Shown here: one piece after another, positions 1-64,000 of the stretch
Layout: the number at the start of each line of letters is the position of its first letter
Numbering within the stretch: position 1 is the first letter of the stretch
Source of the DNA: Steroidobacteraceae bacterium
GTDB taxonomy: Bacteria; Pseudomonadota; Gammaproteobacteria; Steroidobacterales; Steroidobacteraceae
Assembly (NCBI GenBank): GCA_036393055.1
Contig: DASVWT010000308.1
Coordinates: 5,657-69,656 of the forward strand
Length of the DNA: 64,000 nt
Direction: 5' to 3'
Program-made: the position numbers and the translations under genes
The notes under the pieces: model-generated
Told to the model about the DNA's origin: nothing
The model's database searches: none
What the model saw: only the letters and a program-made list of their open reading frames with translations

Positions 1-1083
1 GGCCCAGTCCTCGAGGTGGCTGGGCGCCTTTGACCAGCCCTCGGCGGAATCCCCGTGACCCGGCAGGTCGAGCGACAGGGACGGACCGGTTTCGGAATCA
101 AAATTCGCGCCGCTGCCGCCGGCGCGGTGAAGCTGCACACGTCGCATCGCCCGCGACTCGCTGTTACTTTCCACTTCCGCCGTGCTTCGCGATCCGTGCC
201 GCCGCCATGCGATGTATTCGGACCCGACCCGCACGAACCCCCGCAGCTCCGAGTCGACAGGCGCGGGAGCCTCGTCGCCGGGGTGCTGCGCGAGGTGCGC
301 CGCACAGGCTTCGAGCAACGCGGCCGGGGCGTCGAAGACGACTCCTCTGCCGCGAAGGGGCTCCCGCTGCAGATGCGCGCAGAGCGGATCAGATCGGTTG
401 CTGGCCATCAACGCTGGCGCGCTGAGCCGCGGCATCCACTCCTGCGGCCGAAAAGTGAACGCCGCACGATACACAGCCCGGTAGGCATCACCCGCATCGA
501 GCAGATCCATGCAGTTGGCGTGAACGCCCTCCTTCGGCGTGACCGTGTAGGCCATCCGTGCGCCTTCGGTCGATTGATACCACGGAAAGAACACCGTCTG
601 CTCTTCCATGCGCGACCAGAGCCAGGTCATGTGAGACCCGTCCCAATGCGGCTCGAAGGGCGGGAGGTAGCGTGCGAGAAGGCTGGATCTCTCGCTCTCC
701 GTCCACGCAGGCAACCCATCAAATGCGACGGTCGCCGTCCGTTCGGGGAAGAGGGCCGCGAATGCGCAGGCGGTCGCCGCTCCGGTGTGAAAGCCATACA
801 GCGCCACACGGCCGAGGCCCAACCGATCCGCGAGAGCGGCCAGCGCGCGGGCGTAGTCGGCGCTGGTCGGATCGGGCAGCGGCAGGGGCTCGGAGCGTCC
901 GGCGCCTGGAGTATCGGATGCAATGGCGCACAGTCCCTTTGCCGCGCAAGCCCTTGCTTGCGCCAACACCGCGCGCGAGGACTGCGGCGAGCCGTGGATC
1001 AGGAGCACGGCGGGGCCGCGACCCATTCGCCTGTAGAAGACGCAACGACCGTCCACCTCGACGAAGTGGCGGGTGGCCTCCAT
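1..1083 (-). CDS. alpha/beta-hydrolase fold protein, apparent tandem two-domain form; partial (3' end beyond window edge)
   Basis: Absent from the ORF track because there is no stop in the window. Manual minus-strand translation from ATG 1083-1081 gives MEATRHFVEVDGRCVFYRRMGRGPAVLLIHGSPQSS..DTPGAGRS..VALYGFHTGAAT. A second hydrolase-like N-terminus (FVRVGSEYIAWRRHG..VQLHRAGGSG..LDLPGHGDS) begins near nt 230 and runs off the edge. The start overlaps the upstream stop (ATGA). Confidence 0.75.
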   Translation of the reverse strand, partial: MEATRHFVEVDGRCVFYRRMGRGPAVLLIHGSPQSSRAVLAQARACAAKGLCAIASDTPGAGRSEPLPLPDPTSADYARALAALADRLGLGRVALYGFHTGAATACAFAALFPERTATVAFDGLPAWTESERSSLLARYLPPFEPHWDGSHMTWLWSRMEEQTVFFPWYQSTEGARMAYTVTPKEGVHANCMDLLDAGDAYRAVYRAAFTFRPQEWMPRLSAPALMASNRSDPLCAHLQREPLRGRGVVFDAPAALLEACAAHLAQHPGDEAPAPVDSELRGFVRVGSEYIAWRRHGSRSTAEVESNSESRAMRRVQLHRAGGSGANFDSETGPSLSLDLPGHGDSAEGWSKAPSHLEDWA

Positions 1084-2132
1084 CAAATGAGGCCCGCCGC
1101 ATCGAGCGCCGCGATGACCCGCTTCTGCCGCTCCACGTAGAAGGCGTGCGTGGGGCCGATGAGATCGCCGCCTGCATCGAGGAGACTGTTCCCCGGCTGC
1201 ACTTCACGGCCGGCCAGCGCCTCGCGCCACAGGCCGATGGGCTGCCGCGAAAGCAGATTCCCCATGCCGGGACGGCGGCGATAGCGGCGCAGGCCCGCCA
1301 GATCGATCTCCGCGCAGGCCGCCATGCTCTCTCCGAAGCCGGCCTCCGCCAGAATCAGACCCCGGTAGTCGACGACCTTCGAGGAGGCATCGGTGGAGGA
1401 GGCAGGTATGGCGATGCCCTCGATCCCTGCCGTATTGGCCGACACGACGTAGGCGAGATTCTCGATGGCGCGGGCCTGCTTGGCGATGTTCTTCGGCGTC
1501 GCGAGCGCACTGGCGATCTCGCTGCTGGAATGGACGAACACCTCCGCGCCGCGCAGCGCCAGCGCGCGGGCGATCTCCGGATACAGGATCTCCTCCGACG
1601 CGATTGCCGCCAGCCGGCCGAGCTCGGTGTCGGCGACCGGGAAGATTGAATCTTTGCCATATCGGGCGATGTAGCGGTCCCAAACATCATACGGCGTGGG
1701 GCTGAACAAAGAGATCAGCCGCCGGTAGCGCAGGATCACCTTCCCCGCCGGGGCGATCACGAACGACGCCTGGAAGTAAAGACCGGGGAAGTGCGCATCC
1801 GACTCGTAGGCGTTGCCGGCCAGAAAAATCCCGGCGTCGCGCGCAATGGAGCCGAGCGCATCGTATTCGGCGCCGTCGGGCGCCAGAGCCGCTCTCCTCG
1901 CCCAGGATTGCGCGCCCTCCTGCATGGGGAAGCCCGTTAGGAAATACTCCGGCAGCGCCACCAGACGGACATCGGGACCGGCAAAGCGCTTGGCGCCCGC
2001 GATCTGGCGGCCGACCCTCTCGATGCTCGACATCATCGCTGCCCGGGTTGCCGCCGGATCGGAAATTCCACTCACGGCGTTGCAGTGCGTCTGCAATGCG
2101 AGCGCGAGATATGGCTGAGGCTCGGACATCAT
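1083..2132 (-). CDS. carbon-nitrogen hydrolase (nitrilase superfamily) protein, atypical active-site residues
   Basis: ORF track 1083..2222, start trimmed to ATG 2132 (GGGGGA just upstream; MMSEPQPYLALALQ). Family hallmarks: VALPEYFLTGFP, ILRYRRLISLF, AAIASEEILYPEIARALALRGAEVFV, AIENLAYVVSAN. Confidence 0.85.
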   Translation of the reverse strand: MMSEPQPYLALALQTHCNAVSGISDPAATRAAMMSSIERVGRQIAGAKRFAGPDVRLVALPEYFLTGFPMQEGAQSWARRAALAPDGAEYDALGSIARDAGIFLAGNAYESDAHFPGLYFQASFVIAPAGKVILRYRRLISLFSPTPYDVWDRYIARYGKDSIFPVADTELGRLAAIASEEILYPEIARALALRGAEVFVHSSSEIASALATPKNIAKQARAIENLAYVVSANTAGIEGIAIPASSTDASSKVVDYRGLILAEAGFGESMAACAEIDLAGLRRYRRRPGMGNLLSRQPIGLWREALAGREVQPGNSLLDAGGDLIGPTHAFYVERQKRVIAALDAAGLI

Positions 2133-2329
2133 TTCCCCCGTAGCAGCCACCAGAGGACACGCGGCCGCAGCGCCTGGGTAAGCAGTGCGCGAACCTCCGG
2201 TGCCGCAAGCGATGCCTCGCAAGGCAGCATACCGGCAACGCCCTTCAGGATCAGCTTGTCAGGCGGCCGCCCGAGCTCCAGCCGATCGAGCCGCAGGTCG
2301 AGCTTCATCGCCGGAGTCGTGACACGCAC
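2129..2329 (-). CDS. hypothetical small protein (66 aa)
   Basis: ORF track 2129..2329 (GTG 2329; internal ATG 2308 gives MKLDLRL). GGAG lies 6 nt upstream, directly after the upstream stop. Its TGA overlaps the next gene's ATG (ATGATG at 2127-2132). Codons are GC3-rich. No recognisable domain. Confidence 0.35.
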   Translation of the reverse strand: MRVTTPAMKLDLRLDRLELGRPPDKLILKGVAGMLPCEASLAAPEVRALLTQALRPRVLWWLLRGK

Positions 2330-2339
2330 CGGAGGCTCC

Positions 2340-3869
2340 TCAGGCAGCGCGCGACCGGGTCGCCGGCCACGGTTGGAGCCGCGCCGCGTTCGCGCCTGCA
2401 GCCCGCCCCGAGATCATCGCTTCGGTCAGGTAAGAGCCGTTCTGATAGAGATTGGAGAACATCGACCCGAGCTCACCGGCCTCATACAGACGCGGAATCG
2501 GCGTGCCGTCGTGACCCAGCACCTCGGACTCTATGTTGCGCCTGGCGCCGCCGCCGGTACAGACGATCGCCGGCAGGATCTCGATGGCGTAGAAGGGCGG
2601 CTTATCGATGGGCGCAAGGGTCTCGCGGGTGCGTCCGAACTCCTCGTCCTTTCCGCGCGCGCAGCTCTCGTTATATCGCCTCACCGTTTCGGCCAAAGCA
2701 GCCGGGTCGCGCTGGATCTTCTGCGCCAGCGCTTCAATCGAGTCGGCACGCGCGATCCAGCCGCGGCTGACTTCCGCCGCGTTGTCCTCACTCCACTCGT
2801 ACTTCTCGACGACCGTATTCCACGTCATCACGGTGGTGACCAGGCGATTGTACACGCGGGTGGTCTCATCGAAGATCATGTGCATCGGCAGCACCCGGTG
2901 GTGCGGCGTGTCGATCCACTCCCCGTGCTCGCGCTGCTTGTAGTGCGTCAGCTGCCATTCCCCGGTCTCGTTGAAGAAGCGGCGGTGATCGCGGCCGATG
3001 TCGATCCAGCTGAAGCTCTGCCAGAAGAGCTGGCGCAGGAACACCGTGTCGTGGCCCGGGTAGCGAAAGCCCGGCCAGATGCCGCCCGACTGGCCCTGAT
3101 TGCGCAGGTGCCACATGTCGGCGCCCGCCTTCTGCAGGATCCGGATGCCGTCGCCGTCGTTGCCCGGGGTTCCCAGCGGATGGGCGTGGGCCAGGCCGAA
3201 GTAGTTGCGCTGCATGTCGAGGTTGTTCTCGAACCCGCCGGTGCAGAGCACGACGCCTCGGCGCGCCCGGACGTTGAGGCGCTTCCCGCCGGACTCCACC
3301 ACGGCACCGAACACCTCGAGAGTGTCCGGATCCTGGATGAGATCGACGATTCGCGACTCGAAGCGCCTGCGGATGCGCGTCCTGCGCTCCACGCAGGCGT
3401 GGAAGGCGAGCCATACCCCGCTCGGGACCGGCAGGATGGTGGCGGTGTGCGCCACCGCTTCGGCGGCGCCGAATTCCGGGAATTCGAGCACCGCGATGCG
3501 ATCGGACCAGCCGGTCCCCTGGACGTACTGCGCTCCCGCCTCGGCGGCACGCTGTTGAATGTAGGGCTCCAGGGCCACCATCCGGCGCGCCCAGGCATCG
3601 AGCATGTCCTCCGGAATGGGATTCGGGGCGCTCATGGCGCGCTGATAGCTCTTCAGCGCCTCGAGGTTCTTCGAGATCAGCAGCGACTGGCCCGATACCC
3701 GGGAGTTGCCGCCGCAGAGGGCCTCCGGCATCTTCTCGAGGATCAGGACATCGATCTTCGGATCGGCGTCATGCGCCTCGATCGCCGCCGCCGCTCCCGC
3801 CATGCCGAAGCCGCAGATGAGGACGTCCGTTTCCTCGTGCCACTCGCTCACACTATTCAAACTTGCCAT
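2340..3869 (-). CDS. FAD-dependent oxidoreductase (fumarate reductase/KstD-like flavoprotein family)
   Basis: 509-aa ORF. N-terminal dinucleotide fold DVLICGFGMAGAAAAIEA..LILEK..GGNS. C-terminal FAD-closing motif RLYEAGELGS. GGGAG RBS. Confidence 0.85.
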   Translation of the reverse strand: MASLNSVSEWHEETDVLICGFGMAGAAAAIEAHDADPKIDVLILEKMPEALCGGNSRVSGQSLLISKNLEALKSYQRAMSAPNPIPEDMLDAWARRMVALEPYIQQRAAEAGAQYVQGTGWSDRIAVLEFPEFGAAEAVAHTATILPVPSGVWLAFHACVERRTRIRRRFESRIVDLIQDPDTLEVFGAVVESGGKRLNVRARRGVVLCTGGFENNLDMQRNYFGLAHAHPLGTPGNDGDGIRILQKAGADMWHLRNQGQSGGIWPGFRYPGHDTVFLRQLFWQSFSWIDIGRDHRRFFNETGEWQLTHYKQREHGEWIDTPHHRVLPMHMIFDETTRVYNRLVTTVMTWNTVVEKYEWSEDNAAEVSRGWIARADSIEALAQKIQRDPAALAETVRRYNESCARGKDEEFGRTRETLAPIDKPPFYAIEILPAIVCTGGGARRNIESEVLGHDGTPIPRLYEAGELGSMFSNLYQNGSYLTEAMISGRAAGANAARLQPWPATRSRAA

Positions 3870-3882
3870 GGATAGACTCCCA

Positions 3883-6171
3883 TCAGAATCGAATCCGCCC
3901 CTCGAGACCGAACATCTGCTTGTCCGGCAACGCGTAGGCGAACGAGCGCTCCGGCCCCAGGAATACCGGGCTGAACCCGGCGGCCGAAAAATCGATGTAG
4001 CGCAGGATGTAGTTCACGTTCCGGCTGTTGGTGAGATTCGTTCCCCAGGCCGTGATCGACCATAGATCCGTCTCGACGCCGAGGCGCGCGTTGAGAATGC
4101 CCTGCGAGCCGGTGTCGGCGAGATTCTCGCTCTCGTCATAGCGGCTGGACTTATAGGAATACGCCGGGCGCAGGAACACCCTGACCCCAAGGGACGTGGG
4201 AATCGTCAGATCCGCTTGCAATCCGCCCATGAATCGCGGCACATCCGGCAACGTCTTGCCCCGGGCGTTTCCCGTCGGACCCTGGAGGCAGGCCCCATCG
4301 GTGATGGGACCGTCAAAGTAGACATAGTCGGGCGTGTACTGGCCCGCCAGATTGCACAGATCCTGGAAGCCCTGGAAGCTGTCGTACACCGACTCGCTCC
4401 AGGCTGCATCCGCTCGCAGGGTCAGGACCCGGCTGACCTTCGCTGCCGCATTCAGCTCGATGCCCTGCGTATGCGCCGCACCCGCGTTCGTGTCGTAGGA
4501 GTTGATGCCGCCGCTCGGTGTCACGACCGTCGAGGTCACCTGCAGGTCGTGGATCCTGTTGTAGTAGACGTCCGCGTCCACCAGCAGCCGCCGATCCAGC
4601 CATTCGCTCTTCACGCCCAGCTCGTAAGCCAGCAGCTTCTCCTCCCCGAACGAGTCCTGCGGGGTGTACGGGCTGTTGAAGCCGCCCGGCTTGGTGCCCT
4701 CGCCGATGGAGGCGTACAACATCACCTGTGGCCGGACCTTGTAGTCGAGCACCACGCGCGGGAGCACCGAGTCATACGCCGCGTACTCGTCATAGCTCGC
4801 GAGCGGCTGCACATAGCGGATGCCGTCGCGCTGCAGCCGCAGCTCCGCGCTCAAGGTCCACTGGGGATTGAAGCTGTACTGCACCTGCCCGAAGACCGCA
4901 GCGTTGTGATCGCTGCCGGTGTAACTGTTGAGCGCCCCGTAGAGTAGCAGGTCGTAGGGCGCGAACACGTCCGCCGTCGCATCGATCTCGTAGTACCAGT
5001 ATGCGCCGAGCTGGTAACGCAGCGCCTGGTCTTGTGGAGACGTGAGGCGCAGCTCCTCGGATATCGAGTGACTGTCGGTATTGGTGGCCGTGAGCAGCGC
5101 ATCGGGCGGAAGCCCCGTGGAGGGCGACAGCACCAGCGCATCGTAGGACTGGTCGAGCCCCACCTTCTGGTGGTTCGTGTCCCAGCCGGTGGTGTTGGTG
5201 ACGGTGAAGCCGTTGAAGCGGTAATGCGCAATCAGGCTGGCGCGGGTCGTGGAGCTGGTATAGCCGTGATCGACCGGCGTGCTTTCGAGATTGACGTAAT
5301 CGTGCGGATGAATCGTTCCACAGTAGTACGGATAGACGTCGAGGAAGCAATTGTCCTGGCTTGCATCCTGATAGCCGATGGCTGCCGGGCCGTCGTCATC
5401 GCGGCTGTAGCCGACGCGCACGGTAGCGTCGAATGCGTCACCCGCAACGTAGCGCAGGCTGGCCGAGCCGGCCTTGGTCTGCTGAGTGTCATCCTTCCTG
5501 CCGTCGTACAGGTTGAGGTACTCGCCGTTGCGGTCGTAGTAGCTGCCATTGACCTGGAAAAACAAGGTGTTCGACACGATGGGGCCTGAAGCGTTTCCGG
5601 AGAAGCGCTGATAGCCGTAACTGCCGAATGACGCGTCCAGATCGCCCTCGAAGTCGTTGGTCGGCTGGCGCGTGATGTAGTTGATCGCACCCGCCTCCGT
5701 GCCGCGTCCGTAGAGCGCCGATTGCGGTCCGCGCAGGACTTCCACGCGCTCGACGTCCGAGAGGTCGAAGCTCTCCAGCGAGCCGCGTACGTACACGCCG
5801 TCGACGAAATTGGCGTAAGGCTTGTAGGACAGCGCCGCATTCGAAATGCTCGTAACGCCCCGGATCACCGTGCTGGTGCTCGAGTCCTGGCGGCCGAACG
5901 TGCTGCCGTAGCTCATCCCCGGCGTGAATTGCGCGATCTGACTCAGGTCGGTATAGCCCTGCTGGGTGATTTGCGCGGAAGTGACCGCAGTGACGGCCAT
6001 CGGAACCTCCTGCAGGGGCAGGGCGACCTTGGTGGCCGTCACCGTGACTTCCTGGAGCTGCAGCGGCTCGGTCGTGCCCGATGCGCCAGAGCCGCTTTGC
6101 GCCATGGCGCTTTGGATGCCGCCGCCGGTGAGGGCCAGTGCAAGGACGAGCGCGGGACGGATTTGAGTCAT
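3883..6171 (-). CDS. TonB-dependent receptor
   Basis: ORF track 3883..6243, start trimmed to ATG 6171, giving signal peptide MTQIRPALVLALALTGGGIQSAMA. Plug motifs VTVTATK and VEVLRGPQSALYGRG. C-terminal ..GLEGRIRF aromatic terminus. Confidence 0.9.
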   Translation of the reverse strand: MTQIRPALVLALALTGGGIQSAMAQSGSGASGTTEPLQLQEVTVTATKVALPLQEVPMAVTAVTSAQITQQGYTDLSQIAQFTPGMSYGSTFGRQDSSTSTVIRGVTSISNAALSYKPYANFVDGVYVRGSLESFDLSDVERVEVLRGPQSALYGRGTEAGAINYITRQPTNDFEGDLDASFGSYGYQRFSGNASGPIVSNTLFFQVNGSYYDRNGEYLNLYDGRKDDTQQTKAGSASLRYVAGDAFDATVRVGYSRDDDGPAAIGYQDASQDNCFLDVYPYYCGTIHPHDYVNLESTPVDHGYTSSTTRASLIAHYRFNGFTVTNTTGWDTNHQKVGLDQSYDALVLSPSTGLPPDALLTATNTDSHSISEELRLTSPQDQALRYQLGAYWYYEIDATADVFAPYDLLLYGALNSYTGSDHNAAVFGQVQYSFNPQWTLSAELRLQRDGIRYVQPLASYDEYAAYDSVLPRVVLDYKVRPQVMLYASIGEGTKPGGFNSPYTPQDSFGEEKLLAYELGVKSEWLDRRLLVDADVYYNRIHDLQVTSTVVTPSGGINSYDTNAGAAHTQGIELNAAAKVSRVLTLRADAAWSESVYDSFQGFQDLCNLAGQYTPDYVYFDGPITDGACLQGPTGNARGKTLPDVPRFMGGLQADLTIPTSLGVRVFLRPAYSYKSSRYDESENLADTGSQGILNARLGVETDLWSITAWGTNLTNSRNVNYILRYIDFSAAGFSPVFLGPERSFAYALPDKQMFGLEGRIRF

Positions 6172-6242
6172 CGTTGGAACTCTCTCGCTGTTGCTCGATG
6201 TGACCGCACCTGCGGCCGAATGGTCGCCGCGGAGCCGCGGCA

Positions 6243-7034
6243 TCAGTGCTGTTTCCGGCCGGACCCGCGCCGCAGCGCCATCCGGTACCGATATCTGTCG
6301 GCGCGGTAGTGGGCGAGAGTCCGCTCCACCCCTCTACCAGTGCTATCGAATACGACGCGCTCGATGATGACGAGCGGCGCGCCCGCCGGAACGCCGAGCA
6401 AGTGCGCCATCTTCGTCGAGGCGAGGCCCGCTCCGATCTCCTGATGCGAGTCGCCGATCCGGATGCCCGCCTGCTCCAGCAGCGCGAAGGTCGGTGCGCG
6501 CGTGGGACTCGGAGGCGGCACGCGCCGCGCGATGTCCTCCGGCACCCAGTTGATGACCTGTCCGAGAGGCGATTGGTGGAGCATCCGCAGATGGCTCACC
6601 CGCTGCACTTTTCCCTCGCCGCTCATATGCAGTGCAGCGCGAGTCGCCTCGTCGGGTTGCAGGTATCTGACCGAGAGATTGCACGCCGTGGTCAAATGAG
6701 TGAAGTCGCTGACGCTGTCGAGGACGTGGCTCCAGTCGACCGGCAGCGGCGGCAGCCGCAGATCGGGCGTGACGAACGTGCCGCGCCCCTGTTGGCGCGA
6801 GAGCCATCCGTCGCGCTCGAGCTCGTCCAGGGAGCGACGCACGGTGATGCGCGATACATTGAAGGAGCGGCACAGCTCTGCTTCGGTGGGAATGCGTTGC
6901 GCGGGCACGTAGACGCCCTCCCGTATCCAGCGCTGAATCGCGACGTAAACCTGGTAATAGCGCGGCGTGGGCGCATCGGCAGCGAGCGAGACGGGGCCAC
7001 CCGCCGATGCCGCCTCGGGGATGTCCCGCGCCAT
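6243..7034 (-). CDS. GntR-family transcriptional regulator (HutC/UTRA type)
   Basis: ORF track 6243..7061 (GTG); ATG 7034 is used here, so the start is uncertain. Winged-helix signature RIPTEAELCRSFNVSRITVRRSLDELERDGWLSRQQGRGTFV plus a ~150-aa effector domain. Confidence 0.85.
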   Translation of the reverse strand: MARDIPEAASAGGPVSLAADAPTPRYYQVYVAIQRWIREGVYVPAQRIPTEAELCRSFNVSRITVRRSLDELERDGWLSRQQGRGTFVTPDLRLPPLPVDWSHVLDSVSDFTHLTTACNLSVRYLQPDEATRAALHMSGEGKVQRVSHLRMLHQSPLGQVINWVPEDIARRVPPPSPTRAPTFALLEQAGIRIGDSHQEIGAGLASTKMAHLLGVPAGAPLVIIERVVFDSTGRGVERTLAHYRADRYRYRMALRRGSGRKQH

Positions 7035-7042
7035 CGTGGCTC

Positions 7043-8263
7043 TCACCGGGCCCAGCGCCACTTGCTGGCGACATACCGGGCCATCGCCTCGCCATCCGGC
7101 GGCAAGGTCTTGGCCAGGATGTCCGGCGGATACGGCCCGACGTAGCGATCGAACACCGGCCGGTAAAGATCCATGTAGGCCATCGGCTGGCGGTGGAAGC
7201 GGCGGAACTGCCCGATGGGGATGGGCACCACGACTTCCTGCTCCTGGTTGTCGGCGTCGGCCTTGCCGAGGAGCTCGCCGCGAGGCCCGTACGCGACGCT
7301 GCCGCCATACCCCTGTGAAATGCCCCAGCCGCCCGCACTGGGGAAGAATCCAGGATTGTCCGGCGAAATCGCGTTGTTCGCGACGCAGCTATAGATACCG
7401 TTGTAATAGGCATCCGCCTGAGCATCGATTGGGGTGAACCCGCCGGTGGCGGTGCGCAGGAATATCTCGCAGCCCTTCATGGCCGCGGCGCGCGGCAGCT
7501 CAGGATCGCCCTGCGTCGAGGTGGTCGTGAAGTTGCCGATGTCGGTGCGCACGACCGGCACCACCGCGTCCCAGCCGTACATCTCCACGAAGCGGCTGAG
7601 ATTGTCGAAGATGGTGGAGGTGAAGACCTCGAATTTGCCGCCCGCCCATACGCCGCGCAGGTCGCGCGCCTTCCAGCTCTTGTTGATGATCTTGCCGCTG
7701 GGCGCGATGGTCGTCGCGATCGACAGCACGTGCCCCGGCCAGTCGCGGTCCCTGGCATAGGACCCGAACACGATGTAGCAATCGTGCTCGCGCGCCTTGG
7801 CCGAGAGCGCCTCGGTTTCCTCGCCCGGCAACTCGATCGCGATTTTCAGAGCGTCTTTTCGATCCCACCGGTCGGAGTATCCGGTCAGCGCGAATTCGTG
7901 GAAAAAGAGCAGATCGTTCTTGAGGAAGAGGCCGCCATGCTGGGCCTCGTCGATCAGCTCGATCATGTGGGCGAGGTTCGCCTTCAGGCCAGGCTTCGGG
8001 TTGGCGGCGTCGACCTGCCGGACACGCATCTGCACGACGGAGATGGCGATCACCTCCTTGCGCAGAGGCACGGTCGAATAGGTGCCGTCGGTGCGCAGGT
8101 CGATCGTGTTTTCCCCCGGCGGCAGCGGGTCGGCCGCCGCCCGGGCCGGCACCGCCGCGCGCGCGCCGGACGGCAGCCCGGCCCCCATTGCGACGCCCAG
8201 CGGGACGGCGGCGGCCAGTACGTTGCGGCGGGTGATGGCGGGCGGGACGGCGGATTTCTTCAT
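7043..8263 (-). CDS. Tat-exported nitrilase-superfamily (aliphatic amidase/formamidase-like) protein, atypical active site
   Basis: ORF track 7043..8416, start trimmed to ATG 8263. MKKSAVPPAITRRNVLAAAVPLGVAMGAGLPSGARA is a twin-arginine signal with an AxA site. Mature part: LLFFHEFALTGY, INKSWKARD, IGNFTTTSTQGDPELPRAAAMKGCEIFLR. Confidence 0.8.
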   Translation of the reverse strand: MKKSAVPPAITRRNVLAAAVPLGVAMGAGLPSGARAAVPARAAADPLPPGENTIDLRTDGTYSTVPLRKEVIAISVVQMRVRQVDAANPKPGLKANLAHMIELIDEAQHGGLFLKNDLLFFHEFALTGYSDRWDRKDALKIAIELPGEETEALSAKAREHDCYIVFGSYARDRDWPGHVLSIATTIAPSGKIINKSWKARDLRGVWAGGKFEVFTSTIFDNLSRFVEMYGWDAVVPVVRTDIGNFTTTSTQGDPELPRAAAMKGCEIFLRTATGGFTPIDAQADAYYNGIYSCVANNAISPDNPGFFPSAGGWGISQGYGGSVAYGPRGELLGKADADNQEQEVVVPIPIGQFRRFHRQPMAYMDLYRPVFDRYVGPYPPDILAKTLPPDGEAMARYVASKWRWAR

Positions 8264-8297
8264 GTGGCTCGGCCTGCTGTCGTGGGGGTGCGATATT

Positions 8298-8343
8298 GTT
8301 ATAGCAAAAATACAAATCGTCGACAAGCCTATTGTCCGGACAT
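8298..8343. promoter_or_regulatory. divergent control region: palindromic operator TTGTCCGGACAT plus minus-strand sigma70-like promoter
   Basis: The 12-mer at 8332-8343 matches the recurring palindrome TTGTCCGGACAA. On the minus strand: TTGTCG (8326-8321), 17-nt spacer, TG-extended TATAAC (8303-8298), about 35 nt upstream of ATG 8263. Confidence 0.5.
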
Positions 8344-8397
8344 TTTTTTCGGACCATCGGCGGGTCTTGGCGGCGGCGCACCCGGGCGGCGGTAAAA

Positions 8398-8421
8398 TGC
8401 TATAATCGTAAGTCAATTGAC
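8398..8421 (+). promoter_or_regulatory. TG-extended -10 promoter element followed by perfect 10-bp palindrome
   Basis: TGcTATAAT at 8398-8406. GTCAATTGAC (8412-8421) lies at the expected transcription start, 22 nt before GTG 8443. ATTGAC recurs at 8434-8439. Confidence 0.45.
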
Positions 8422-8442
8422 CCGCAGCGGGAGATTGACCCA

Positions 8443-9159
8443 GTGAGACATCGCAACGTCCGCGGCACGATCCTCTACACCTCGAGGAAGCCCGAGCGCT
8501 TCGGCCAGCGCCGCGGCATCGAGCACTTCAACTTCACGCATCACCACGACGGCAAGACGACCCTGCGCGCTTATGTGGAGATCGAGGAGCCCGAGCCGAC
8601 CGTCCTGCGCGACGTCGTCTACTCCCTGGACGAGGCGCATCGGCCGATGGACTGCCACGTACGCCTTACCGTCGGCGACCGCTTCATGGGATCCGGGTGG
8701 TTTCGCTTCACTCCGCAGTTCATCGAGTGCGAGTCTTACGGGCCCTCCATAGGACGCGTGTCGCAGCGCATGGAGCTCGTGCAGCCGCTCGATGGCTTCG
8801 GAACGCATCCGGTGGTAGCGGACGGCCATTTGCTGTCGCATTTCGCCTGGACGTCCGGACAGACCCGCCGGCTGCATCTGCGGGTGCCCTCGCCCGACCT
8901 TCGCGGAGCCTCACCGCCGCTGCTCGCCGAGGTGAGCATCGATGCGCGCTACGTCGGCCAGGAGGAAATCCAGGTCCAGGCGGGCCGCTTCGCCGCGCGG
9001 CACTTCCAGTACCTGGATACGGGCGGCGGCGGCTTTACGTCGCAGCATCCCCCATATGATCTGTGGATCACCGACGATGCGGATGCGGTGATGCTGCAGG
9101 GCGGCGTGCAAGGGCACATGCTGACCTGGTACGAGCTCGCGGCTTTGGAGCGCACGTGA
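8443..9159 (+). CDS. hypothetical protein (238 aa)
   Basis: ORF track 8332..9159. The upstream part overlaps the promoter/operator region, so the start is set to GTG 8443 (GGGAG 9 nt upstream). No domain I can name. Stop overlaps the next start (GTGA 9156-9159). Confidence 0.6.
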   Translation: MRHRNVRGTILYTSRKPERFGQRRGIEHFNFTHHHDGKTTLRAYVEIEEPEPTVLRDVVYSLDEAHRPMDCHVRLTVGDRFMGSGWFRFTPQFIECESYGPSIGRVSQRMELVQPLDGFGTHPVVADGHLLSHFAWTSGQTRRLHLRVPSPDLRGASPPLLAEVSIDARYVGQEEIQVQAGRFAARHFQYLDTGGGGFTSQHPPYDLWITDDADAVMLQGGVQGHMLTWYELAALERT

Positions 9160-10712
9160 CCGAGACCGCAGCGGCTGCGGCGGGGAAGACGTTGGCCGGG
9201 GCGGAAGCAGGGCTCCGCTCGGTGGCCGTCAGATCACGGGTCACCGCGTTCATCGACAACGCGTTCGAGTCCGCGGGTGCCGGGGAGGTGCTGCCGGTGA
9301 CCGATCCGGCACTCGAGCGCCGGGTAAGCGAGGTGGAAGAGTCCGGTCCGGCCGTGGTCGACCGGGCCGTGCAAGCGGCCCGTCGGGCATTCGCGCAGGG
9401 GCCGTGGCCCCGCATGGAGGTTGCGCAGCGCCAGACCATCCTGCGGCGGGTGGCGGCACTGATCAGAGAGCACGCGGAGGAGCTGGCGTATCTCGAATGT
9501 CTCAACTCGGGCATTCCGATGCGGCATCTGGCGCTGGGACAAATCCCGCGGGCCGCGCTCAATTTCGACTTCTTCGCCGAGTTCATCGGCCAGGTGGCCG
9601 GAGAGACCTACGGCCAGGATTCGCGCTACCTGACCCTGGTCACACGCGAGCCGGTGGGCGTCGCCGCGCTCATCGGGCCGTGGAACGCACCGCTGGCGCT
9701 GACCTCCATGAAGATCGCCGGTTGCATCGCCTTCGGCAACTGCTGCGTCGCGAAGCCGGCCGAGCAGACCCCGCTCGCGGTCGCCAGGCTGATGGATTTG
9801 ATCGTCGAGGCCGGTATGCCGGCGGGCGTCGTGAACATGGTCTGCGGGCGCGGCCCCGTGACCGGCGACACGCTGGTGAAGCACCCTCTGGTGAACCTGG
9901 TCTCCTTCACGGGCGGCACGGCGACGGGGCGCGCGGTCATGGCCACGGCGGGAGCGGGATTGAAGCCCTGCTCGATCGAGCTCGGCGGCAAGTCCGCGAA
10001 CATCGTGTTCGCCTCAGCCGATGTCGAGCGGGCGCTCGATGGGGCGTTGCTCGGCATTTTTTCCAACAACGGCCAACAGTGCCTGGCGGGCTCACGCATA
10101 CTGGTCCAGCGGCCGATCGCACGAGACTTCATCGACGCCTTCGCGGCGCGCGCGGCGCGACTCAGGGTCGGAGATCCGATGGATCCCGCGACCGAGATCG
10201 GCCCTCTCGCCTTCCGCGCCCATTACGACCGCGTGCTTTCCTACGCAAAGGCAGCCCGGTCGGAAGGCTCACGGCTGCTCACAGGCGGCGGCCCGGCAAA
10301 GGGCTTCGAGCGCGGCTTTTACATGGAGCCGACGGCCATTCAGGTCGCCGACCACCGCCACCGCCTCTGTCAGGAGGAAGTGTTCGGCCCGCTGGCCACG
10401 CTACTCGTGTTCGATACGGCCGAGGAGGCGATCGCGCTCGCCAACGACACGCGCTTCGGGCTCGTCTCCTACATCTGGTCGGACCATCTGCCGACCGCGC
10501 TGCGCACAGCACGCGCGATGGCAAGCGGTGTCGTTTGGATCAACACGCCCATGGTCCGGGAGCTGCGCGCTCCGTTCGGCGGTGTCAAGGAGTCAGGGAT
10601 GGGGCGCGAGGGCGGCCGCGCTTCCATGCAGTTCTATACGGTGGAGAAGACTACCGCCATCGCGGTGGGCGATGTGCCGATGGTCCGCCTGGGGGCCCTG
10701 TCCGATTCATGA
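9156..10712 (+). CDS. NAD(P)-dependent aldehyde dehydrogenase
   Basis: ORF track 9063..10712, start set to GTG 9156, which overlaps the upstream stop. Hallmarks: FTGGTATGRAVMA, IELGGKSANIVF (Glu), NNGQQCLAGSRILV (Cys), EEVFGPL. Confidence 0.85.
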   Translation: MTETAAAAAGKTLAGAEAGLRSVAVRSRVTAFIDNAFESAGAGEVLPVTDPALERRVSEVEESGPAVVDRAVQAARRAFAQGPWPRMEVAQRQTILRRVAALIREHAEELAYLECLNSGIPMRHLALGQIPRAALNFDFFAEFIGQVAGETYGQDSRYLTLVTREPVGVAALIGPWNAPLALTSMKIAGCIAFGNCCVAKPAEQTPLAVARLMDLIVEAGMPAGVVNMVCGRGPVTGDTLVKHPLVNLVSFTGGTATGRAVMATAGAGLKPCSIELGGKSANIVFASADVERALDGALLGIFSNNGQQCLAGSRILVQRPIARDFIDAFAARAARLRVGDPMDPATEIGPLAFRAHYDRVLSYAKAARSEGSRLLTGGGPAKGFERGFYMEPTAIQVADHRHRLCQEEVFGPLATLLVFDTAEEAIALANDTRFGLVSYIWSDHLPTALRTARAMASGVVWINTPMVRELRAPFGGVKESGMGREGGRASMQFYTVEKTTAIAVGDVPMVRLGALSDS

Positions 10713-10753
10713 GAGGAGTTTGACGAGTCCCGCGCGAACGGACCGAATGGCGT

Positions 10754-11971
10754 TCAAAGAGCACGGTAGCTTTCCTCATCGGCTGGGTTGGCCCATTCGC
10801 CGAGCGTGCCCTCCACTGCACGCAAGTACTCGGCTGACTTCACGGCCGTCGCGACATACCATGCGCCGGGTCCATCCAGCTTGGGCAGCTCGGTCTCTGC
10901 GATCGCATCGTGAGAGAATCCGGCCTCGCCGAGCAGCTTCACCACATCGGCCTCGGCGAACACCTGCCAGAAGGGCTCGTTGTTGTATCGGGTCTCCCAG
11001 GCGAAGAGATACCGCTCATACAGGCTGCGGTCGCCGCGGATCGGCACGTCCTGGTGGACTGCGATACCGCCCGGCCGCAGCACCCGGTGCGATTCCGCGA
11101 GCATCCGCGCCAGGGTGTCGCGGGAAACCTCGTGCATGAGGTTGTGAGAGACGACGAGGTCGAAGTGCCCGTCGGGAAAGCCTAGATGGCGCACATCCAT
11201 CTGGTGGAAGTGCACGGCGACGCCGAGAGACTCCGCGCGCGCATGCGCGTAGCGCAGGATCGCCGGGGCGGCATCCACGGCGTGCACCTCGGCGTCGGGA
11301 AAGTCTGCGGCATAACCAACCGACGCACCGCCGGCCGAGCATCCGAGGTCGAGGATTCGACGCGGCCGCAAGTCGGGAAATCGCTGCGCCAGGTGCCGGA
11401 TCACAGCCCCTGCCTTGCTATCGCGTCCCCCGATGCCGACGCCCGAGGAGTAGAGATTGCCGCCGCTCTCATACAGCGCGCCGGCCATGATGTCCTCCTC
11501 GCCGCTGTCGCGCAGGTAGCCTCCCGGCTGGCAGTGGATGTTGGCAACCAACAGGTCGGGAGGCGCCGCTAGTCCGGGATCGAGCGTCAGCGATCCCAGA
11601 GGGTGCCCCGGCTGTGCCGACTGCCCCGACCGCCTCAATCCGCGCGCGGTCTCGAGCATACGCGGCATGTCGCGCACGATCGTGTCCTCGACGACATTCC
11701 ACATCATCTCCTGCGCGCCGCGGGTCAACGCGCTCCACAGGCGGTGACTCGCTTCGCCGGCCATCGCGTCCTCCACCTCCTCGGCTGTCTCAGGACTGCG
11801 GCCGTGGCGGGCGCGAAAGCGCGGCTCGACGTCGCGCCGGTACAACGCCGCGTCCTCACGCGTCATCCCGCGCAGATGGCGCTTCAGCGCCACGATGAAT
11901 TGCGCTCGCGCCACGTCGTCCGACGTCTGCCGTGCCAGCATCTCGTGAGGCTTGCTACGATGCATGTCCAT
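10754..11971 (-). CDS. SAM-dependent methyltransferase-like protein with ~190-aa N-terminal extension (paralog 1 of 4)
   Basis: 405-aa ORF. Class I methyltransferase core: RILDLGCSAGGAS, VHAVDAAP, FDLVVSHNLMHEV, LRPGG. Family motifs HGRSPETAEEVEDAM, AQEMMW, YNNEPFW. GAGGTG RBS upstream of ATG 11971/11965. Confidence 0.8.
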   Translation of the reverse strand: MDMHRSKPHEMLARQTSDDVARAQFIVALKRHLRGMTREDAALYRRDVEPRFRARHGRSPETAEEVEDAMAGEASHRLWSALTRGAQEMMWNVVEDTIVRDMPRMLETARGLRRSGQSAQPGHPLGSLTLDPGLAAPPDLLVANIHCQPGGYLRDSGEEDIMAGALYESGGNLYSSGVGIGGRDSKAGAVIRHLAQRFPDLRPRRILDLGCSAGGASVGYAADFPDAEVHAVDAAPAILRYAHARAESLGVAVHFHQMDVRHLGFPDGHFDLVVSHNLMHEVSRDTLARMLAESHRVLRPGGIAVHQDVPIRGDRSLYERYLFAWETRYNNEPFWQVFAEADVVKLLGEAGFSHDAIAETELPKLDGPGAWYVATAVKSAEYLRAVEGTLGEWANPADEESYRAL

Positions 11972-12854
11972 GGTTCACCTCGGTGCGATTCGTGCCGTAA
12001 CTTACTGTGTGCCCGATCTGCCCGCGGTCGAGCGCGCCTATGTCGAAACCCTCGGATATACCGTTGCGGGCCGCGGCCGGATCGGCGCGCACCTCGCGCG
12101 GGCCTGGGGCGCGGTAGCGATCACCGGCCTGCGGGTGTTGCTGCTCGCCCCTGCAAGCGGCGAGGCCGTGTTTCTGCGCTTCATCGAAGACTCTCGGGCC
12201 GGCGCCTGCGCCGCCCTGACGACGCACGGCTGGAATGCAACCGAATTCGTCGTGCAGGATGTCGATGCGCTGGCGCTGCGGCTCGAGAAGGGCCCGTTCC
12301 GGATCATCGGTCCGCCGAAGGGGCTCACCCGCTTTCCGATGATCCGCGCCATGCAGGCGATCGGGCCGGCGGGGGAATGCTGTTATTTCACCGAGGTCGG
12401 AGCCGGCTCGGGTCTGAGCCTGGCCGAGGCCCGCGCTTTCGTGGGCAGGGTGTTCATCGTGGTCGCGGCCGGGCCGGATGCCGATGCACTCTTTGCGCCC
12501 TACCGGGAGTTCGCCAATGCCGCGGACCCGCCGGTCGCAACACCCGTCGCGGTGATATCCGCGGCCCACGGGCTGCCGCTCGAGACGCCGCATCGGCATG
12601 GGCTCGTGCGTCTGCCCCGCGGCACACTGATCGAGCTCGATCAGTATCCGCCCGCCGCGCGGGCGCGCCCCTGCGTGCCCGGAAGACTTCCGCCCGGGAT
12701 GGCGATGGTCACGCTCGATGTTGAGTCGCTGGCCGGCCGCCGCGGCATCACCCCGCTCGCGGCAGGCGACCTTCCCGGCATCGACGGCTCCGCGGCGTGC
12801 CTGCGCGGTGCGGCAGGCGAGATCATCGAGCTCATCGCCCCAGCCTCGAGTTGA
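11964..12854 (+). CDS. two-domain VOC (glyoxalase/dioxygenase-fold) family protein, paralog 1
   Basis: ORF track 11952..12854 (TTG). ATG 11964 or ATG 11970 is more likely: MVHLGAIRAVTYCV aligns with the paralog N-terminus MLRSATLSV. Clear paralogy to 12866-13741 (FLRFIEDS..GWNATEFVV..GPFRIIGPPKGL). Confidence 0.7.
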   Translation: MSMVHLGAIRAVTYCVPDLPAVERAYVETLGYTVAGRGRIGAHLARAWGAVAITGLRVLLLAPASGEAVFLRFIEDSRAGACAALTTHGWNATEFVVQDVDALALRLEKGPFRIIGPPKGLTRFPMIRAMQAIGPAGECCYFTEVGAGSGLSLAEARAFVGRVFIVVAAGPDADALFAPYREFANAADPPVATPVAVISAAHGLPLETPHRHGLVRLPRGTLIELDQYPPAARARPCVPGRLPPGMAMVTLDVESLAGRRGITPLAAGDLPGIDGSAACLRGAAGEIIELIAPASS

Positions 12855-12865
12855 TTCGGCGGTGA

Positions 12866-13741
12866 TCACACCGCAACCAGCTCGATGAGCGTTCCATCGG
12901 GCGCCCGCAACGTGCCGGTGCGCTTGCCGCCGTAAATGATGCCCGTCCTCTGCTGCGGCGTCTCGATCCAGGGGCCTTCGAGGAGGTGAAACTCGGGGTG
13001 CCCCAGGGTCACGAGGCCGGCGCCGGGCGGCAGCTCGCCCGGCCGCGCTGGACGCGGCGTCGCACCGCGCGGGTACTGGTCAAGCTCCAAGAAGACATCG
13101 CGTCCGTGGGAGAGCGTCGCGATAGTATGCAGGTCCGAGGTTGGCAGACCGAACGCGTCCGCCAGCATGGTGTATGGAATCTCCATCTTCCGCCCGAGCG
13201 AGAGCCGCAGCGCGCGCTCGAACCAGGCGAGCGAGCCGTCGAGATCCGAGCAGGCGAGCACGGCGATGAATATCGAGTCGACCGGGGACGCGGCGCGCGG
13301 CAGATCGTACATGGGCAGATCGTCGAGGATCTGCGTGAGATACACGATCTCCCGGTCCGGACCCCGCACCTGCATCGGGAAGATGGCAGGCAATCCTTCC
13401 AGGGGCCGCGGGGGCCCGATGATCTCAAAGGGCGAGTCCCGCAGCCTCCGATCGACGGCAAGGACATCCGCGACGCAAATCTCGATGGCCGCCCAACCGT
13501 AGGTCCGTAGGGGCAGGTAGCTTGGGACCGTATCGCTCGCAATCAGGCGCAGGAAGACCTCGGCCCCCGACGATGGCGCGAGCACGAGGTAACGGCGGCC
13601 CGCCATGGCGGACGCTCCCCAGCTTGCCGCCAGATCCGGCTCGATCCGGCCCTCCTCGACGATCCGGTAGTCGAGCCATCGTACGTATCGTTGGGCGGTC
13701 GCATCGGGATCGCCGACGCTGAGCGTGGCGGAGCGCAGCAT
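12866..13741 (-). CDS. two-domain VOC (glyoxalase/dioxygenase-fold) family protein, paralog 2
   Basis: ORF track 12866..13807, start trimmed to ATG 13741, 2 nt after the upstream stop. FLRLIASD..GWAAIEICV..SPFEIIGPPRPL; C-terminal ..APDGTLIELVAV. Confidence 0.75.
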   Translation of the reverse strand: MLRSATLSVGDPDATAQRYVRWLDYRIVEEGRIEPDLAASWGASAMAGRRYLVLAPSSGAEVFLRLIASDTVPSYLPLRTYGWAAIEICVADVLAVDRRLRDSPFEIIGPPRPLEGLPAIFPMQVRGPDREIVYLTQILDDLPMYDLPRAASPVDSIFIAVLACSDLDGSLAWFERALRLSLGRKMEIPYTMLADAFGLPTSDLHTIATLSHGRDVFLELDQYPRGATPRPARPGELPPGAGLVTLGHPEFHLLEGPWIETPQQRTGIIYGGKRTGTLRAPDGTLIELVAV

Positions 13742-13743
13742 CT

Positions 13744-14043
13744 TCACGTCGATGTTTGCTCCGGCTGCAGGACCCGCAGCACACGCGCGACGTATTCCCG
13801 GTTCCACTGCCCGCGCTCCGCCGAATCCGCGGCATTGGGCTCGAAGGTCTCGAGCTCCGGACGCGCGAGCACGCCCTTGCGCTCGAGCAGTCGCTCCAGC
13901 GTATCGATGCGCACCCGCGCCACCGCGAGCTCCTGTGCGATCGCCATTGTGACGGCGAGCACGCGCTCGACCTCAGGCGCCAGAAACCAGGGCCGGTCGG
14001 AACCGGTGTGCGGTCCTCCCGCCGAAGATTGCGGTGTCGACAT
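13744..14043 (-). CDS. small helical protein, partner family copy A (99 aa)
   Basis: 99-aa ORF, GGAGG 8 nt upstream of the ATG. Core LAVTMAIAQELAVARVRIDTLERLLERKGVLARPELETFEP..REYVARVLRVL is paralogous to the small ORFs at 17724, 22554 and 44782. Confidence 0.65.
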   Translation of the reverse strand: MSTPQSSAGGPHTGSDRPWFLAPEVERVLAVTMAIAQELAVARVRIDTLERLLERKGVLARPELETFEPNAADSAERGQWNREYVARVLRVLQPEQTST

Positions 14044-14082
14044 CGCTGCGCCTCCGGAGGGGCTCCGCGGAATTACCCTATT

Positions 14083-14091
14083 ACTATAACA
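14083..14091 (-). promoter_or_regulatory. TG-extended -10-like element upstream of small-protein/VOC genes
   Basis: The minus strand reads TGtTATAGT in an AT-rich patch (TTTAAATGTTATAGTAATAGG), about 40 nt upstream of ATG 14043. Confidence 0.35.
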
Positions 14092-14101
14092 TTTAAAGCG
14101 C

Positions 14102-14851
14102 TCAGTGCTGCAAGTCGAGCCGAAGCTGGTAACGGTCGGAGCGGTAATGGGCGACGGTGAGCAGCAGGGGATTGCCGCGCTGATCGAACACCGAGCGCGT
14201 GATGCGCAGGATGGCCGAGCGCGGCTCGACCGCGAGGTGGCGGCAGAGCACCGGATCGGCGAGCACGGCGGCCACCGTCTGCGAGGCCTTGCCGAGCCGA
14301 AAGCCGGCGTTCTTGATGAGTTTCAGGACAGGCTTGTGCGTGAGGCCCTCGCGGGTGATGTGCGGCGCCAGCGCGGCCGGTACGTAACTCAAGACGTAGC
14401 CCAGGGGCTCGCGATCGAGGTAACGCACCCGCACCGCTCGTATCACCGCATCACCCGCCTTCAGGCCCATCAGCTCGGCCACCCCCACGCTGGCCGCCTC
14501 CTGCTGCACCTCCAGGACGCGGACTTTGGTCAACCGGCCGAACTCCAGCAGCGAGTCCACAGCCTGATCCATGTTCGCCTCGATCGGCTTGGCCGGCGGG
14601 CGGTAGATCACGGTCGTGCCGACGCGGCGCTTGCGCGCCACGAAGTGATGTTGGGCAAGCTCCGCCAGCGCGCGGCGCGCCGTGATCCGCGAGACACCGC
14701 AGGTCAGCGAGACCTCTTTCTCGGTCCCGACGATCGAGCCGCAGGGGCGCTGTCCGGAGAGGATCTCGTCGCGCAACTGCAGGAAGATCTGATGATACAG
14801 GGGAATGGCTGCCGACCTGTCGATGGCGGCGCGCTTGTTGCTCGCTTGCAT
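14102..14851 (-). CDS. GntR-family transcriptional regulator (HutC/UTRA type)
   Basis: ORF track 14102..14995, start trimmed to ATG 14851 (MQASNKRAAIDRSAAIPLYHQIF), 249 aa. HTH GTEKEVSLTCGVSRITARRALAELAQHHFVARKRRVGT. Divergent from the hydantoinase operon. Confidence 0.85.
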   Translation of the reverse strand: MQASNKRAAIDRSAAIPLYHQIFLQLRDEILSGQRPCGSIVGTEKEVSLTCGVSRITARRALAELAQHHFVARKRRVGTTVIYRPPAKPIEANMDQAVDSLLEFGRLTKVRVLEVQQEAASVGVAELMGLKAGDAVIRAVRVRYLDREPLGYVLSYVPAALAPHITREGLTHKPVLKLIKNAGFRLGKASQTVAAVLADPVLCRHLAVEPRSAILRITRSVFDQRGNPLLLTVAHYRSDRYQLRLDLQH

Positions 14852-15008
14852 GATTCGCCTTTGCGGCGGCTCCCGTGGTGGACCCTGCGGATCGCGCCCG
14901 ACACCCCCGCGGGAGCGGTACCGATCCCGGCGCAATTGTAAGACAGCATCGGCTGCGCAGCGAGGCCGGCGTCGCCGACGGGCCCGCATGCGCACCCGCG
15001 ATCGGGCT

Positions 15009-15047
15009 TTGTTTCTCCAAGGGCGAAATGGTATATGATTAGGTCAT
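15009..15047 (+). promoter_or_regulatory. putative sigma70 promoter and inverted repeat upstream of hydantoinase operon
   Basis: TTGTTT (15009-15014), 17 nt spacer, TG-extended TATATG (15032-15037). Overlapping inverted repeat ATGAttaggTCAT (15035-15047). GGAGG RBS before ATG 15063. Confidence 0.35.
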
Positions 15048-15062
15048 TTCGAGGAGGGCCGG

Positions 15063-16535
15063 ATGGCGGGCGAGAAGTACGATCTGCTGGTGCGCAACGT
15101 GCGCGTGGTGCGTCCAAACGCAGGCTCCGTGTCTGTGCAGGACATTGCGGTCAAGGACGGCAGATTCGCCGCCGTCGGAGGAGCGCTCGATCCGGCCGCG
15201 GCGGCGAACGTCGCCGATGCGCGCGGCATGCTCGGCTTCCCGGGCCTGGTCGATGCGCACATGCACACGGGCATCTACAGTCCGCTGGCCGAGGACGCCG
15301 TGACCGAGAGCCGGGCCGCCGCGCAGGGCGGTGTGACCTCGAGCCTCAACTACTTCCGCTCGGGCCAGTACTACCTCAACAAGGGCGGCCCCTACGCGGA
15401 ATTCTTCCCCGAGGTGCTCGATATCTCCAAGGGCCGCTTTCACGTCGACTACGCCTATCATCTGGCGCCGCTGGATACGCGCCAGATCGGCGAGATCGAC
15501 ATGCTGATCGAGAAGTACGGCGTCACGTCCTTCAAGATTTTCATGTTCTACGGCGGGTACGGCCTGCACGGCGCGTCCGGCCATCAGCACGAGTTCCTGA
15601 TGATCGGGCCCGAGGAGAAGTACGACCTCGCCCACTTCGAGTTCGTCATGCGGGGCGTGGAGCGCGCGCTCGCCAAATTTCCGGACCGCAGCCGCTACAT
15701 CAGCCTCAGCCTGCATTGCGAGACCGCCGAGATCATGGCCGCCTACACCAAGCTGGTGCAGCAGGAAGGCAAGCTCAGCGGTCTCAGGGCCTACAGCGCG
15801 GCGCGGCCCCCGCACTCCGAGGGACTCGCGGTCACGATCGCCTCGTACCTCGCGCACGAGACGCGGTGCCTCAACATCAATCTCCTGCACCTGTCCTCGC
15901 GCAAGGCGGTGGAAGCCGCGCTCACCATGGAGCGCGCCTTTCCGCACGTCAATTTCCGCCGGGAGGTGACGATCGCGCACCTCTGTATCGATTACGACGT
16001 CAAGACCGGCGTGCTCGCCAAGGTCAATCCGCCCATCCGCTCGCGCGAGGACGTCGAGTACCTCTGGCAGACCCTGCTCGACGGCAAGATCGACTGGGTG
16101 TGCAGCGATCACGCCTGCTGCCGGCACGAGATGAAGGTCGATGGCAGCAGGCCGGGCGACGTCTTCCTCGCCAAGTCCGGATTCGGTGGCACGGAGTACC
16201 TGCTCTCGGCCCTGCTCAGCGAGGGCCGCCGGCGCGGCCTGTCCTACAACCGCGTCGCCGAGCTGACCTCGTGGAATCCGGCGCAGCGCTTTGGCCTGCT
16301 GCGCAAGGGAGACATCGCTCCCGGATTCGACGCCGATCTGGTGCTGGTCGATCCCGACAAGTCGTTCGTCGTGCGCGCGGCGGAATCCGAATCCCGGCAG
16401 GGCTACACGCCATTCGAAGGCATGGAGCTGACGGGCAAGGTTGCCGCGACATATCTGCGCGGCAACTGCATCTACGAGAACGGCGCGGTAGTCGGACCGC
16501 CGCAGGGACGCTACCTCCACCGTCCTTACGCCTGA
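15063..16535 (+). CDS. hydantoinase/dihydropyrimidinase-type cyclic amidohydrolase
   Basis: 490 aa. Complete metal-site pattern: VDAHMH (HxH), SFKIFM (carbamylated Lys position), SLHCE, LLHLSS, CSDHAC. Confidence 0.9.
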   Translation: MAGEKYDLLVRNVRVVRPNAGSVSVQDIAVKDGRFAAVGGALDPAAAANVADARGMLGFPGLVDAHMHTGIYSPLAEDAVTESRAAAQGGVTSSLNYFRSGQYYLNKGGPYAEFFPEVLDISKGRFHVDYAYHLAPLDTRQIGEIDMLIEKYGVTSFKIFMFYGGYGLHGASGHQHEFLMIGPEEKYDLAHFEFVMRGVERALAKFPDRSRYISLSLHCETAEIMAAYTKLVQQEGKLSGLRAYSAARPPHSEGLAVTIASYLAHETRCLNINLLHLSSRKAVEAALTMERAFPHVNFRREVTIAHLCIDYDVKTGVLAKVNPPIRSREDVEYLWQTLLDGKIDWVCSDHACCRHEMKVDGSRPGDVFLAKSGFGGTEYLLSALLSEGRRRGLSYNRVAELTSWNPAQRFGLLRKGDIAPGFDADLVLVDPDKSFVVRAAESESRQGYTPFEGMELTGKVAATYLRGNCIYENGAVVGPPQGRYLHRPYA

Positions 16536-16545
16536 GGAGCCAACC

Positions 16546-17727
16546 ATGGCCGCGATGATCCAGCCCGACCGCACCACCCCGGACGCGGCCGCGCTGGCCT
16601 CCCGGCAGTCGTTCGTCGCGTCTCTGCGCGGTTATGTCCTCGACGATCTCGCTGCCGCGATGCGGCATACGTACGAGTCGGAAATCGAGCCCGCGTTCGA
16701 GCGAGCCCACGGCCGGCCGCCGCGCACGGAAGATGAAGTGCACGCGGCCATGCAGAACAACGCCGTCTTCAAGATCTACAGCTCGATCCGGGTCAACGCC
16801 CAGGAGATGGTCTGGCGCTCGGTGATTCCCGCCGCCGAGGCCGGTCTCGCCGACCTCGAGAAGGCGGTATCGGGCGCGCCCGGGCAGCGTGTGGGCTCCC
16901 TGACCCTCGATGAGTCGCTGACTCTTCCCGCGAACGTCGCAAGCCTCGAGGTTCACCTGATGCCTGGCGGCTATGCCCCCGACGCTTCGGCTCTGGCCGG
17001 AGCCGTCTATGACCGGGGCCTCGCCGTGTTCGCCGCCGGTATGATGGGCAGGAATCAGGACGACATCGGCCTCTCGATGGCGAATTACGTCAAGCATCGC
17101 TTCACGGAGTTTCATCCGCGGCGGATTCTCGATTGCGGCGCGACCGTTGGACACAACTCGGTGCCGTGGGGACTGACCTTTCCTGAAGCGGAAGTGCATG
17201 CGATCGATGTCTCCGCGGCGGTGCTCGCGTACGGCCACCGCAGGGCGCGGAGTCTGGGTGTACCCGTTCATTTTCGCCAGATGAACGCCACCCGGCTCGC
17301 CTATCCGGACGCGTCCTTCGATGTGGTCTTCAGCTCCATGTTCCTGCACGAGCTGCCGGTCGCCGATATCCACCGGTTCTTCGCCGAGGCGCGCCGCGTG
17401 CTGCGGCCGGGCGGCCTGCTGCTCAACATGGAGCTGCCGCCCAACCGGGAGCTGGCTCCGTACGATCAGTTCTATCTGGACTGGGACTGCTACTACAACG
17501 AAGAGCCCTACTATCGCGCCTTCCGCGATCAGGACCCGGAAGCTCTCGTGGCCGCGGGCGACTTCCGGCGGGACTGCTACTTCCAGTTCGTCGTGCCGCA
17601 ATACTCCTATATGACGGAGCCGGAGTTCATCGCCGCCGTCAGCGCACCGCCCGCCATCGGCCAGCAGACCGGGCGCCTGAGCTCGGGGGTTCAGTGGTTC
17701 GGCTTTGGCGCGTGGAATCGCCCGTGA
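16546..17727 (+). CDS. SAM-dependent methyltransferase-like protein with N-terminal extension (paralog 2 of 4)
   Basis: 393 aa, GAGGAG RBS. RILDCGATVGHNS, VHAIDVSA, FDVVFSSMFLHEL, LRPGG, YNEEPYY. N-terminal HGRPPRTEDEVHAAM, AQEMVW. Confidence 0.8.
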   Translation: MAAMIQPDRTTPDAAALASRQSFVASLRGYVLDDLAAAMRHTYESEIEPAFERAHGRPPRTEDEVHAAMQNNAVFKIYSSIRVNAQEMVWRSVIPAAEAGLADLEKAVSGAPGQRVGSLTLDESLTLPANVASLEVHLMPGGYAPDASALAGAVYDRGLAVFAAGMMGRNQDDIGLSMANYVKHRFTEFHPRRILDCGATVGHNSVPWGLTFPEAEVHAIDVSAAVLAYGHRRARSLGVPVHFRQMNATRLAYPDASFDVVFSSMFLHELPVADIHRFFAEARRVLRPGGLLLNMELPPNRELAPYDQFYLDWDCYYNEEPYYRAFRDQDPEALVAAGDFRRDCYFQFVVPQYSYMTEPEFIAAVSAPPAIGQQTGRLSSGVQWFGFGAWNRP

Positions 17728-18047
17728 CCGGCTCACCGCTCGACACGACCGGTCCGCGCCAGCGCTTCTTCGAGGCGGAACCAGTCGATCATCTCGTCAC
17801 CATGATGCTCGAGCTGGCCGCAGAGGTGTGGGCCGTCCGCGAGCGTCTCTACATCATCGAGAAGGAGTCCGCGCGTCTGGGGCTGCCCCTGGGCTCCGCC
17901 GTGGAGGGGCATGTCCTCTCGCCAGAAGAGCAGGCGGAGCTCGCCGAGATGCGCCGGCACATGCTGGCCAACATCCTGCGCACAGTGGGCCGGCCGCACC
18001 GCGATCCGCCTGAGATGCCCGGCACGACGGCGCCGCGCGCGGAATGA
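17724..18047 (+). CDS. small helical protein, partner family copy B (107 aa)
   Basis: ORF track 17694..18047, start set to GTG 17724, which overlaps the methyltransferase stop (GTGA). Core LVTMMLELAAEVWAVRERLYIIEKESARLGL..EMRRHMLANILRTV. Confidence 0.65.
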   Translation: MTGSPLDTTGPRQRFFEAEPVDHLVTMMLELAAEVWAVRERLYIIEKESARLGLPLGSAVEGHVLSPEEQAELAEMRRHMLANILRTVGRPHRDPPEMPGTTAPRAE

Positions 18048-18048
18048 C

Positions 18049-18852
18049 ATGGCCGGATCCGAGCCGATGCCGCAAGTCCCTGCGCGCAGCGATACGACGC
18101 CGCGCGAATACGGACGCCGGGGTGTTTTCGGCATATTGACACCTCAAAGCAACGCGATCGCAGAGCAGGAGCTGCGTATCCTGTTGCCGCCGGCCTGCTC
18201 CATGGTCAGCGCGCGGCTCACGAGCGCGGGCCGCACCCTCGAGCGGCGCCTGGCGGATTACGGCGAGCGGCTGGACCAGTTCCTCGATCAGTTCGGCAAT
18301 ATCGCCGCCGATGCCGTGGGCGTCGCTTGCACCGGGTCATTCTACGGCCTGGATCGGGGCGAAGAGCGCACCCGCAGGCAGGCCCGGCAGGCGCGCCGCG
18401 GATGTCCCGTCGTAACCTCCGTGGACGCGATCGATGCCGCTCTGCGCGCACTCGGCATCGGCTCCATCGCCATCGTGTCTCCTTACCCCGCCTGGCTCAC
18501 CGAAAGCTGCCGCTCGCATTGGGTAGGGCTGGGCACGCGTGTGACCGGCGTGCTGCAGCTCTCATCCGGAGCGACCGAGCCCCATCGGATCTACTCGCTC
18601 ACTTCCGCGTCAGTGCTCGAGGAAACTCTGCGATTCGACGTGCAGGGAGCCGAAGCTATCCTGCTGTCGGGAACGGGCATGCCGAGCCTGCGCGTCATCC
18701 AACAGCTCGAGCCCACGCGTGGCATCCCGGTGCTGTCATCGAGCCTCTGTCTGGCCTGGGCGCTAGCCCGGACCGTGGATCTCGGCGAGCGCGGTCCGGA
18801 GTCGCGGCTGTACGGCGGATGGGCCGGGCGCCTGGCGCTGGCACTGGCATGA
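18049..18852 (+). CDS. Asp/Glu/hydantoin-racemase superfamily protein (maleate isomerase / arylmalonate decarboxylase-like)
   Basis: ORF track 17911..18852, start trimmed to ATG 18049, 1 nt after the upstream stop. FGILTPQSN, AVGVACTGSFY, IAIVSPYP, AILLSGTGMPSLRVIQ, IPVLSS. Confidence 0.7.
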   Translation: MAGSEPMPQVPARSDTTPREYGRRGVFGILTPQSNAIAEQELRILLPPACSMVSARLTSAGRTLERRLADYGERLDQFLDQFGNIAADAVGVACTGSFYGLDRGEERTRRQARQARRGCPVVTSVDAIDAALRALGIGSIAIVSPYPAWLTESCRSHWVGLGTRVTGVLQLSSGATEPHRIYSLTSASVLEETLRFDVQGAEAILLSGTGMPSLRVIQQLEPTRGIPVLSSSLCLAWALARTVDLGERGPESRLYGGWAGRLALALA

Positions 18853-20051
18853 CGGCAGAGCTTCGCAAGCCCGTTCTCATCGTCGGCGCCGGTCCGGTTG
18901 GGCTGACTGCCGCATTGCGTCTGGCGCAGGCCGGAGTTGCGGTCGCGCTTTTCGAGGCCGAGCGTGCCGTCTCGACGGATCTGCGCGCCTCGACTTTTCA
19001 TCCGCCGACCCTCGACATGCTGGATACTCTCGGCGTGGCGGTGGAGCTCATCGCCCAGGGGCGGCTGACGCCCCGCTGGCAAGTCCGCCTGCACGAGACG
19101 GGCGAGCGCGCGGAGTTCGATCTCAGCATCCTGGCGGACGAGACACGCCACCCGTATCGCCTGCAGTGCGAGCAGCAGGTATTGCAGCGTCTGCTGCTCG
19201 ACCGGTTGGCTCAGTATCCCCATGCGCGCATCCGTTTCGACGCCGAAGTCGAGGCGGTGGGACAAGACGCCCGTGGAGTCTGGGTCGGCGTCAAAGGCGA
19301 GCGCACACAGGGCAGTTGGCTGATCGGCGCCGACGGCGCCCGCAGTATCGTACGCCGGACGTGCGGCATCGGTTTCGAGGGCGAGACCTATCCGGAGAGC
19401 ACGATCCTGGTCACCACGGATTTCGAGTTCGAGCGGTCGCTCCCGGGGCTCTCGCCCGTCAATTATATCTGGGCCGGCGCCGGAACCTTCAGCCTCCTGC
19501 GACTGCCCGATTTCTGGCGCTGCAGCCTCTACCCCCGCGAAGGGCAGACGCTCGAGAGCGCGATGGAGGATGATTCAATCGAGGCTCAACTCCAACATGT
19601 AGTCTCGCGTGCCGAGCGCTACAGGGTTCTGCACAAGAGGTGTTACCGCATCCACCGGCGTGTCGCCGACACGTATCGCCGGGGGCGCATGCTGTTGGCA
19701 GGCGATGCAGCGCATCTCAACAGCCCGAGCGGCGGCATGGGAATGAACGCCGGAATACATGACGCCTTCAGCCTCACGGACTGCCTCATTGGAGTCCTGG
19801 GAGATGCGGATGAACGGCTGCTCGACCGCTATGAGCGTCAGCGGCGCCCGATCGCCGTCGAGCACGTTCTGCAGCAATCCGACCGCAACCGGCGCCGCAT
19901 GCAGGAGACCGATCCGCAGCGCCGCCGCGAGCTGCTGCGCGACCTGCAACTCACGGCGGCGGATCCCGCACGGGCTCGCGAGTATCTGCTCGCGAGCTCC
20001 ATGATTGCCGGTCTGCGGCAGGCGGGCAGGATCGAGTCGGTGCAGACATGA
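18849..20051 (+). CDS. FAD-dependent aromatic-ring-type monooxygenase
   Basis: Within ORF 18327..20051; start ATG 18849 (ATGA overlap). VLIVGAGPVGLTAALRLAQAG, GADGARSIVRR, LAGDAAHLNSPSGGMGMN. Confidence 0.85.
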   Translation: MTAELRKPVLIVGAGPVGLTAALRLAQAGVAVALFEAERAVSTDLRASTFHPPTLDMLDTLGVAVELIAQGRLTPRWQVRLHETGERAEFDLSILADETRHPYRLQCEQQVLQRLLLDRLAQYPHARIRFDAEVEAVGQDARGVWVGVKGERTQGSWLIGADGARSIVRRTCGIGFEGETYPESTILVTTDFEFERSLPGLSPVNYIWAGAGTFSLLRLPDFWRCSLYPREGQTLESAMEDDSIEAQLQHVVSRAERYRVLHKRCYRIHRRVADTYRRGRMLLAGDAAHLNSPSGGMGMNAGIHDAFSLTDCLIGVLGDADERLLDRYERQRRPIAVEHVLQQSDRNRRRMQETDPQRRRELLRDLQLTAADPARAREYLLASSMIAGLRQAGRIESVQT

Positions 20052-21448
20052 GGAGTTCCACTGCACGCGCATTCTCCAATCGCTACGCGTGGTACGTCGC
20101 GGGACTGCTGACGCTCACGCAGATCGTTTCCTATCTGGATCGTTTCCTGCCGAGCCTGCTGGTACGGCCCATCAAGCAGGACCTGCACTTGAGCGATTTC
20201 CAGATCGGGCTGCTGCTCGGGCCGGCATTCGTCGTGTTCTATGTCCTGCTCGCCGTCCCGCTGGGCTGGTTGGCAGATCGAGTCAACCGGCGCGCCATTC
20301 TGGCCGTGGGCGTGGCGATCTGGTGCTCCATGACCGCCGCGGCAGCGGCGGTGAGCGGCTTCCTGCCGCTGTTCGCGACCCGCCTCGGGGTGGGATTCGG
20401 CGAGGCGGCCGTCGCACCGACGTCGATCTCGCTGATCGGCGATTACTTCGGGCGCGAGCGGCAGGCGCGCGCCGTCAGCCTCTTCATGTCCGGTGCGTTC
20501 CTCGGCGCCGGCGCGTCGTTTCTCTTCTTCGGGCCGCTGGTCCATTACATCGAGTCGCTGCCCACGGTCGCGTTGCCGCTGCTCGGCCGGATCTCATCGT
20601 GGCGGTTGTGCTTCCTCCTGGTCGGGGCCCCCGGCCTGTTGCTGACACTCCTCATGCTGACGGTGCGCGAGCCGGCGCGACGGGATCGTGTTGCAATACG
20701 CTCACGGGATGGCCGGACGACTTCGAGCGCAGAGGCGAATCCGACGTTCTCCGAAGGCATCGCCTACATCGTACGGCGGTGGCGCGCCTTCGGAACGCTG
20801 TTTGTCGCGTCCTCCTGCAATGTCATGATGGGTGCCCTCGCGTTCTGGAACGTCGCACTCTTCGGCCGCACGTGGCACTGGAATGTCGCCCAGGTGGGCA
20901 TCGCGGTCGGGGTGATCCTCTTTACCGCTGGGCCCCTGGGGACGCTGCTCGGTGTCTATCTGACCAACCGCGACCTGGCCGCGGGCCGAAGGGATGCGAC
21001 CCTGCGGGCGCTTTTCGTCGGTCTGCTCATCGGAGTGCCCACGTACTGCGCCTTTCCGCTGATGCCGAGCGTCCAGTTGGGGCTGGCGGTTTTGTTCGTC
21101 GCGCTGCTCGGTCAGGCCATGGCCACCGCAGCGGGGCCAGCCACCCTGGTGATGCTGGCGCCCGGCCAGATCCGCGCCCAGTCGACCGCCATTTACTATC
21201 TGGTGATCAGCATCGTCGCGCAGCTCATCGGACCGCCGCTGGTGGGTCTCATCACCGACCTGCTCGGCAGCCCGGACGCGCTGCGCTACGCCGTTGCCAT
21301 CGAGGCGGCCCTGATCGGGATTCCGTCGATCGTGCTCGTCTGGCTCGGCTTTGGGGCCTACCGCCGTTCCGTGGCGGAGCTCGAGGGCCAGTTCGATGTC
21401 GAGTCGTGGCCCGCCGGTACGCCCGCCATAGAAGGAGCGCCAAGATGA
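20048..21448 (+). CDS. MFS transporter
   Basis: 466 aa, multi-TM hydrophobic profile. MFS loop motif GWLADRVNRRAIL. ATGA overlaps at both ends. Confidence 0.85.
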   Translation: MRSSTARAFSNRYAWYVAGLLTLTQIVSYLDRFLPSLLVRPIKQDLHLSDFQIGLLLGPAFVVFYVLLAVPLGWLADRVNRRAILAVGVAIWCSMTAAAAAVSGFLPLFATRLGVGFGEAAVAPTSISLIGDYFGRERQARAVSLFMSGAFLGAGASFLFFGPLVHYIESLPTVALPLLGRISSWRLCFLLVGAPGLLLTLLMLTVREPARRDRVAIRSRDGRTTSSAEANPTFSEGIAYIVRRWRAFGTLFVASSCNVMMGALAFWNVALFGRTWHWNVAQVGIAVGVILFTAGPLGTLLGVYLTNRDLAAGRRDATLRALFVGLLIGVPTYCAFPLMPSVQLGLAVLFVALLGQAMATAAGPATLVMLAPGQIRAQSTAIYYLVISIVAQLIGPPLVGLITDLLGSPDALRYAVAIEAALIGIPSIVLVWLGFGAYRRSVAELEGQFDVESWPAGTPAIEGAPR

Positions 21449-22557
21449 CATTCTCGCTCGAGAGCCGGGCCACGCTGCAATTCGTGTTGACTCTGCGCCG
21501 CCGATGGGCGGATACGCTCTATCCGCGCTTGCGCGCGGAATGTGATGCCCTGGGCGGCCCGGAATCGCTCGCGCCCGATGGTTTCGCGGATCGCGTCCAC
21601 GGGCTGAGGAGCTATCCGGGCTTTGCGTGGCTGGAGCGCGGGTCGCAGAAGATGTTGTGGCGCGCGGCGATCGATGCGATCACGGGGGATGATGCCGGGG
21701 AAGCTCGTGCGGCGGAAAGTGGCACCGCGAAACGCGACGCGGCGGATCGAGCGGCAGGACGAAGATATCCGACAGGGCCCGCGTCGGGCTCGACGCTGGA
21801 GCTCGACCCGCAATTGCCGCTGCCGGATTGGTATACCGGCTGGGACATTCACTTGCAGCCGGGCGGTGTTTGGTCCGATGCAACCTCGGCCCGGGTATAC
21901 GAGCTCGGCGCGCGGCTGGTGATGCTGGGCGACAACGACGATTACAAGTTTCATCGCCTGTTCGTGGAGACCGCCGTTCCGCGACGCGATTACCGCCGGA
22001 TCGTCGATCTCGGCTGCGGCTTCGGCAAATCCACGTGGCCGCTGAAGAAAGCCTTCCCCGTTGCGGAAGTGATCGGCATCGATCTCTCCGCGCCATGCCT
22101 GGAGCTTGCGGTGCGGCGGACTGCGGCAAAAGGACTCGGCATTCGCTTCCGGCAAGCGAATGCAGCCGGAACCGGACTCGAGGCGGCGCGCGCCGATCTG
22201 GTCACCGCCACCATGCTCGCCCACGAATTGCCGCTCGATGCTCTGGCGGCGGTTCTCGCGGAGGCAGCGCGCCTTCTGGCGCCGGGCGGCCTGCTGCGGA
22301 TTCTGGATTTTCAGTACACCGGCGACCCCTTGCGCGATCTCGCGATGACCGAGCATGGCGCACGCAACAACGAGCCCTTCATGCCGCCGATGATGTCGGC
22401 CGATACGGTCGGTATGGCTGAGGCCGCGGGCCTGCGGGAGGTGCGCTGGACGGCCTTCGACGAGCGCGATGCGGGCAGACTGGAGCAGCTTGCGTGGCCG
22501 CAGCGCGCGGAATGGCACTTTCCGTGGGCGGTCCTCGAAGCGGAGAAGCCGGCGTGA
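21445..22557 (+). CDS. SAM-dependent methyltransferase-like protein with N-terminal extension (paralog 3 of 4)
   Basis: C-terminal part of ORF 20005..22557; start ATG 21445 (GGAG RBS, ATGA overlap with the MFS stop). RIVDLGCGFGKST, VIGIDLSA, ADLVTATMLAHEL, LAPGG, RNNEPFM. Confidence 0.8.
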   Translation: MTFSLESRATLQFVLTLRRRWADTLYPRLRAECDALGGPESLAPDGFADRVHGLRSYPGFAWLERGSQKMLWRAAIDAITGDDAGEARAAESGTAKRDAADRAAGRRYPTGPASGSTLELDPQLPLPDWYTGWDIHLQPGGVWSDATSARVYELGARLVMLGDNDDYKFHRLFVETAVPRRDYRRIVDLGCGFGKSTWPLKKAFPVAEVIGIDLSAPCLELAVRRTAAKGLGIRFRQANAAGTGLEAARADLVTATMLAHELPLDALAAVLAEAARLLAPGGLLRILDFQYTGDPLRDLAMTEHGARNNEPFMPPMMSADTVGMAEAAGLREVRWTAFDERDAGRLEQLAWPQRAEWHFPWAVLEAEKPA

Positions 22558-22883
22558 GCGCGCCCGCTGAATTCGGCGGCATCGACAACTCACATCTCGC
22601 GGCCCTCGTCTTCGAGCTGGCCTCACAATTGCACGTGGAGCGCGCGCGACGCCTCGCGCTCGAGGCAACGCTGACGCGTCTCGGCATTCTCGATGCCTCG
22701 CAGATCGAGGCTGCCGCTGACGGTCCCTCTTACCGGCAACAGACGGCCCTTCTGGCGGATGAGGCGATCCGCAGGCTCCTGGAAGTACTGTCCGAGTCGA
22801 GCGACGAGCGCAAGCCCCTGCGCGCCGAGGCGCCCGCAAGCGCCGCGCCGCCGGCCGCAGACGCCGAAAGCAAACATCCCTGA
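22554..22883 (+). CDS. small helical protein, partner family copy C (109 aa)
   Basis: ORF track 22494..22883, start set to GTG 22554 (GTGA overlap). Core LAALVFELASQLHVERARRLALEATLTRLGILDASQIE..ADEAIRRLLEVL. Confidence 0.65.
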   Translation: MSAPAEFGGIDNSHLAALVFELASQLHVERARRLALEATLTRLGILDASQIEAAADGPSYRQQTALLADEAIRRLLEVLSESSDERKPLRAEAPASAAPPAADAESKHP

Positions 22884-22895
22884 AGGAGAATCCCG

Positions 22896-23720
22896 ATGGC
22901 CAGGCCGTGGATCGAATTCGTGCAGTCGCAGAACCTGCCTTGGGCGGCCGGTGATCTCTGGGGCTGCCGCCCCGGTGTCGACCTCAAGGTCCTCAGTCTG
23001 GACCCCGATCAGGGCGCCGCCAGCCTGCTGGTGCGTTACCCTCCCGGGTGGCGGCTCGAGCGCGAAGGCACGCTCTCGGCCGACGAGGAATTCCTGGTGT
23101 TGGACGGCGCTCTCTCGCTGGGGCGGCAGCGCCACGGCGAGAAGGCATACGCACACCTGCCGGCGGGCTACGCGCGCGGTCCGATGGCATCCGAGAGAGG
23201 CGCTGTCGCTCTGACTTTCTTCTCGCAACGGCCGTTCTGGGACACGGCGAGGCCGTTCGATCCGGCGCGGCTGGTCGAGAACCTGGATGCGTTCTCCGTT
23301 CCCTACACCGGGCGCTTCCATCCGGAGTTCCCGCCCGGAGCCGGCCGCAAGACGCTGTATGAGGATCCCGTCACCCACGATCAGAGCTGGATTCTCGGCA
23401 CCCTGCCGATGCGCTGGGCGGAGCGCGCGGAGGTTCATCCCGTCGTGGAGGAAATGTATCTGTTGAGCGGCGAGTCGCACGGCAACCGCGGAGTGATGCG
23501 CCCCGGCGCCTACTTCTGGCGGCCGCCCGAGATCGCGCACGGGCCGTACGGAACGCTGACGGGAAACCTCTACTTCTTCCGCACTCACGGCGGACCGCTG
23601 GTCACCCGATATGTCGATTCCGGCCAGCCGTTCCGCTGGTGGCCCGCGTACGATCCCGTGTTGCCGGAGGAGCTCGCCGGTGCGCGCGGCGAAGCCGCGC
23701 CCGCCCCGCGGTGCTGGTGA
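22896..23720 (+). CDS. cupin-fold (apparent bicupin) protein of unknown function
   Basis: 274 aa, AAGGAG RBS. Two cupin-like halves (..ADEEFLVLDGALSL.. and ..HPVVEEMYLLSGESHG..PPEIAHGP..). Confidence 0.6.
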   Translation: MARPWIEFVQSQNLPWAAGDLWGCRPGVDLKVLSLDPDQGAASLLVRYPPGWRLEREGTLSADEEFLVLDGALSLGRQRHGEKAYAHLPAGYARGPMASERGAVALTFFSQRPFWDTARPFDPARLVENLDAFSVPYTGRFHPEFPPGAGRKTLYEDPVTHDQSWILGTLPMRWAERAEVHPVVEEMYLLSGESHGNRGVMRPGAYFWRPPEIAHGPYGTLTGNLYFFRTHGGPLVTRYVDSGQPFRWWPAYDPVLPEELAGARGEAAPAPRCW

Positions 23721-23723
23721 GCA

Positions 23724-24398
23724 ATGACCCGACTCCCTTACTCTTGCCTCGTCTTCGCCCACCTGCTCCTCTTCGTCCTGTGGCTCGGGGGTGACGTCGG
23801 CGTCTACACACTCGGCCGCCACTTCCGTATGCGCGCCCGCTACAGCATCGAGCAGCGGCTCGCGCTGCTGAAGCTCCTCGTGGCAATCGACATGGTGCCG
23901 CGAACCGCCTGGGCCCTGATGGTTCCGGTGTCCCTCTCCGTCGTCGCGGCGGGCGGTTACTGGGCGGTACCGCGCTGGCTGCTGGCGCTGGCGTGGATCG
24001 CGGGGCTTCTCTGGACCTGGCTCGTCTGGGATGCGCACGCGCACGAGCGGACGCCACGGGCGGCACGCGAGCGGCGCGTCGAATTCTGGCTGAAGATCGT
24101 GCTGGCGCTCTTCTACCTCTGGCTGGGAAGCGCTTCGCTCGCAACCGGAGCGCCGCTGACAGCCGCGTGGCTGGCCGTGAAGGCGCTGGCGTTCGGCCTG
24201 ATCTTCGGTGCCGCCACGATGATCGATGTCGCCTACCGGCCGGTCGGCGCACAGCTCGGCCGTCTCCTGCGCGAGGGCTCGAGCGATGCCACCGAGCTGC
24301 CGCTGCTCGTGACCATGAACCGCACGCGCGCGTGGGTCTGGACGGTGTATCTGCTGCTGTTGGTGACCGCATTTCTCGGTGTCGCAAAACCCTTCTGA
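23724..24398 (+). CDS. integral membrane protein, unknown function (paralog A)
   Basis: 224 aa, about 5-6 hydrophobic helices. N-terminal LVFAHLLLFVLWLGGDVG; C-terminal LLVTAFLGVAKPF. Paralogous to the next gene. Confidence 0.7.
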   Translation: MTRLPYSCLVFAHLLLFVLWLGGDVGVYTLGRHFRMRARYSIEQRLALLKLLVAIDMVPRTAWALMVPVSLSVVAAGGYWAVPRWLLALAWIAGLLWTWLVWDAHAHERTPRAARERRVEFWLKIVLALFYLWLGSASLATGAPLTAAWLAVKALAFGLIFGAATMIDVAYRPVGAQLGRLLREGSSDATELPLLVTMNRTRAWVWTVYLLLLVTAFLGVAKPF

Positions 24399-24451
24399 TC
24401 CGCGGGCGCCATCCAACCGACCCACTCCTCCGCAGCACCCAAAGGTGAGCC

Positions 24452-25114
24452 ATGCTCCCGCAGGCACTGCTCGTCGCCCATATCGCCATCGTCGGCTACT
24501 GGCTCGGCTCGGAGCTGGTGATCAACAGCACCTATCGCCAGGTGTGCTTCGGCGCCCGGCTACCGTTCCCGGAGCGCAATCGGATGATGGAGCACGTCAT
24601 GGAGGCCGACCAGCACGTGCGTTATGCGCTGGCCCTGCAGGTCGCGACGGGTTTCGCTCTCGCGGCGCTGTACGGCTTCATTCCGGGCGGCGGTACCGCC
24701 GCCTGGATGGCCGCCCTATTCGGGGCACTCTGGCTCACGTTCATCGAGACCGTGCATCGCCTGCGCCACGCCCCCACGGGCCGCCGCCTCGGCGCGATCG
24801 ACCGCGGCTCCCGCTACCTGTTGATGGCCGTGCTGTTGTGCATCGGCGCCGGCCTGATCGGCCGCGGATGGGGCACCCCCGGCTGGCTGCGCCTGAAGCT
24901 GGCGCTCTTTGCCGGCGTAATGGCATGCGGCGTCGGCATCCGGATCGTGCTGCTGGCGCACTTCCGCGTTTGGAAGGCGATGGCGCAAGATGGTCCGACC
25001 GACCACGGCAACGCGCTCATCCGAAGCATCTACATCAAAGCGACGTCGATTCTGGGATTCCTCTGGGCGCTGATCGCCTGTATCGTCATCATCAGCGTCT
25101 CGAAGCCCATGTGA
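24452..25114 (+). CDS. integral membrane protein, unknown function (paralog B)
   Basis: 220 aa, AAAGGTGAG RBS. LLVAHIAIVGYWLGSELV, WLRLKLALFAGVMACG; C-terminal IVIISVSKPM. Confidence 0.7.
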   Translation: MLPQALLVAHIAIVGYWLGSELVINSTYRQVCFGARLPFPERNRMMEHVMEADQHVRYALALQVATGFALAALYGFIPGGGTAAWMAALFGALWLTFIETVHRLRHAPTGRRLGAIDRGSRYLLMAVLLCIGAGLIGRGWGTPGWLRLKLALFAGVMACGVGIRIVLLAHFRVWKAMAQDGPTDHGNALIRSIYIKATSILGFLWALIACIVIISVSKPM

Positions 25115-25145
25115 AAAATCCGTCTGTGGTTTGCGCGCTGCAAGC

Positions 25146-25512
25146 TCAACTGGGCTCGGTGAGCATCCATTCGTACGCTGGGAGTACCTCGACTCCCGGG
25201 GCCGCAACCTCCCCCGCAGCGTCACGGTCGAGAACGAGCAATCGACGGTGGGCGCGCGGATGTTCCTTGGCAGCAGCGGCGAGCGCCCGCATCTCGCGCG
25301 CAAGGGTTTCCTGCGCCTTCAGAGACGCACAAACCTGTATGAGCTCCTGACCGCCACTGCGATATCGGGCCAGGAAGTCGACTTCAAGGCCATCTGCCGT
25401 CTTCACGTAGCCTACCTCGGCTCGCCGCCGCTCGAGCTCGTGTGAAGTGGGTTGCAGGGCTGGGCGCAAGCGCGGCGTTCAGCCGCTCTTCGAGCACGGG
25501 GTGAAGAGGCAT
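25146..25512 (-). pseudogene. C-terminal remnant of a COG1373/DUF4143-type ATPase gene
   Basis: 107-aa ORF 25146..25469 reads ..AEVGYVKTADGLEVDFLARY..IQVCASL..TLAREMRALAAA.., resembling only the C-terminal third of such ATPases. An out-of-frame continuation (MPLHPVLEERLNAAL) lies upstream. No P-loop N-terminal part is present. Confidence 0.5.
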
Positions 25513-25643
25513 GCCCGCTGAGTCCGCTCAATGTGGCCTTAATTCAAGGCCGGATTATTATAATTGTGTCCTTATGTCAAGGCCAGGATTTCCCGCGGGC
25601 CGTCTGGAACCGCGCAAGCTCAGCAGCGGCTGACAGGGTCCCA

Positions 25644-25682
25644 GGAGCGCGGAACACGCCAGAAGCGGGGTTCCGTCGCTCC
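25644..25682 (-). terminator. stem-loop downstream of TonB-dependent receptor pseudogene
   Basis: GGAGCGCGGAAC (25644-25655) pairs with GTTCCGtCGCTCC (25670-25682), giving a 12-bp stem with one bulge and a 14-nt loop. It starts 30 nt after the stop at 25712. No T-tract. Confidence 0.35.
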
Positions 25683-25711
25683 GGACCGCAGGACAAACCC
25701 GAATGCGGCGG

Positions 25712-28073
25712 TCAAAACTGGTAATTCGCCCGCAGGTCCCACATGCCCGGCGTGTTGAAGTAATCGAAGCCCAGCAGGTCGGCCGTTCCGTAGTCGACCA
25801 TCGTGCAGTTCCGACACTCCAGCGTCACCGTCAACGGAGTCCTCGCCATCGCCCAGGTGACGCTGGCATCGAGGAGCGTTCGCGCCTTCGTCTCACCCCC
25901 GACGTCGGGGTAGGAGGCCGAGAAGCCGGCGGTGTTCGCGGTATCGAACCATTCCTTCGCCACGTAGTGGACGCCCAGATACGGCGTGATCGAGAAGCTT
26001 TCGAATCCGAGGGTGTACCGCGCGCCCAGCGTGAGATCGATGGGCGGCGTGTAGACGGGCGTCGCGAGACTCCCATCCGCCTTCACGATACCCGAGTCGC
26101 AGGATGCCGGATCGCCGGCGCGACAGGCTGCCTGCTGCGCCAGGATGAGCTGGCTCTGAGCGTAATAGCCGGCTTTCATCGAGCTCAGGTTGCCGCTGAT
26201 GGTCAGCGGATCGATCGGCCGCCATTCGAGGTCGGCCTCGAGACCATAGGCGTAGAGGCTCGCCGCATTGCTGGTATCGAACGAGCGGGTGTGCGGATTA
26301 TCCGAGAGTAACTGATAGTCCTTGACGTCCTCGTAGAAGACGGTTGCGTTGAGGCGCAGTCGCGGCGTCGGCGTGGAGCGCAAGCCGGCTTCATAGGACC
26401 ACATCGTCTCCGGGCCGAAATTGTTGAAGTCGACCGGATTGGTGCCGGTGAGTCCGTTCCAGCCGCCGCCCTGGAATCCCCTCGTTGCGGAAACATAGGC
26501 CATGAGCTGCGGATCGAACTGGTACTGCAGCGATACGTGCGGCGTGAACTGGTTGGTCTTCAGGTGCGTCGGGTAACCCGCCGCCTGGATCTGCGCTGTG
26601 TCATAGCCGAGACCCGGCGCGTTGGGGTTCGCCACCACATTCTTCGTCTCGTCCGTGAATCGTGCCCCGACGGTCGCCGTGAAAGCCGAGGTGACCTTGT
26701 AGTCGCCCTGCGCATAGAGCGCGGCCGAGGTCGTGTCGTTGGTGAAGAACTGGTCGTTGAGCGTCAATGCAAAAGTGGGCGCGAGGCCCAGCACCTGGCC
26801 GTAATCGTTGTTGTTCGTCTCGTATAGATAGAACGCGCCGGCCGTGTAGTTGAAGCGATCGCCCACCTTCTCGGTCCACTTCACCTCCTGCGAGACCTGG
26901 TGATTGGCCAGATCCTGGGCGAGCGTGATCTCTCCGGTCGGCACCGCATCCGCCGTGGGCAGAGGACCCAGCACCGCGGCGGGGAAATCCGCCCCCAGGT
27001 CCTGATGCAGCCGCCGGTATCCGGTGATGAGGTTCAACGTGCCGCCGCCGAGATCCAGGGCGATGTTCGAGGAGACGCCGTAGCTCGTGACGATCGCCCC
27101 CTGGCCGAACCCCGACTTGAAGCCGGTCAGGTAGGGCCGGAGCGCGCCGCCTATCTTGTCGAGGCCGCTGTAGGAGATGCGCTCGCCATTGGGACCCGGC
27201 TGATTGAGTATGTTCGCGTTGTTGTTGCGCTCATAGTCGAAGGCCAGGTCCCAGCGCAGGTTGGACATCGCGCTCGGAAGCAGCGCAAGGGCCTCGGCGG
27301 ATGCCGAAGTTGTTGGTTCCGTTGAGCCGCTGGCCCGTGGTGACGTCGTGCACGTAGCCGTTGCCGGTGATCCCGTAGACGGACGTGCGGGTGAGGATCT
27401 GGTCGCTGATGGGCAGATCCACGGCTGCGCGCGCCAGATACTGGTAGCCGCCGGACTCGCCGTACTGGCCATAGCTCACCTCGGCATCGCCGCCGAACTT
27501 CGTGCCCGCCTTCTTGAGGGTCACCAGGATCGCGCCGCCGGTGGAGTTGCGGCCGAAGAGCGTGCCCTGCGGCCCGTTGAGCACCTGCAACTGCTGCACG
27601 CCGAACAGCGCAAAGTTGTTGGCGTTCTGGCGCGCGATGTAGATGTCGTCGATGTAGGTGCTGACCTGGGGCTCGAAGGTCGGGAAGGACTGTGTCTGGC
27701 CGAGGCCGCGGATGTAGTACACGTTGGCCGAACCCTGGCCGACGTTGTTCGCGGCGAACATGTTTGGCACGTACCGCTCGAGGTCCTGCGTGGAGGTGAT
27801 CTGCCGCGTGGCGAGCTGATCAGAGGTGAAAGCGGTGACCGCGACGGGCACGTTCTGCAGGTTCTGCTCGCGCCGCTGGGCCGTGACCGTAATGGTCTCC
27901 AGCGTGCCGGCCGTCTGCACCGGCTGCGACGCGTTGCCCTGATCACCGGTGCCCGTGCTCTGATCGGCGGCGGCTGCGCCGGACGGCGCCGCGGCCACCG
28001 CTGCCGCCGGCAAGGCCAGTGCGCCCGCAACGGCCGCGATTGCCGCGAGGATCGGATTCGTGTGGATGCTCAT
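25712..28073 (-). pseudogene. TonB-dependent receptor interrupted by a 1-nt frameshift
   Basis: Two overlapping minus-strand ORFs: 27231..28073 (signal peptide plus plug) and 25712..27472 (barrel). Together they align end to end with the intact paralog at 32393-34717. The frames join at ..NNFGIR/EALALLP.., where the sequence reads TTCGGCATCCGC-C-GAGGCC (extra base within 27296-27300). Confidence 0.8.
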
Positions 28074-28186
28074 GCGGAATGTCCCCCGACGATCGCTTGA
28101 TATGTATTTAGTCTATAGCAAATAGATGCTGCGTGGAAACCCCGCCCCGACCGAAGCCCGCCCCCTGCCCTGCCGGGTCGGTGCGA

Positions 28187-28198
28187 ATGTCCGGACAA
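28187..28198. promoter_or_regulatory. palindromic operator copy ATGTCCGGACAA
   Basis: Match to the recurring 12-bp palindrome, 115 nt upstream of the receptor start (28073). A TG-extended TATAGA (minus strand, about 28113-28118) lies between it and the gene. Confidence 0.45.
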
Positions 28199-28236
28199 TT
28201 TGTATCCGCCGGGCCACAGGGGAGCGCTCGGACCGC

Positions 28237-28350
28237 TGCAAAGATGCCGGTGCGGATCAGCTCGTCGGTCTCGGCTGCGCCGAGATTCAGTCCATCGGGG
28301 ATCGCGCGGTATTCGCCCGACCGCCGCGGGACTCGCGATCGTCGAGGGGA
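28237..28350 (-). pseudogene. 3'-terminal remnant of a family-III CoA-transferase gene
   Basis: The minus strand reads ..VPRRSGEYRAIPDGLNLGAAETDELIRTGIFA, preceded by an in-frame TAG (28351-28353). The DNA at 28249-28330 is visibly similar to the 3' end of the CoA-transferase gene at 38311-38390. Confidence 0.6.
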
Positions 28351-28383
28351 CTAGCAGGCTTGGGGCCTCGAAATCCAGTCCGG

Positions 28384-28419
28384 CTCACCTCGCCCTCTCA
28401 GGGGGCGTGAGGCGGTGAG
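28384..28419 (-). terminator. imperfect GC-rich hairpin downstream of MFS gene
   Basis: CTCACCtCGCCC-tctca-GGGgGCGtgaggcGGTGAG, about 95 nt after the stop at 28512. No T-tract. Confidence 0.25.
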
Positions 28420-28511
28420 AGAACCAGCGGGCGGCGTTCCGCTGCGTCCAGGATGTCCTACGCTGTCTAAGGCGGCGAACTGCGGGCCACCGGCTGGTTT
28501 GCGTCCCGGCC

Positions 28512-29795
28512 TTAGTGCGCTTCCGCAGCCGTAAGACCTGCTCCGGCCGAGTCTCCCCCAGCCGCGGGATAGCGTCCGAGCAGCAGCAGCACTGCGCCCG
28601 TGGCGGCGAACATGAATATATCGGCTATGAGAATCGAGTCGTAGCTTCCCGTGCGGTCGCGCACCATTCCGTAGAGAATCGGCGAAATCGATGCTCCGAT
28701 GACGAAGGCCAGATAAAGGGTGCCGTAGATACGCCCGTAATGCGCCATCCCGAAATACTTGGCCGCGAGATACGCGATGATGTCGGACTCCGCTCCCACG
28801 GCGAACCCGAGCAGGAAGCCGGCGATCATGATCGAAGGTGCGTTGCCCGCCGTGCCGAGCAGCATCCAGCACGCAAGCGCCGTCACCAGCATTGCCGGAC
28901 ACGCTATCGCCGGCGCCCAGAGGTGGTCCATGAGAATTCCGGTCAGCAGCCGGGAAAAGAGAATGCCAAAGGCCGTCAGCGTGATCACGCTGGCGGACGC
29001 GCGGGCCGACAGCCCGTGCAGCTCGGCAATCTGCACGACGTTGATCTGCGCGCCAATATCGGCCAGAGAGATGGCCAGCACCGCAAACACCAGCACCCAG
29101 AACCGATAACCGCGGAGAGCCTGTACGAGAGTGATGCCGATCAGACGGCCGCGCGTATCGGCGACGCCCGCCGGATACTCTTCGGGCCGCGGGTCACGCA
29201 GCCAGAGCAGACCGACCGGTACCGCGATCAGCAGCGGAAGCAGCGCCGCCGCGGGAAATACCGCCTGCCACCGGGAGGTGGCGGACAACACGGTCTGAGC
29301 GACTTGCGGTACCGCCAGAGCGGCCGCACTGCTCCCCAGAAGCATGACGGCAAGCGCCAGACCGCGATTGCGCACGAACCACATGTTCACGGCGCGGCTG
29401 AAAATGAGGGGCGTCGAGCCGATGCTGACCACACCGAGAAGTGCCCACAAGGCGCAATACCCGCTCACGGAATTCGACAGGAAGTAGAACGACCCGAACG
29501 TGAGTCCGAAGGCCGTCATCGACCACAGCGCCACCGGCCGCACGCCGATTCGATCGCAGAGAGCGCCGAATACCGGCGCGAGCAACGCGGCGACTATCCC
29601 GAAGATGGAATATCCCATGCTGATGAGGGTGAAGTCCCACCCGGACTGGACGTGGATGGGCCCCATCACGATCGGCAGTACGTAGAAGGGGACCGGATAG
29701 GCGCCGCAGGCCACGCCGACGAAGCAGGCCGTGAGCGGCTTCCACCCTGCCCCGAACTCCAGGTAACCGCCGCCTTCGAGTCCAAACCTGCTCAC
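28512..29795 (-). CDS. MFS transporter (paralog of 47552-48829)
   Basis: ORF track 28512..29882 begins at a TTG inside the operator palindrome. The start is reassigned to GTG 29795, which overlaps the stop of a leader uORF (GTGA). Begins ..GWKPLTACFVGVACGAYPVPFYVLPIVMGP; multi-TM. Confidence 0.8.
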   Translation of the reverse strand: MSRFGLEGGGYLEFGAGWKPLTACFVGVACGAYPVPFYVLPIVMGPIHVQSGWDFTLISMGYSIFGIVAALLAPVFGALCDRIGVRPVALWSMTAFGLTFGSFYFLSNSVSGYCALWALLGVVSIGSTPLIFSRAVNMWFVRNRGLALAVMLLGSSAAALAVPQVAQTVLSATSRWQAVFPAAALLPLLIAVPVGLLWLRDPRPEEYPAGVADTRGRLIGITLVQALRGYRFWVLVFAVLAISLADIGAQINVVQIAELHGLSARASASVITLTAFGILFSRLLTGILMDHLWAPAIACPAMLVTALACWMLLGTAGNAPSIMIAGFLLGFAVGAESDIIAYLAAKYFGMAHYGRIYGTLYLAFVIGASISPILYGMVRDRTGSYDSILIADIFMFAATGAVLLLLGRYPAAGGDSAGAGLTAAEAH

Positions 29796-29821
29796 CAGCG
29801 CACCGCCGAGAGATTCACCAT
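29792..29821 (-). CDS. leader uORF (MVNLSAVRW, 9 codons)
   Basis: AGGAG (29830-29826), 4 nt, then ATG 29821. Reads ATGGTGAATCTCTCGGCGGTGCGCTGGTGA. Its TGA overlaps the GTG of the MFS gene by 4 nt. The same architecture occurs upstream of the paralogous MFS gene. Confidence 0.45.
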   Translation of the reverse strand: MVNLSAVRW

Positions 29822-29870
29822 TGGTCTCCTGCTTTCGCCGCCCGCAGTATCGAGCCGCGCCCCGGACAGC

Positions 29871-29910
29871 TTGTCCGGACAACTATTGGGGAGAATCGCA
29901 AGGCTGTCAA
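29871..29910 (-). promoter_or_regulatory. sigma70-like promoter with perfect palindromic operator TTGTCCGGACAA at the start site
   Basis: Minus strand: TTGACA (29910-29905), 17 nt, AATAGT (29887-29882), immediately followed by TTGTCCGGACAA (29882-29871). A half-site TGTCCGG repeats 3 nt further downstream. Confidence 0.55.
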
Positions 29911-29979
29911 GCGCATCCCCCGCGTCCGCCGATCCCCGGCGTGCGTTTGCCCGATTCTCCATCTTCGCCCATGCGAACG

Positions 29980-29999
29980 ATTCCAACTCCGGCGGGAAT
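29980..29999. promoter_or_regulatory. inverted repeat ATTCC-N10-GGAAT (candidate LysR-type binding site)
   Basis: ATTCCAACTCCGGCGGGAAT in the MFS/LysR divergent intergenic region. This is the dyad type expected for LTTR autoregulatory sites. Confidence 0.3.
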
Positions 30000-30106
30000 G
30001 TCGGACTCGATGGCGGGCCGCGCCGCCGCGCGCATTGGCTGGTCTGCCTTGGGTTCGGCCGGTGTCTCATCCAGGCACGGGCCATCGGGGTCCTTCTGGA
30101 CCGTTG

Positions 30107-30115
30107 TGCTATATA
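30107..30115 (+). promoter_or_regulatory. TG-extended -10 (TGcTATATA) 6 nt upstream of the LysR start codon
   Basis: TGCTATATA at 30107-30115; ATG at 30122. No room for an RBS, which implies a leaderless or near-leaderless transcript. Confidence 0.35.
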
Positions 30116-30121
30116 TACGTC

Positions 30122-31072
30122 ATGGATCTTCGACAGCTTCGCTACTTCCTGGCCGTTGCCGAGCTCGGCAGCTTCACCCGCGCCGCATCCGCGATCGGCC
30201 GCACCCAACAGGCGCTCAGCAAGGGAATCCAGGCGCTGGAGCACCAGCTCGGCGCGCGCCTGTTCGAGCGCGGGGTCCGCGAAGCGAGGTTGACGCCGGT
30301 CGGACGATTGCTGGTGGACCACGCGCGCGCCGCGGACGAGGCGGTACGCACTTTCGAAGAGCGCCTGGAAGAGCTGCAGACGGGCCGGGAGGGCGAAGTC
30401 AGGATAGGCACGAGTCCGACGACGTCCGGATACCTGGTGGCGCCCGCGGTTCTGGCGTTGCGCCGTATCTGGCCCCGAATCGGCGTCAAGGTCATCAGCG
30501 GCTTCCTGCCGGATCTGTTGTCCGCCCTGCTGGCTCGGGAGGTGGACGTCGTAGTGGCGATCCATATCCTGTCTGATCTGGAAAGCGGAACCGACTCGCG
30601 CATCCGCACCGAGACGCTGATGCACGACGTATGCTGGGTGGTCGCTAGCGCGCATCATCCGCTGGCCAGGCAGCGCAACATAACCCTGGCGCAATTGCAG
30701 AAATGCTCGTGGGTGCTGGGGAGCCGTCATGCCGCCGCACAGAACGCGTTCCGCGAGCGCTTCAGACGGGCCGGGCTGGAGCCGCCTCTGCAGCACACTG
30801 AATCGACGTCCCTCGGGTTCGTGCGGGTGCTCGTTCATGAGGCGGACTACCTCGCCTTGTTGCCCACGCGCCTGGCGCAAGCCGAGCTGGCTGCCAACCA
30901 ATGGGTCAAGCTGGATGTGCCGCAGCTCGAGTGGCGGCTTCCCATCGTGGCTTACACCAGGAGCGCCGAGCCCGAGGCAAACCCGGTGCAGCGCATGCTG
31001 CAGGAGCTTCGGCATGCGGCAGCACAGGCACTGAAGTCGACGGGTGAATCGAACGCCGCAGGCGTCGGGTAG
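30122..31072 (+). CDS. LysR-family transcriptional regulator
   Basis: ORF track 30035..31072, start trimmed to ATG 30122. MDLRQLRYFLAVAELGSFTRAASAIGRTQQALSKGIQALEHQLGARLFER; 316 aa. Confidence 0.9.
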   Translation: MDLRQLRYFLAVAELGSFTRAASAIGRTQQALSKGIQALEHQLGARLFERGVREARLTPVGRLLVDHARAADEAVRTFEERLEELQTGREGEVRIGTSPTTSGYLVAPAVLALRRIWPRIGVKVISGFLPDLLSALLAREVDVVVAIHILSDLESGTDSRIRTETLMHDVCWVVASAHHPLARQRNITLAQLQKCSWVLGSRHAAAQNAFRERFRRAGLEPPLQHTESTSLGFVRVLVHEADYLALLPTRLAQAELAANQWVKLDVPQLEWRLPIVAYTRSAEPEANPVQRMLQELRHAAAQALKSTGESNAAGVG

Positions 31073-31107
31073 ACCGGGGGCTCGGCCCTTCGTGCGGCAG
31101 TCCGGCA

Positions 31108-32325
31108 TCACACGCGCGGCTCGTTCTGCAGCATCGCGACGAGACTGCCGGTTGCCAGCAGTCCTACCGCCAGCCAGAGGCCTGCCCGGATTCCGCTCGG
31201 ACCGTCCGAGAGCGCACCGCTCGAGAGAGGGCCCACGCATTGCCCGAGGCCGAAGGCGACGATCAGCGTAGCGATCGTTACCGTCCAGGCGTTAGGATGC
31301 GTGACCCGGCGGGCGAATGCCACGACGGCGCTTCCGACGGAAAGAAAGGACCCGCCAAAGATTGCGGCCGACAGATAAGCGCCGCCGGGCGTGCTCCAGA
31401 CCAGGGGGATCGCCGCGCCGATCATGACGACGCCGATCGTCGCCGCAGCTCCCTTGCCCCCCTTCAGGCGCCCGAGAACGGGCCCCCAGAAAAACACGGC
31501 TGCGACGGATGCAAGACCCAGCATCGACCAGAAGAGCGAGATGTCCGCTGCGGAGAACCCCTCATCGCTGCGCAAGTAGGCGACGATGAAGGTCACGTAC
31601 GCGAAGTAGCCGGCACCGAAAAGCCCATAGGCCAGCAGATGGGGCGCCATCAGGCGTGGTGACCAGCTGCTTCCCAAGGCGGCCGGCGCCGAGGATGCGG
31701 GCTCGGGAGAGCGTCGAAGCACGCAACAGCCGAACACTGTCGCCCCCAGTCCCAATGCACCCAGCACCAGCCAGCCGCCGCGCCATCCGACGGCATCGAG
31801 CAACGGCGGCACGGCCACCGCGGACGCTACGATCCCCAGTCCCCCGCCGGAGAAGTAGATTCCAAGAAAGGTCGGCGCGCGGTTGGTTCCGCCCCCAGCC
31901 GCCGCGGCGGCAGTCAGTGCCGTCCCCGATATGAACGTGAAGGCGCCCGTCAGGCCTGCAATGAAACGCAGCATCAACAGCACCGAGTAGCGGCTGCCGA
32001 TTCCAGACGCCGCGATCGCGAGTGTACACAGCGCGAGTCCGATCGCGTAAAGCCGCTTGACTCCGGTCCACCTGCCGAGCGGGGCCGTCATCAGGGCCCC
32101 CGCCAGATAGCCGATGGCGATGGCGCTGCTCATCGCCCCGGACTGAGCGAAGTCCCAGCCGAGATCCGCGCGCATGGCGGGCAACAGCAGGCCGTACGCG
32201 GAGCGCGCAAGCCCCGAGGACACCGCAGGACCCATGGCCAGACCGACCACGACCCAGGTCGGAGTGAGCGCCGTCCGGGCCTCTGTCGGGATCGTTTCCG
32301 TCTCTGCACGGAACAGCATGGTCAA
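31108..32325 (-). CDS. MFS transporter (YbfB/YjiJ-like)
   Basis: 405-aa hydrophobic ORF (TTG 32325; ATG 32319 alternative). ..GLARSAYGLLLPAMRADLGWDFAQSGAMSSAIAIGYLAGAL.. Confidence 0.75.
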   Translation of the reverse strand: MTMLFRAETETIPTEARTALTPTWVVVGLAMGPAVSSGLARSAYGLLLPAMRADLGWDFAQSGAMSSAIAIGYLAGALMTAPLGRWTGVKRLYAIGLALCTLAIAASGIGSRYSVLLMLRFIAGLTGAFTFISGTALTAAAAAGGGTNRAPTFLGIYFSGGGLGIVASAVAVPPLLDAVGWRGGWLVLGALGLGATVFGCCVLRRSPEPASSAPAALGSSWSPRLMAPHLLAYGLFGAGYFAYVTFIVAYLRSDEGFSAADISLFWSMLGLASVAAVFFWGPVLGRLKGGKGAAATIGVVMIGAAIPLVWSTPGGAYLSAAIFGGSFLSVGSAVVAFARRVTHPNAWTVTIATLIVAFGLGQCVGPLSSGALSDGPSGIRAGLWLAVGLLATGSLVAMLQNEPRV

Positions 32326-32392
32326 CCTACGCCCCCCGGGTCAGGCCATGATCCAATGGAAGGGCGACCCGCGGACTTCGCTCGCGTCGCAC

Positions 32393-34717
32393 TCAGAAAG
32401 TGTAGTTCAGGCGCAGGTCCCACATTCCCGGAGCGTTGAAGTAATTCACTCCCAGCAAATCGACCGTTCCATAATCGACCATCGTGCAGTTCTTGCATTC
32501 GGCGGTAATGGTCAACGGCAGCCGGCTCGGTCCAAAGGTCACGCTGGCATTTACCACCGTGCGCGCTCTCGTGTAACCGCCGGCAGCCTGCGGCCATGGG
32601 GCGGCGGGACCCGGCGAGTTGGCCGTGGAGATCCATACTCTGGAGACTTGATTGATGCCGACATACGGGGTCACCGATAGTCCGCCGAAATGCATCGCGT
32701 ACGAGCCACTGATCGTCAAGTTGAATGGTGCGGAGTTCGACGGCTCCCCGAGCCTGCCGTCTGCTCGGACGATGCCGTTATCGCAGCTGCTGGCGATGCC
32801 CGCCACGCATCGGGCCTGCTGAGCGACGACCAGGGACGACGGGTCGTAGTAGCGAGCCTTGATGGTGCCCAGGTTCGCGGCCAATGTGAGCGATTCGGTC
32901 GGCCGCCATTCGACCTGCGCCTCCAGTCCGTAGCCGTACATGTCCGAGGCGTTGGTGGTGTCGAAGGAGTTCGTGTTCAGGTTGTCCGTTTCCAACTGAT
33001 AATTCTTGACGTCCTCGTAAAAGAGCGTCGCATTCACACGTAACCGCGGCGTCGGCGTCGAGCGCAGACCCAACTCGTAGGACCAAACGGTTTCCGGACC
33101 ATAGTTGTTGAAGTCCTGCGGATTGCTGCCGGTGAGCCCGTTCCAGCCGCCACCCTGGAAGCCCTTGGTGGCGGAGGCATACACCATGTATTGCGGATCG
33201 AACCGATATTGCAGGGCGGCGTGCGGTGTGAACTGCCTCGATTCCAGATGCGTCGGGTAGCCGGCGGCCTGGACCTGCGCCGTGTCGTAACCGAGTCCGG
33301 GCACATTGGCACGCGCCACCACGCTTCTGGTCTCGTCCGTGCCCCGCGCACCGAGCGTTGCCGTCAGGTGTGAAGTCACTTGGTAGTCTCCCTGAGCGTA
33401 GATGGCCGTCGATTTCGTGTCGTTATGGGTAAATTGATCGTTGAGCGGCACGGCAAAGTTGGGGGTGACGCCAAGTACCTGCCCGAAATCGTTGTCGCTG
33501 TCCTCGTGGAGGTAGAAAAGCCCGGCGGTGTAGTTGAGCCGCCCCCAGGCCGTGTCGTTCCACTTCACTTCCTGTGAAAACTGATGGTTATTGAGGTCCT
33601 GGGCCAGGGTGATCTCGCCCATCGGCAGGGCGTCGGCCGTCGGCAGGGGACCAAACGCGGCCACCTGGACGTCGATCGCGGCCTGCTGGTGCATGCCGCG
33701 GAATCCGGTAATGAAGTTGAGCGTCCCGGTTCCATGCCGCCACTGCAGATTCGACGCGACCCCGAATGTCTTGACGATGTCCGCCTGTCCGAAGCCGGCC
33801 TTGGCGCCCGTGAAGTACGGCTCGAGGGCGCCGCCGATTCTGCTGAACCCGCTGTAGGAGACGCGATCGCCGCCGGGACTCGGCTGATTCAGGAGGTTGC
33901 CGGCGGTGTCGTGCTCCAGATCCGCCGACACGTCCCAGCGGAGGCTCGGCATGCCCCTCGGCAGCAGGGTAACTGCCTCGCGAACCCCGTAGTTGTTGGT
34001 ACCGTTCAATCGCTCGCCCGTGGTCAGATCGCGGGCGTAGCCTGGGCTGGTGATGCCGTAGGCCGACGTTCTGGTCAGAAGCTGCTCGTTGATCGGCACG
34101 TCGACCGAGGCGTTGGCGCGATATTCGCTGCCGCCGGATTCTCCGAACTGACCGTAGCTCAGGCCTACCTCGCCGCCGAACTCCCGGCCCGGCTTGCGCA
34201 GGGTCACGAGCATCGCGCCGCCGGTGGAGTTTCGGCCGAAGAGGGTGCCCTGCGGACCGTTCAGCACCTGCAATTGCTGCACGCCGAACAGCGAGAAGTT
34301 GGTCGCGTTCTCCCGGGCTATGTAGATGTCGTCGACGTAGACGCCCACCTGAGGCTCGGTGGTGGGGAAGGAATTGGTCTGCCCCAGGGCACGGACGAAA
34401 TAGCTGTTCGACGAGCCCAGGCCGGTGGTGGTCGCGCCGATCATGTTCGGCACGTAGAACGCGATGTCCAGTGCCTCGGTGATCTGCCGGGGGGCGAGCT
34501 GGCTGCCGGAGATGCTCGTGACCGCGATCGGGACGTTCTGCAGATTCTGCGTCCGGCGCTGCGCGGTCACCGTCACCGTCTGCAGGATCACCGGCTCCGT
34601 GGGCGATGTGGCGGATTCCGCGGGCCGGGATGTCGAGTCGGACTGTGCCGCGCCCGAAGTGCATGCCCAGATGCCGGCGAACGCCGCGAGCCCTACCGAT
34701 GCGAGTTGCTTGTTCAT
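32393..34717 (-). CDS. TonB-dependent receptor (intact paralog of 25712-28073)
   Basis: ORF track 32393..34786, start trimmed to ATG 34717 (MNKQLASVGLAAFAGIWACTSGAAQ signal peptide). Plug LQTVTVTAQRR..QVLNGPQGTLFGRNSTGG. C-terminal ..GMWDLRLNYTF. Confidence 0.9.
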   Translation of the reverse strand: MNKQLASVGLAAFAGIWACTSGAAQSDSTSRPAESATSPTEPVILQTVTVTAQRRTQNLQNVPIAVTSISGSQLAPRQITEALDIAFYVPNMIGATTTGLGSSNSYFVRALGQTNSFPTTEPQVGVYVDDIYIARENATNFSLFGVQQLQVLNGPQGTLFGRNSTGGAMLVTLRKPGREFGGEVGLSYGQFGESGGSEYRANASVDVPINEQLLTRTSAYGITSPGYARDLTTGERLNGTNNYGVREAVTLLPRGMPSLRWDVSADLEHDTAGNLLNQPSPGGDRVSYSGFSRIGGALEPYFTGAKAGFGQADIVKTFGVASNLQWRHGTGTLNFITGFRGMHQQAAIDVQVAAFGPLPTADALPMGEITLAQDLNNHQFSQEVKWNDTAWGRLNYTAGLFYLHEDSDNDFGQVLGVTPNFAVPLNDQFTHNDTKSTAIYAQGDYQVTSHLTATLGARGTDETRSVVARANVPGLGYDTAQVQAAGYPTHLESRQFTPHAALQYRFDPQYMVYASATKGFQGGGWNGLTGSNPQDFNNYGPETVWSYELGLRSTPTPRLRVNATLFYEDVKNYQLETDNLNTNSFDTTNASDMYGYGLEAQVEWRPTESLTLAANLGTIKARYYDPSSLVVAQQARCVAGIASSCDNGIVRADGRLGEPSNSAPFNLTISGSYAMHFGGLSVTPYVGINQVSRVWISTANSPGPAAPWPQAAGGYTRARTVVNASVTFGPSRLPLTITAECKNCTMVDYGTVDLLGVNYFNAPGMWDLRLNYTF

Positions 34718-34849
34718 GAGCGCTTGAATCCCCCAGGCATGCCTAGCGTGTACAGGACCCGGATCGAGTGAAATTTTCAGCCGCAAATTCGCCCAGACGT
34801 TGCCGCGGGGTCTGATGCCCGTCCGTCGGCAAGCACGCCCGCCGCACCA

Positions 34850-36325
34850 TCAGGCTCCCGCCTCGGCGTAGGCCGAGAGCGGCGCCGCTTCCGCGGATTG
34901 ACGGATCAGGACGCGGTCGCGCAGGAAGCGCAGCAGTGCGCTGTCGCCCATGCGGGAGGCGCCGAGCCCCGAGTCCTTGAAGCTCGATTTCTCCGCCTCC
35001 CACACCAGCGCGGTGAGGCTGCCGTCATTGATGGAGACCGCGCCAACTTCGAGCCGTGCCCCGATGGCCTCCGCCTCCTCGGCGCTGCCCGCGAGCACCG
35101 CGGCAGACAGGCCGTAGCGGCTGTCGTTCGCGAGCCGTACGGCCTCCTCGGGCGCGTCGAACACGACGACCGGAATCACCGGCCCGAACGTTTCCTCGTT
35201 CATGACGAGCATGTCGCGGGTGAGCCCCGTCATCACGGTGGGCCGCAGATACAGTCCGCCCCCGAGCCGCTGGACGTCCCCCCCTGTGAGCACCCGGGCT
35301 CCTTTCGCGCGGGCATCGTCGATCTGCGCCTGCACGATTGCGGCCTGCTTCTCGAAGATGAATGGGCCGATGTCGCCCCGCCGGATATCGGGGTAATTCA
35401 ACTCCGCGCGCTCGGCCGCTTCCGTGAGCGCTGCCAGGAACGGAGTGGCTATTTGCCGCGCGACATAGACGCATTCGATGGACTGGCAGGCCTGGCCGGT
35501 GTTCACGATGCTCGCGCGCAGAGCGGTCGCGGCCGCCCGGACCGGATCGGCGCTCGCGAGCACGATCATAGGGTCCTTGCCGCCGAGCTCGAGGCTCGCC
35601 GGAATGAAGGCTCGAGCGGCGGCCATGGCGACCTTGCGGCCGGTTGCGACCGATCCGGTCAGGCACACATAATCGACACGCTCGATGAGCGCGGCTCCCG
35701 TCGCGCCATCGCCCTGCACGAAGTCGAGAACTTCCGCGATCTCCGCTACCACGCGAGTGGCCGCGAGGAGCGGCTCGACGAAGCGCGGCGTGATCTCCGA
35801 CGGCTTCACGAGGACCGCGCATCCCGCCGCAAGCGCCGGCACGGCGTCGATTAGCGACAGGACCAGGGGGAAATTCCAGGGACCGATGATTCCCACGAGA
35901 GGGTAAGGCACCGGCAGCGTGGAAGTCGTGATGGAGGGGAAGGCCGTCGGCCGCGACGACCGGGCTCGCTGCGCAAGCAATTCCGGCGCTCGGGCGGCCC
36001 ACCGGCGAATGAGCTGGATGACACTGGCCGTCTCGATCTGCGAGAGCCTGTGTCGGCCGGTATCCGCGGCGAGTGCGCTCGTGATCTGTGCCGCTCGCTC
36101 TTCGATGGCGGCCGCCCAGCGCAGCAGAGCCTGGGCGCGCTCCTGCCCCGGGCGGTGAGACCAGCGTGCCTGGCCCTCGCGCAGCTTCGCCGCGCCGGCG
36201 TCGATCGCCGCGCCGGAGGCCGGCTCGAGCGTGAAATCGATCCTGCCGGTGCGGGGATTGCGCACCCCGATCGTGCCGATGCCGCCGCCGGGGGCAGCGC
36301 TCATCGCCAGGTCGCTCGATTGCAT
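34850..36325 (-). CDS. aldehyde dehydrogenase (paralog of 42994-44412)
   Basis: 491 aa (ATG 36304 alternative). PWNFPL, LTGSVATGRKV, LELGGKDPMIV (Glu), NTGQACQSIE (Cys), EETFGPV. Confidence 0.85.
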   Translation of the reverse strand: MQSSDLAMSAAPGGGIGTIGVRNPRTGRIDFTLEPASGAAIDAGAAKLREGQARWSHRPGQERAQALLRWAAAIEERAAQITSALAADTGRHRLSQIETASVIQLIRRWAARAPELLAQRARSSRPTAFPSITTSTLPVPYPLVGIIGPWNFPLVLSLIDAVPALAAGCAVLVKPSEITPRFVEPLLAATRVVAEIAEVLDFVQGDGATGAALIERVDYVCLTGSVATGRKVAMAAARAFIPASLELGGKDPMIVLASADPVRAAATALRASIVNTGQACQSIECVYVARQIATPFLAALTEAAERAELNYPDIRRGDIGPFIFEKQAAIVQAQIDDARAKGARVLTGGDVQRLGGGLYLRPTVMTGLTRDMLVMNEETFGPVIPVVVFDAPEEAVRLANDSRYGLSAAVLAGSAEEAEAIGARLEVGAVSINDGSLTALVWEAEKSSFKDSGLGASRMGDSALLRFLRDRVLIRQSAEAAPLSAYAEAGA

Positions 36326-36394
36326 GGCTCACTCACCGCAAGACCGCCTTGGGCCGACGGCATGCCCCATCGGTCGCCGCCGGTCCTCTGAAAG

Positions 36395-36410
36395 TTGTTC
36401 GGACATTATG
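36395..36410 (-). promoter_or_regulatory. -10-like CATAAT fused to operator variant (ATGTCCGAACAA)
   Basis: The minus strand reads CATAATGTCCGAACAAC, the same layout as TATAATGTCCGGACAAC at 48994-49010. One mismatch to the palindrome. About 70 nt upstream of the ALDH start. Confidence 0.45.
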
Positions 36411-36534
36411 GGCCGGCGAGGATCGTCCGTCGCACAACTTCGGCTTGTCGCCCGGAACAACGGTTGTTGGACCGATGTCGATCGGTGCCGGGAACATTCC
36501 GGTACCGTCACAGTCCGCTACCCGGAGTACATCA

Positions 36535-37335
36535 ATGAGCCCTGCACCCGCGATGGCCGCTGCCAGAGAGCTTACGCACGAAGACTTCGAGCTGTTTGCC
36601 GAAGCGCGCTTCGGGCCGGCCGACGGCAAGCACCGCTACTGGTACGGACGGGGGCCGGTACGCGATGCCCAGACCGGGAAGACGATCTACGACTTCGAAT
36701 ACTACGACACGGTGCGTCATTACATCGACCCCGATAATCCGGACCGCCGCTTCGGGATCATCAGGAAGCTCGATCTGTTCCGTGACAAGGATACCGGCAA
36801 GGTGCTCGAGACCTTCGGCGGCAAGCCCGTCAAGTCATGGACCTTCCCGTATCAGTTGCTCGAGCTCGAGTACAAGGGCGGCAGGGTCGTGCTCACCGCG
36901 AGTCAGGGCAGCGGCGAGTTTCTTCGCACCCATGTCTTTACGGAAAGCAATATCTCCCGGTTCGGAGACTTCGCTCACGTTACCATTCCGGCGTTTTTCA
37001 TGACCCGCAGGCCGGAGATCCCCGATGAAGTGGCGGCGCACACGATGACGTCGTTTTTCCTCGTCTACGAGGGCGACCGCGAGGCAGTTCCGCGCTATCA
37101 ATGGGGGCAGGCCGGCGTCAGCCCACTGGCCCCCTGGGCGGGCGGCGATGGCAGGAAGATGAGCTACATGTTCATGACGGGCGCCCGCCACGAGGAATAT
37201 GCGGAGCTGCCGCAGGATCTTCGTAGCGTCATCGAATCGCAGTATCCGCAGTTCCGCGAGCCGCCGAAGGATCTGGAGGAAGTCAGGACGCTGCAGCGTT
37301 ACTCACGAACCGTCACGGACCATGGACCTGGCTGA
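36535..37335 (+). CDS. hypothetical protein (266 aa)
   Basis: ORF track 36349..37335, start trimmed to ATG 36535 (GGAG 8 nt upstream; MSPAPAMAAARELTHEDFELF). No motif I can assign. Confidence 0.6.
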   Translation: MSPAPAMAAARELTHEDFELFAEARFGPADGKHRYWYGRGPVRDAQTGKTIYDFEYYDTVRHYIDPDNPDRRFGIIRKLDLFRDKDTGKVLETFGGKPVKSWTFPYQLLELEYKGGRVVLTASQGSGEFLRTHVFTESNISRFGDFAHVTIPAFFMTRRPEIPDEVAAHTMTSFFLVYEGDREAVPRYQWGQAGVSPLAPWAGGDGRKMSYMFMTGARHEEYAELPQDLRSVIESQYPQFREPPKDLEEVRTLQRYSRTVTDHGPG

Positions 37336-37353
37336 AGGCCGCTGCGCTCGAAG

Positions 37354-38229
37354 ATGAGTATGGGGGATCCTGCGGGCACGGAGCCGAGGGTGACTCGCGG
37401 ATACGTGTCAATGCGTTACGGACAGATGCACTACGCCGTAGCGCGAAGCCCTGGAGTGAGCCCGCGCGAGACACCGCTCGTCATGTTCCATCAGACGCCG
37501 AATTCGCTGGTGGAGTTCGGCCCGCTGATCGGAGAGATGGGTAGGGATCGCCTCACCATCGCCATCGATACACCGGGATACGGTGGCTCGGACGCCCCGC
37601 CCGATCAACCGCGCATCGAAGACTACGCGGCTGCGATCTGCGAGGCCTTCGGTGCGCTCGGCCTGAATTCCGGGCAACGCATCGATTTACTCGGAAACCA
37701 TACGGGCGCGTTCATTGCGACGGCGCTCGCCGTGCTCGAGCCACTCAGGGTTCGAAGGGTCGCTCTGATCGGCGTTTTCGTAGTGCCCGACGAAGTCCTC
37801 GCGACCGTTCGGGCGGCTCTTCCTGACCCCACCTCATATACGCAGGTCATGGATCAGTGGTGCGCTAGGTACCCGATCGCGAAGGCTGCCTATGAGGCCG
37901 AAGGGGTGCCAGACAGCGCATGGGCTCTGCAAGCCGACAGTTTGCGTCCAATCGCAAGCAAGCGCGAGTACGGACATCAAGCCGCATTCGAGTATGCAGA
38001 GCGTGCTCGTACCGAGCTGCCGAAAGTGACGCAGCCCGTACTGCTGATGGCGGTAGCCGACAATCTGGAAGAGGCTACGCGCGCGAGCGCACCGTTGTTC
38101 AGGAACGCAGAGCTGCTCGAGATGCCGCACATTCGCACCGGCAAGGGCGTCTACGATGGCGTGTTCTACAATCACACCGAAGCCTTCGCGATCGCGCTGC
38201 GGAAATTCCTGAGCGAGGAACGCGATTGA
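37354..38229 (+). CDS. alpha/beta-hydrolase fold protein with atypical nucleophile elbow
   Basis: 291 aa. LVMFHQTPNS, IDTPGYGGSD, IDLLGNHTGAFIATALA. Paralogous to the first domain of the partial gene at 1-1083. Confidence 0.75.
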   Translation: MSMGDPAGTEPRVTRGYVSMRYGQMHYAVARSPGVSPRETPLVMFHQTPNSLVEFGPLIGEMGRDRLTIAIDTPGYGGSDAPPDQPRIEDYAAAICEAFGALGLNSGQRIDLLGNHTGAFIATALAVLEPLRVRRVALIGVFVVPDEVLATVRAALPDPTSYTQVMDQWCARYPIAKAAYEAEGVPDSAWALQADSLRPIASKREYGHQAAFEYAERARTELPKVTQPVLLMAVADNLEEATRASAPLFRNAELLEMPHIRTGKGVYDGVFYNHTEAFAIALRKFLSEERD

Positions 38230-38289
38230 TCTGAGCGGCGGCAGAGGCGGCGGCCCTGCTACCTCTCGAGAGGAGCATCCGGGCCGCGC

Positions 38290-39468
38290 TCAGGCCGCCG
38301 CAACGACGCCGCTGCGGATCAGCTCGTCGATCTCGGCCGCGCCGAGACCCAGTCCATCGAGGATCGCGCGGGTATCCGCCCCCGCCGCCGGCAGCCGCGC
38401 ATCCCGCCCCAGCCGCTCGCCGCCGAATTCGATCGGCAGCGCGGGAAGGCGGGTGCCGGTGCCGTCGGGTAAGGTCACGCTCTCCAGGCCGCCCGAGGCG
38501 GCGAGATGAGGATCGGCAAACATGTCCTCGGGCTTGCCGATCGGCGCGAAGGGAATGCCGCTATTTTCCAGCCGGGCGATGAGCTCCGCGCGCGTGAGCT
38601 CACGCAGTCGGCTCGTGATCTGCGGCAGGATGCGCTCCCGCTTGAGCACGCGGGCATTGTTCGCGCGCAGGGTCTCATCGGCCCAGAGGGCATCGAGCCC
38701 GAACAGACGGCAGAATTTCTCCCACAGGGAATCCGATACCACGCCGATGAAGATGGCGCTGTCGTCCCGGGTGGCGAAGACATCGTAGATGGCCCATGCC
38801 GAGAGGCGCGCCGGCATGGGCTGCGGCGCCTGGCCGGTGACCGCCTGCTGGGCCATGTGCTGGCCGATCAGGTAGACCGTGGTCTCGAAGAGCGAGCTCT
38901 GGACCTTCTGGCCGCGGCCGGTGCGATGGCGCTCCTCGAGCGCCGCCAGAATCGCGATCACTCCGAACATTCCGCCCGCTACATCCACGACACTCGACCC
39001 GGCTCGCAGCGGCCGCCCCGGCGGCCCCGTCATGTACGCTAGCCCCCCCATCATCTGGGCGACCTCATCGAGCGCGGTGCGGTGCTCGTAGGGTCCGGGC
39101 AGGAAGCCCTTCTCGCAGGCATAGATCAGACGCGGATGCGCTTCAGCCAGCGCCTCGTAGCCGAGCCCCAGCCGCTGCATCGCGCCCGGACGGAAGTTCT
39201 CGATGACAACATCGGCCTGCGCGATGAGCCGGCGCGCGATCTCGATGCCCCGCGGCCGCTTCAGCTCGAGGCAGATGCTCGCCTTGTGCCGGTTGTACAT
39301 GGGGAAGTAGCCGGCGCCCGAGCCGAGAAGATTACGTGTCCGGTCGCCGCCGATCGGCTCGACGCGGATGACCTGCGCGCCGAGCGCGGCCAGGATCGCT
39401 CCCGCCGCCGGCCCCATCACCATGTGTGTGAACTCGACCACCCGGATGTCAGCGAGCGGCAGCCTCAT
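38290..39468 (-). CDS. family III (CaiB/BaiF) CoA-transferase
   Basis: 392 aa. IRVVEFTHMVMGPAAGAILAALGAQVIRVEPIGGDRTR; C-terminal ..GADTRAILDGLGLGAAEIDELIRSG. ATGA overlap with the upstream gene. Confidence 0.9.
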   Translation of the reverse strand: MRLPLADIRVVEFTHMVMGPAAGAILAALGAQVIRVEPIGGDRTRNLLGSGAGYFPMYNRHKASICLELKRPRGIEIARRLIAQADVVIENFRPGAMQRLGLGYEALAEAHPRLIYACEKGFLPGPYEHRTALDEVAQMMGGLAYMTGPPGRPLRAGSSVVDVAGGMFGVIAILAALEERHRTGRGQKVQSSLFETTVYLIGQHMAQQAVTGQAPQPMPARLSAWAIYDVFATRDDSAIFIGVVSDSLWEKFCRLFGLDALWADETLRANNARVLKRERILPQITSRLRELTRAELIARLENSGIPFAPIGKPEDMFADPHLAASGGLESVTLPDGTGTRLPALPIEFGGERLGRDARLPAAGADTRAILDGLGLGAAEIDELIRSGVVAAA

Positions 39469-40394
39469 GCTCGAGCTCCAAATCCGAGCGGCAGCCCGGC
39501 AGCCGGCAGGAAGCCGTACAAGGGCTCATCGGGCAGCGCGGCGGCTACGATGCGCCGCACCTCGAGCAGCTTCTGCAGATCGATGCCCGTGGCGACACCC
39601 ATCGCTTCCAGCATGAACACCAGATCCTCGGTGACGATGTTGCCCGATGCGCCCGGCGCGAAGGGGCAGCCCCCGAGCCCGCCAAGCGAGCTGTCGAGCG
39701 TGGTGATGCCCTCCTCCAGGCCTGCCAGCGCGTTGGCGAGGCCGAGCCCGCGCGTGTTGTGCAGATGCAGACCCTGCAGCCGCTCGCTTCCCACGGCTGA
39801 CTTCACTCTTCGCACCAGGCGTTTCACCTGCGAGGGGTTTGCGTAACCCGTGGTATCGCTCAGGCCGACCTCCGCTGCCCCGGCCTCGATCGCCTGCTCC
39901 GCGAGGCGCACCACGAGGTCCTCCGACACCGGCCCCTCGAGAGTGCAGCCGAACGCGGTCGAGAGCCCTACCTCGAAATGAGGCCGGCCCGCCGCCGGCT
40001 CGGCAGCGACGCGCGCGGCAATCGCCCGGATCTCGGCCAGCATTCCGGCATGATCGCGCCGCACATTGCGCAGACTGTGGGTTTGTGAGACCGAGAGAGG
40101 GATGGAAATCTTGTGAGCGTGCGCGGCGAGCGCCCGCTCCGCTCCCTTGAAGTTGGGGACGAGCGCCGCGACCGTGAGGTCTGGAATCGTCCGCGCGAAT
40201 TCGACCAGCGCCGCGGTGTCCGCCATCTGCGGGAGAACACTCGCCGGCACGAAACTGCCAACCTCGATCTCGCGCACGCCCGCGGCCGCCTCTGCACGGA
40301 TCCACGCCTGTTTTGCCTCCAGCGGCATCACGCGGTGGATGCTCTGCAAGCCATCCCGCGGTCCCACTTCACTCACCAATACGGATTTGATCAT
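39465..40394 (-). CDS. hydroxymethylglutaryl-CoA lyase-like (DRE-TIM) lyase
   Basis: ORF track 39465..40418, start trimmed to ATG 40394 (ATGA overlap). EVGPRDGLQS, EIEVGSFV, GLHLHNTRGLGLANALAGLEEG, GGLGGCPFAPGASGN. Confidence 0.85.
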   Translation of the reverse strand: MIKSVLVSEVGPRDGLQSIHRVMPLEAKQAWIRAEAAAGVREIEVGSFVPASVLPQMADTAALVEFARTIPDLTVAALVPNFKGAERALAAHAHKISIPLSVSQTHSLRNVRRDHAGMLAEIRAIAARVAAEPAAGRPHFEVGLSTAFGCTLEGPVSEDLVVRLAEQAIEAGAAEVGLSDTTGYANPSQVKRLVRRVKSAVGSERLQGLHLHNTRGLGLANALAGLEEGITTLDSSLGGLGGCPFAPGASGNIVTEDLVFMLEAMGVATGIDLQKLLEVRRIVAAALPDEPLYGFLPAAGLPLGFGARA

Positions 40395-41023
40395 CGCCCG
40401 GCCCCAAGGTATATCCACGGCCGTGCCCGCCGGTCGCGCTCGAGGAACGCATCGATTCGCTGCTGCGACTGCAACGTCAGATCGATGGCATCCAGGCCTT
40501 CGACCAGCATCGCCTTGGGCTCACTCTCCAGCGGGAAAGGCCAGCGGCGCCCGTCCGGGAGCGAGACGCTCTGCGCGCGAACATCGACGGTCAGCGGATT
40601 GCCCTGCGGGTCGGCCGCGACGGCCTGCGCCATGTCGCGGACCGCCGCAGCCGCTACCGCTGCCGGCAGGACGCCATTGCGCACGCAGTTGCCGAAGAAG
40701 ATCGGAGCGAAGCTCGGCGCAATCACGACGCGGATGCCGTACTCGGCGAGCGCCCAGACCGCGTGCTCGCGGCTGGAGCCGCAGCCGAAATTGCCGCCCG
40801 CCAGGAGGATGCGCGCCTGCGCGTAGCGCGGCTGGTTGAGCACGAAAGAGGGCTCGGGCTCGCGGGCCGCCGGCGAGCGATAGCGCCAGCCCGCGAACAG
40901 ACCCGCGGCGAGCCCGGTCTTGCCCGTGCTGCGGATCTCCCGCGAGGGAATGATGGTGTCGGTGTCGATATTGTCCAGGAGCAGCGGAGCCGCCACCGCC
41001 GTCAGCCGTGTGAGCGGCGTCAT
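40391..41023 (-). CDS. aconitase-family dehydratase small subunit (LeuD-like)
   Basis: ORF track 40391..41221, start trimmed to ATG 41023 (ATGA overlap). LLDNIDTDTIIPSREI, LAGGNFGCGSSREHAVWAL. Confidence 0.8.
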   Translation of the reverse strand: MTPLTRLTAVAAPLLLDNIDTDTIIPSREIRSTGKTGLAAGLFAGWRYRSPAAREPEPSFVLNQPRYAQARILLAGGNFGCGSSREHAVWALAEYGIRVVIAPSFAPIFFGNCVRNGVLPAAVAAAAVRDMAQAVAADPQGNPLTVDVRAQSVSLPDGRRWPFPLESEPKAMLVEGLDAIDLTLQSQQRIDAFLERDRRARPWIYLGAGR

Positions 41024-42396
41024 GACAGGAGCTCCCTCGGATCGGCGATCGCGCCGGCGATGGCGCTCGCCGCGACCGTCTCCGGGCTCGCAATGTGGGT
41101 ACGGATCCCTGGCCCCTGGCGTCCCTCGAAGTTGCGGTTGGTGGAGGAAATGACGCGCGACCCGGGCCGGAAGCTCTCCCCGCCGGCGTAGAAGCACATC
41201 GAGCAGCCGCTCTCGCGCCACTCGAAGCCGGCAGCCTGAAACACGCGATCGAGACCTTCGGCCTCCGCGGCGCGTTTCACTGCGGATGATCCGGGAACGC
41301 AGATGGCGGCCACGCCCGGCGCAACGTGCCGCCCTGCGAGAAGCGCGGCCGCGCGGCGCAGATCGGACAGCCGGCTGTTGGTGCAGCTACCGATGAATGC
41401 CGCATCGATCGGGATGCCGCGCAGCGCCTGCCCGGCGCGCAAGCCCATGTAGGCGAGAGGCCGCTGCGCGGCGGCCGGCGGTACGACGCCGGTCACCCCG
41501 GTCGACTGCGCCGGTGACACTCCCCAGCTCACCATCGGCTCCACCGCGGCGGCATCCAGGGTGATCTCCTCATCGAAGCGGGCGCCGGGATCGCTGGCGA
41601 GTCGCCGCCACTGCGCTACGGCCGCGCTCCAGGAGGCACCCTGCGGCGCGTACCGGCGGCCCTGCAGGTACGCAAAGGCAACATCGTCCGGCGCGATCAG
41701 CGCGGTCATCGCCGAGAATTCGCTGGCAAGATTGCACAGTGTCATGCGCGCTTCCATGTCGAGCGCCGCGACCGCCTCGCCGGCGAACTCGAGCGCACAC
41801 CCCTTGGCACCGCCCGCCCCGTAGCGGGCGATCAGAGCAAGTGCCAGATCCTTCGCGGTCACGCCCGCTGCGAGGCGCCCGGAGAGAATGACGCGCAGCG
41901 AGCGCGGGCGGCGCACACGCAGCGTGCCCGTAGCCAGCGCATGCTCCGCCTCCGAGGAGCCGATGCCCCAGGCCAGAGCGCCGAAGGCGCCCTGAGTGCA
42001 GGTATGGCTGTCCGGTGCGACCAGAGTACAGCCCGGCAACACGATGCCGAGCTCCGGTGAGATCACGTGCATGATCCCCTGATCCGGGTCGGTCACATCG
42101 TACAGCGTCAATCCCGCCTCCAACGCGGCGCGGCGGGTCTCGGAGATGAACGCCTGGCCGCCAGGCATGAGCGTGCGATCGCCCCGCCCGGGCCTGGTAT
42201 CGACGATGTGATCCATCACGCAGAAGGCGCGGCGCGGATCGGCCACGCGCCGCCCCGAGGCCGCCAGGCTGCCGAGCGCGACGGCACCCATGCGCTCGTG
42301 CAGGAAGATGCGGTCGATCGCGAGCAACGCGGCGCCGTCCGACAGTTCGGCGATGAGGTGCCGTCGCCAGATCTTCTCGAGGAGCGACTCGGTCAG
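41020..42396 (-). CDS. aconitase-family dehydratase large subunit (LeuC-like)
   Basis: ORF track 41020..42657 extends far into the upstream gene. The conserved N-terminus (LTESLLEKIWRRH..IDRIFLHE) begins at CTG 42396-42394, which has GGAG 8 nt upstream and overlaps the upstream stop (CTGA). APDSHTCTQGAFG, GSCTNSRLSDL, ESGCSMC. Confidence 0.75.
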   Translation of the reverse strand: MTESLLEKIWRRHLIAELSDGAALLAIDRIFLHERMGAVALGSLAASGRRVADPRRAFCVMDHIVDTRPGRGDRTLMPGGQAFISETRRAALEAGLTLYDVTDPDQGIMHVISPELGIVLPGCTLVAPDSHTCTQGAFGALAWGIGSSEAEHALATGTLRVRRPRSLRVILSGRLAAGVTAKDLALALIARYGAGGAKGCALEFAGEAVAALDMEARMTLCNLASEFSAMTALIAPDDVAFAYLQGRRYAPQGASWSAAVAQWRRLASDPGARFDEEITLDAAAVEPMVSWGVSPAQSTGVTGVVPPAAAQRPLAYMGLRAGQALRGIPIDAAFIGSCTNSRLSDLRRAAALLAGRHVAPGVAAICVPGSSAVKRAAEAEGLDRVFQAAGFEWRESGCSMCFYAGGESFRPGSRVISSTNRNFEGRQGPGIRTHIASPETVAASAIAGAIADPRELLS

Positions 42397-42887
42397 GCCC
42401 GCTGCTCCATTTCTTTCTCGACGGCGCGCCAGTCGCGTGTCACCAGGCGCTCCTCGATCGCGGTGCGTGTCTCGAGGCGTCCCTTGCGGATCCAATGCCA
42501 GGTGCGGCAGCGCGTGGCGCCGTCGTCCGCGATCTGGATCATCTCGTAGAGGTACAGCCCCGGATCGCCCTGCCGCTCCCAGTAGAGCATGATGGTGCGG
42601 CGCGCGGCGTCGAGGCCGACCTCGGCCGCCCAGCCCTTGATGAGCTCGTTGTCCCACCAGATGCGGCCGTCGGCGTAGGTGGCGGGGAAGTCCCGGATCT
42701 CCACGCGGCCGTCATCCCACGTGTAGTAGTTGGTCTGGTGATAGGGGTGCCCCTGCTCGGGCATCCGGCAGAGCAGCCGCGAGCGATGGGCGTCGATCTG
42801 CTTTCCCGCCGCATCGTAGTAGGTGTACACGCCGTCCCAGACTCCCTCGTGGCGTGCCAGCAGGGGCATGCTGTCGCGAATTCCCAT
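42393..42887 (-). CDS. hypothetical protein (164 aa), first gene of LeuCD-like operon
   Basis: MGIRDSMPLLARHEGVWDGVYTYYDAAGKQIDAHRSRLLCRMP..YHQTNYYTWDDGR..; GGGAG RBS. Trp/Tyr-rich, possibly a beta-barrel-type small protein; family not identified. Confidence 0.65.
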   Translation of the reverse strand: MGIRDSMPLLARHEGVWDGVYTYYDAAGKQIDAHRSRLLCRMPEQGHPYHQTNYYTWDDGRVEIRDFPATYADGRIWWDNELIKGWAAEVGLDAARRTIMLYWERQGDPGLYLYEMIQIADDGATRCRTWHWIRKGRLETRTAIEERLVTRDWRAVEKEMEQRA

Positions 42888-42930
42888 GAATGTCTCACTC
42901 CCATGGACGGGCCGCCGATGGCCTTTGATT

Positions 42931-42949
42931 TGTTATACTGTCAGGACAA
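42931..42949 (+). promoter_or_regulatory. TG-extended -10 (TGtTATACT) fused to operator variant CTGTCAGGACAA
   Basis: TGTTATACTGTCAGGACAA. The operator (42938-42949) has one core mismatch. It lies 45 nt upstream of the ALDH ATG 42994, in the divergent region shared with the LeuCD-like operon. Confidence 0.45.
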
Positions 42950-42993
42950 TTGATCCAGCGCAAGTCTCTTGCCCCGCCGCGGAAGGCCATGCC

Positions 42994-44412
42994 ATGCACG
43001 TCAGAAATCCCCGTACCGGGAAGGATGATTTTCAGTTCGAGCCCGCCGGTCCCGCGGCGCTCGATGCGATCGCGTCCCGGCTGCGCAGCGCCCAGCCGCA
43101 GTGGGCGGCACGGACGCCACAGCGGCGGGCGGAGGCACTGCTGCGGTGGGCCGCGGCGCTCGAGAGCCACGCCGCGCGGATCATCGGCGCCCTGGAGAGC
43201 GACACCGGCCGCCGCGCCCTCTCGCGGATCGAGCTGGCAAGCGTCGCGGGCCTGAGCCGCCGCTGGGCCGCGCGTGCGCCAACGCTGATCGAGGCACAGA
43301 GCCGCAGCGGCTGCGCGACCTCGCAGCCGGGTATCACGACCTCGACGCAGCTCGTCCCCTACCCGCTGGTCGGCATCATCAGTCCCTGGAATTTTCCGCT
43401 GATCCTCTCGCTGATCGATGCCGTGCCGGCCCTGGCCGCGGGCTGTGCGGTGATGATCAAGCCGTCGGAGATCGCACCGCGATTCGTCGAGCCGCTCGAG
43501 GCGGCTACCCGTCAGGTACCCGAGGTCGCGGACGTACTCGCCTTCGTGCCGGGGGATGCGGCCACAGGCGCCGCATTGATCGATCGGGTCGACTTCGTCT
43601 GCTTCACCGGCTCCGTCGCAACCGGACGCAAGGTCGCGGCCGCCGCCGCCGCCGCGTTCATCCCCGCCAGCCTGGAACTCGGCGGCAAGGATCCGATGAT
43701 CGTGATGGCCAGCGCAGACCCGCACCATGCGGCACAGATCGCGCTGCGGGCCGGCGTCGTCAACACCGGCCAGGCCTGTCAATCCATCGAGTGTGTCCTC
43801 GTGGCCCGTGCGATCTCCGGTCCCTTCATTGCGGCATTGACCGAAGCCGCCGACCGAGTGCGGCTCAACCATCCTGACATCGGCAGCGGCGACATCGGGC
43901 CCTTCATCTCGCAGCGACAGGCGCAAATCGTCGCGGCGCAGATCGCGGATGCGCTCGCCAAGGGCGCGCGAGTGCTGAGCGGCGGCGAGGTCCTGAGCCT
44001 CGGCGGCGGCCTCTATCTGAAACCGACGGTAATCTGCGACGTGACGAGCGGGATGCGGGTGCTGGAGGAGGAGACGTTCGGCCCCATCATCCCGGTGATC
44101 CCGTTCGACACTCTGGAGGAAGCCGTGCGGCTCGCCAACCGGGGCCGTTACGGGCTCTCCGCGGCCGTGCTCGCCGCAACCGCCGAGGAAGCCGAGGCGG
44201 TTGCGAGTCAGTTGCAGGTCGGGGCGGTCTCCATCAATGACGGCAGCCTCACCGCGCTGGTGTGGGAAGCCGAAAAAACGAGCTTCAAGGACTCAGGGCT
44301 CGGCCCCTCGCGCATGGGGGATTGTGGCCTCACGCGCTTCCTGCGCCGGCGCGTGCTCATCCGTCAGTCCGGCGCCCCCGCGCCGCTGGCAGCGTATGCG
44401 GAGAAGGGTTGA
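42994..44412 (+). CDS. aldehyde dehydrogenase (paralog of 34850-36325)
   Basis: ORF track 42823..44412, start trimmed to ATG 42994 (GGAAGG 8 nt upstream; MHVRNPRTGKDDF). PWNFPL, LELGGKDPMIV, NTGQACQSIE, EETFGPI. Confidence 0.85.
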   Translation: MHVRNPRTGKDDFQFEPAGPAALDAIASRLRSAQPQWAARTPQRRAEALLRWAAALESHAARIIGALESDTGRRALSRIELASVAGLSRRWAARAPTLIEAQSRSGCATSQPGITTSTQLVPYPLVGIISPWNFPLILSLIDAVPALAAGCAVMIKPSEIAPRFVEPLEAATRQVPEVADVLAFVPGDAATGAALIDRVDFVCFTGSVATGRKVAAAAAAAFIPASLELGGKDPMIVMASADPHHAAQIALRAGVVNTGQACQSIECVLVARAISGPFIAALTEAADRVRLNHPDIGSGDIGPFISQRQAQIVAAQIADALAKGARVLSGGEVLSLGGGLYLKPTVICDVTSGMRVLEEETFGPIIPVIPFDTLEEAVRLANRGRYGLSAAVLAATAEEAEAVASQLQVGAVSINDGSLTALVWEAEKTSFKDSGLGPSRMGDCGLTRFLRRRVLIRQSGAPAPLAAYAEKG

Positions 44413-44419
44413 ATCCCGC

Positions 44420-44782
44420 TCAGGATTTCGCCAGGTCCTCGCGGATGTCCTCGATCGGGCGCTCCTGCGCCGCCGCCGCGAGCGCCTCCGCCTCCTGCTG
44501 CAGGCCGCGCATGATCCTGGCGATGTACTCGCGGGTGAGATTGCCGCGCTCCAGCGCAGCCGCCTGATCCGGCGCATACGACTCGATGTCGGCGCGCGTC
44601 AGCGATCCCCGGGTCTCGAGCAGGCGCTCGACGGTGTCGAGCCGCTCGCGCAGCACGGATACCTCGCCGACCAGAGCCATCAGCATCGACAGCATGCGGT
44701 CGAGTGCCGGATCCTCGAAGTACTGCGGGCGGCGCCCCTTGGCCTTGGCGTTCGCGCGGACCATCCAGTCGATGTCGCTCAT
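44420..44782 (-). CDS. small helical protein, partner family copy D (120 aa)
   Basis: ORF track 44420..44827, start trimmed to ATG 44782, which overlaps the methyltransferase stop (ATGA). Core LSMLMALVGEVSVLRERLDTVERLLETRGSLTRADIESYAP..REYIARIMRGL. Confidence 0.65.
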   Translation of the reverse strand: MSDIDWMVRANAKAKGRRPQYFEDPALDRMLSMLMALVGEVSVLRERLDTVERLLETRGSLTRADIESYAPDQAAALERGNLTREYIARIMRGLQQEAEALAAAAQERPIEDIREDLAKS

Positions 44783-45993
44783 GAGGCGTTGGCCTCCCGC
44801 CCTTTCCATGCGCCATACGCGTGCCATGCGGCGGCACGGCCGTAATCTTCCGCGCCCTTATCCGGCGCCCCGGGGAAGATGCGCTTGTCCACGACGGCCG
44901 TGACTCCCGTGGTGAACAGCTCCTGCGGGCGGAAGCCGCTCTCGATCATGAGCTTCTTCAGATCCAACGAGTGCATCGCCGACCAGAAGGGCTCGTTGTT
45001 GTTGAAAGCGTCCCAATCCCGAATGAACTGCTCATAGAGCGGCATGTCGGCAGTGTACTGCGGCTGCTCCAGATGCAGCGTGAGGCCGCCCGGCGCGAGC
45101 ACGCGATACAGCTCGTTCAGGATGCGCGGCAGCGCCTTGGCGCTCAGCTCGTGCAGGAACATGGTGGTCTGGACCCAGTCGAAGTATCCCTCCGGCCAGC
45201 GCGAGAGGTCCTCGGCGTTGGCCTGCAGAAAGGTCAGATTGCGAACGCCCAGCGACCGCGCGCGCGCATGGCCGTAGCGCAGGATCGGCGCCGCAGTATC
45301 GAGTGCGATCACTTCGCTCTGCGGGAACGCCTGGGCGAGCGGCACGGCGTTGTGGCCGATCGTGCAGCCGACATCGAGAATCCTCTTGGGAGTCCACCCC
45401 GGGCGCTCGCGGCCGATCCAGGCCACGAGGGCCTGTCCACCGCCGTCCGACAGCGCGCCGAGCCCGCCGGCGGTGGTCGCGAACATTCCACAGTCGTAGT
45501 TGGCTCCGGCCGATACATCGCCCGCACGCTCCTCGCCCGCATAGCTGCCGGGCATGCAGTGGATGTCGACGGCCGCCTGGTAATGCGGCGTCGACACGGC
45601 AGGATCGAGCTTCAGCGTATCGGCCCCGTCGTTGAGGGCCCGCGCCCTGGCATCGAGGTCATCGAGCTGACGCAGGACCATGGCCCTGCCGTTCTGCTGC
45701 CGCATCTCCATGGAGTTGCGCTTGAGCGCGGACCAAAGGCGATGGAACGGGTCTGCATTCATCGCGCGGCGGATCTCGAAGCGATCGCGCGGTCCGCGCC
45801 CGTGCTCTTTCTCGAAGCCGGGCAGCACCCGCTGCCGGTACGCGGCGGCGTTGCCGCGCCCCAGCGGTCCCGACAGGTACTTGTTGAGGTTGGCGAGGAA
45901 GTTGAACCGTGCCGTTTCATCGTGGCGCGGAGTCGGAAACATGCCATGGCGCGCGACCGCGGTGTAGGGCGGCGGAATGTCTGCTTGTTTCAT
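44779..45993 (-). CDS. SAM-dependent methyltransferase-like protein with N-terminal extension (paralog 4 of 4)
   Basis: ORF track 44779..46449, start trimmed to ATG 45993 (MKQADIPPPY), just after the upstream TAA. RILDVGCTIGHNA, VIALDTAA, FDWVQTTMFLHEL, LAPGG, NNNEPFW. N-terminal HGRGPRDRFEIRRAM. Confidence 0.8.
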   Translation of the reverse strand: MKQADIPPPYTAVARHGMFPTPRHDETARFNFLANLNKYLSGPLGRGNAAAYRQRVLPGFEKEHGRGPRDRFEIRRAMNADPFHRLWSALKRNSMEMRQQNGRAMVLRQLDDLDARARALNDGADTLKLDPAVSTPHYQAAVDIHCMPGSYAGEERAGDVSAGANYDCGMFATTAGGLGALSDGGGQALVAWIGRERPGWTPKRILDVGCTIGHNAVPLAQAFPQSEVIALDTAAPILRYGHARARSLGVRNLTFLQANAEDLSRWPEGYFDWVQTTMFLHELSAKALPRILNELYRVLAPGGLTLHLEQPQYTADMPLYEQFIRDWDAFNNNEPFWSAMHSLDLKKLMIESGFRPQELFTTGVTAVVDKRIFPGAPDKGAEDYGRAAAWHAYGAWKGREANAS

Positions 45994-45995
45994 GA

Positions 45996-47555
45996 TTACA
46001 GCCCCAGGCTTCCGGGATTCATGAGATGGCTCGGGTCCACCGCCGCCTTCAGCGCCCGCAGGATTTCCCAGGCTTGCGGGTCGAGGGCCTCCCGCAGCGG
46101 ATAGGTGCGCCCGATCTGAAAGTGCGCCGCCCCGAGCGAATCGACGATCTGGATGATGGAGTCGCGTAGACGTGTAACCAACTCTCGTGACGCCTCGTTG
46201 GCTGGAAACCGGGTGAGCTTCGCAAGGTGCGCGGGCTCCACGGTGCGGCGATGCAGCTCCTCGAGAGCATCGGGCCAGTAGAATACGGGCTCGACGACGC
46301 AGGCCGACGGACTGATGGCGGCGAACAGGGCGCCTGCACTCACGCCGTGGCGCTCCATTTCTCCGGCCTCGCGCGCAAAGAGGTCTTGGATCCGCCGCCA
46401 GCCTTCCGCCAGCCGGCCGTGCGGCAACAGGCCGTGCACGGGCAGCCATCGCTCGCCCGCGGGGCCGATCATGGAGTTCAGCGGCGGGAAGGGGTGCGCT
46501 CTGGCCACTTTCGGGATGGTGTTCTCGACCGGGGCTCCGCCTGCCTCGGTGACGAGACGATCGACGGCGGCGAGATCCGCGGCAACGGCGCTCTCATGCC
46601 TGCCCTCGCAGACGACATGAAGCGAGAACGATCCGGCTTCCAGGAACGAGCGCCCCGCGGCAACCACCTTGACCCCTTCTTTCAAGCCCTTCCAGGCGGA
46701 TCCCTGTGCCTTGACGACTGCCAGCAGGGAGCGCGCGTCGGCGGCAATGCTCTCGCGCTTCAACCGCTGCGACTGCAGGTAGGGATCGAAGCCGAAGCAT
46801 TCCGCAGCGAGGCGCTCGCGCGCCACGGCGCTCATGGCGGCAAAGAATCCTTCGGCCGTCGGAAGAGTATACGAGCCGTAAGCGAAGGCCTCCGCCTCGC
46901 GCACCAGTTGCAGCGTCACCGTCGCTTTGATGCCTAGTGCGCCGGTATCGGACGCGAACAACCCCGTGATGTCCGGACCGAAGGGACGGAAGAAGCCGCA
47001 CCCCGTGCTCAACACCCGGCCGTTCGCCAACACGACCTCGAAGCTCAGCGCGCCGTCGACGAGCACACCGTCGCGGGCGCCCCAGAACACGCCGTTCTGA
47101 CTCATCCCGCCGCCGATGGTCGCCTTCAATCCCGAGAGAGTCCCCCAGGCGAGCGCGCGCAGACGGTGCGGCTCGAGCGCGCGGCGCAGATCGGCCCAGG
47201 TGCAGCCCGCCTCCACTCTGGCGGTGAGGTTGACCGGGTCGACATCGAGCACGCGATTCATCGCACTCATGTCGATCAGGAGCGCACCGGGCGAGGAAGC
47301 CAGATAGCCGCCGGTATAGCTGGCGCCACCGCCGCGAGGAATCACCGCGATCCCGCGCGCGGTCGCTGCGGCCACGCCGCGCGCGAGCATCTGGGTGTCG
47401 GTCGGCCGGAAGACTGCCAGGAGCGGCGCGCCCTTCTGGAAGACATCGTGCTCGAAGTAGGCGAGCTCGGCCGCCTCTCTCGAGAGGGCGGTTTCACCCA
47501 CCGCCTGCGCGACCGTGGCAAGGCTGTCGTCGCGGACCATGCTGACGCCGCTCAT
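45996..47555 (-). CDS. FAD-linked oxidase (PCMH/GlcD-like FAD-binding domain)
   Basis: ORF track 45996..47966, start trimmed to ATG 47555 (ATGA overlap with the MFS stop). VIPRGGGASYTGG, then GCTWADL, then a C-terminal oxidase domain. 519 aa. Confidence 0.8.
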   Translation of the reverse strand: MSGVSMVRDDSLATVAQAVGETALSREAAELAYFEHDVFQKGAPLLAVFRPTDTQMLARGVAAATARGIAVIPRGGGASYTGGYLASSPGALLIDMSAMNRVLDVDPVNLTARVEAGCTWADLRRALEPHRLRALAWGTLSGLKATIGGGMSQNGVFWGARDGVLVDGALSFEVVLANGRVLSTGCGFFRPFGPDITGLFASDTGALGIKATVTLQLVREAEAFAYGSYTLPTAEGFFAAMSAVARERLAAECFGFDPYLQSQRLKRESIAADARSLLAVVKAQGSAWKGLKEGVKVVAAGRSFLEAGSFSLHVVCEGRHESAVAADLAAVDRLVTEAGGAPVENTIPKVARAHPFPPLNSMIGPAGERWLPVHGLLPHGRLAEGWRRIQDLFAREAGEMERHGVSAGALFAAISPSACVVEPVFYWPDALEELHRRTVEPAHLAKLTRFPANEASRELVTRLRDSIIQIVDSLGAAHFQIGRTYPLREALDPQAWEILRALKAAVDPSHLMNPGSLGL

Positions 47556-48829
47556 TCCGGCAGCGGTGCCGGCGTCGGCCGCAGGGACTGCATCGGCTCG
47601 CGCTCGAAGGCCGGATAACGCCCGAGCAGCAGCAGTGCGACACCGGTGATCGCGAACAGCAGCAACGCGATCATCAGGATCTCGTCGTAGCGGCCGGTCC
47701 GATCGCGCACCACTCCATAGGCCACCGGCGACAAGGACGCGCCGATCCCGAAAGCCAGATAGAGCAGTCCATAGATGCGCCCATAATGCGCCATTCCGAA
47801 GTACTTGGCGGCGAAGTAGGCGATGACGTCCGACTCCGCTCCGGCCGAGAAGGCGATCAGGAACACGCCCACGACGACCCGCGTCACGCTGGGCGTGGTG
47901 CCGGTCAGCAGCCAGCACCCGAGTCCCGAGAGCAGCAGCGCCGGACAGGCGACCGCCGGCGCCCACACTCGATCGAAGAGGTAGCCGATGAAGAGACGGG
48001 AGGCCAGGATCCCCGTGGCGATGATCCCGAGAGCGCTGGCGGCGAACCGCGGCGTGAATCCGTGCAGCTCCACGATCTCTGCGATGTGGATGTGCGCACC
48101 CGCATACGCGAAGGCGATCAGAAAAACCGCGGCGAGCAGCAGCCAGAAGCGGTAGCCGCGCAATGCCTGTGCGAGCGTGATGCCCGCAACCTGGCCGTGC
48201 TCATCGCAGATGCCGGCGGGCCGCTCCTGCGGCTTCGGATCGCGAAACCACGCGAAGCAGATCGGCAGGGCGAGCAGGAGCGGTAGCAGGGCGACCACCG
48301 GGAAGGCCAGCCGCCAGCCGCCCCAACCGATCGCCGATTGCGCCAGCTGCGGCACCACGAACGCCGCCGCGCTGGTGCCGAGGAGCATGATCGCGAGCGC
48401 CAGGCCGCGGCGGCGAAAGAACCAGATGCTGATGGCCCTGCTGAAGGTGACCGGCGTGGAGCCGATGCCCACGATGCCGAGCAGCGCCCAGAGCGCCCAG
48501 TATCCACCGACCGACCGGGGGGTGAAATAGAGGGACGCGAACACCACGGTGAACGCGACCAGTGAGGCCAGCGCCACCACACGGACGCCGAAGCGGTCCG
48601 CGAGGCCCCCGAACACCGGCGCGAGCAACGAGGCGATGATCCCGAAGATCATCATGCCGGCACTGATGTCGGCGAAGTCCCAGCCCAGCTTGGCATGGAT
48701 CGGGCCCATGACGAGCGGCAGGACGTTGAAGGGAACCGGCGAGGCGCCGCAGGCCACCCCGACGACGGCTGCCGTCAGCGGCTTCCACCCGAGGGCGAAC
48801 TCCCCCCTGCGCGCAGCCTGCGCGCTCAA
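47552..48829 (-). CDS. MFS transporter (paralog of 28512-29795)
   Basis: ORF track 47552..48925 begins at a TTG inside the operator. The start is reassigned to TTG 48829, which overlaps the leader-uORF stop (TTGA). ..GWKPLTAAVVGVACGASPVPFNVLPLVMGP.. Confidence 0.8.
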   Translation of the reverse strand: MSAQAARRGEFALGWKPLTAAVVGVACGASPVPFNVLPLVMGPIHAKLGWDFADISAGMMIFGIIASLLAPVFGGLADRFGVRVVALASLVAFTVVFASLYFTPRSVGGYWALWALLGIVGIGSTPVTFSRAISIWFFRRRGLALAIMLLGTSAAAFVVPQLAQSAIGWGGWRLAFPVVALLPLLLALPICFAWFRDPKPQERPAGICDEHGQVAGITLAQALRGYRFWLLLAAVFLIAFAYAGAHIHIAEIVELHGFTPRFAASALGIIATGILASRLFIGYLFDRVWAPAVACPALLLSGLGCWLLTGTTPSVTRVVVGVFLIAFSAGAESDVIAYFAAKYFGMAHYGRIYGLLYLAFGIGASLSPVAYGVVRDRTGRYDEILMIALLLFAITGVALLLLGRYPAFEREPMQSLRPTPAPLPE

Positions 48830-48858
48830 GGCCGCCACCCGTCTGCCGGTCGATGCAT
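48826..48858 (-). CDS. leader uORF (MHRPADGWRP, 10 codons)
   Basis: GAGGA (48869-48865), 6 nt, then ATG 48858. Reads ATGCATCGACCGGCAGACGGGTGGCGGCCTTGA. Its TGA overlaps the TTG of the MFS gene by 4 nt. Confidence 0.45.
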   Translation of the reverse strand: MHRPADGWRP

Positions 48859-48913
48859 CGTCGTTCCTCGTCTCTTGCGGCGCGGCGACTGAATTGGCGC
48901 CTTCGCGGTCTAT

Positions 48914-48953
48914 ATGTCCGGACAACTCTCGGCCGAATCCGCACGACTGTCAA
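48914..48953 (-). promoter_or_regulatory. sigma70-like promoter with palindromic operator at the start site (MFS/oxidase/methyltransferase operon)
   Basis: Minus strand: TTGACA (48953-48948), 17 nt, GAGAGT (48930-48925), then TTGTCCGGACAT (48925-48914). Same layout as 29871-29910. Confidence 0.5.
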
Positions 48954-48993
48954 GCCCCGCGGTCACGGCGATGGACGCGTCGCGGATTGCCGC

Positions 48994-49009
48994 TATAATG
49001 TCCGGACAA
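48994..49009 (+). promoter_or_regulatory. consensus -10 TATAAT fused to palindromic operator (CitE-like operon)
   Basis: TATAATGTCCGGACAA: TATAAT at 48994-48999, operator ATGTCCGGACAA at 48998-49009. Lies 21 nt before ATG 49030 (GAGGA RBS in between). Confidence 0.55.
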
Positions 49010-49029
49010 CTTTTGCACCGAGGACTCCG

Positions 49030-49854
49030 ATGAGTGTTGTGGACGGGCTGGCGAGCCTGCTGTTCGTGCCCGGCAGCCGGCCGGACCGCTTCGGCAAGGC
49101 GCTTTCGAGCGGCGCCGATGCCGTATGCATCGACCTGGAGGATGGGGTTGCCGATGCCGCCAAGGCGGAGGCGCGGGCCGCCGCCCTGGAGGCGCTCGCG
49201 GACCGCCCGCCGCGCGTCTGTCTGCGCATCAACGGGCTACGCACCCGCACCGGACTGCAGGATCTGGTGGAGCTGGCCTCCCGCGGCCACCGGCCCGAGC
49301 TGCTGTTGGTTCCCAAGGTCGAGAGCGCCGTCGATGTCGAGATCGTGTCGGCGGTGTCCGGCCTGTCGTGCATCGTGCCGCTGATCGAGACGCCGCGCGG
49401 CCTGGCCGCCGCGGCCGAGATCGCCGCCGCTCCGGCGGTCGCCGCCATGATGTTCGGCGGCGGCGATTTCGCGGCGGAGCTCGGCGTGCGGGTCGAGTGG
49501 GAGCCGCTGCGCACGGCCCGGGGCCTGTTCATACTGGCGTGCGCGCAGGCCGGAAAGCTGGCGATCGACGTCCCGTACCTGGCGCTCGAGGACCCCGCCG
49601 GCCTCGCGGCCGAAGCCAAGGCAGCCAAGGCCATCGGCTTCGGCGCCAAAGCTGCGATTCATCCGGCGCAGGTCGCGCCCATCCACGCCGTGCTCCGCCC
49701 GACCGAAGCCGAAATCGCCGAAGCCGAGGAGGCGCAGCGCGCCTTCGAGGCCGCCGGCGGCGGCGCGATCCGCTTCAAGGGGCGCCTGCTCGATGAGCCG
49801 ATCATGCGCCGCTACCGAAGAATTCTCGCACAGCAGAGGAATCAACATGCGTGA
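49030..49854 (+). CDS. HpcH/CitE-like acyl-CoA lyase (citrate lyase beta / citramalyl- or malyl-CoA lyase family)
   Basis: ORF track 48853..49854, start trimmed to ATG 49030. LLFVPGSRPDRFGKALSSGADAVCIDLEDGV, LLLVPKVES, PLIETPRG, FGGGDFAAELG. Confidence 0.85.
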   Translation: MSVVDGLASLLFVPGSRPDRFGKALSSGADAVCIDLEDGVADAAKAEARAAALEALADRPPRVCLRINGLRTRTGLQDLVELASRGHRPELLLVPKVESAVDVEIVSAVSGLSCIVPLIETPRGLAAAAEIAAAPAVAAMMFGGGDFAAELGVRVEWEPLRTARGLFILACAQAGKLAIDVPYLALEDPAGLAAEAKAAKAIGFGAKAAIHPAQVAPIHAVLRPTEAEIAEAEEAQRAFEAAGGGAIRFKGRLLDEPIMRRYRRILAQQRNQHA

Positions 49855-50356
49855 AGGCAGCATCGAAGTCGGTCCGCGGCGTTTTCGCGAGACGTTTGGC
49901 CGTTATTACGAAGACTTCGTGGCGGGTGACGTTTACGAGCATCGTCCGGGACGCACGATCACGGACGCTGACAATGTGTGGTTTACCCTGCTCACCATGA
50001 ACACTCACCCGGCCCATTTCGACTACGAGTTCGCGAAGAAGACCGAGTTCGGCAAGCCCATCGTCTGCTCGCCGCTCACCGTCGCCTTGATGGTGGGCAT
50101 GTCCGTTTCGGACGTGAGTCAGAAAGCCGTCGCGAATCTCGGCTGGGAGTCGATCAAGCTCACCCAGCCGCTCTTTCCGGGCGACACCCTCTACGCCGAG
50201 AGCGAGGTGCTCGAGAAGCGGGAATCCCGCTCTCGCCCCGAGCAGGGCCTGGTGACCGTGAAGACCACGGGAAAGAACCAGCACGGCGAGATCGTATGCA
50301 CGTTCAACCGGACGATGCTGATCTGGAAGCGGGGCTTCGGCCCTGCAGACGGCTGA
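49847..50356 (+). CDS. MaoC-like (hot-dog fold) enoyl-CoA hydratase/dehydratase
   Basis: ORF track 49793..50356, start trimmed to ATG 49847 (AGAGGA RBS). FVAGDVYEHRPGRTITDADNVWFTLLTMNTHPAHFD, GDTLYAESEVLEKRES. Confidence 0.8.
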   Translation: MREGSIEVGPRRFRETFGRYYEDFVAGDVYEHRPGRTITDADNVWFTLLTMNTHPAHFDYEFAKKTEFGKPIVCSPLTVALMVGMSVSDVSQKAVANLGWESIKLTQPLFPGDTLYAESEVLEKRESRSRPEQGLVTVKTTGKNQHGEIVCTFNRTMLIWKRGFGPADG

Positions 50357-50368
50357 TCAGAACGACCC

Positions 50369-51547
50369 ATGGATACACAAACCAAGCCGCGGACGCGGAC
50401 CATCGATCCGGACGACGAGCGCGCCCTGCTCGATGCAATCGACCGCTGGCTCGAGCGCGACGTCGCGCCGGTCGTCATGCGCCACGATCACGGCGATATC
50501 TGGCCGGCGGAGCTGGTGGCGCAAATGGCCGACATGGGTTTGTTCGGAGCGACCATCTCCCGCGAGTACGGTGGACTCGGACTTCCGGCGACCACCTATG
50601 CCACGCTCATCGCGCGCATGTCATCGATATGGATGGCGCTCACCGGGATCCTCAACTCTCACCTCATCATGGCCGCTGCCGTGGAGCGTTTCGGCACCGA
50701 GGCGCAGAGGTCGCAATGGTTGCCGCGCTTTGCCAGCGGGGAGCTGCGCGGGGGCCTCGCGCTGACGGAGCCGGATGCGGGCACCGACCTGCAGGCCATC
50801 CGTACGACGGCAACCCTCGCTGGCGACGAGTACGTCATCAACGGCACGAAGACCTGGATCTCCAACGGCATCCAGGGACACTGCTTCGCGTTGCTGGTCA
50901 AGACCGATCCGGCCACCGATCCGCCGCGCAAAGGCATGAGCTTCTTCATCGCTCCCAAGGGGCCCGGCTTCAGCGTCGGCAGGAAGATCGAGAAGCTCGG
51001 CTACAAGGGCATCGACAGCGCGGAGCTGATCTTCGATCAGTACCGCGTTCCCGCAGCGAACCTGATCGGCGGCGTCGAGGGCCAGGGTTTCTACCAGGCG
51101 ACCGGCGGCCTCGAGCTCGGCCGGATCAACGTGGCAGCGCGCGGCGTCGGCCTCGCCGACGGCTCGCTGCGGCTCGCAACCGCCTATGCCCAGGTCCGCA
51201 AGACCATGGGCAAGCCCATCGCCCAGCATCAGGCCATCCAGCTCAAGCTCGGCGAAATGGTGACCCGCGCCCGCGCCGCGCGCCTGCTGACACTCGATGC
51301 GGCGGAAGCCTACGACCGCGGCGAGCGGTGCGACCTGGAGGCGGGAGCGGCGAAGTACTTCGCCTCCGAGGCGGCGGTCCGCAATTCCGAGGAGGCCATG
51401 CGTATCTTCGGCGGCTACAGCTACTCGAAGGAATTCGAGATCGAGCGCTTCTATCGCGATGCGCTCCTCATGTGCATCGGCGAGGGCACCAACGAGATCC
51501 AGCGGATGATCATCGCCCGGCAATGGCTCAAGAGAAATCCCGTCTGA
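50369..51547 (+). CDS. acyl-CoA dehydrogenase
   Basis: 392 aa. EYGGLGL, LTEPDAGTDL, GTKTWISNG, GGYSYSKEFEIERFYRDA, IGEGTNEIQRMIIAR. Confidence 0.9.
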   Translation: MDTQTKPRTRTIDPDDERALLDAIDRWLERDVAPVVMRHDHGDIWPAELVAQMADMGLFGATISREYGGLGLPATTYATLIARMSSIWMALTGILNSHLIMAAAVERFGTEAQRSQWLPRFASGELRGGLALTEPDAGTDLQAIRTTATLAGDEYVINGTKTWISNGIQGHCFALLVKTDPATDPPRKGMSFFIAPKGPGFSVGRKIEKLGYKGIDSAELIFDQYRVPAANLIGGVEGQGFYQATGGLELGRINVAARGVGLADGSLRLATAYAQVRKTMGKPIAQHQAIQLKLGEMVTRARAARLLTLDAAEAYDRGERCDLEAGAAKYFASEAAVRNSEEAMRIFGGYSYSKEFEIERFYRDALLMCIGEGTNEIQRMIIARQWLKRNPV

Positions 51548-52749
51548 TGGCTCACCCCCCTGTCCGGCTGCCGCTCGCCGGCGTGCGCATTCTCTCCGCC
51601 GAGCAATACGGCGCCGCTCCGTATGGCACGATGCTGCTCGCCCAGCTCGGCGCGGATGTGATCAAGATCGAGCCCCCGGCGGGCGGCGACAGTGCGCGCG
51701 CAGTGGGCCCGCATTATCTGAGCGGCGGCGACAGTCTGTTCTTCCAGACATTCAACCTCAACAAAAGATCGTTGACGCTGGACCTGACATCCGACGGTGG
51801 CCGCGCCGTGCTCAAGCGTCTCGCCCGGGATGCGCATGCGATCGTCAACAACCTGCGCGGCGATCTTCCGGGACGGCTCGGGCTGACCTACGAGGCACTG
51901 GCGGACGACAACCCCGCGATCGTATGCGCGCACCTCTCCGCCTACGGGCGCGACAACCCGCGGGCGCGCTGGCCGGGTTACGACTACCTGATGCAGGCGG
52001 AGGCGGGCTTCATGAGCCTCACCGGCGAGCCCGACGGCCCGCCCGCCCGCTTCGGCCTCTCCATGGTGGATTTCATGACCGGCGCCATGATGGCGGTCGG
52101 CTTGCTGGCGGCGCTGACCGAGGCCCGCAGCACCGGCAAGGGGCGCGACGTCGATGTCGACCTGCTGGCCACCGCCTTCCACCAGACCAGTTATCCGGCG
52201 ATCTGGTACCTCAATGAGGGAGACATCACGCGGCGGGTGGCGCGCTCCGCGCACCCCTCCGTCGTGCCGAGCCAGCTGTTCCGCACGGCCGACGGCTGGG
52301 TGTTCGTGATGGCGCAACTGCCGAAGTTCTGGACCGTGCTCCTGCAGCGCATCTCGCGCCCGGAGCTCGCCCAGGACGATCGCTTCCGCACGCCCGCGGA
52401 TCGGCTCGCCAATCGCGGAGCGCTCACGGCGGTGCTGGATGGTATATTCCAACAGAACCCCACGAGTTACTGGGTCGAGCAGCTCGGCGGTTACGTCCCG
52501 GTCGCTCCGGTGCATACGCTCGATCAGGCGCTCGACAGCGCGTTTCTGCAGGCATCCGGAATGATCGAGCCGATCCGTCATCCGGATGGGCGCGAGCTGC
52601 GCGTGTTGAGCAACCCGATTCGTCTCGACGGGCGCTGGCTCGCCAATCGCGCGGCGCCGCGCCTGGGGGAGCATAGCGCGGCGATACTCGCCGAAGCCGG
52701 CCTCGATGCCGCGGCGATCGACATGCTGCGCGAGAAGGGCGTGGTGTAG
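51547..52749 (+). CDS. family III (CaiB/BaiF) CoA-transferase
   Basis: C-terminal part of ORF 49978..52749; start ATG 51547 (TGATG overlap). LAGVRILSAEQYGAAPYGTMLLAQLGADVIKIEPPAGGD; C-terminal ..GEHSAAILAEAGLDAAAIDMLREKGVV. Confidence 0.9.
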   Translation: MAHPPVRLPLAGVRILSAEQYGAAPYGTMLLAQLGADVIKIEPPAGGDSARAVGPHYLSGGDSLFFQTFNLNKRSLTLDLTSDGGRAVLKRLARDAHAIVNNLRGDLPGRLGLTYEALADDNPAIVCAHLSAYGRDNPRARWPGYDYLMQAEAGFMSLTGEPDGPPARFGLSMVDFMTGAMMAVGLLAALTEARSTGKGRDVDVDLLATAFHQTSYPAIWYLNEGDITRRVARSAHPSVVPSQLFRTADGWVFVMAQLPKFWTVLLQRISRPELAQDDRFRTPADRLANRGALTAVLDGIFQQNPTSYWVEQLGGYVPVAPVHTLDQALDSAFLQASGMIEPIRHPDGRELRVLSNPIRLDGRWLANRAAPRLGEHSAAILAEAGLDAAAIDMLREKGVV

Positions 52750-52751
52750 CG

Positions 52752-53840
52752 ATGCACTTGCGTGGCATCCAGGTAATCGACGCGACCCTGTTCCTGCCCG
52801 GACCGATGCTGACGGTCATGATGGCCGACCAGGGCGCGGAAGTCGTCAAGGTGGAGCCGCCCGCGGGCGATCCGGTCCGCAGCCAAGGGCCCTTCGAGGC
52901 GGGTCAGTCGATCTGGTTCCGCAGCCTCAACCGTGGCAAGCGCAGCGTGACGCTGGACCTGAAGGCCGAGGAGGGGCGCTCTGCCCTCTGGAGCCTGCTT
53001 GCCGATGCCGATGTTTTCGTGGAGGGATTCCGGCCGGGCGCAATGGCGCGGCTGGGGTTCGGTTACGAGAGTGTCGCTGCGCGCTGCCCGCGCCTCATTT
53101 ACTGCTCGATCTCGGCCTTCGGACAACACGGGCCGCTCGCAAGCCACCCGGCGCACGATCTGGCGGTGCAGGCGCTCACCGGATTCCTCTCCGTGAACGA
53201 CGGCGCCGATGGAACGCCGGTCGTCCCGGGTGCCCCGGCAGCCGACATGGCCGCGGGACTGACGGCGCTCTCAGGCGTCCTGATGGCGCTCCTCGGCCGG
53301 GAGCGGACGGGCAGAGGAGACTACCTCGACGTGGCGATGCTCGATTCGCTGTTGCCCTGGTGCGCACATGTCGTCGGCGAGGCGATCGCCGGCGGATCGC
53401 CGCCACGGTCGTCAGCGCAACGGTCCCTCGGGGGCGCAGCTTTCTATCAGGTCTACCGCACCGCGGATGGCAAGCACGTCGTGCTCGCCGGCAGAGAAGC
53501 CAAGTTCGCCGCCGAACTGCTCGGCGCGCTCGGGCGGCCGGACCTCCTCCCCCTCGCCAGTGCGCCGGCGGGAGAGGCGCAGCGGCCCCTCACGGAGTTC
53601 CTGCGGACAACATTCGTGCAACGCACCCGCGATGAATGGACTGCCTGGTTCGCCGGCAGGAATGTCGCCTTCGCGCCGGTGCTCGATTTCCGCGAGGCGC
53701 TGGCTCAACCGCACATTGCGCAGCGGCGGTTGCTCGTCGAATCGGGAGGAGCGCACCACATCGCGCCCCCGTTGCGGTTCGCCTCCGCCCCCGACTGGTC
53801 GCCGCGGCAGGCGCCAGAGCTGGCGAAACCCGGGACTTGA
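52752..53840 (+). CDS. family III (CaiB/BaiF) CoA-transferase
   Basis: 362 aa. LRGIQVIDATLFLPGPMLTVMMADQGAEVVKVEPPAGDP. Lies 2 nt after the preceding CoA-transferase gene. Confidence 0.9.
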   Translation: MHLRGIQVIDATLFLPGPMLTVMMADQGAEVVKVEPPAGDPVRSQGPFEAGQSIWFRSLNRGKRSVTLDLKAEEGRSALWSLLADADVFVEGFRPGAMARLGFGYESVAARCPRLIYCSISAFGQHGPLASHPAHDLAVQALTGFLSVNDGADGTPVVPGAPAADMAAGLTALSGVLMALLGRERTGRGDYLDVAMLDSLLPWCAHVVGEAIAGGSPPRSSAQRSLGGAAFYQVYRTADGKHVVLAGREAKFAAELLGALGRPDLLPLASAPAGEAQRPLTEFLRTTFVQRTRDEWTAWFAGRNVAFAPVLDFREALAQPHIAQRRLLVESGGAHHIAPPLRFASAPDWSPRQAPELAKPGT

Positions 53841-53844
53841 GGTC

Positions 53845-54603
53845 TCAGCCGCGAGCCTCGACATGCATCGAGTACACGAAGCGATCGCCCGGATGGTGGC
53901 TGGAGGAGAGCTCCACGATGCGGCCGCGGCCATCGAGATAACAGCGCAGAATGCGCAGGCAAGGGGTCCCGCGGGGGACGCCCAGGCTCCTCGCGACCGG
54001 CTGCGTCGCCGCCACGGCCTGGATATCCTGCGTCACGCGGGTGACCTTGACACCGCCCAACTGCTCGAGCTGACGGAATATCGCTGCACCCCCCGGCTGC
54101 ACCTGACGCGCCGCCTCGCCGAGATCCGGATGGACGTAGGCAACCGTCACGGCAATGGGCCTGGCCTGGCCGCGCCGGAATCGCAACCCGCGGAAATGAA
54201 ACCAGCCCGCCCCCGGCTTGGCCCCGATCTGAGTGGCCAGCGAGCGCGGCAGCGGCACCGGGCCCTTCGGGGTGAACTGAAAGGTGCTGTCGCGGGCGTA
54301 TTGCAGGATCTCGTCGATGTTGGAGAGAGGCTGATGCAGCGCCCCGCCGCGGGCGGACGCGGGCTGCACGTACGTTCCCGATCCCCGGCGGCGGTGGATC
54401 AGGCCTTCCGCCTGCAGCGCCCGCAGCGCCTCGCGCACGGTGAAGCGGCTGAGCCCGTAGCGCCTGCAGAGCTCGCTCTCGGTCGGAAGCTGACTGGGAT
54501 CGGAGCCGCCGCGCAGGATCATGGCCCGCAATCGCTCGGCCAGCTCCTGGTAGCGCGGCTTGCGCGCGAAATTCGCTGTCGGCTCGTATGCACTGCGCGC
54601 CAA
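53845..54603 (-). CDS. GntR-family transcriptional regulator (HutC/UTRA type)
   Basis: ORF track 53845..54663. Start set to TTG 54603 (GGAGGG 9 nt upstream), which avoids overlap with the divergent PrpD gene; the start is uncertain. LPTESELCRRYGLSRFTVREALRALQAEGLIHRRRGSGTYV. Confidence 0.8.
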   Translation of the reverse strand: MARSAYEPTANFARKPRYQELAERLRAMILRGGSDPSQLPTESELCRRYGLSRFTVREALRALQAEGLIHRRRGSGTYVQPASARGGALHQPLSNIDEILQYARDSTFQFTPKGPVPLPRSLATQIGAKPGAGWFHFRGLRFRRGQARPIAVTVAYVHPDLGEAARQVQPGGAAIFRQLEQLGGVKVTRVTQDIQAVAATQPVARSLGVPRGTPCLRILRCYLDGRGRIVELSSSHHPGDRFVYSMHVEARG

Positions 54604-54650
54604 GTCGGTGGCCCTCCGGTCAGGCTGAAGCGGGGAGTCGATGGGAAACC

Positions 54651-55889
54651 ATGAGCGTCGCAAAGAATAGCCTAACCGAGCGGCTGGTGGCGCATCTGCA
54701 GCGCCCCGTGCCGGAGGCGGTGCGCCAGCGTGCCCGCCGGCACCTGCTCGACTGGCTGGGTTGTGTCGCCTGCGCGCGCGCCTCGGAGCTGTCCGGACAT
54801 CTTGCGGGCGAGGCCACTATGTCCCGGGCGGCGTGGCTCGGCAATCTGATGGAAATGGACGACGTGCATCGCACCGCCCTGCTGCATCCCGGACCGGTGG
54901 TCTGGCCGTCCGTGCTGGTCCACTCGGGGCTTTCGCTCGATGAGACGCTGGCCGCCGCGGTGCGCGGCTACGAGGCGATGATCGCCGTCGGATCGATGCT
55001 GGACGCGCATCACTATGCTCATTGGCACAACACTGCCACTGCCGGCGTCTTCGGCGCCGCTGCCGCCGCGGCGAGCGCGCTCGGGGCGACCCCCGAGCAG
55101 ATGGTGAGCGCCCTGGGCCTCGCCGGGTCGGTGGCCGGAGGGCTCTGGCAGATGCGGCACGAGCCTGTGATGGCGAAGGCCTGGCATGTGGCCCATGCCG
55201 TCAGCGCCGGCACAGCGGCGGCGAACCACGCCTGCCGCGGAATCACTGGACCACGCTACGTCCTCGAGGGCCCGCAAGGGCTGTTGGCTGCCACCTGCCG
55301 GGAGCCTCGTCCGCTCGCGCTCGGGGCAGACTGGCGGATGGCCGAAGTCAGCTTCAAGCCCTGGGGCGCCTGCCGGCATACCCACCCGGCGATTACCGCC
55401 GCCCTGGAGCTGCGCGCGCGCGGCGCTCTGTCGGGCGAGATCATCGTGCGCACCTATCGCGACGCGCTGGTGTTCTGCGACCGCCCGGAGCCCCGAACAT
55501 CCGCCGAGGCCAAATTCTCTCTGCAACATGCGGTGGCCGTGGTCGTCGCCCGCGGGGAGCCGCGACTCGAGGACTTCGAGCCCGCCGCAATCGAGGCGCT
55601 GCAACGTTGGCGCCAGGCGGTCACGGTCGCCGAGGAGCCCGCATTGACCGCGTCATATCCAGCGCATTTTGGCGCACGGGTCTCGACAGCGACCGCCGAG
55701 GCGCTGGCCGCGGACGCGCTGGGCGATCCGGAGCGGCCCTTGTCGGAAGCCGGGGTTGTCGCCAAGGCGCGCGCATTGATGGAGTGGGGGCGCATCGGCT
55801 CCGCCGACACGCAGCGCACGATCGGCGCCGTTCTGCAGGGGAACTCGACGAGCACCATCACCGCAGCCCTGGAGTCCTGGTTTCCATGA
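54651..55889 (+). CDS. MmgE/PrpD-family protein (paralog 1)
   Basis: ORF track 54588..55889, start trimmed to ATG 54651 (MSVAKNSLTERLVAHL..ARRHLLDWLGCVACA). ..MDDVHRTALLHPGPVVWP.., ..SFKPWGACRHTHP.. Confidence 0.8.
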   Translation: MSVAKNSLTERLVAHLQRPVPEAVRQRARRHLLDWLGCVACARASELSGHLAGEATMSRAAWLGNLMEMDDVHRTALLHPGPVVWPSVLVHSGLSLDETLAAAVRGYEAMIAVGSMLDAHHYAHWHNTATAGVFGAAAAAASALGATPEQMVSALGLAGSVAGGLWQMRHEPVMAKAWHVAHAVSAGTAAANHACRGITGPRYVLEGPQGLLAATCREPRPLALGADWRMAEVSFKPWGACRHTHPAITAALELRARGALSGEIIVRTYRDALVFCDRPEPRTSAEAKFSLQHAVAVVVARGEPRLEDFEPAAIEALQRWRQAVTVAEEPALTASYPAHFGARVSTATAEALAADALGDPERPLSEAGVVAKARALMEWGRIGSADTQRTIGAVLQGNSTSTITAALESWFP

Positions 55890-57193
55890 ACGCGACCCAC
55901 CGGATCCTGGAGTTCGCGCGTGCGCGGCACCAGTTGCCTGGATCGGCGCGTGCCGCTGCGCTGCACCTGCTGGCGGACTCCCTGGCCGTTGGCGCCGCAG
56001 GCGCGACCGCGCCGGGCGCTGCCGGAGTATTGCAGGCGGCGCAAGGTTGGGGAGCGGGCAGCGATGCGCGCGCCCTGGCAAGAGGGTCGCGCCTGCCCGC
56101 CACCAGCGCCGCCTTCGTCAACGGCTTCCAGATCCACTGCCTGGAATGGGACGCCGTGCACGAGCAAGCGGTCGTGCACGCCCTCTCGACGGTGACGGCT
56201 GCGCTGGGCGCGGCAATCGATCGCCGCGGCGGTTGCGACCCTGAGGAGGCGCTCACCGCGCTCGCGGTGGGGGTCGACGTTGCATGCGGACTGGGGCTTG
56301 CCGCGAAGAGCGGGTTGCGTTTCTTCCGGCCGGCCACGGCCGGATGCATCGGGGCGGCATTGGCCGTGGCGCGCATCGAAAAAACCGATTCGCTCGCGGA
56401 CGTGCTCGGCCTTGCCTACTCCCAGTGCGCCGGGACCATGCAGGCGCACGTGGAGGGCTCCATCGCCTTGCCTCTGCAGATCGCGGTGGCCGCACGCGCA
56501 GCGGTCACCGCAAACGATCTGGTGCGAGCGGGGCTGACCGGCCCGCACGATGCGCTCGAGGGCCCATTCGGGTATTTCCGCCTCTTCGATGAGGGCGATC
56601 CGGCGGAGTACGCGCACAGTCTCGGCCGCATCTGGCGGATCGCGGAAGTGAGCATCAAGCCCTTCCCGTGCGGGCGTGCGAGCCATGCAGCGCTCGCAAC
56701 GCTGCAGGCCCTGTCTCGCGAGACGAGCCTCGATGTTGCGCGGGTTCGGCAGATCGACCTGCACTCGCCGCCGCTCATCGGGAGACTGGTCGGCCGTCCG
56801 CCTCATCCCTCCATGTCGCCGGCAACGGCGCGACTATGCCTGCCGCTGCTCGCGGCACTCATGCTGACCGACGGCCGCATCGATCCGCGCCGCTTCGAGC
56901 CGGCCACGTTCGCCGATCCGCACATCGGGGCGCTCGCGGCGAAGGTGCGCGTTTTGGACGATGGCAACCCCGATCCGAACGCCCTGTCGCCACAACGTCT
57001 CGTCATCCACCTCGCCGACGGCACCATCCTGGAGCGCGCCATTGCCGCCACGCTGGGCCATCCCGGCGCGCCGATGTCCGCCGTGCAGACCGCTGCGAAG
57101 CGCGATCTCGCCTTCGAGCTGGCAGGCACGCTCGAAGATGCGCGGCTGCGAGCCGATCCGCTTTCATACTTCACCCGCCCGGGGACTGCATGA
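55886..57193 (+). CDS. MmgE/PrpD-family protein (paralog 2)
   Basis: Part of ORF 55022..57193; start ATG 55886 (ATGA overlap). AALHLLADSLAVGAAG.., ..SIKPFPCGRASHAA.. Confidence 0.8.
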   Translation: MNATHRILEFARARHQLPGSARAAALHLLADSLAVGAAGATAPGAAGVLQAAQGWGAGSDARALARGSRLPATSAAFVNGFQIHCLEWDAVHEQAVVHALSTVTAALGAAIDRRGGCDPEEALTALAVGVDVACGLGLAAKSGLRFFRPATAGCIGAALAVARIEKTDSLADVLGLAYSQCAGTMQAHVEGSIALPLQIAVAARAAVTANDLVRAGLTGPHDALEGPFGYFRLFDEGDPAEYAHSLGRIWRIAEVSIKPFPCGRASHAALATLQALSRETSLDVARVRQIDLHSPPLIGRLVGRPPHPSMSPATARLCLPLLAALMLTDGRIDPRRFEPATFADPHIGALAAKVRVLDDGNPDPNALSPQRLVIHLADGTILERAIAATLGHPGAPMSAVQTAAKRDLAFELAGTLEDARLRADPLSYFTRPGTA

Positions 57194-58566
57194 GCTTTCC
57201 AAGCTATTTCGAGGCGCTGGATGCGCGACAGATGCTCGCCGATTATCCGATCGGGGAGGCTTTCGTCTCGCGCTATACACGCATGAGCCGTGATGAGCTG
57301 TACGCGCAACAGAACGAGCGCTTTCTGCGGCTCATGCGGCGCGGCTGGCAGATCCCCTTCTATCAGCGGCTGTGGCGGGCGAAGGGCATCGAGCCCGGTG
57401 ACATCCGCGGCCTTGCCGACATCGGCAGGCTACCGGTTTACGACAAGTCGGACCTGATGGCCTCCATCGCCGAGCATCCCCCGTTCGGCGACTTCGCAGG
57501 ACTCGATCGCAGCGATCAGTCCCCGCCGGCGATCTTTCACACTACCTCCGGCACCACCGGCCGGCCGCAGGCGCTGCTCTTCGGCCCCAAGGGGCGTGAG
57601 GTCTGCAATCTGCTCGTGGCCCGCATGTATCGGTGGCAGGGCCTTCAGCCGGCGGATGTCGTCCAATCGGTGTATGGCCACGGCATGATCAATGGTGGCC
57701 ACTTCATCCGCGAGGCCGTCACCCATTTCACCAACTCGATCTTCCTATCAGCTGGCACCGGCGTCGAGACCCGCTCCGCCCAGCAGGTGCGCCTCATGGC
57801 GGATTTCGGCGTCACGGTGCTGGTCGGGTTCATCGACTACATTCGCAAGCTTTCCGAGGTTGCACGCGAGGAAGGGCTGCTCGATCGCATCGGCGTGCGC
57901 ATGATCTGCGGACATCTGGGCACGGAGGACCGCGCGAGCGTCGAGGCGGCCTGGCAGGGCGCCCGCGCCTACGACTGGTACGGAGTGGGGGACACTGGAA
58001 CCATTGCGGGCGAGGGGCCGGAACGGGACGGCATGTACGTGTGGGAGGATGCGCAGTACCTGGAGCTGCTGGATGTGGAAAGCGGCGCACCCGTTCGCCC
58101 GGGAGAGATGGGCGATATGGTCGTGACTACCCTGTTCAAGGACGATATTGCCCCATGCATCCGCTTCAATACCCACGACATCACCCACGAGCTCGGCGGG
58201 CGCAACGCGACCGGAATGGTGTTCAAGCGCATCGCCGGATTCAGGGGCCGCAGCGACAACATGATCAAGCTGCGCGGCATCAATGTCTTTCCGCATGCGA
58301 TCGGCGCCATCATCGAGAACCGCGCCGATCTGACCGGCGAATACATCTGCCGCATGGTCCGCGATGCCCGATCGGGACGCGATGATCTGATCGTAACCCT
58401 GGAGAGCCGCGGCGGCAGTGATGCGCGCGAGCTCGCTGTGCTGCTGCGGGAAGGCCTCGGCGTCGAGGTGCGGGTGGAGCTGGCGCCGCCCGGAGGGACC
58501 GCGGCGCTGACGCAGATCGATGTTCGCCAGAAGCCGATCCGGCTCATCGACGAGCGCAAGCTCTGA
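57190..58566 (+). CDS. phenylacetate-CoA ligase-like (PaaK family) adenylate-forming enzyme
   Basis: Part of ORF 56668..58566; start ATG 57190 (ATGA overlap). FHTTSGTTGRPQ, WYGVGDTG, GRSDNMIKLRGINVFP. Confidence 0.8.
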   Translation: MSFPSYFEALDARQMLADYPIGEAFVSRYTRMSRDELYAQQNERFLRLMRRGWQIPFYQRLWRAKGIEPGDIRGLADIGRLPVYDKSDLMASIAEHPPFGDFAGLDRSDQSPPAIFHTTSGTTGRPQALLFGPKGREVCNLLVARMYRWQGLQPADVVQSVYGHGMINGGHFIREAVTHFTNSIFLSAGTGVETRSAQQVRLMADFGVTVLVGFIDYIRKLSEVAREEGLLDRIGVRMICGHLGTEDRASVEAAWQGARAYDWYGVGDTGTIAGEGPERDGMYVWEDAQYLELLDVESGAPVRPGEMGDMVVTTLFKDDIAPCIRFNTHDITHELGGRNATGMVFKRIAGFRGRSDNMIKLRGINVFPHAIGAIIENRADLTGEYICRMVRDARSGRDDLIVTLESRGGSDARELAVLLREGLGVEVRVELAPPGGTAALTQIDVRQKPIRLIDERKL

Positions 58567-59969
58567 TGGATTCTCGTATGAAGGAGCTTGGATCCGACGG
58601 AGCGCACGGCTCGGCACGCCAACGTGGGCCGGCGATTGCGGATCTGCTGGCCTCCTACGCCGCGGGGCATACCACTGCCACCGCGGTCACGCAGCGGCAT
58701 CTGGCGCGGATCGGCCGCCTGGATCCGGTGCTGCACGCCTTCATCGAGGTGGATGAGGCCGGCGCGCTGCAGGCGGCGGCGGAATCCGACGCTCGCATTG
58801 CGGCAGGCACCCTGCGCAGCCTCGAAGGGATTCCGGTCGCCATCAAGGCCAACATCGCGGTTGCCGGATTCGGGTGGAGCGCCGGCATGAAGGCGCGCCG
58901 CGATGAAGTCGCGCAGACCGATGCGGCGAGCGTCAGCCTGCTGCGGGCCGCCGGCGCCGTCATTCTCGGCACTCTCAACATGCACGAGGCGGCATTCGGC
59001 GCCACGACGGACAATCCCTGGTTCGGGCGCGCAATGAATCCCCACCGCGCAGGGCATACGCCCGGCGGGTCTTCCGGCGGGAGTGGCGCGGCAGTGGCGG
59101 CCGGCTTGTGCGCCGCGGCCCTCGGCTCGGACACCCTCGGATCCGTGCGCATTCCGGCCGCGTACAACGGCATCTACGGGCTCAAGCCAACACATGGCGC
59201 GATCTCGAGCGAGGGACTCGTGCCGCTCGCGGCGGCGCTCGATACGGTCGGCCCGATGGCGCGCTCGATGGATGATCTCGAGGTGTTGACGCGGGTGCTC
59301 ATGCCGGCCCCTGGCGGAGCGGATCCAGGCGGGTCGGGTGGTTGCGAGTCGGCGAGGAGCCCGCGGGCGTTGCGGCGCCTGCTGGTTCTGCGAAGCCTGG
59401 CGGAGGAACCGTGCGAGCCGGCCGTGATGGCGGCTTACGAGCGGGCCAGAGCGGCATTGAGAGCGCTTTCGGTCGAGTCCGTTACACTGCCACATCCCCT
59501 GGCACGAGTCCGACTCGCCGCATTCATGATCGCAGGCCGTGCGCTCGCCGCGCAGCCGCACATGGTCCGCGCGTCGGCGGCAGGAGGGTTGTCGGCCGAA
59601 CTTGCGAAGCTGCTCGACATTTGCGGCCAGAGGACCGAACCCGAGTTTGCCAGCGATCGCGAGGTGCTTTCGCAGACGGGCGCGGCACTGTGTACCAGAC
59701 TTCAGGCGGACGGAGCTCTGCTGCTGCCCACCACCCCGCATGCAGCCTTCGCGCATACGCCCCGTCCGCCGAGCTCCCAGGCCGCATTCACCGTACTGGC
59801 CAGCATCGCCGGCCTGCCCGCCATCAGCCTGCCAGCCGGCCTGGACGCCAACCGCCTGCCGCTGGGCATGCAACTCGTCGGCCCGAGCGGCCGCGAGCTC
59901 GAGCTGATCGCGCTGGCGCGTACGCTCGATGCGCGGCTGGACGGCTACGCGCCGCCGCACCTTGACTGA
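58566..59969 (+). CDS. amidase (amidase-signature family)
   Basis: 467 aa, TGATG overlap with the upstream gene. GIPVAIKANI, GHTPGGSSGGSGAAVAAG, GSDTLGSVRIPAAYNG. Confidence 0.9.
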   Translation: MDSRMKELGSDGAHGSARQRGPAIADLLASYAAGHTTATAVTQRHLARIGRLDPVLHAFIEVDEAGALQAAAESDARIAAGTLRSLEGIPVAIKANIAVAGFGWSAGMKARRDEVAQTDAASVSLLRAAGAVILGTLNMHEAAFGATTDNPWFGRAMNPHRAGHTPGGSSGGSGAAVAAGLCAAALGSDTLGSVRIPAAYNGIYGLKPTHGAISSEGLVPLAAALDTVGPMARSMDDLEVLTRVLMPAPGGADPGGSGGCESARSPRALRRLLVLRSLAEEPCEPAVMAAYERARAALRALSVESVTLPHPLARVRLAAFMIAGRALAAQPHMVRASAAGGLSAELAKLLDICGQRTEPEFASDREVLSQTGAALCTRLQADGALLLPTTPHAAFAHTPRPPSSQAAFTVLASIAGLPAISLPAGLDANRLPLGMQLVGPSGRELELIALARTLDARLDGYAPPHLD

Positions 59970-59987
59970 TCCGTCCCGGAGGTTCCG

Positions 59988-60293
59988 ATGCGCATCATCG
60001 TTTTATTCAACCTGAAGCCCGGCGCTGACGTGGCGACCTACGAGCGTTGGGCGCGTACGACCGACATTCCCGGCGTGCGGGCGCTCTCATCGGTCGGCGC
60101 GTTCGAGGTCTACCGGGCGACCGGCCTCCTGGGCTCGGGCGAGAAGCCGCCATACGCCTACATCGAGGTGATCGACGTCGGAGACATGTCCGCTTTCGGC
60201 CGCGACGTGCAGAGCGAGCGCGTTCAGCGGGTGGCGGCGGAGTTCGGGCGGTTCGCGGATCAACCGCAATTCATCCTGACGGAGCCGCTGTGA
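59988..60293 (+). CDS. small dimeric alpha/beta-barrel-type protein (EthD/HapK-like), function unknown
   Basis: 101 aa, GGAGG RBS. MRIIVLFNLKPGADVATYERWARTTDIPGV..YIEVIDVGD... The fold assignment comes from sequence pattern only. Confidence 0.5.
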   Translation: MRIIVLFNLKPGADVATYERWARTTDIPGVRALSSVGAFEVYRATGLLGSGEKPPYAYIEVIDVGDMSAFGRDVQSERVQRVAAEFGRFADQPQFILTEPL

Positions 60294-61126
60294 TGGGCCG
60301 ATTCAGCGGCAAAGTGATCGTGGTGACCGGCTCCGGCCGGGAGAAGGGGCTGGGACAGGCCATCCTGCAGCGCTTCGCCGATGAAGGCGCGCATTGCGTG
60401 GTATCGGATCTGGGCACACCCGCGGAGCACATGGGCGCGCGCGATATCGGCACGACCGAGGAGATGGAACGCGTCGCGGCCGGCCTGCGCGATCGCGGAG
60501 CCCGGGTCGCCGTCATCGCCTGCGATGTGCGCCGCAGCGCGGATTGCGATGGGCTGATCGCACGCGCCGTGGAGCAGCTTGGCCGCGTGGACATCCTGGT
60601 CAACAATGCCGGCATAGGCTACCTGATGAAGCCGCTGCTCGAGACCGCCGACACCGAGTGGGAGGCCGTGCTCGGAGTCAATCTGACGGGCGCCTTCTAC
60701 TGCACGCGCGCCGCCGCGCGGCACATGATCGCCCGCGGCGGAGCCGGCCGCATCATCAACATCGCGAGCCAGGCCGCCAAATCCGGCTTCCCGCACATGG
60801 CCCCCTATGTCAGTTCCAAGCACGGCATGGTGGGCCTCACCCGCGCCACCGCCATCGAGCTGGGCCGCTACGGAATCACGGTGAATGCGGTCTGCCCGAA
60901 TCATGTCACGACGGGCCTCGGCGTCCGGCAGAACGAATACTTCTCGAAGCTGCTCGGCTTCGAGAGCGTCAGCGCGTATCTTGCGGACATGAGCCGGCGC
61001 AATCCCCTGGGCCGCCCCGGGCTTGCGAGCGACACTGCTGCCGCCTGCGCGTGGCTCGCCTCCGAAGAGGCGCAATACGTGACCGGCGAGGCGCTGAACG
61101 TTTCCGGCGGCGAGGAGATGCACTGA
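60293..61126 (+). CDS. short-chain dehydrogenase/reductase (SDR)
   Basis: Part of ORF 60047..61126; start ATG 60293 (TGATG overlap). VIVVTGSGREKGLGQA, NNAGIG, SQAAKSGFPHMAPYVSSKHG (S..YxxxK). Confidence 0.9.
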   Translation: MGRFSGKVIVVTGSGREKGLGQAILQRFADEGAHCVVSDLGTPAEHMGARDIGTTEEMERVAAGLRDRGARVAVIACDVRRSADCDGLIARAVEQLGRVDILVNNAGIGYLMKPLLETADTEWEAVLGVNLTGAFYCTRAAARHMIARGGAGRIINIASQAAKSGFPHMAPYVSSKHGMVGLTRATAIELGRYGITVNAVCPNHVTTGLGVRQNEYFSKLLGFESVSAYLADMSRRNPLGRPGLASDTAAACAWLASEEAQYVTGEALNVSGGEEMH

Positions 61127-61992
61127 TGCGCGCGGAGAGAATCGACTGGCCGAACGGCGCCCGGATCGCCCTCTCGATCGTCGTCAACGTCGAGGAGGGC
61201 TCGGAAATGACCGTGGCGCGCGGCGATCGTGGCATGGAGCCGGTCGATGAGCTCGGCATCCACGTCAGGTCCCCAATCAGGAACTACGGCAACGAGTCCA
61301 ACTATCTCTACGGCATAAAGGCCGGTGCGCCGCGGGTCGTGGAGTTGCTCCGCCGCCATGGCGTGATGGCCAGCTGGACGGTCGCCGCCATGAGCCTGGA
61401 GACTTACCCGGAGCTCGCGCGCGCCATCGCCGATCTCGGCCACGAGCCGGTGAGCCACGGGTGGCGCTGGGTGCACCAGTTCAAGATGAGCGAGTCCGAG
61501 GAGGCGCAGTTCATCGACCGGGCCGTCAGCTCCATCGAGAAATCCACGGGCACGCGGCCCTACGGCTGGCTGAGCCGGTATCTGCACACCGACCGCACGC
61601 GCCGGCTGCTGATCGAGCGCGGGTTCGAGTACCACATGGACGATTATTCGGGCGATGTCCCCTTCTGGGATCGGGAGACCGCTCCGGGAAGACCCATCGT
61701 AGTCGTTCCTTACCAGCTCGATACCAACGACATGAAGATGTGGACCGATCCGTCGCTGACGCCGCGGTCCTGGCTCGACTACGCGACGCAGTGCTTCGAT
61801 CAGCTCTATCGGGAAGGCGAGGCCGGCAATCCGAAGATGATGTCGCTCGGGCTGCACCTGCGCATCATCGGCCGGCCGGGGCGGATCTGGGCACTGGAGG
61901 AGTTCCTGCGACACGTTACCGGACGCGGTGGAGTATGGATCGCGGCCCGGCGCGAGATCGCGCGCCACTTCGCGAGCGTGTGCCCGGCATGA
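61126..61992 (+). CDS. polysaccharide-deacetylase-fold hydrolase (PuuE allantoinase-like)
   Basis: Part of ORF 60394..61992; start ATG 61126 (TGATG overlap). IALSIVVNVEEGSE, HEPVSHGWRW, PYQLDTNDMK, GLHLRIIGRPGR. Confidence 0.75.
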   Translation: MRAERIDWPNGARIALSIVVNVEEGSEMTVARGDRGMEPVDELGIHVRSPIRNYGNESNYLYGIKAGAPRVVELLRRHGVMASWTVAAMSLETYPELARAIADLGHEPVSHGWRWVHQFKMSESEEAQFIDRAVSSIEKSTGTRPYGWLSRYLHTDRTRRLLIERGFEYHMDDYSGDVPFWDRETAPGRPIVVVPYQLDTNDMKMWTDPSLTPRSWLDYATQCFDQLYREGEAGNPKMMSLGLHLRIIGRPGRIWALEEFLRHVTGRGGVWIAARREIARHFASVCPA

Positions 61993-62786
61993 GCGGGCTC
62001 CTGCGGCTCGAGTTGGCGCCACCGCTCGCGCGCATCAAGATCGATCGGTTGCCGAGGAAGAATGCGTTCAACCACGCGATGTGGGAGTTGCTCCCGACCC
62101 TCCTCGAGCAATGCGTTGACGATCCGGAAACGCGGGTGATCGTCATGCAGTCGTCGGCACCGGGCGCCTTTTCGGCCGGTGCCGACATAAGTGAGTTCTC
62201 GAGCCGCGCCTCGAACCCGGAGTGGATGGCTGCCAATCAGGCGGCAATCCGGCGCGCGCAGCGGGATCTCGCGCGTGTCGCGAAACCCACCCTGGCGCTG
62301 ATCGAAGGCGACTGCGTTGGCGGCGGCTGCGGGCTGGCCTTGGCATGCGACATCCGGGTGGCATCTCCTGCCGCAAGATTCGGTATTCCAGCTGCGAAAC
62401 TGGGGCTGAGCTACTCCCTGCACGATACCAAGCTACTGGTGGACCTCGTCGGGCCCTCGCAGGCCAAGCGCCTGCTCTTCAGCGGTCAATTGGTCCCGGC
62501 AGCCGAAGCGCAACGGATAGGCCTGGTGGATCTGGTGTGCGAGGATGTCCCTGAGCAGGCTGCGACGCTGGCGAACGCGATTGCGAGTGCTTCGCCGGCG
62601 GCAATTGCGGTCATCAAATCGGTGATACGCGAGATTCTCGATGGCCAGGCGGACGATGACGCACGAACCCGGCACAGGTTCGAGGCAGCTTTCACCTCGG
62701 AGGACTTCAAGGAAGGCGTTGCCGCATTCCTCGAGAAACGCCCGCCTCGCTTTCACGCGCTGCGGCGGAACGCGCCCGTCGAATAG
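61989..62786 (+). CDS. enoyl-CoA hydratase/isomerase (crotonase) family protein
   Basis: Part of ORF 61461..62786; start ATG 61989 (ATGA overlap). KNAFNHAMW, GAFSAGADISEF, GDCVGGGCGLALACDIRV, FKEGVAAFLEKRPPRF. Confidence 0.9.
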   Translation: MSGLLRLELAPPLARIKIDRLPRKNAFNHAMWELLPTLLEQCVDDPETRVIVMQSSAPGAFSAGADISEFSSRASNPEWMAANQAAIRRAQRDLARVAKPTLALIEGDCVGGGCGLALACDIRVASPAARFGIPAAKLGLSYSLHDTKLLVDLVGPSQAKRLLFSGQLVPAAEAQRIGLVDLVCEDVPEQAATLANAIASASPAAIAVIKSVIREILDGQADDDARTRHRFEAAFTSEDFKEGVAAFLEKRPPRFHALRRNAPVE

Positions 62787-63982
62787 TTGATGCCGTAGCA
62801 GTCAACGACACGGATGCCGTTGCGGCCACCGCGCTTGGCGGCGTAGAGCGCCTCGTCCGCAAGCTGCAATGCGCCTTCGGCGCTGCGGCCGGCCCGCGGA
62901 CTGACGATCGACACCCCGATGCTCACCGTGACGACGCCTGCGGGCGAGTCGTCATGCTGGATTGCGAGCGCCTGCACGCTCTCCCGCAACTCCTCGGCGA
63001 TCTCGCGCACGTGCTCGGCGCCGAGGTCGTAGAGCGCCACCAGGAACTCCTCTCCGCCATAGCGCGCCGCGATGTCGAGCGGCCGGCGCGCGAAGCGCTG
63101 CGCCACGTGCGCGACGCGCTGCAGCGCCGCATCGCCTGCCTGGTGACCATAACGGTCGTTGTACGCTTTGAAATGATCGACATCGATGAGGAGGAGCGAC
63201 AGCGCACGGCGATCACGAATCGCCTGCTGCCACAGACGCGCATAGTCGTCATCGAAGGCTCCGCGGTTCTTCAGGCCCGTGAGGCCATCGCGCGCCACCA
63301 TCTCGCTCAGGAGCCCGCGCTCCAGAAAGGACGTGCGCAACTGCCGCTCGACGCCCTGATAAACGAACGCGCCGACCGCGCTCGTGATCGCCAGTTCCGC
63401 CGCGTAATAAGCCACATCGGCGGCGGGCCAACCGGCCTGCGCCAGCGTGAGGACGACCGCGGCAACCATGCAGGTGTTGACTGCCACTGCTTCGCGGAAG
63501 GCCTGCCCGCCGAAGAAGCTCGCGATGCTGAACGCGGTGAGGAAACAAAAAGGGTCCGGATGTCCGGCGCCGTGCCGGCCTGCGATGCCGCAGGCGGACA
63601 CAATGGCGATGACCGGAAGGAGGAGCCTCGCCGCGGGCGAGTACACCCTCTTGTAGAGACGCTCGCTGGAGGCAACCACCAGTGCCACGCACGCTGGAAT
63701 CACCAGTCCGACCCAGCCGAGGGCCACATCGCCCAACGGCACGCCTTCCAACACGATCAGTTTGACCGCGGCGGCGATCGCGAGCAGTCCCAGCGCAAGC
63801 TGGAAGAACCGCACGCGTGTGCGCGAGCGCGTTAAGTAAAACTCCTGGAAAGAGCGCTCCAGATCGGAGGCGAAGCGCATGTCCGGGAAACCGCGGCGCA
63901 GCTCCTGCGCATACGCGGATTCCGGAAAGCTCTCGTGCTCGAGCGGCTCGGGGACCTTCATCGCGGACGCAATGTAGCTCAC
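62753..63982 (-). CDS. membrane-anchored diguanylate cyclase (GGDEF domain)
   Basis: 409 aa (GTG 63982; ATG 63961 alternative). About 5-6 N-terminal TM helices, then DGLTGLKNRGAF..IDVDHFKAYNDRYGHQAGD..RPLDIAARYGGEEF (RxxD I-site 5 residues before GGEEF). Confidence 0.9.
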   Translation of the reverse strand: MSYIASAMKVPEPLEHESFPESAYAQELRRGFPDMRFASDLERSFQEFYLTRSRTRVRFFQLALGLLAIAAAVKLIVLEGVPLGDVALGWVGLVIPACVALVVASSERLYKRVYSPAARLLLPVIAIVSACGIAGRHGAGHPDPFCFLTAFSIASFFGGQAFREAVAVNTCMVAAVVLTLAQAGWPAADVAYYAAELAITSAVGAFVYQGVERQLRTSFLERGLLSEMVARDGLTGLKNRGAFDDDYARLWQQAIRDRRALSLLLIDVDHFKAYNDRYGHQAGDAALQRVAHVAQRFARRPLDIAARYGGEEFLVALYDLGAEHVREIAEELRESVQALAIQHDDSPAGVVTVSIGVSIVSPRAGRSAEGALQLADEALYAAKRGGRNGIRVVDCYGINYSTGAFRRSA

Positions 63983-64000
63983 GCGGCCGCCACTGAATGT

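Follow-up and report, generated by a model that had tools for sequence, protein, structure and literature searches.

In mechanistic terms, the hallmark of the nitrilase superfamily is a Cys that enters into a thioester or thioimidate intermediate, and to our knowledge all members studied so far use Cys for catalysis. A bare Cys-to-Ser swap normally does not sustain catalysis in this fold, and the formamidase C166S structures (PDB 2e2k, 2e2l) are presumably of inactive trapping mutants. Dimers or oligomers are the obligate state of proteins with the nitrilase fold. Apolipoprotein N-acyltransferase (Lnt) has a nitrilase-fold domain working on the periplasmic side; it is an integral membrane protein and retains its Cys. 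Amide hydrolysis by a hydroxyl nucleophile occurs in periplasmic type II L-asparaginase, which has a Thr-Lys-Asp triad. PMC7616060 gives the catalytic tetrad of the superfamily as Glu-Glu-Lys-Cys and describes filament and dimer interfaces of nitrilase-fold proteins. A search of openly available full texts found no paper on a Cys-less or Tat-exported nitrilase-superfamily protein.

The window analysed here, a stretch of 64,000 nucleotides from a soil bacterium, carries a gene for a 406-aa protein, P0001. The gene is intact and its product is a member of the nitrilase superfamily by sequence. The protein starts with MKKSAVPPAITRRNVLAAAVPLGVAMGAGLPSGARA... and has the motif KGCEIF at residues 263-268; its other landmarks are as follows.

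7043..8263, minus strand: P0001 gene, Cys-less nitrilase-superfamily protein with a Tat-type signal (translation, Pfam PF00795, homologues, dN/dS)
8156..8263, minus strand: predicted Tat signal peptide, residues 1-36 (from sequence; cleavage site placed by rule)
8216..8233, minus strand: twin-arginine motif TRRNVL, residues 11-16 (R12/R13 conservation, RR counts in the family)
7892..7906, minus strand: FFHEF, residues 120-124, catalytic-Glu motif, with Glu123 right after the clade-specific His122 (profile alignment, family rows)
7664..7678, minus strand: SWKAR, residues 196-200, catalytic-Lys motif (Lys198; profile alignment, family rows)
7628..7630, minus strand: Glu212, candidate second tetrad Glu (14 residues past Lys198)
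7499..7537, minus strand: GNFTTTSTQGDPE, residues 243-255, former nucleophile-elbow segment, 2 residues short (alignments, family counts)

An earlier note on this DNA had assigned the protein to the nitrilase superfamily and proposed an alignment to the CN_hydrolase profile. In that alignment residues 77-345 match Pfam CN_hydrolase (PF00795) with an E value of 4.1e-20 and 72.6 bits, against a curated cut-off of 23.2, which together with the matches of the family profile to aliphatic amidases bears out the assignment. More than 500 homologues were found; a search for fused longer forms of the family (712-2030 aa) returned none at E<=1e-20, which by the search's own rating is weak evidence. The ESM Atlas model of the exact sequence has a pTM of 0.82, and the nearest structural cluster, possibly P0001's own, is 100% CN_hydrolase (TM 0.83 over 347 residues); the Atlas matches are only clusters of P0001's own family. 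Scores against the NCBIfam equivalogs for aliphatic amidase (NF009802, 29.5 bits, cut-off 427) and formamidase (NF009803, 33.8 bits, cut-off 406) are far under the cut-offs, with matches confined to the N-terminal third, and P0001 therefore lies outside the AmiE and AmiF families. These enzymes are nonetheless its best solved-structure relatives by profile (PDB 2uxy, 2plq, 4gyl, 2dyu and 2e2k; E 2.5e-16 to 3.6e-11), the best family-profile match being to aliphatic amidases at E 2.5e-16. The CN_hydrolase domain, the Glu and Lys motifs, the post-elbow helix (PE..R..A.KGAE..R) and the C-terminal tail all align. P0001 differs from AmiE and AmiF in having no catalytic Cys, a shorter elbow, His instead of Pro before the catalytic Glu, and a Tat signal.

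The catalytic Glu and Lys, which the earlier note had thought to be kept, are indeed present. In the profile alignment Glu123 faces AmiE Glu59 (numbering counted from the printed alignment) and Lys198 faces AmiE Lys134. Among 204 family rows, whose sources include Proteobacteria, Cyanobacteria and Acidobacteriota, Glu123 is found in 203, Lys198 in 204, His122 in 204, Glu212 in 202 and Gln251 in 203; Cys-type relatives have Pro at the place of His122. Glu212 would be the second tetrad Glu by its position after the Lys, in a loop outside the span of the solved-chain alignments.

The elbow segment holds Thr248, Ser249, Thr250 and Gln251, without Cys. Between Gly243 and Pro254 there are two residues fewer than in the nearest Cys-bearing relatives (...IGNIATxVCSEGFxPE), and no Cys occurs in this interval in any of the 204 rows, apart from Cys246 in some (18/213 rows overall). 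The absence of Cys from the site, as the earlier note had read it, holds in every register of the alignment, and P0001 is therefore named here a Cys-less superfamily homologue and not a canonical member by mechanism. The same note's placement of Thr at the nucleophile position stands in part. Five sequence alignments gave four registers: the relatives' Cys falls opposite Thr248 with MAFFT, in a gap between Thr248 and Ser249 with hhalign, opposite Thr250 when hmmsearch is run with the Cys-clade HMM (with the gap after Ser249 in three relatives), and opposite Gln251 when HMMER is run against formamidase. The conserved Cys-to-Pro spacing, taken as an anchor, favours position 248, which makes Thr248 the likeliest, though still tentative, occupant of the nucleophile position. 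Most rows have Ser there rather than Thr (Ser 160, Thr 43 and Ala 1 in 204 rows). Ser249 is present in 196/204 rows, with Ala or Pro in 6, and position 250 is Val or Ile in 151/204.

These counts also bear on whether P0001 could be an ordinary Cys-dependent amidase, its missing Cys being an artefact of alignment, frameshift or assembly, or another Cys acting in its place. The protein does have three Cys residues (162, 265 and 293), and Cys265, in the MKGCEIF motif, aligns with a non-catalytic Cys of formamidase. As a substitute nucleophile Cys265, which the earlier note had said would need to be excluded, was ruled out: 195/213 rows have Ala, Gly or Thr at this position, and five of 121 family proteins are wholly without Cys. 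An artefact is opposed by the Cys-less segment in all 204 rows of independent assemblies and in a second copy of the gene in the same assembly, and by contigs of independent soil runs, which reproduce the gene in pieces, each with 0 differences. The ordinary Cys-dependent reading is thus contradicted, and we give it almost no weight. A search for sequencing runs with the gene listed none from RNA; two runs labelled TRANSCRIPTOMIC, flagged as probably DNA, contained only partial, divergent contigs matching the gene.

The closest Cys-bearing group, itself apparently uncharacterised, is cytoplasmic (P0139, P0149, P0151, P0158, P0166, P0169, P0193 and P0220; motif IGNIATxVCSEGFxPE), and hhalign compares it with the P0001 family at a probability of 100% and 42% identity over 332 columns. 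Both share an N-terminal Y-x-x-VPL, the motifs PGEETE, WPGH and HWKA, a TT.(H/Y)DVLD..V..YG.DAV.PV.RT.IGNI block and a C-terminal PPNL..Y.P.D....RW. The sister group differs in keeping Cys and Pro-Glu, in an elbow two residues longer and in the lack of RR signals, which were found in 0/26 non-deletion rows (the Cys-type relatives) and in 31/43 deletion-clade representatives. In the tree all 43 deletion-bearing representatives fall together on the same side of a branch supported at 99%. Among 185,579 species genomes, a pattern scan yielded 377 matching stretches for the Cys-less clade, and cultured carriers include Phenylobacterium sp. Root700, Pelagerythrobacter marinus H32, Sphingorhabdus sp. 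EL138 and Parasphingorhabdus sp. JC815; in the host's order, Cys-less Tat-type genes occur in 48/151 genomes, with up to six paralogues per genome, and the paralogues sit in different catabolic islands. The P0001 gene is under purifying selection: dN/dS is 0.117 against the second copy, which is 89% identical, and 32 of 39 listed differences between soil-metagenome contigs and the gene are at third codon positions. The two copies differ at 43 residues, none of them between residues 211 and 278 and 14 of them within the first 53.

Export through the Tat pathway, which the earlier note had suspected, is predicted from the N-terminus. The predicted signal peptide has K2, K3, R12 and R13 in its n-region, an h-region VLAAAVPLGVAMGAGLP of moderate hydrophobicity (mean hydropathy 1.79) and a c-region SGARA, in which A-R-A precedes the putative cleavage site. 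This fits the pattern of Tat substrates, in which S/T-R-R-x-hydrophobic-hydrophobic is followed by an h-region of moderate hydrophobicity and by a c-region that has A-x-A and a basic residue. Conservation of R12 and R13 reaches at least 90% in family alignment A1, and the RR motif is present in 110/117 family proteins whose N-terminus is extended by at least 25 residues. In the other seven the start falls inside the hydrophobic region, and these look like truncated gene calls. The organism's own genome carries tatC (PF00902, E 6.8e-71, above cut-off, contig C245). P0001 is thus probably exported to the periplasm via Tat. An oxidising periplasm was considered as the cause of the thiol loss; this idea is weakened by a basal, signal-less Cys-less group (P0141, P0145, P0160) and by Lnt, which keeps its Cys on the periplasmic side, so that such an environment alone does not force the loss of a thiol. 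Lnt has its nitrilase-fold domain on the side where P0001 is predicted to work, and its profile (TIGR00546) matches P0001 weakly (E 0.0018, 17.5 bits, cut-off 132.9).

From these sequence comparisons we propose, with about even confidence, that P0001 is a thiol-free periplasmic hydrolase in a large, apparently unstudied clade of the nitrilase superfamily. Several observations count against a hydrolase. In one of the four registers the Cys position is taken by residue 250 (Val, Thr or Ile), the hydroxyls at 248 and 249 are not strictly invariant, and Glu and Lys are both kept in only 21 of the 43 deletion-clade representatives; the usual failure of a bare Cys-to-Ser swap in this fold also weighs against it. 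The first three observations speak at the same time for a pseudoenzyme, in which the fold would have been kept after the loss of Cys for periplasmic ligand binding, sensing or scaffolding, and Glu123, Lys198, Gln251 and the hydroxyl patch would bind a ligand without turnover. We regard this as the main rival, though a somewhat doubtful one. The whole clade is without the defining nucleophile; 22/43 representatives also lack Glu and/or Lys, and many of these still bear RR; a few members tolerate Ala at 248 or 249; and in one register most members would have Val or Ile in the Cys column. The basal signal-less group has Met or Ile at 248 and keeps His-Glu and Lys, so the retained Glu and Lys are by themselves no proof of a hydroxyl nucleophile. 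Against a pseudoenzyme, three of the tetrad's four positions are each retained by at least 202/204 core-family rows across several phyla, and several paralogues per genome lie in different catabolic islands.

The gene neighbourhood bears on the same choice. P0001 lies in a gene string on the minus strand, read here as an operon, next to a divergent pair on the plus strand.

6243..7061, minus strand: GntR/UTRA (HutC-type) regulator, directly downstream of P0001 (Pfam GntR, UTRA; ORF coordinates)
3883..6243, minus strand: TonB-dependent outer-membrane receptor, same gene string (Pfam Plug, TonB_dep_Rec_b-barrel)
2340..3869, minus strand: FAD_binding_2 flavoprotein, no signal peptide (KstD/flavocytochrome c/TcuA-like, all under NCBIfam cut-offs)
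1083..2132, minus strand: second nitrilase-superfamily gene (P0122/P0274), no signal (Pfam, alignments, homologue counts)
1..1086, minus strand: alpha/beta-hydrolase at the end of the gene string, running off the window (Pfam Abhydrolase_1)
8332..10712, plus strand: divergent pair, an ORF of ~275 aa and an aldehyde dehydrogenase (Pfam/NCBIfam searches)

The regulator's longest ORF and the end of P0001 share 19 bases. A TonB receptor of the same cluster occurs within 10 kb of a family gene in 33/81 sources, with 24/37 of the cluster's ORFs within 3 kb. The ~275-aa ORF has no Pfam or NCBIfam match; its cluster and that of the aldehyde dehydrogenase recur near a family gene in 6/81 and 10/81 sources, respectively. 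Other neighbours of family genes include PuuE-like deacetylases, an isochorismatase-like hydrolase, a flavin amine oxidase, an aldehyde dehydrogenase and MFS/SSF carriers; no ABC transporter is found among the recurrent neighbour clusters. Catabolic enzymes and MFS/SSF carriers, not binding-protein-dependent transporters or signalling proteins, argue against a pseudoenzyme, and the neighbourhood suits an enzyme better than it would a binding protein tied to a transporter. All NCBIfam matches among the neighbours (PuuE-like, BiuH/RutB-like, HpaE-like, TcuA/KstD-like) are under cut-offs, and the substrate is named here only as a broad class. A CpeT-like neighbour, together with the TonB receptor, also suggested a connection with corrinoids, bilins or haem, an idea that was dropped.

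The second nitrilase-superfamily gene of the string shows that a conserved hydroxyl-for-thiol swap is not unique to P0001. P0122/P0274 keeps the catalytic Glu and has Arg for the catalytic Lys and Ser for the catalytic Cys (AIASEEILYPE), and Glu61, Arg137 and Ser178 are each present in 120/120 homologues. Ser178 aligns unambiguously with the Cys column, since there is no deletion at this site. The two families have in common the CN_hydrolase fold, a hydroxyl residue in place of Cys and their occurrence in the same islands and genomes; P0122/P0274 differs in being cytoplasmic without a signal, in lacking the deletion and in having Arg for Lys, and in the tree its family falls within the Cys-type clade.

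The pairing of the two families raises the question of a joint complex, in which P0001 would associate with the signal-less Glu/Arg/Ser protein or the FAD protein, either as a Tat carrier for its hitch-hiking partner or in a mixed oligomer with neither subunit active alone. Such a complex is consistent with the obligate oligomerisation of nitrilase-fold proteins, with the location of the two Cys-less families within 10 kb of each other in 9/81 sources, and with their co-occurrence in 40 of 151 genomes of the host's order (Tat-type only 8, Glu/Arg/Ser only 9, neither 94), related genomes not being independent. We consider it improbable: tens of kilobases separate the genes in most genomes that have both, the Tat-type gene lacks the partner in 7 small genomes of one family, the partner family stands alone in 9 genomes, and the two proteins are only ~30% identical.

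If P0001 is a thiol-free hydrolase, its history and action could be as follows. The ancestors of the clade would have been cytoplasmic Glu-Lys-Cys amidase-like enzymes with ...IGNIATxVCSEGFxPE, in which the Cys was lost by a two-residue deletion in the nucleophile-elbow segment, a His was gained beside the catalytic Glu (FPEF to FHEF) and a twin-arginine signal was acquired in most lineages. P0001 would fold, and probably oligomerise, in the cytoplasm before the Tat system exports it to act in the periplasm. Glu123, Lys198 and Glu212 would stay in the site, and the thiolate may be replaced by a hydroxyl of the T-[S/T]-S patch, most likely at 248 (Thr here, mostly Ser elsewhere), or by an activated water. 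Such a site would formally be like the triad of L-asparaginase II, a mechanistic analogy only, with an unrelated fold and no sequence relation, which says that the chemistry is feasible. The substrate may be an amide, ureido or ester bond in a nitrogen-rich compound imported by the adjoining TonB-dependent receptor, and the cleavage product would be taken up, after which enzymes encoded in the same island would degrade it in the cytoplasm. The export of P0001, its catalysis, its nucleophile and its substrate class are what we infer from these comparisons. More tentatively still, although we think it possible, this branch may have re-invented thiol-free amide/ureide hydrolysis, with a Ser/Thr (or water)-Lys-Glu site and a new His beside the Glu in a Tat-exported periplasmic enzyme, in the same nitrogen-heterocycle/ureide route as the cytoplasmic Glu/Arg/Ser enzyme. 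One pathway would then contain two independent replacements of a thiol by a hydroxyl.

The Cys-less clade is large and strongly conserved, with the catalytic Cys deleted and the rest of the site kept in the core family, and is predicted to be periplasmic. Annotation pipelines label its genes "predicted amidohydrolase" or "nitrilase-related carbon-nitrogen hydrolase", labels which imply a Cys mechanism that the clade cannot have. If its members are catalytic, they would represent new chemistry on an old fold and offer a design by which amidases for export or industry could be made oxidation-proof; if not, they would constitute a widespread bacterial periplasmic pseudoenzyme. The linkage of a TonB receptor with genes of ureide/amide type points to an unrecognised periplasmic step in the scavenging of nitrogen compounds by soil and aquatic bacteria.

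P0001, the 406-residue Cys-less nitrilase-superfamily protein, starts at a Met shared with its homologues, among them a second copy, 89% identical, from its own assembly (GCA_036393055.1). All motifs quoted in an earlier note, made from the sequence alone, were found in the translation. Its gene and the neighbors discussed here are as follows.

1083-2132, minus strand: second CN_hydrolase gene, with motifs LPEYF, RYRRL and AIASEEILYPE
2340-3869, minus strand: FAD_binding_2 flavoprotein, KstD/TcuA/flavocytochrome-like (under all cut-offs), without a signal peptide
7043-8416, minus strand: ORF of P0001, with the ATG at 8263
8332-9159, plus strand: ORF of ~275 aa, divergent from the P0001 gene, with no Pfam or NCBIfam match

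At the N-terminus of P0001 (MKKSAVPPAI-TRRNVL-AAAVPLGVAMGAGLP-SGARA), a basic n-region leads into an S/T-R-R-x-h-h motif, followed by an h-region of moderate hydrophobicity (mean hydropathy 1.79) and a c-region with A-R-A. The RR motif is found in 110/117 family proteins with an N-terminal extension of at least 25 residues, the other 7 starting inside the h-region. Since R12 and R13 are also conserved at 90% or more in a 36-sequence alignment across phyla, and TatC is encoded in the same assembly, the RR pair is not a chance occurrence. The twin-arginine signal proposed earlier thus holds, and P0001 would be predicted to be exported.

The only Pfam domain in P0001 is CN_hydrolase (PF00795, residues 77-345, E 4.1e-20), and NCBIfam matches to formamidase and aliphatic amidase are sub-threshold only. 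PMC7616060 describes a well-conserved Glu-Glu-Lys-Cys tetrad in the nitrilase family, whose Cys occupies the 'nucleophile elbow', a strained beta-turn-alpha. The family profile (A1) matches solved aliphatic amidases at E 2.5e-16, and aligns FFH-E123-F and W-K198-A of P0001 opposite VVFP-E59-Y and R-K134-I of 2uxy (residue numbers counted from the printed alignment coordinates). Glu123 occurs in 203/204 family rows, Lys198 in 204/204, and Glu212, a candidate second Glu, in 202/204. The Glu and Lys are therefore kept, as first suggested.

The Cys is not. A search of 1.84 billion representatives returned 550 relatives at E<=1e-3; usable representatives, at least 300 aa long with both motifs covered, numbered 69. 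Among these, the nearest Cys-bearing sequences read IGNIATxVCSEGFxPE, whereas the Tat-type family (P0001 and relatives) reads IGN(I/F)xT(S/T)S(V/T)Q(R/G)(E/D)PE, with two residues fewer between the common Gly-Asn and Pro-Glu anchors. Across this segment (Gly243-Pro254) the family has no Cys save at 246 in some rows (18/213 of all rows), and 5/121 family proteins lack Cys altogether. The nearby Cys265 (MKGCEIF), which the earlier note wished to see excluded, lies opposite a formamidase Cys that is not catalytic, and 195/213 rows have Ala, Gly or Thr there, which disposes of it. A full-text literature search found no description of Cys-less or Tat-exported nitrilase-superfamily proteins. Within the Cys-type clade, one representative without an RR signal (P0221) shows an independent two-residue shortening with Cys loss (GKLAVTSSIFSPE). 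Three Cys-bearing relatives (P0232, P0247 and P0273) carry Arg at the expected catalytic Lys (YRR or WRN), possibly forming a Glu-Arg-Cys subgroup of the superfamily.

The alignment methods disagree on the residue that stands in for the Cys. MAFFT places Thr248 in the Cys column, while hhalign (family against sister profile) puts the Cys in a gap between Thr248 and Ser249. An hmmsearch with an HMM built from 23 Cys-bearing representatives assigns it to Thr250 in P0001 and to a gap after Ser249 in three relatives, with low posterior probabilities, and HMMER against formamidase assigns it to Gln251. The Cys-to-Pro distance is 6 in all 25 non-deletion rows compared; anchoring on Pro254 accordingly makes 248 the Cys column, 247 the mostly hydrophobic Cys-1, and 249 the Cys+1, where Ser is common in both groups. 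In this register two basal members (P0145 and P0160) retain Glu at Cys+2. Among 204 rows, position 248 is Ser in 160, Thr in 43 and Ala in 1; 249 is Ser in 196, Ala in 5, Thr in 2 and Pro in 1; 250 is Val in 120, Thr in 49, Ile in 31, Ala in 3 and Leu in 1; and 251 is Gln in 203. On the strength of the right-anchored spacing and these counts, the register with Thr248 at the nucleophile position appears favored, and P0001 would then be a Thr variant of a mostly-Ser position. The first proposal of Thr stands with MAFFT and the spacing, but not with the three profile-based placements, a disagreement that keeps in play a serious though less likely rival, namely that P0001 is a pseudoenzyme.

The tree of the 69 representatives, built without the two indel columns, bears on the same rival. 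The 43 rows with the two-residue deletion form one side of a branch (SH-aLRT 99.3); they have His for Pro before the catalytic Glu, and 31/43 carry the RR motif compared with 0/26 others. Both Glu and Lys are kept in only 21/43 deletion rows versus 19/26 others, so the triad residues decay in many side lineages, which counts toward the pseudoenzyme. A basal group (P0141, P0145 and P0160) has Met or Ile at 248, a hydrophobic residue that points the same way. Because its complete N-termini lack a signal, Cys loss did not require export if the root lies among Cys-type rows.

The second CN_hydrolase has Ser at the Cys column, exactly so because there is no indel, and Arg at the Lys column. Its Glu61, Arg137 and Ser178 are each present in 120/120 of its best homologues, none of which has a signal peptide; a Steroidobacteraceae MAG supplies the closest named homologue. 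In 9/81 sources (80 related loci plus the window, with ORFs clustered) the second paralogue and the Tat-type gene are less than 10 kb apart. In 151 sampled genomes of the host's order, the Tat-type gene occurs in 48, and a single genome can have as many as 6 matches. The two families co-occur: both genes are present in 40, the Tat-type alone in 8, the second paralogue alone in 9 and neither in 94, related genomes not being independent. The two complete same-genus genomes in this sample yielded no Tat-type gene. Genomes of one family (f22), only 1.1-1.5 Mb, have one Tat-type copy in 8/13 and the second paralogue in 1/13.

In the assembly that contains P0001 (3.9 Mb, 455 contigs, 77% complete, 4.2% contamination), both genes recur, identically spaced, on another contig (C167:4335-11574; loci L083 and L085), at 89% identity for the Tat-type gene and 87% for the second paralogue. 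A segmental duplication would explain this, as would a second strain in the bin. The P0001 copies differ at 43 residues, 14 in the first 53 and 0 at 211-278, with dN/dS 0.117. The gene is also present in soil-metagenome runs of several studies, 8 of which match half or more of the sampled words, and 32/39 listed differences inside it fall at third codon positions, 20 more being unlisted. Scanning one genome per species with a pattern gave 377 stretches that encode relatives. Their best 80 are spread over Alpha-, Beta- and Gammaproteobacteria, Cyanobacteria and Acidobacteriota, with single Bacteroidota, Marinimicrobia and Nitrosopumilus MAGs. That the missing Cys is an artefact is very improbable. 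The archaeal MAG labelled Nitrosopumilus sp. (L051) has, on a contig of 112 kb, a full-length member (46% identical, TSAVQR variant) that could be due to gene transfer or mis-binning.

Downstream of P0001 on the minus strand lie a GntR/UTRA regulator, a TonB-dependent receptor, the FAD_binding_2 flavoprotein, the second CN_hydrolase and an alpha/beta hydrolase, the flavoprotein gene sitting between receptor and paralogue; the ~275-aa ORF and an aldehyde dehydrogenase are divergent. The ~275-aa ORF cluster adjoins the family gene in 6/81 sources, with a DUF1838-like ORF in its place in three loci. Recurrent neighbors are TonB receptors (33/81), PuuE-like polysaccharide deacetylases (22/81), flavin amine oxidases (21/81), CpeT/DUF1001, DUF1330 and alpha/beta hydrolases (17/81 each), isochorismatase-like hydrolases (11/81), aldehyde dehydrogenases (10/81), FAD_binding_4 oxidases (8/81), and MFS and SSF carriers. 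A role for P0001 itself as a carrier or heteromer seems unlikely. A thiol-free periplasmic hydrolase, a reading to which we give about even credence, best accommodates the near-invariant Glu-Lys-Glu and the hydroxyl patch, together with the many enzymes in the gene neighborhood and the number of paralogues. The loci look like variable catabolic islands for nitrogen compounds of the amide or ureide type, an assignment at the level of broad class only.

Follow-up and report, generated by a model that had tools for sequence, protein, structure and literature searches.

A class I SAM-methyltransferase-like protein (MT) and a small helical protein (S) are encoded by adjoining genes that form a real, recurrent, and co-inherited unit. 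Alpha- and Gammaproteobacteria carry the two genes side by side in approximately 150 stretches of genome or metagenome sequence, and their products therefore almost certainly work together. The explanation we put forward is that MT and S are the subunits of a two-subunit, SAM-dependent small-molecule methyltransferase that operates in catabolic islands for nitrogen-containing compounds, an assignment to which we give an even chance of being correct.

The pair was noticed in a 64,000-nucleotide stretch of DNA, here called the window. The source of the window is a Steroidobacteraceae MAG. It encodes exactly four MT paralogs of ~370 to 405 residues with the class I SAM-methyltransferase fold. MT_a (10754–11971, minus strand) has 405 residues and no adjoining S gene. 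MT_b (16546–17727, plus strand; 393 residues) is the copy first noticed and combines the fold with an N-terminal two-helix extension. MT_c (21445–22557, plus strand; 370 residues) is encoded in the same operon as MT_b and has the canonical motif I DLGCGFG. MT_d (44779–45993, minus strand) has 404 residues. The four proteins share 30 to 35% pairwise identity and 46 invariant alignment columns. The coordinates given for the four paralogs in the preliminary description are confirmed, and the motifs quoted there (the motif I variants, HE, PGG, and NxEP) are all seen in the alignment, as is the absence of HGRxP from MT_c. Methyltransf_25 scores 69 to 85 bits in all four MTs against a Pfam gathering threshold of 27, and Methyltransf_11 scores 57 to 72 bits against a threshold of 21.2. 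These matches are confined to the C-terminal half of each protein; the Methyltransf_25 match in MT_b (E = 1.2e-20) spans residues 194 to 290. The first ~185 residues of the four MTs have no Pfam match. Family HMMs detected no further MT or S member among the window ORFs. MT_b has at least 1689 homologs at E ≤ 1e-10, nearly all of ~393 residues, and MT relatives occur in more than 500 species-level genomes. The sphingomonad orthologs of MT_d are 70 to 74% identical to it.

In the AF2 model of MT_b (pLDDT 87, pTM 0.89), helices at residues 12 to 55 and 73 to 106 precede the Rossmann core, and strands and helices alternate from residue 193. Foldseek matched this model to many solved methyltransferases at a probability of 1.0, and the top matches are the small-molecule N-, O-, and C-methyltransferases PMT, MitM, CysG(N-16)/BelI, and AtmM. 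Both the Pfam gathering thresholds and the Rossmann-like fold place MT in the class I SAM-dependent methyltransferase superfamily. Across 66 sequences, paralogs of ~30% identity among them, no substitution occurs at the SAM-motif positions D196, G198, G202, D221, and Q245, in H268-E269, or in N318-x-E320-P321. Three of the four aligned window MTs have a serine or threonine in place of the second motif I glycine, a replacement that is tolerated in class I methyltransferases. As judged by sequence, MT keeps a Rossmann SAM-binding core with its motifs. Elements specific to the family are an N-terminal hairpin of two long helices, a loop rich in glycine (H-x-x-P-G-G-Y), and an aromatic/acidic lid at residues 297 to 340 that contains the invariant N-x-E-P. 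One variant located 5′ of an S gene has only MT profile positions 7 to 99 and 289 to 350 left, so that the Rossmann core is missing and the helical extension and lid remain. This core-less form is 1 of 188 MT matches examined, and it may be a decaying gene.

The window also encodes exactly four S paralogs, all helical and 99 to 120 residues long. S_a (13744–14043, minus strand; 99 residues) lies 3′ of a GntR gene and 5′ of a VOC/glyoxalase-like gene and does not adjoin MT_a, the fourth MT. S_b (17724–18047, plus strand; 107 residues) overlaps the MT_b stop codon at a GTGA. S_c (22554–22883, plus strand; 109 residues) is the partner of MT_c with a GTGA overlap, and S_d (44420–44782, minus strand; 120 residues), which is of the commonest S subtype, is the partner of MT_d with an ATGA overlap. 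These copies are only 24 to 26% identical to one another, and a family HMM that includes relatives of each matches all four with E = 3e-20 to 4e-56 (8e-32 for S_b). Homologs of S_b at 75 to 87% identity also have ~107 residues, and this length and the ATGA junction in the nearest relative, locus L010, fit a start at GTG 17724 and not at the upstream GTG 17694. The AF2 model of S_b (pTM 0.50) contains helices at residues 21 to 51, 56 to 61, and 67 to 89, and S alone is predicted to form separate long helices rather than a compact independent domain. Charged residues occupy the most conserved positions of S (R39, R41, and E46 in S_b numbering). Some S members have long Lys/Ala/Pro-rich, histone H1–like tails. 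These tails are a minority feature found in none of the four window copies; one tailed member has a weak Pfam HC2 match, and one still adjoins an MT. S_d-type proteins begin with the basic segment AKAKGRRP. The family comprises ~1,600 clusters at 50% identity, all named “hypothetical.” We did not detect a match to S in Pfam, NCBIfam, PADLOC, PDB sequence profiles, or Foldseek; the sole Pfam match of the four window copies at E ≤ 1 is a spurious one to HHA (E = 0.19). The pair had not been recognized as a described system, and these searches agree: a full-text literature search yielded no description of it, and plasmid pJE1 and other annotated records name the genes “class I SAM-dependent methyltransferase” and “hypothetical protein.”

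Three of the four MT genes had been described as followed by an S paralog with a 4-nt overlap, and the junction sequences CCGTGACCG, GCGTGAGCG, and TCATGAGCG confirm this. In the operon at 15063–25114, nearly every junction is a 4-nt overlap or a gap of 12 nt or less, so the MT–S overlap is not specific evidence here, and the real evidence is conserved adjacency elsewhere. The preliminary description had argued for an obligate two-subunit unit from both tight coupling and recurrence; the first is typical of the whole operon, and the second is borne out by the synteny of S in other sequences. S is directly 3′ of MT in 74 of 74 genome loci with enough downstream DNA; 80 loci were examined, and the six without S all stop at a contig edge. 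In an S-anchored metagenome scan, with a narrower S alignment as the query, MT is directly 5′ of S in 75 of 78 testable loci. The junctions are 4-nt overlaps in 39 of 96 pairs and lie between −4 and +12 nt in 77 of 96. Pairwise identities of MT and S are correlated (r = 0.82 over 86 pairs), and the closest relatives of MT_b, MT_c, and MT_d are paired with those of S_b, S_c, and S_d, respectively. These data indicate that MT and S were duplicated as a unit. Several pairs can occupy one island: the b and c pairs share an operon here, at least nine sphingomonad loci have a b-type next to a d-type pair, and tandem MT-MT-S arrangements occur. Cultured carriers include Parasphingorhabdus marina DSM 22363, Sphingorhabdus sp. 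EL138, Eilatimonas milleporae DSM 25217, Novosphingobium resinovorum SA1, and Sphingomonas sp. JE1 (plasmid pJE1). The MT_a subfamily usually has no adjoining S and is also unpaired in L014 and L017, which shows that S is not indispensable to every MT member. The S_a subtype has an MT fragment directly upstream in L014, and the S on pJE1 that is closest to S_a abuts an MT.

The first gene of the MT_b operon (15063–16535, plus strand) encodes a cyclic amidohydrolase (allantoinase/hydantoinase/dihydropyrimidinase-like; Pfam Amidohydro_1). It scores 243 bits against the NCBIfam allantoinase cutoff of 358 and 195 bits against the D-hydantoinase cutoff of 393, and among the 80 loci an amidohydrolase lies beside the pair only in L010, the closest relative. 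The earlier placement of the pair in a “hydantoinase operon” is therefore not upheld, and this neighbor is local to the lineage of the window. S_b is followed by an Amdase-like protein of the Asp/Glu/hydantoin-racemase superfamily (18049–18852, plus strand), with its ATG 1 nt past the S_b stop, a FAD_binding_3 flavin monooxygenase (18849–20051, plus strand) that overlaps the racemase-like gene at an ATGA, and an MFS transporter (20048–21448, plus strand) with a 4-nt overlap at both ends. A ChrR-type cupin/DUF4437 protein (22896–23720, plus strand) follows S_c, and this family recurs by MT_b orthologs in 12 loci. A GntR/UTRA regulator of the HutC type (14102–14995, minus strand) is divergent from the operon and upstream of S_a. 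The MT_d operon begins with an MFS transporter (47552–48925, minus strand), and a FAD_binding_4 oxidase (45996–47555, minus strand; 519 residues from the ATG at 47555) is encoded upstream of MT_d. The minus-strand ORF at 11955–12869 was dismissed as a shadow of the genuine gene at 11952–12854 (plus strand), a paralog of the VOC-like gene. Known families give only sub-threshold matches to the VOC-like neighbors.

The MT_b operon also encodes a 224-residue membrane protein, U1 (23724–24398, plus strand), with about six hydrophobic segments in hydropathy analysis, and its 221-residue tandem paralog, U2 (24449–25114, plus strand). U has at least 1221 homologs. It is directly 3′ of S in 46 of the 80 genome loci, including sphingomonad operons, and in 19 of 72 S-anchored metagenome loci, which were scanned with a less sensitive HMM. 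Sphingomonad U proteins match DUF2269 at 18 to 20 bits, under the Pfam gathering threshold of 28, and the only Pfam match of the window copy is DUF554 (17.9 bits against 25.1). PuuD contains a membrane urate oxidase domain to which DUF2269 is distantly similar (PMC4562309). Beyond the lineage of the window, the neighbors that recur are amidases, FAD oxidases, aldehyde dehydrogenases, MFS transporters, and TonB receptors. The amidohydrolase, CN_hydrolase, PuuE-like deacetylases, isochorismatase-like hydrolases, and regulators of the GntR or LysR type are also among the neighbors. No neighbor reaches an NCBIfam equivalog cutoff. Purine/allantoin-like, creatinine/N-methylhydantoin, nicotinate-type, betaine-synthesis, and metallophore pathways were rejected because no defining enzyme scored above threshold. 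Riboswitches were considered as a substrate clue, and no Rfam match was found in the window or in six related loci.

In the proposed enzyme, MT and S would be translated together from one conserved gene module and would form a heteromer. The large subunit MT would supply the SAM-binding Rossmann core and the family-specific accessory elements. The small all-helical S would be non-catalytic and may pack on these accessory elements to stabilize, complete, or gate the substrate site. The module would act within islands that break down imported cyclic amides or ureides, amides, and amines, where each paralogous pair would have one target for N- or O-methylation, either a pathway intermediate or a reactive by-product. 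The physical MT–S complex, methyl transfer, and the substrate class are proposals from pairing, fold, and context. We count in favor of a heteromer that S is not predicted to be compact alone and that the core-less variant beside S keeps the helical extension and the lid. Counted against the proposal are the mostly unpaired MT_a subfamily, the serine or threonine at the second motif I glycine, and the lack of a natural MT–S fusion among the best 150 S representatives, in which the longer members carry basic low-complexity tails and not MT or U domains. The cost of one to two SAM per substrate in catabolism makes it less likely that the main carbon or nitrogen source is methylated stoichiometrically, and the histone-like tails on some S proteins suit tethering or nucleic acid binding better than a pure enzyme subunit.

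These tails, the basic start of S_d-type proteins, and the frequent position of U directly 3′ of S would fit a role for S as an adaptor that links MT to the nucleoid or another polyanion through the tails, or to the membrane through U, and so localizes the enzyme near transporters or membrane redox proteins. However, four of four window S copies are without a tail, U follows S in a minority of the S-anchored metagenome loci, and a Stenotrophomonas island contains U without MT or S; we consider a tether unlikely. Enzymes with the methyltransferase fold are known to act as cyclases, hydroxylases, or carboxy-SAM synthases, and MT may transfer no methyl group: SAM may serve it as a cofactor or ligand or may not bind at all, and together with S it would carry out another reaction or sense a metabolite. 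If each pair spent SAM stoichiometrically, an island with two or more would incur a high cost, residues beyond the SAM site are invariant among paralogs of 30% identity, and the core-less variant retains its place beside S. This reading is improbable in view of the family-wide invariance of the SAM-motif positions, the true methyltransferases among all of the best sequence and fold matches, and the rarity of the core-less form. The core-less variant, the multiple pairs per island, and the DUF2269–PuuD similarity (PMC4562309) also hint at an undescribed multi-component system of MT, S, and often U. S and the MT helical elements would be its functional heart, with the Rossmann core dispensable in some lineages. 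This heart might act as a sensor or scaffold, or it might catalyze a SAM-dependent reaction other than methylation that is coupled to membrane redox chemistry in N-heterocycle or ureide breakdown; we regard such a system as unlikely.

Mere operon inheritance is another account, in which MT and S share a pathway without contact. The uninformative 4-nt overlaps and the missing fusions are compatible with it, but the other neighbors vary by lineage while MT–S order and adjacency are almost invariant across Alpha- and Gammaproteobacteria, and S shows neither enzyme features nor, in its model, an autonomous domain. We judge this account quite unlikely. S might instead be the methyl acceptor: by analogy with CheR, MT would modify a Glu or Arg on the S helical hairpin, and methylated S would signal or regulate. 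The hairpin, its conserved charged positions, and the strict one-to-one pairing of paralogs would suit an enzyme and its substrate. Such a role is very unlikely: MT has no significant similarity to CheR (E = 0.24, one copy only) or to other protein methyltransferases, and the enzymes that it matches in fold act on small molecules. The islands already have regulators of the GntR or LysR type, and the pair comes with no known output domain.

Whichever role S has, it represents a sizeable family with no domain model, solved structure, or name and with near-absolute linkage to one MT subfamily, and this linkage gives a concrete, testable hypothesis for both families. The pair also marks uncharacterized catabolic islands in soil and marine Proteobacteria that carry TonB receptors, MFS transporters, amidases, PuuE-like hydrolases, and flavin oxidases.

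Several known systems resemble the pair in part. The best MT sequence matches (E ~1e-7 to 1e-8, core only) are the Methyltransf_11/25 small-molecule enzymes phosphoethanolamine N-methyltransferase, AtmM, BelI/CysG(N-16), and MitM, which have in common with MT the Rossmann core, motif I, an acidic residue past strand 2, and a histidine past strand 4. They match only MT residues ~185 to 310, with query-normalized TM-scores ≤0.44, and lack the ~110-residue two-helix N-terminal extension, HxxPGGY, and NxEP. We know of no such enzyme that needs a separately encoded small subunit. The best NCBIfam match, the corrinoid protein–associated methyltransferase CpaM (NF043040), was rejected at 54 to 61 bits against 180, core only. 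A PADLOC assignment to anti-phage defense was also rejected; only the MT core (residues 178–310) matches mad2, and S and U have no match. JGI assigns a phasin/PHA synthesis regulator COG label to some S homologs. Phasins and S are both small and helical and sometimes have Lys/Ala/Pro-rich tails, as PhaF does. S has no Pfam phasin match at E ≤ 1 and no PHA genes nearby, and the label looks like a low-complexity or coiled-coil artifact. In UbiE with UbiJ/UbiK and in TehA/TehB, too, a class I methyltransferase gene has neighbors that encode accessory proteins, either small and helical or in the membrane. Some MT homologs carry the JGI label “UbiE,” and Pfam Ubie_methyltran and TehB match MT weakly. 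In NCBIfam, MT scores 39 to 45 bits against 158 for UbiE/MenG TIGR01934, 33 to 41 against 216 to 378 for PRK00216, and 26 against 218 for TehB, and these identities were rejected. UbiE lacks the MT extension, MT–S loci lack quinone-biosynthesis neighbors, and no UbiK-type model is among the Pfam matches to S at E ≤ 1. The Trm112 holoenzyme shares the concept, in that a class I methyltransferase (Trm9, Trm11, Bud23, or Mtq2) works with a separately encoded partner of ~100 to 130 residues. Trm112 is a β-containing zinc-knuckle protein whose partners have tRNA, rRNA, or release factors as substrates. In contrast, S is predicted to be all-helical, does not match Trm112/DUF343, and has a catabolic context; the likeness is one of analogy and not homology. 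If MT–S is a heteromeric enzyme, it would be a bacterial small-molecule counterpart of the Trm112-type activator principle and would account for the possible inactivity of these methyltransferases when expressed alone.

A methyltransferase-fold protein of ~370–405 residues (MT) and a helical protein of 99–120 residues (S) are encoded as a pair well beyond this genome, and this is our main result. A scan using one genome per species identified 521 MT relatives in Alpha- and Gammaproteobacteria, and the 80 best were inspected for S. The count of S downstream of MT suggested in the preliminary description found S directly 3' of MT in 74 of the 74 loci with downstream sequence; the other six of the 80 stop at a contig edge. 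The S-anchored scan covered 80 metagenome loci, 78 with sufficient upstream DNA. MT, full or contig-truncated, lies directly upstream of S in 75/78 loci, ~350 nt away in one, and is missing within 3 kb in two. The junctions are ATGA or GTGA overlaps in 39/96 cases, and 77/96 fall within −4 to +12 nt. The rule has exceptions: S is usually missing beside members of the MT_a subfamily, and MT-MT-S tandems occur.

The window is 67% G+C, and the proteins it encodes match those of a Steroidobacteraceae MAG identically. It contains MT_a (10754–11971, minus strand), MT_b (16546–17727, plus), MT_c (21445–22557, plus), and MT_d (44779–45993, minus). They translate cleanly and are paralogous, with 30–35% identity and 46 invariant alignment columns. 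All motifs quoted in the preliminary description were found in the alignment, and HGRxP is indeed missing from MT_c. S_a (13744–14043, minus), S_b (17724–18047, plus), S_c (22554–22883, plus), and S_d (44420–44782, minus) are 99–120 residues long and only 24–26% identical, and HMM comparison places them in one family. HMM searches found no other copies of either family in the window. The closest relatives of MT_b, MT_c, and MT_d bear the closest relatives of S_b, S_c, and S_d, respectively, and MT and S pairwise identities correlate (r = 0.82). These data indicate that the pair duplicated and diverged as a unit.

The 4-nt overlaps reported for three MT-S junctions were confirmed. Essentially all junctions in the 12-gene operon at 15063–25114 are 4-nt overlaps or gaps of ≤12 nt, so translational coupling is not special to MT-S here, and the tight coupling earlier read as a special sign is not distinctive in the window. 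S_a does not adjoin MT_a, the fourth and unpaired MT; its neighbors are a GntR gene on one side and, following S_a, a VOC-like gene. The latter is one of two ~300-residue paralogues (12866–13807, minus; 11952–12854, plus) with only a weak Glyoxalase/VOC match (E = 0.003). Their relatives lie directly 5' of MT_b-type genes in the Acetobacteraceae loci L020 and L023, and beside S_a in L014. A minus-strand ORF at 11955–12869 was rejected as a shadow of the 11952–12854 gene.

The hydantoinase operon named as the setting of the MT_b-S_b copy is a local context. The hydantoinase-type amidohydrolase beside MT_b-S_b is below every equivalog cut-off and accompanies MT-S in the closest relative only. 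Loci with MT_b orthologues repeatedly encode a LysR regulator, a TonB-dependent receptor, an OYE/FadH-type Fe-S flavoenzyme, a GST, a ChrR-type cupin, and a membrane protein, U. Sphingomonad orthologues of MT_d and S_d are 70–74% identical and belong to a conserved operon encoding a TonB receptor, MFS, FAD_binding_4 oxidase, CN_hydrolase, MT, S, and U. Opposite it lies a second operon with an aldehyde dehydrogenase, two PuuE-like deacetylases, and an isochorismatase-like hydrolase. On Sphingomonas plasmid pJE1, MT-S is found among flavin oxidoreductases, hydantoinase A/B-type proteins, and a succinate-semialdehyde dehydrogenase. What these settings share points generally to the import and degradation of organic nitrogen compounds. 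An Rfam search of the window and six related loci found no riboswitch. Convergent b-type and d-type pairs share one island within ~5 kb in sphingomonad genomes (L056, L062, L076, L078, L079, L081–L083, L089), making two pairs per island a recurrent design and no oddity of the window.

Further catabolic-island genes lie upstream of MT_a (1083–2258, 2340–4013, 3883–6333, and 7043–8527, minus; 9063–10712, plus). Their products are two CN_hydrolase amidases, a FAD_binding_2 flavoprotein, a TonB-dependent receptor, and an aldehyde dehydrogenase. L014 and L017 keep the aldehyde dehydrogenase-MT_a order. The barrel and plug of another TonB-dependent receptor are split over 25712–27475 and 27231–28112 (both minus), two ORFs that share ~245 nt but are read in different frames, which points to a frameshifted pseudogene or assembly error. 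Genes flanking the MT_d operon (41020–42657, minus; 48730–51547, plus) encode an aconitase-family protein on one side and a HpcH/HpaI (citrate-lyase-beta-like) lyase, a MaoC/mesaconyl-CoA-hydratase-like protein, and an acyl-CoA dehydrogenase on the other. They look like a C5-dicarboxylate (itaconate/mesaconate-type) CoA pathway. In L004 the equivalent position is taken by genes for aconitase subunits, an HMGL-like lyase, and a CoA transferase.

U (~225 residues, about six hydrophobic segments) is directly 3' of S in 46/80 loci. Its genes are in tandem after S_c and the cupin in the window (23724–24398 and 24449–25114, plus), and occur at 6400–7083 in L004, 6386–7066 in L007, and 9001–9708 and 11460–12122 in L092. 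A similar Stenotrophomonas island has U without MT or S, beside cytochrome c and ETF-QO genes; thus, U often accompanies the pair but is not tied to it. U similarity to DUF2269/DUF554 is sub-threshold. DUF2269 is reported to be distantly similar to DUF989, the membrane domain of urate oxidase PuuD (2015; PMC4562309), and by this likeness U might serve in membrane redox reactions and not in transport.

Pfam Methyltransf_25/11 matches the C-terminal half of all four MT copies far above gathering, and their first ~185 residues have no Pfam match. The MT_b structure model is confident (pLDDT 87, pTM 0.89). It predicts long N-terminal helices at 12–55 and 73–106, a poorly ordered 136–142 loop, two more helices, and a Rossmann core starting at residue 193. 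PDB sequence and fold searches matched only the cores of small-molecule methyltransferases (query-normalized TM-score ≤0.44). The SAM-motif positions, loop residues H137, P140, and G141, H268-E269, and N318-x-E320-P321 in the aromatic/acidic lid are invariant in all 66 sequences compared, among them paralogues that share 30% identity. MT missed the NCBIfam equivalog cut-offs for UbiE/MenG, BioC, CpaM, TehB, and others by wide margins. Profile and fold identify MT as a class I methyltransferase superfamily member, and it falls outside each named subfamily with which it was compared.

S has no relatives in Pfam, NCBIfam, PADLOC, or the PDB. Modeled by itself, it has three predicted helices (pTM 0.50), and a fold search with this model gave no match. 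The family comprises 1,594 clusters of 82–240 residues (50% clustering, E ≤ 1e-3), named 'hypothetical' and now and then 'phasin' in their sources. S falls in no described family. Some members carry Lys/Ala/Pro-rich histone-like tails, and one of these still adjoins MT. Metagenome contig L174 encodes a 216-residue protein (3483–4133) that matches the MT profile at positions 7–99 and 289–350 alone, the helical extension and lid without the Rossmann core (1 case in 188 MT matches). The S-family protein 3' of it, P0407, bears a 130-residue Lys/Ala/Pro-rich tail. The core-less MT may reflect gene decay or may be a working protein.

The best-supported reading is that MT-S is a two-subunit SAM-dependent small-molecule methyltransferase; we infer complex formation, methyl transfer, and substrate. 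The large subunit would hold SAM and substrate. S, helical and not an autonomous domain, would pack on the family-specific helical elements of MT and complete or gate its site. A cationic amine substrate would fit the aromatic/acidic lid and the fact that phosphoethanolamine N-methyltransferases come closest in fold; carboxyl O-methylation is an equal candidate. Stoichiometric methylation in catabolism would be costly in SAM, and islands recurrently hold two or more pairs. Both points speak against such stoichiometry and keep alive the alternatives that the MT fold puts SAM to a different use, that S is a tether, or that S is itself the acceptor.

A literature search found no paper describing the MT-S pair. 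The pair is robustly real, widespread, and without prior characterization. By analogy only, its arrangement resembles the Trm112-methyltransferase principle.

Follow-up and report, generated by a model that had tools for sequence, protein, structure and literature searches.

A class I methyltransferase and its small neighbour-encoded partner as a candidate two-part enzyme of a proteobacterial catabolic island

Trm112 is a zinc-knuckle, beta-rich protein that activates the class I methyltransferases Trm9, Trm11, Mtq2 and Bud23, and the system built around it comprises tRNA, rRNA and release-factor methyltransferases of eukaryotes and archaea. Small factors of 60–120 residues, encoded beside an enzyme that depends on them to be soluble or active, are also found as AtzG for AtzE, GatC for GatA, and the MbtH-like proteins for adenylation domains. 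Here, we analyse a window of 64,000 nucleotides (the whole stretch of DNA studied) from a Steroidobacteraceae bacterium, in which the class I methyltransferase gene MT-C is followed by a small gene, partner C, in a two-gene unit conserved in hundreds of proteobacterial genomes. In thousands of genomes, the enzymes are named only 'class I SAM-dependent methyltransferase' or 'UbiE' and the partner is a 'hypothetical protein'. We conclude that the partner probably serves the methyltransferase as an accessory subunit that has not been described before.

The operon and its methyltransferase MT-C

MT-C belongs to a run of genes from 15063 to 25114 that lie on one strand with every gap at most 53 nt, and a single transcript is plausible from this arrangement. 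Promoter and terminator scans gave no excess over chance, with terminator-like sites within the shuffled expectation, and Rfam found no regulatory RNAs. The operon and the regulator gene beside it are laid out as follows:

14102–14935, minus strand: GntR/UTRA (HutC-type) regulator (Pfam), divergent from the operon
15063–16535, plus strand: cyclic amidohydrolase, allantoinase/hydantoinase-like (Pfam Amidohydro_1), first gene of the operon
16546–17727, plus strand: MT-B, first methyltransferase paralogue of the operon, 393 aa, motif I GATVG
17724–18047, plus strand: partner B, 107 aa, start overlapping the MT-B stop (GTGA)
18049–18852, plus strand: arylmalonate decarboxylase/maleate isomerase/Asp/Glu racemase-like (AMDase-like) gene (Pfam Amdase, 1.3e-13)
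18837–20051, plus strand: PHBH-type FAD-dependent monooxygenase (Pfam FAD_binding_3, 6.9e-64), start at 18819 or 18837
20048–21448, plus strand: MFS transporter (Pfam MFS_1, 7.6e-38), stop overlapping the MT-C start (ATGA)
21445–22557, plus strand: MT-C, class I SAM-dependent methyltransferase of 370 aa (sequence, Pfam, AF2, Foldseek)
22554–22883, plus strand: partner C, predicted helical hairpin of 109 aa, GTG start overlapping the MT-C stop (GTGA)
22896–23720, plus strand: bicupin (Cupin_7/DUF4437, Pfam), 274 aa, 12 nt after partner C
23724–25114, plus strand: two paralogous-looking integral membrane proteins of 224 and 220 aa (translations), end of the operon

The ATG at 21445 lies within ccaagATGAcat, where it is preceded by GAAGGAG and overlaps the TGA (21446–21448) of the MFS gene; orthologues align from residue 1 onward, which supports 21445 as the MT-C start. 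Three features place the protein in class I: motif I of the form hh(D/E)hGxGxG, which is VDLGCGFG at residues 187–194, just as originally predicted; scores above curated profile thresholds; and a seven-stranded alpha/beta fold. MT-C passes the Pfam gathering scores of Methyltransf_25 (71.0 bits, cutoff 27), Methyltransf_11 (59.6 bits, cutoff 21.2), Methyltransf_12, _31 and _23. The AF2 model (pLDDT 88.6, pTM 0.89) alternates strand and helix from residue 185, retrieves only class I methyltransferases in Foldseek, many at probability 1.00, and superposes its Rossmann core on CouO/NovO, DsyB and Coq5.

Upstream of this core, MT-C carries an N-terminal helical domain of ~175 aa that, searched alone, is found only inside this methyltransferase family. 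The extension is divergent, as had been noted before, and part of what sets it apart is a low-complexity loop insertion of ~20 aa (residues 80–115, pLDDT ~45), which is specific to this lineage. MT-C otherwise has hundreds of orthologues at 55–85% identity.

Conservation of individual residues points to a working active site. D188, G190, G194, H260, E261, N308, E310 and P311 are invariant in all four methyltransferase types of the window (MT-A to MT-D), D213 is nearly so, and the histidine of the FHRL/LHHMP motifs in NovO, CouO and RebM lines up with His260, as does a conserved His of AtmM. From sequence and model, MT-C looks like a catalytically competent methyltransferase. It is very improbable, in our estimate, that it transfers no methyl group and is either a binding protein or, in the manner of RdmB, LepI, SpnF and CmoA, an enzyme with SAM as the cofactor of a different reaction. 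Such a role would avoid the cost of methylation, stoichiometric use of SAM being odd in a catabolic context, and would suit both the presence of RdmB and CmoA among the fold matches and the Ser or Thr that replaces the middle Gly of motif I in MT-A, MT-B and MT-D; MT-C itself, however, has the canonical GxGxG, an acidic residue ending strand 2 and the His that serves genuine O- and C-methyltransferases as general base, and no feature specific to non-methylating enzymes was found in it.

The names that databases offer for MT-C reflect a generic Methyltransf_11/25 fold that it shares with UbiE/COQ5, CpaM, BioC and Tam. JGI names many of its orthologues 'UbiE', a name we reject at 41.4 bits against TIGR01934 (MenG/UbiE; cutoff 158) and 41 against PRK00216.1-5 (cutoff 216). 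The best NCBIfam match, CpaM, reaches 60.8 bits against a cutoff of 180, and no corrinoid protein lies in the window neighbourhood; BioC (36.5 bits against 185) and Tam (33.3 against 297) fall short as well. No gene near MT-C suggests quinone, biotin or corrinoid metabolism.

The small partner and its tie to the methyltransferase

The GTG of partner C at 22554 lies within ccggcGTGAgcg, overlaps the MT-C stop (22555–22557) and has GGAG 8 nt upstream. We prefer it to an upstream GTG at 22494 because a 4-nt NTGA overlap occurs at the junction in 76 of 80 pairs (79 loci and the window). AF2 predicts helices at residues 12–42 and 58–85 with disordered ends. The Ala/Pro/Glu tail noted earlier does exist, at residues 96–109, and is lineage-specific low complexity that most orthologues lack; the motifs ELASQLHxER and ExxDxRxPLR are conserved. 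Members of the family are ~100–125 residues long and form 1,626 clusters at 50% identity (E up to 0.001).

An open reading frame of 109 codons is uninformative by itself, since long frames are common in this DNA of 67% GC: 12.5 kb hold 72 frames of at least 60 aa, and a 493-codon frame runs across the region of partner C on the opposite strand. It is conservation that makes partner C a real gene. The frame is intact in 79/79 orthologous loci with its motifs kept, and the family has >1,600 clusters, so that a chance frame at 22554–22883 is effectively refuted; the same verdict falls on the idea that pairs B and C are redundant duplicates, whose divergence is described below. Partner dN/dS is ~0.3–0.5 against 0.15–0.3 for the methyltransferase, values that are indicative only as dS is near saturation, and the partner evolves ~2x as fast.

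Profile and structure searches leave the family without a name. Partner C matched no Pfam or NCBIfam model, 29 family members gave nothing significant against Pfam (down to E 5) or NCBIfam (down to E 1), and sequence and fold searches of the PDB returned no significant match. Several candidates were set aside:

(i) The zinc-knuckle, beta-rich Trm112 fold is rejected, as none of the 29 partners matches any relevant Pfam or NCBIfam model and a helical hairpin is predicted in its place.

(ii) JGI calls one partner homologue (P0232) a phasin; the Pfam hits with E up to 5 include no phasin family.

(iii) A nitrile hydratase alpha subunit or accessory protein was considered for a weak resemblance in motif; the Foldseek match has E 5.6 over 36 residues, the HMMER match E 0.76, and NCBIfam nitrile_alph matches one of the 29 partners at E 0.13, which leaves the nitrile hydratase alpha motif non-significant.

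(iv) A programmed frameshift across the GTGA junction is set aside, no slippery heptamer preceding the junction.

Of 1,626 partner relatives, the best 150 include no natural methyltransferase–partner fusion, and the long relatives are Lys/Ala/Pro-tailed variants.

Evidence for a shared function comes from linkage. Among 80 sampled loci, which span Alpha-, Beta- and Gammaproteobacteria, the partner lies directly downstream of the MT-C orthologue in all 79 that have enough sequence. Sampling in reverse, from partner relatives alone, gave 77 metagenome loci, and a methyltransferase of this family stands directly upstream in 74 of them (type D; NTGA overlap in 50 of the 74) and within 360 nt in one more; in the remaining two, the 3 kb upstream contain no methyltransferase. 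A few loci show the reverse gene order, or the two genes on opposite strands. A start that overlaps the upstream stop and is kept across relatives marks the two genes, as far as sequence can tell, as a translationally coupled pair. The original prediction of a second coupled methyltransferase/partner pair is borne out by its ATGA and GTGA junctions and by this conserved linkage.

The two proteins also diverge together, and the phylogenetic comparison proposed with that prediction came out positive. Over 101 adjacent pairs, methyltransferase and partner clusters correspond one-to-one (ARI 0.96–0.995, Mantel r 0.90), a statistic in which type C supplies 83 of the pairs and the other types few. 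Within type C, Mantel r is 0.71 and none of 2000 permutations reaches it. The paralogues of the window give the same similarity ranking for methyltransferases and for partners, with A and D closest and C most distant. Mantel-type correlations alone are no proof of contact, as adjacent genes share their history anyway.

Tight linkage and coupling would be expected equally if the partner were functionally tied to MT-C and formed no stable subunit, being a folding or solubility chaperone, or a regulator or inhibitor that, for example, spares SAM until the substrate arrives. The faster evolution of the partner and its predicted form, a simple helical hairpin with disordered ends, would also suit this role. 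We consider it unlikely, though the strongest of the alternatives: strict one-to-one types over deep divergence, together with conserved polar motifs, point to a specific and lasting interface.

Four pairs in a catabolic island

Beyond the operon, the window holds two further methyltransferases with their partners and two VOC-like genes:

10754–11971, minus strand: MT-A, third methyltransferase paralogue, 405 aa, without an adjacent partner
12009–12854, plus strand: VOC paralogue, orthologous to the VOC gene found before MT-C in most other genomes
12866–13747, minus strand: VOC/glyoxalase-like two-domain protein, 293 aa, weak Pfam Glyoxalase match
13744–14043, minus strand: partner cognate to MT-A, 99 aa, stop overlapping the GTG start of the VOC-like gene (GTGA)
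44420–44782, minus strand: partner D, 120 aa, start overlapping the MT-D stop (ATGA)
44779–45993, minus strand: MT-D, fourth methyltransferase paralogue, start uncertain (45993 or 45960)

The window carries four cognate pairs, of which three are adjacent and that of MT-A is split; the four pairs counted originally stand as cognates, and adjacency fails for this one, whose partner lies 1.8 kb from MT-A. That partner shares 45% identity with partner D, whose type is more widespread than any other (contexts L004, L006 and L008, and the metagenome sampling). In another locus (L090), a methyltransferase, a partner and a VOC protein of 405, 126 and 294 aa are contiguous in this order.

Both this L090 arrangement and the translational coupling of the 13744–14043 copy to a VOC-like gene would fit a small protein that is a general adaptor or scaffold for several island enzymes, or an anchor to another structure, and so would the VOC and cupin genes that flank the pair in most loci, and the distant homologues with Lys/Ala/Pro histone-H1-like tails, which sit in a locus without an annotated methyltransferase domain. 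We regard this role as quite improbable: the methyltransferase is a near-invariant neighbour (79/79 and 74/77), whereas VOC and cupin genes occur in ~49/80 and ~59/80 loci, and the pair persists where an OYE-type flavoenzyme replaces them both.

MT-B and MT-C are ~30% identical and their partners ~29% over 52 residues. Each methyltransferase has its own orthologues in other genomes at 60–90% identity, and the two are, judged by these sequences, old paralogues. Elsewhere, MT-C is accompanied by a VOC-like protein, the bicupin, an MFS or ABC transporter and a TonB-dependent receptor, and MT-B by the cyclic amidohydrolase (L002, L003 and L091); a Nitrospirillum locus has the MT-C module only, within ~8 kb. 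Low identity, separate orthologue groups and contexts, and modules found apart suggest that MT-B and MT-C take different steps, in agreement with the earlier view of the two copies as serving different steps or substrates.

Almost every gene of the window was annotated, and neighbours were clustered in the 80 loci. MFS homologues adjoin the MT-C module in 44 of these. The bicupin has homologues in 59, directly after the partner wherever gene order could be determined, and the VOC paralogue at 12009–12854 in 49, at a median identity of 58%. Searches of the PDB with the VOC-like protein and the bicupin gave distant relatives or none, distant ChrR-type cupins being the only relatives of the latter. 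The membrane-protein genes that close the operon are present in the closest relative (L002) and rare in other loci, and the FAD monooxygenase is missing from L002. An earlier reading of the region overlooked the AMDase-like gene, which lies between partner B and the monooxygenase and has homologues in 11 loci. All NCBIfam allantoinase and hydantoinase matches to the first gene of the operon are below cutoff.

The island is rich in amidohydrolases, CN-hydrolases, aldehyde dehydrogenases, CoA-transferases, and HMG-CoA-lyase-like and aconitase-like enzymes. The theme of this context is transport, amide/ureide hydrolysis, and a citramalyl-CoA-like lower pathway; none of the known pathways fits the annotated window and the neighbours in the 80 loci. 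Full-text literature searching gave no paper on the module.

A proposed two-part enzyme and its known counterparts

On balance, we favour as probable that MT-C and partner C form a two-part enzyme, a competent class I methyltransferase with a dedicated helical accessory protein of ~100 residues, which carries out a small-molecule step of the catabolic island distinct from that of MT-B. The mechanism that we propose can be set out in five steps:

(i) The 4-nt GTGA overlap would couple translation of the partner to termination on MT-C, and the two proteins would then be produced together and in roughly equal amounts.

(ii) The partner most likely binds MT-C, probably at the N-terminal helical domain or the sheet edge, and, once bound, may act as a stabilising or activating subunit.

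(iii) MT-C probably methylates a small-molecule nucleophile, a hydroxyl, enol or activated carbon, because it retains the SAM-binding motifs and in the alignment its His–Glu pair ending strand 4 occupies the general-base position of NovO, CouO and RebM.

(iv) The transporter, VOC-like protein, MT-C, partner and bicupin constitute a portable module, often joined by a TonB-dependent receptor. As this module sits in a catabolic island, MT-C would act on a compound that the cell takes up, which may be rich in nitrogen, or on an intermediate derived from it.

(v) The step of MT-C and partner C would differ from that of MT-B and partner B in the same operon.

Among the points against this proposal are the price of methylation, which spends SAM and is unusual in catabolism, and the fact that the partner is not strictly tied to methyltransferases, as the VOC-coupled copy and the exceptional loci indicate.

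More tentatively, one may speculate that this unannotated helical family of ~100–125 residues is the obligate second subunit of an N-terminally extended methyltransferase clade, a bacterial, small-molecule form of Trm112-like activation on an unrelated fold, and that the four co-diverged pairs perform repeated SAM-dependent methylations as integral steps in degrading a compound that the cell imports, where they might, for instance, activate intermediates or lock their tautomers.

If the partner is required, the methyltransferase will fail when expressed or assayed alone, annotation and experiment should treat the pair as one entity, and the partner family merits a family model of its own. Recurring methylation by four pairs in a TonB- and MFS-fed catabolic island is unusual, and points to an unrecognised degradation route for an environmental compound in soil and freshwater Proteobacteria. 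Carriers include Steroidobacteraceae, Sphingomonadales, Caulobacterales and Nitrospirillum, and the cultured Nitrospirillum amazonense, Niveispirillum irakense and Sphingopyxis sp. KK2 bring the question within reach of experiment.

In its Rossmann core, MT-C is best matched (E 1e-8 to 1e-11) by the C-methyltransferases NovO/CouO and the O-methyltransferases RebM/AtmM (PDB 5mgz, 5m58, 3bus, 6uv6). These are only ~20% identical to it (TMq <=0.48), lack the 175-residue N-terminal domain and the NNEPF motif, and act alone in antibiotic biosynthesis, whereas MT-C lies in a catabolic island. The partner resembles AtzG, GatC and the MbtH-like proteins as a small, neighbour-encoded protein that annotation easily overlooks; folds and enzyme classes are unrelated, however, and we found no similarity of sequence or fold. 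With Trm112, which offers a model of how a stabilising or activating partner might work here, the locus shares the combination of a class I methyltransferase and a small dedicated protein and, to judge from the gene pairs, the use of one partner family by several methyltransferase paralogues. It differs in its predicted all-helical hairpin, in a co-diverged partner for each methyltransferase, and in its setting in bacterial small-molecule metabolism.

The MT-C gene pair and its paralogues

The methyltransferase gene MT-C and the small gene that follows it, partner C, lie directly behind an MFS transporter gene in DNA with a GC content of ~67%:

20048-21448, plus strand, MFS transporter gene; its TGA overlaps the ATG of MT-C
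21445-22557, plus strand, MT-C, 370 codons; its ATG lies in 'ATGA', with GAAGGAG upstream of the start
22554-22883, plus strand, partner C, 109 aa; its GTG lies in a 'GTGA' that overlaps the MT-C stop, with GGAG 8 nt upstream

The overlapping junctions that the original prediction assigned to a second methyltransferase/partner pair, ATGA at 21445 and GTGA at 22554, are both present. From 15063 to 25114, all genes share one strand and are separated by gaps of at most 53 nt or overlap, and terminator-like sites show no excess over shuffled expectation in this interval, which makes a single operon plausible. The nearest relative of the window, the Steroidobacteraceae metagenome-assembled contig L002 (85-88% nucleotide identity over shared blocks), lacks a 1.9-kb block of this region. 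The block consists of a gene resembling arylmalonate decarboxylase, maleate isomerase and Asp/Glu racemase (18049-18852, plus strand, 267 aa), which starts 2 nt past the stop of partner B, and an FAD monooxygenase gene (18837-20051); it adjoins the MFS gene and MT-C in several other genomes.

Besides MT-C and the partner paralogue behind it, tblastn places three more methyltransferases of the family in the window, and there is a fourth partner gene:

10754-11971, minus strand, MT-A
16546-17727, plus strand, MT-B, followed by a partner paralogue
44779-45993, minus strand, MT-D, followed by a partner paralogue
13744-14043, minus strand, fourth partner gene, with a GTGA overlap with the start of a VOC-like gene (12866-13747, minus strand)

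MT-A has no adjoining partner gene. In L090, a locus from another genome (3787-6284), a methyltransferase (405 aa), a partner (126 aa) and a VOC protein (294 aa) are contiguous in that order, so the window's fourth pair has been split by rearrangement. The four pairs originally counted thus stand as four methyltransferases and four cognate partners, but only B, C and D are adjacent. A further VOC paralogue (12009-12854, plus strand) is orthologous to the VOC gene found ahead of MT-C in other genomes.

Conservation and co-divergence of the pair

Open reading frames are so plentiful in this DNA (72 of at least 60 aa in 12.5 kb, one antisense with 493 codons) that the length of partner C alone is not significant. 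Relatives of MT-C, sampled at one genome per species, yielded 80 loci with 55-79% identity spanning Alpha-, Beta- and Gammaproteobacteria. Many belong to Steroidobacteraceae, and others to Nitrospirillum, Niveispirillum, Sphingopyxis, Sphingomonas, Novosphingobium, Caulobacter, Devosia and Hydrogenophaga; Nitrospirillum amazonense, Niveispirillum irakense and Sphingopyxis sp. KK2 are examples of carriers in culture. A partner-profile match lies immediately 3' of the methyltransferase in 79 of the 80; in the sole exception, the sequence stops 157 nt past the methyltransferase. The two genes are joined by an ATGA/GTGA junction in 76/80 pairs (window included), and type C partners, the class to which partner C belongs, retain the motifs ELASQLHxER and ExxDxRxPLR. 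The partner has a dN/dS ratio of ~0.3-0.5 and the methyltransferase one of 0.15-0.3, at dS values close to saturation. Judged from the sequences, conservation settles that the partner C ORF is real, and it effectively excludes a chance ORF or mere redundancy of the pairs, to which we give almost no weight. The Ala/Pro/Glu tail originally remarked on in partner C is present (residues 96-109) but gapped in most orthologues, and is thus lineage-specific low complexity.

Seen from the partner side, a profile search of 1.84 billion representatives returned 1,626 clusters (50% identity) at an E threshold of 0.001, of which 772 also pass a threshold of 1e-10, and nearly all matches are stand-alone proteins of 90-160 aa. 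On metagenome contigs chosen solely for carrying a partner of type D, the commonest type, a family methyltransferase lies immediately 5' of the partner in 74 of the 77 loci with enough sequence and 360 nt away in one more; 50/74 of these type D junctions carry an NTGA overlap. The pair also occurs on annotated contigs from a Betaproteobacterium, Sphingomonas and others. At a few loci (L022, L048 and L067; L015 and L021), a partner-family ORF is found 5' of the methyltransferase, or on the opposite strand right after one, so the association survives changes of gene order.

The partner might instead be a general adaptor that serves the VOC-like protein as well. One partner copy is coupled to a VOC-like gene and histone-H1-like tailed homologues exist, yet the methyltransferase neighbour is near-invariant, and we consider this reading improbable. 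The tailed homologues (P0287, P0289, P0258, P0368 and P0369) are distant and extended at either end by long tails that are rich in Lys/Ala/Pro and resemble histone H1/HC2; at the single locus examined for them (L093, 4248-4970), the neighbours are without Pfam matches, hence no methyltransferase domain is annotated.

Among the paralogues of the window, methyltransferases A, B and D are mutually 34-37% identical and ~30% identical to MT-C, while partners A and D share 45% identity and the other partner comparisons give ~27-33%; the similarity rankings of methyltransferases and partners agree. When all fetched loci are pooled, giving 101 adjacent pairs, grouping by methyltransferase distance and grouping by partner distance yield clusters that correspond nearly one-to-one (adjusted Rand index 0.96-0.995, Mantel r 0.90), with 83 of these pairs belonging to type C and the other types giving few pairs to the statistic. 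Type C pairs on their own give a Mantel r of 0.71, a value reached by 0 of 2000 permutations. The comparison of each methyltransferase with its own partner, proposed in the original prediction, therefore came out in favour of co-divergence. This establishes common descent as a unit and is not proof of binding, because neighbouring genes share history without contact too. A partner that acts as a chaperone or inhibitor, and is no subunit, would be unlikely in our estimate, if less so than a general adaptor.

The two proteins and a proposed mechanism

MT-C exceeds the Pfam gathering scores of five class I methyltransferase models and has VDLGCGFG as motif I. Its AF2 model is confident (pLDDT 88.6, pTM 0.89) and places a helical N-terminal domain, whose long helices span residues 5-35 and 57-92, before a Rossmann core. 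Foldseek against the PDB matched the core alone (TMq at most 0.48), to CouO/NovO, Rv2258c, DsyB, Coq5, RebM/AtmM, RdmB and CmoA; the N-terminal domain searched alone retrieves members of the MT-C methyltransferase family only. By motif, profile and predicted fold, MT-C appears to be a bona fide class I methyltransferase outside every named subfamily. The divergent N-terminus noted earlier is partly explained by a loop insertion of ~20 residues (about residues 80-115, pLDDT ~45) of lineage-specific low complexity. The middle glycine of motif I is canonical in MT-C (GCGFG) and replaced by Ser/Thr in MT-A (GCSAG), MT-B (GATVG) and MT-D (GCTIG).

The N-terminal half contributes H136, P139, G140, Y152 and D166 to the residues that are invariant in all four methyltransferase types; further ones include D188, G190 and G194 of motif I, H260 and E261, and N308, E310 and P311 of an 'NNEPF' motif. 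HMMER aligns H260 with the His that is conserved in NovO/CouO ('FHRL') and RebM/AtmM ('LHHMP'), which we take, as a lead, to be the general base of these enzymes; MT-C is therefore likely to be active as an O- or C-methyltransferase of small molecules. That it uses SAM without methylation is a decidedly improbable reading. With MT-C, every specific NCBIfam model stayed well under its cutoff: the scores were 60.8 for CpaM (cutoff 180), 41 for UbiE (cutoff 158), 36.5 for BioC (cutoff 185) and 33 for Tam (cutoff 297), and the 'UbiE' label on its orthologues is unsupported.

Partner C matched nothing in Pfam or NCBIfam. The partner is predicted to form a helical hairpin (helices 12-42 and 58-85) with a short N-terminal strand and disordered ends, for which the PDB held no significant match by fold or by sequence. 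On testing, Trm112, phasin and nitrile hydratase identities were all rejected. At residues 28-55 the core of the partner (RxRLxxxExxLxxxGxLxxxxIE) is reminiscent of the helix-turn with which alpha subunits of cobalt nitrile hydratase open at the N-terminus, but this likeness, 36% identity across 36 residues, is non-significant (Foldseek E 5.6, HMMER E 0.76).

For a pair that is conserved, coupled in its gene architecture, co-diverging and conserved at its catalytic site, we lean towards a two-subunit methyltransferase. The overlapping stop and start would let the partner be made in step with MT-C, which it may then bind and so stabilise or activate. The methyl acceptor of MT-C would be a hydroxyl, enol or carbon nucleophile, either on a compound taken up by the cell or on an intermediate, and MT-B would carry out a different step.

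Catabolic setting and known systems

Across the 80 loci, MT-C and its partner travel in a portable module ordered as LysR/GntR regulator, MFS/ABC transporter, VOC-like gene, MT-C, partner, bicupin and then TonB-dependent receptor (bicupin in 59/80 loci, VOC-like in 49/80, MFS transporter in 44/80). In some Alphaproteobacteria, a ~660-aa OYE-type flavoenzyme replaces VOC and cupin, and the methyltransferase-partner pair is kept. A cyclic amidohydrolase accompanies MT-B; an FAD_binding_4 oxidase accompanies MT-D, and at L006 (Sphingomonas) and L008 a CN-hydrolase does so too.

Taken as a whole, the window forms a catabolic island that encodes three TonB-dependent receptors, four MFS transporters and three GntR/UTRA regulators. 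Also encoded are CN-hydrolases, aldehyde dehydrogenases, hydratases, an amidase and an acyl-CoA dehydrogenase, together with family III CoA-transferases (three), an HpcH-type lyase, an HMG-CoA-lyase-like enzyme, LeuCD-like aconitase subunits and two PrpD-like proteins. Its lower part resembles a route of the citramalyl-CoA type and its upper part resembles amide/ureide hydrolysis; the gene set fitted no known pathway compared, and literature searches found nothing. Further features of the island are as follows:

25711-28121, minus strand, TonB-dependent receptor split across two reading frames; of the L002 orthologue, which is intact at 785 aa, residues 37-259 align in frame -3 and residues 235-785 in frame -1; the break near 27294-27376 is a frameshift or assembly error
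28121-38287, ~10 kb between TonB receptor and CoA-transferase, missing from the syntenic L002 contig; carries an MFS transporter, LysR regulator, MFS_4 transporter, further TonB receptor, aldehyde dehydrogenase and DUF1838-like gene
49033-49123, plus strand, ARAGORN call of a 'tRNA-???' whose anticodon has four bases, located where the HpcH/HpaI lyase gene starts; probably a false positive
54651-59969, plus strand, two PrpD/MmgE-like genes, PaaK-like ligase and amidase, adjoined by a GntR/UTRA regulator

In the Betaproteobacterium locus L004, two PrpD-like genes, a PaaK-like ligase and a GntR/UTRA regulator flank a methyltransferase/partner pair, with no amidase seen; this likeness to the 54651-59969 block hints at a wider shared pathway.

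The pair comprises a class I methyltransferase and a putative dedicated accessory protein, which may form a complex, in a catabolic setting. The interest of the finding lies in the striking conservation of an unannotated partner family. This family and the N-terminal domain of MT-C are what is undescribed here, while the principle of a dedicated accessory is already known: the nearest functional analogues are the Trm112-activated methyltransferases, although the partner falls outside Trm112 itself, and the small obligate partners AtzG, GatC and MbtH-like proteins.
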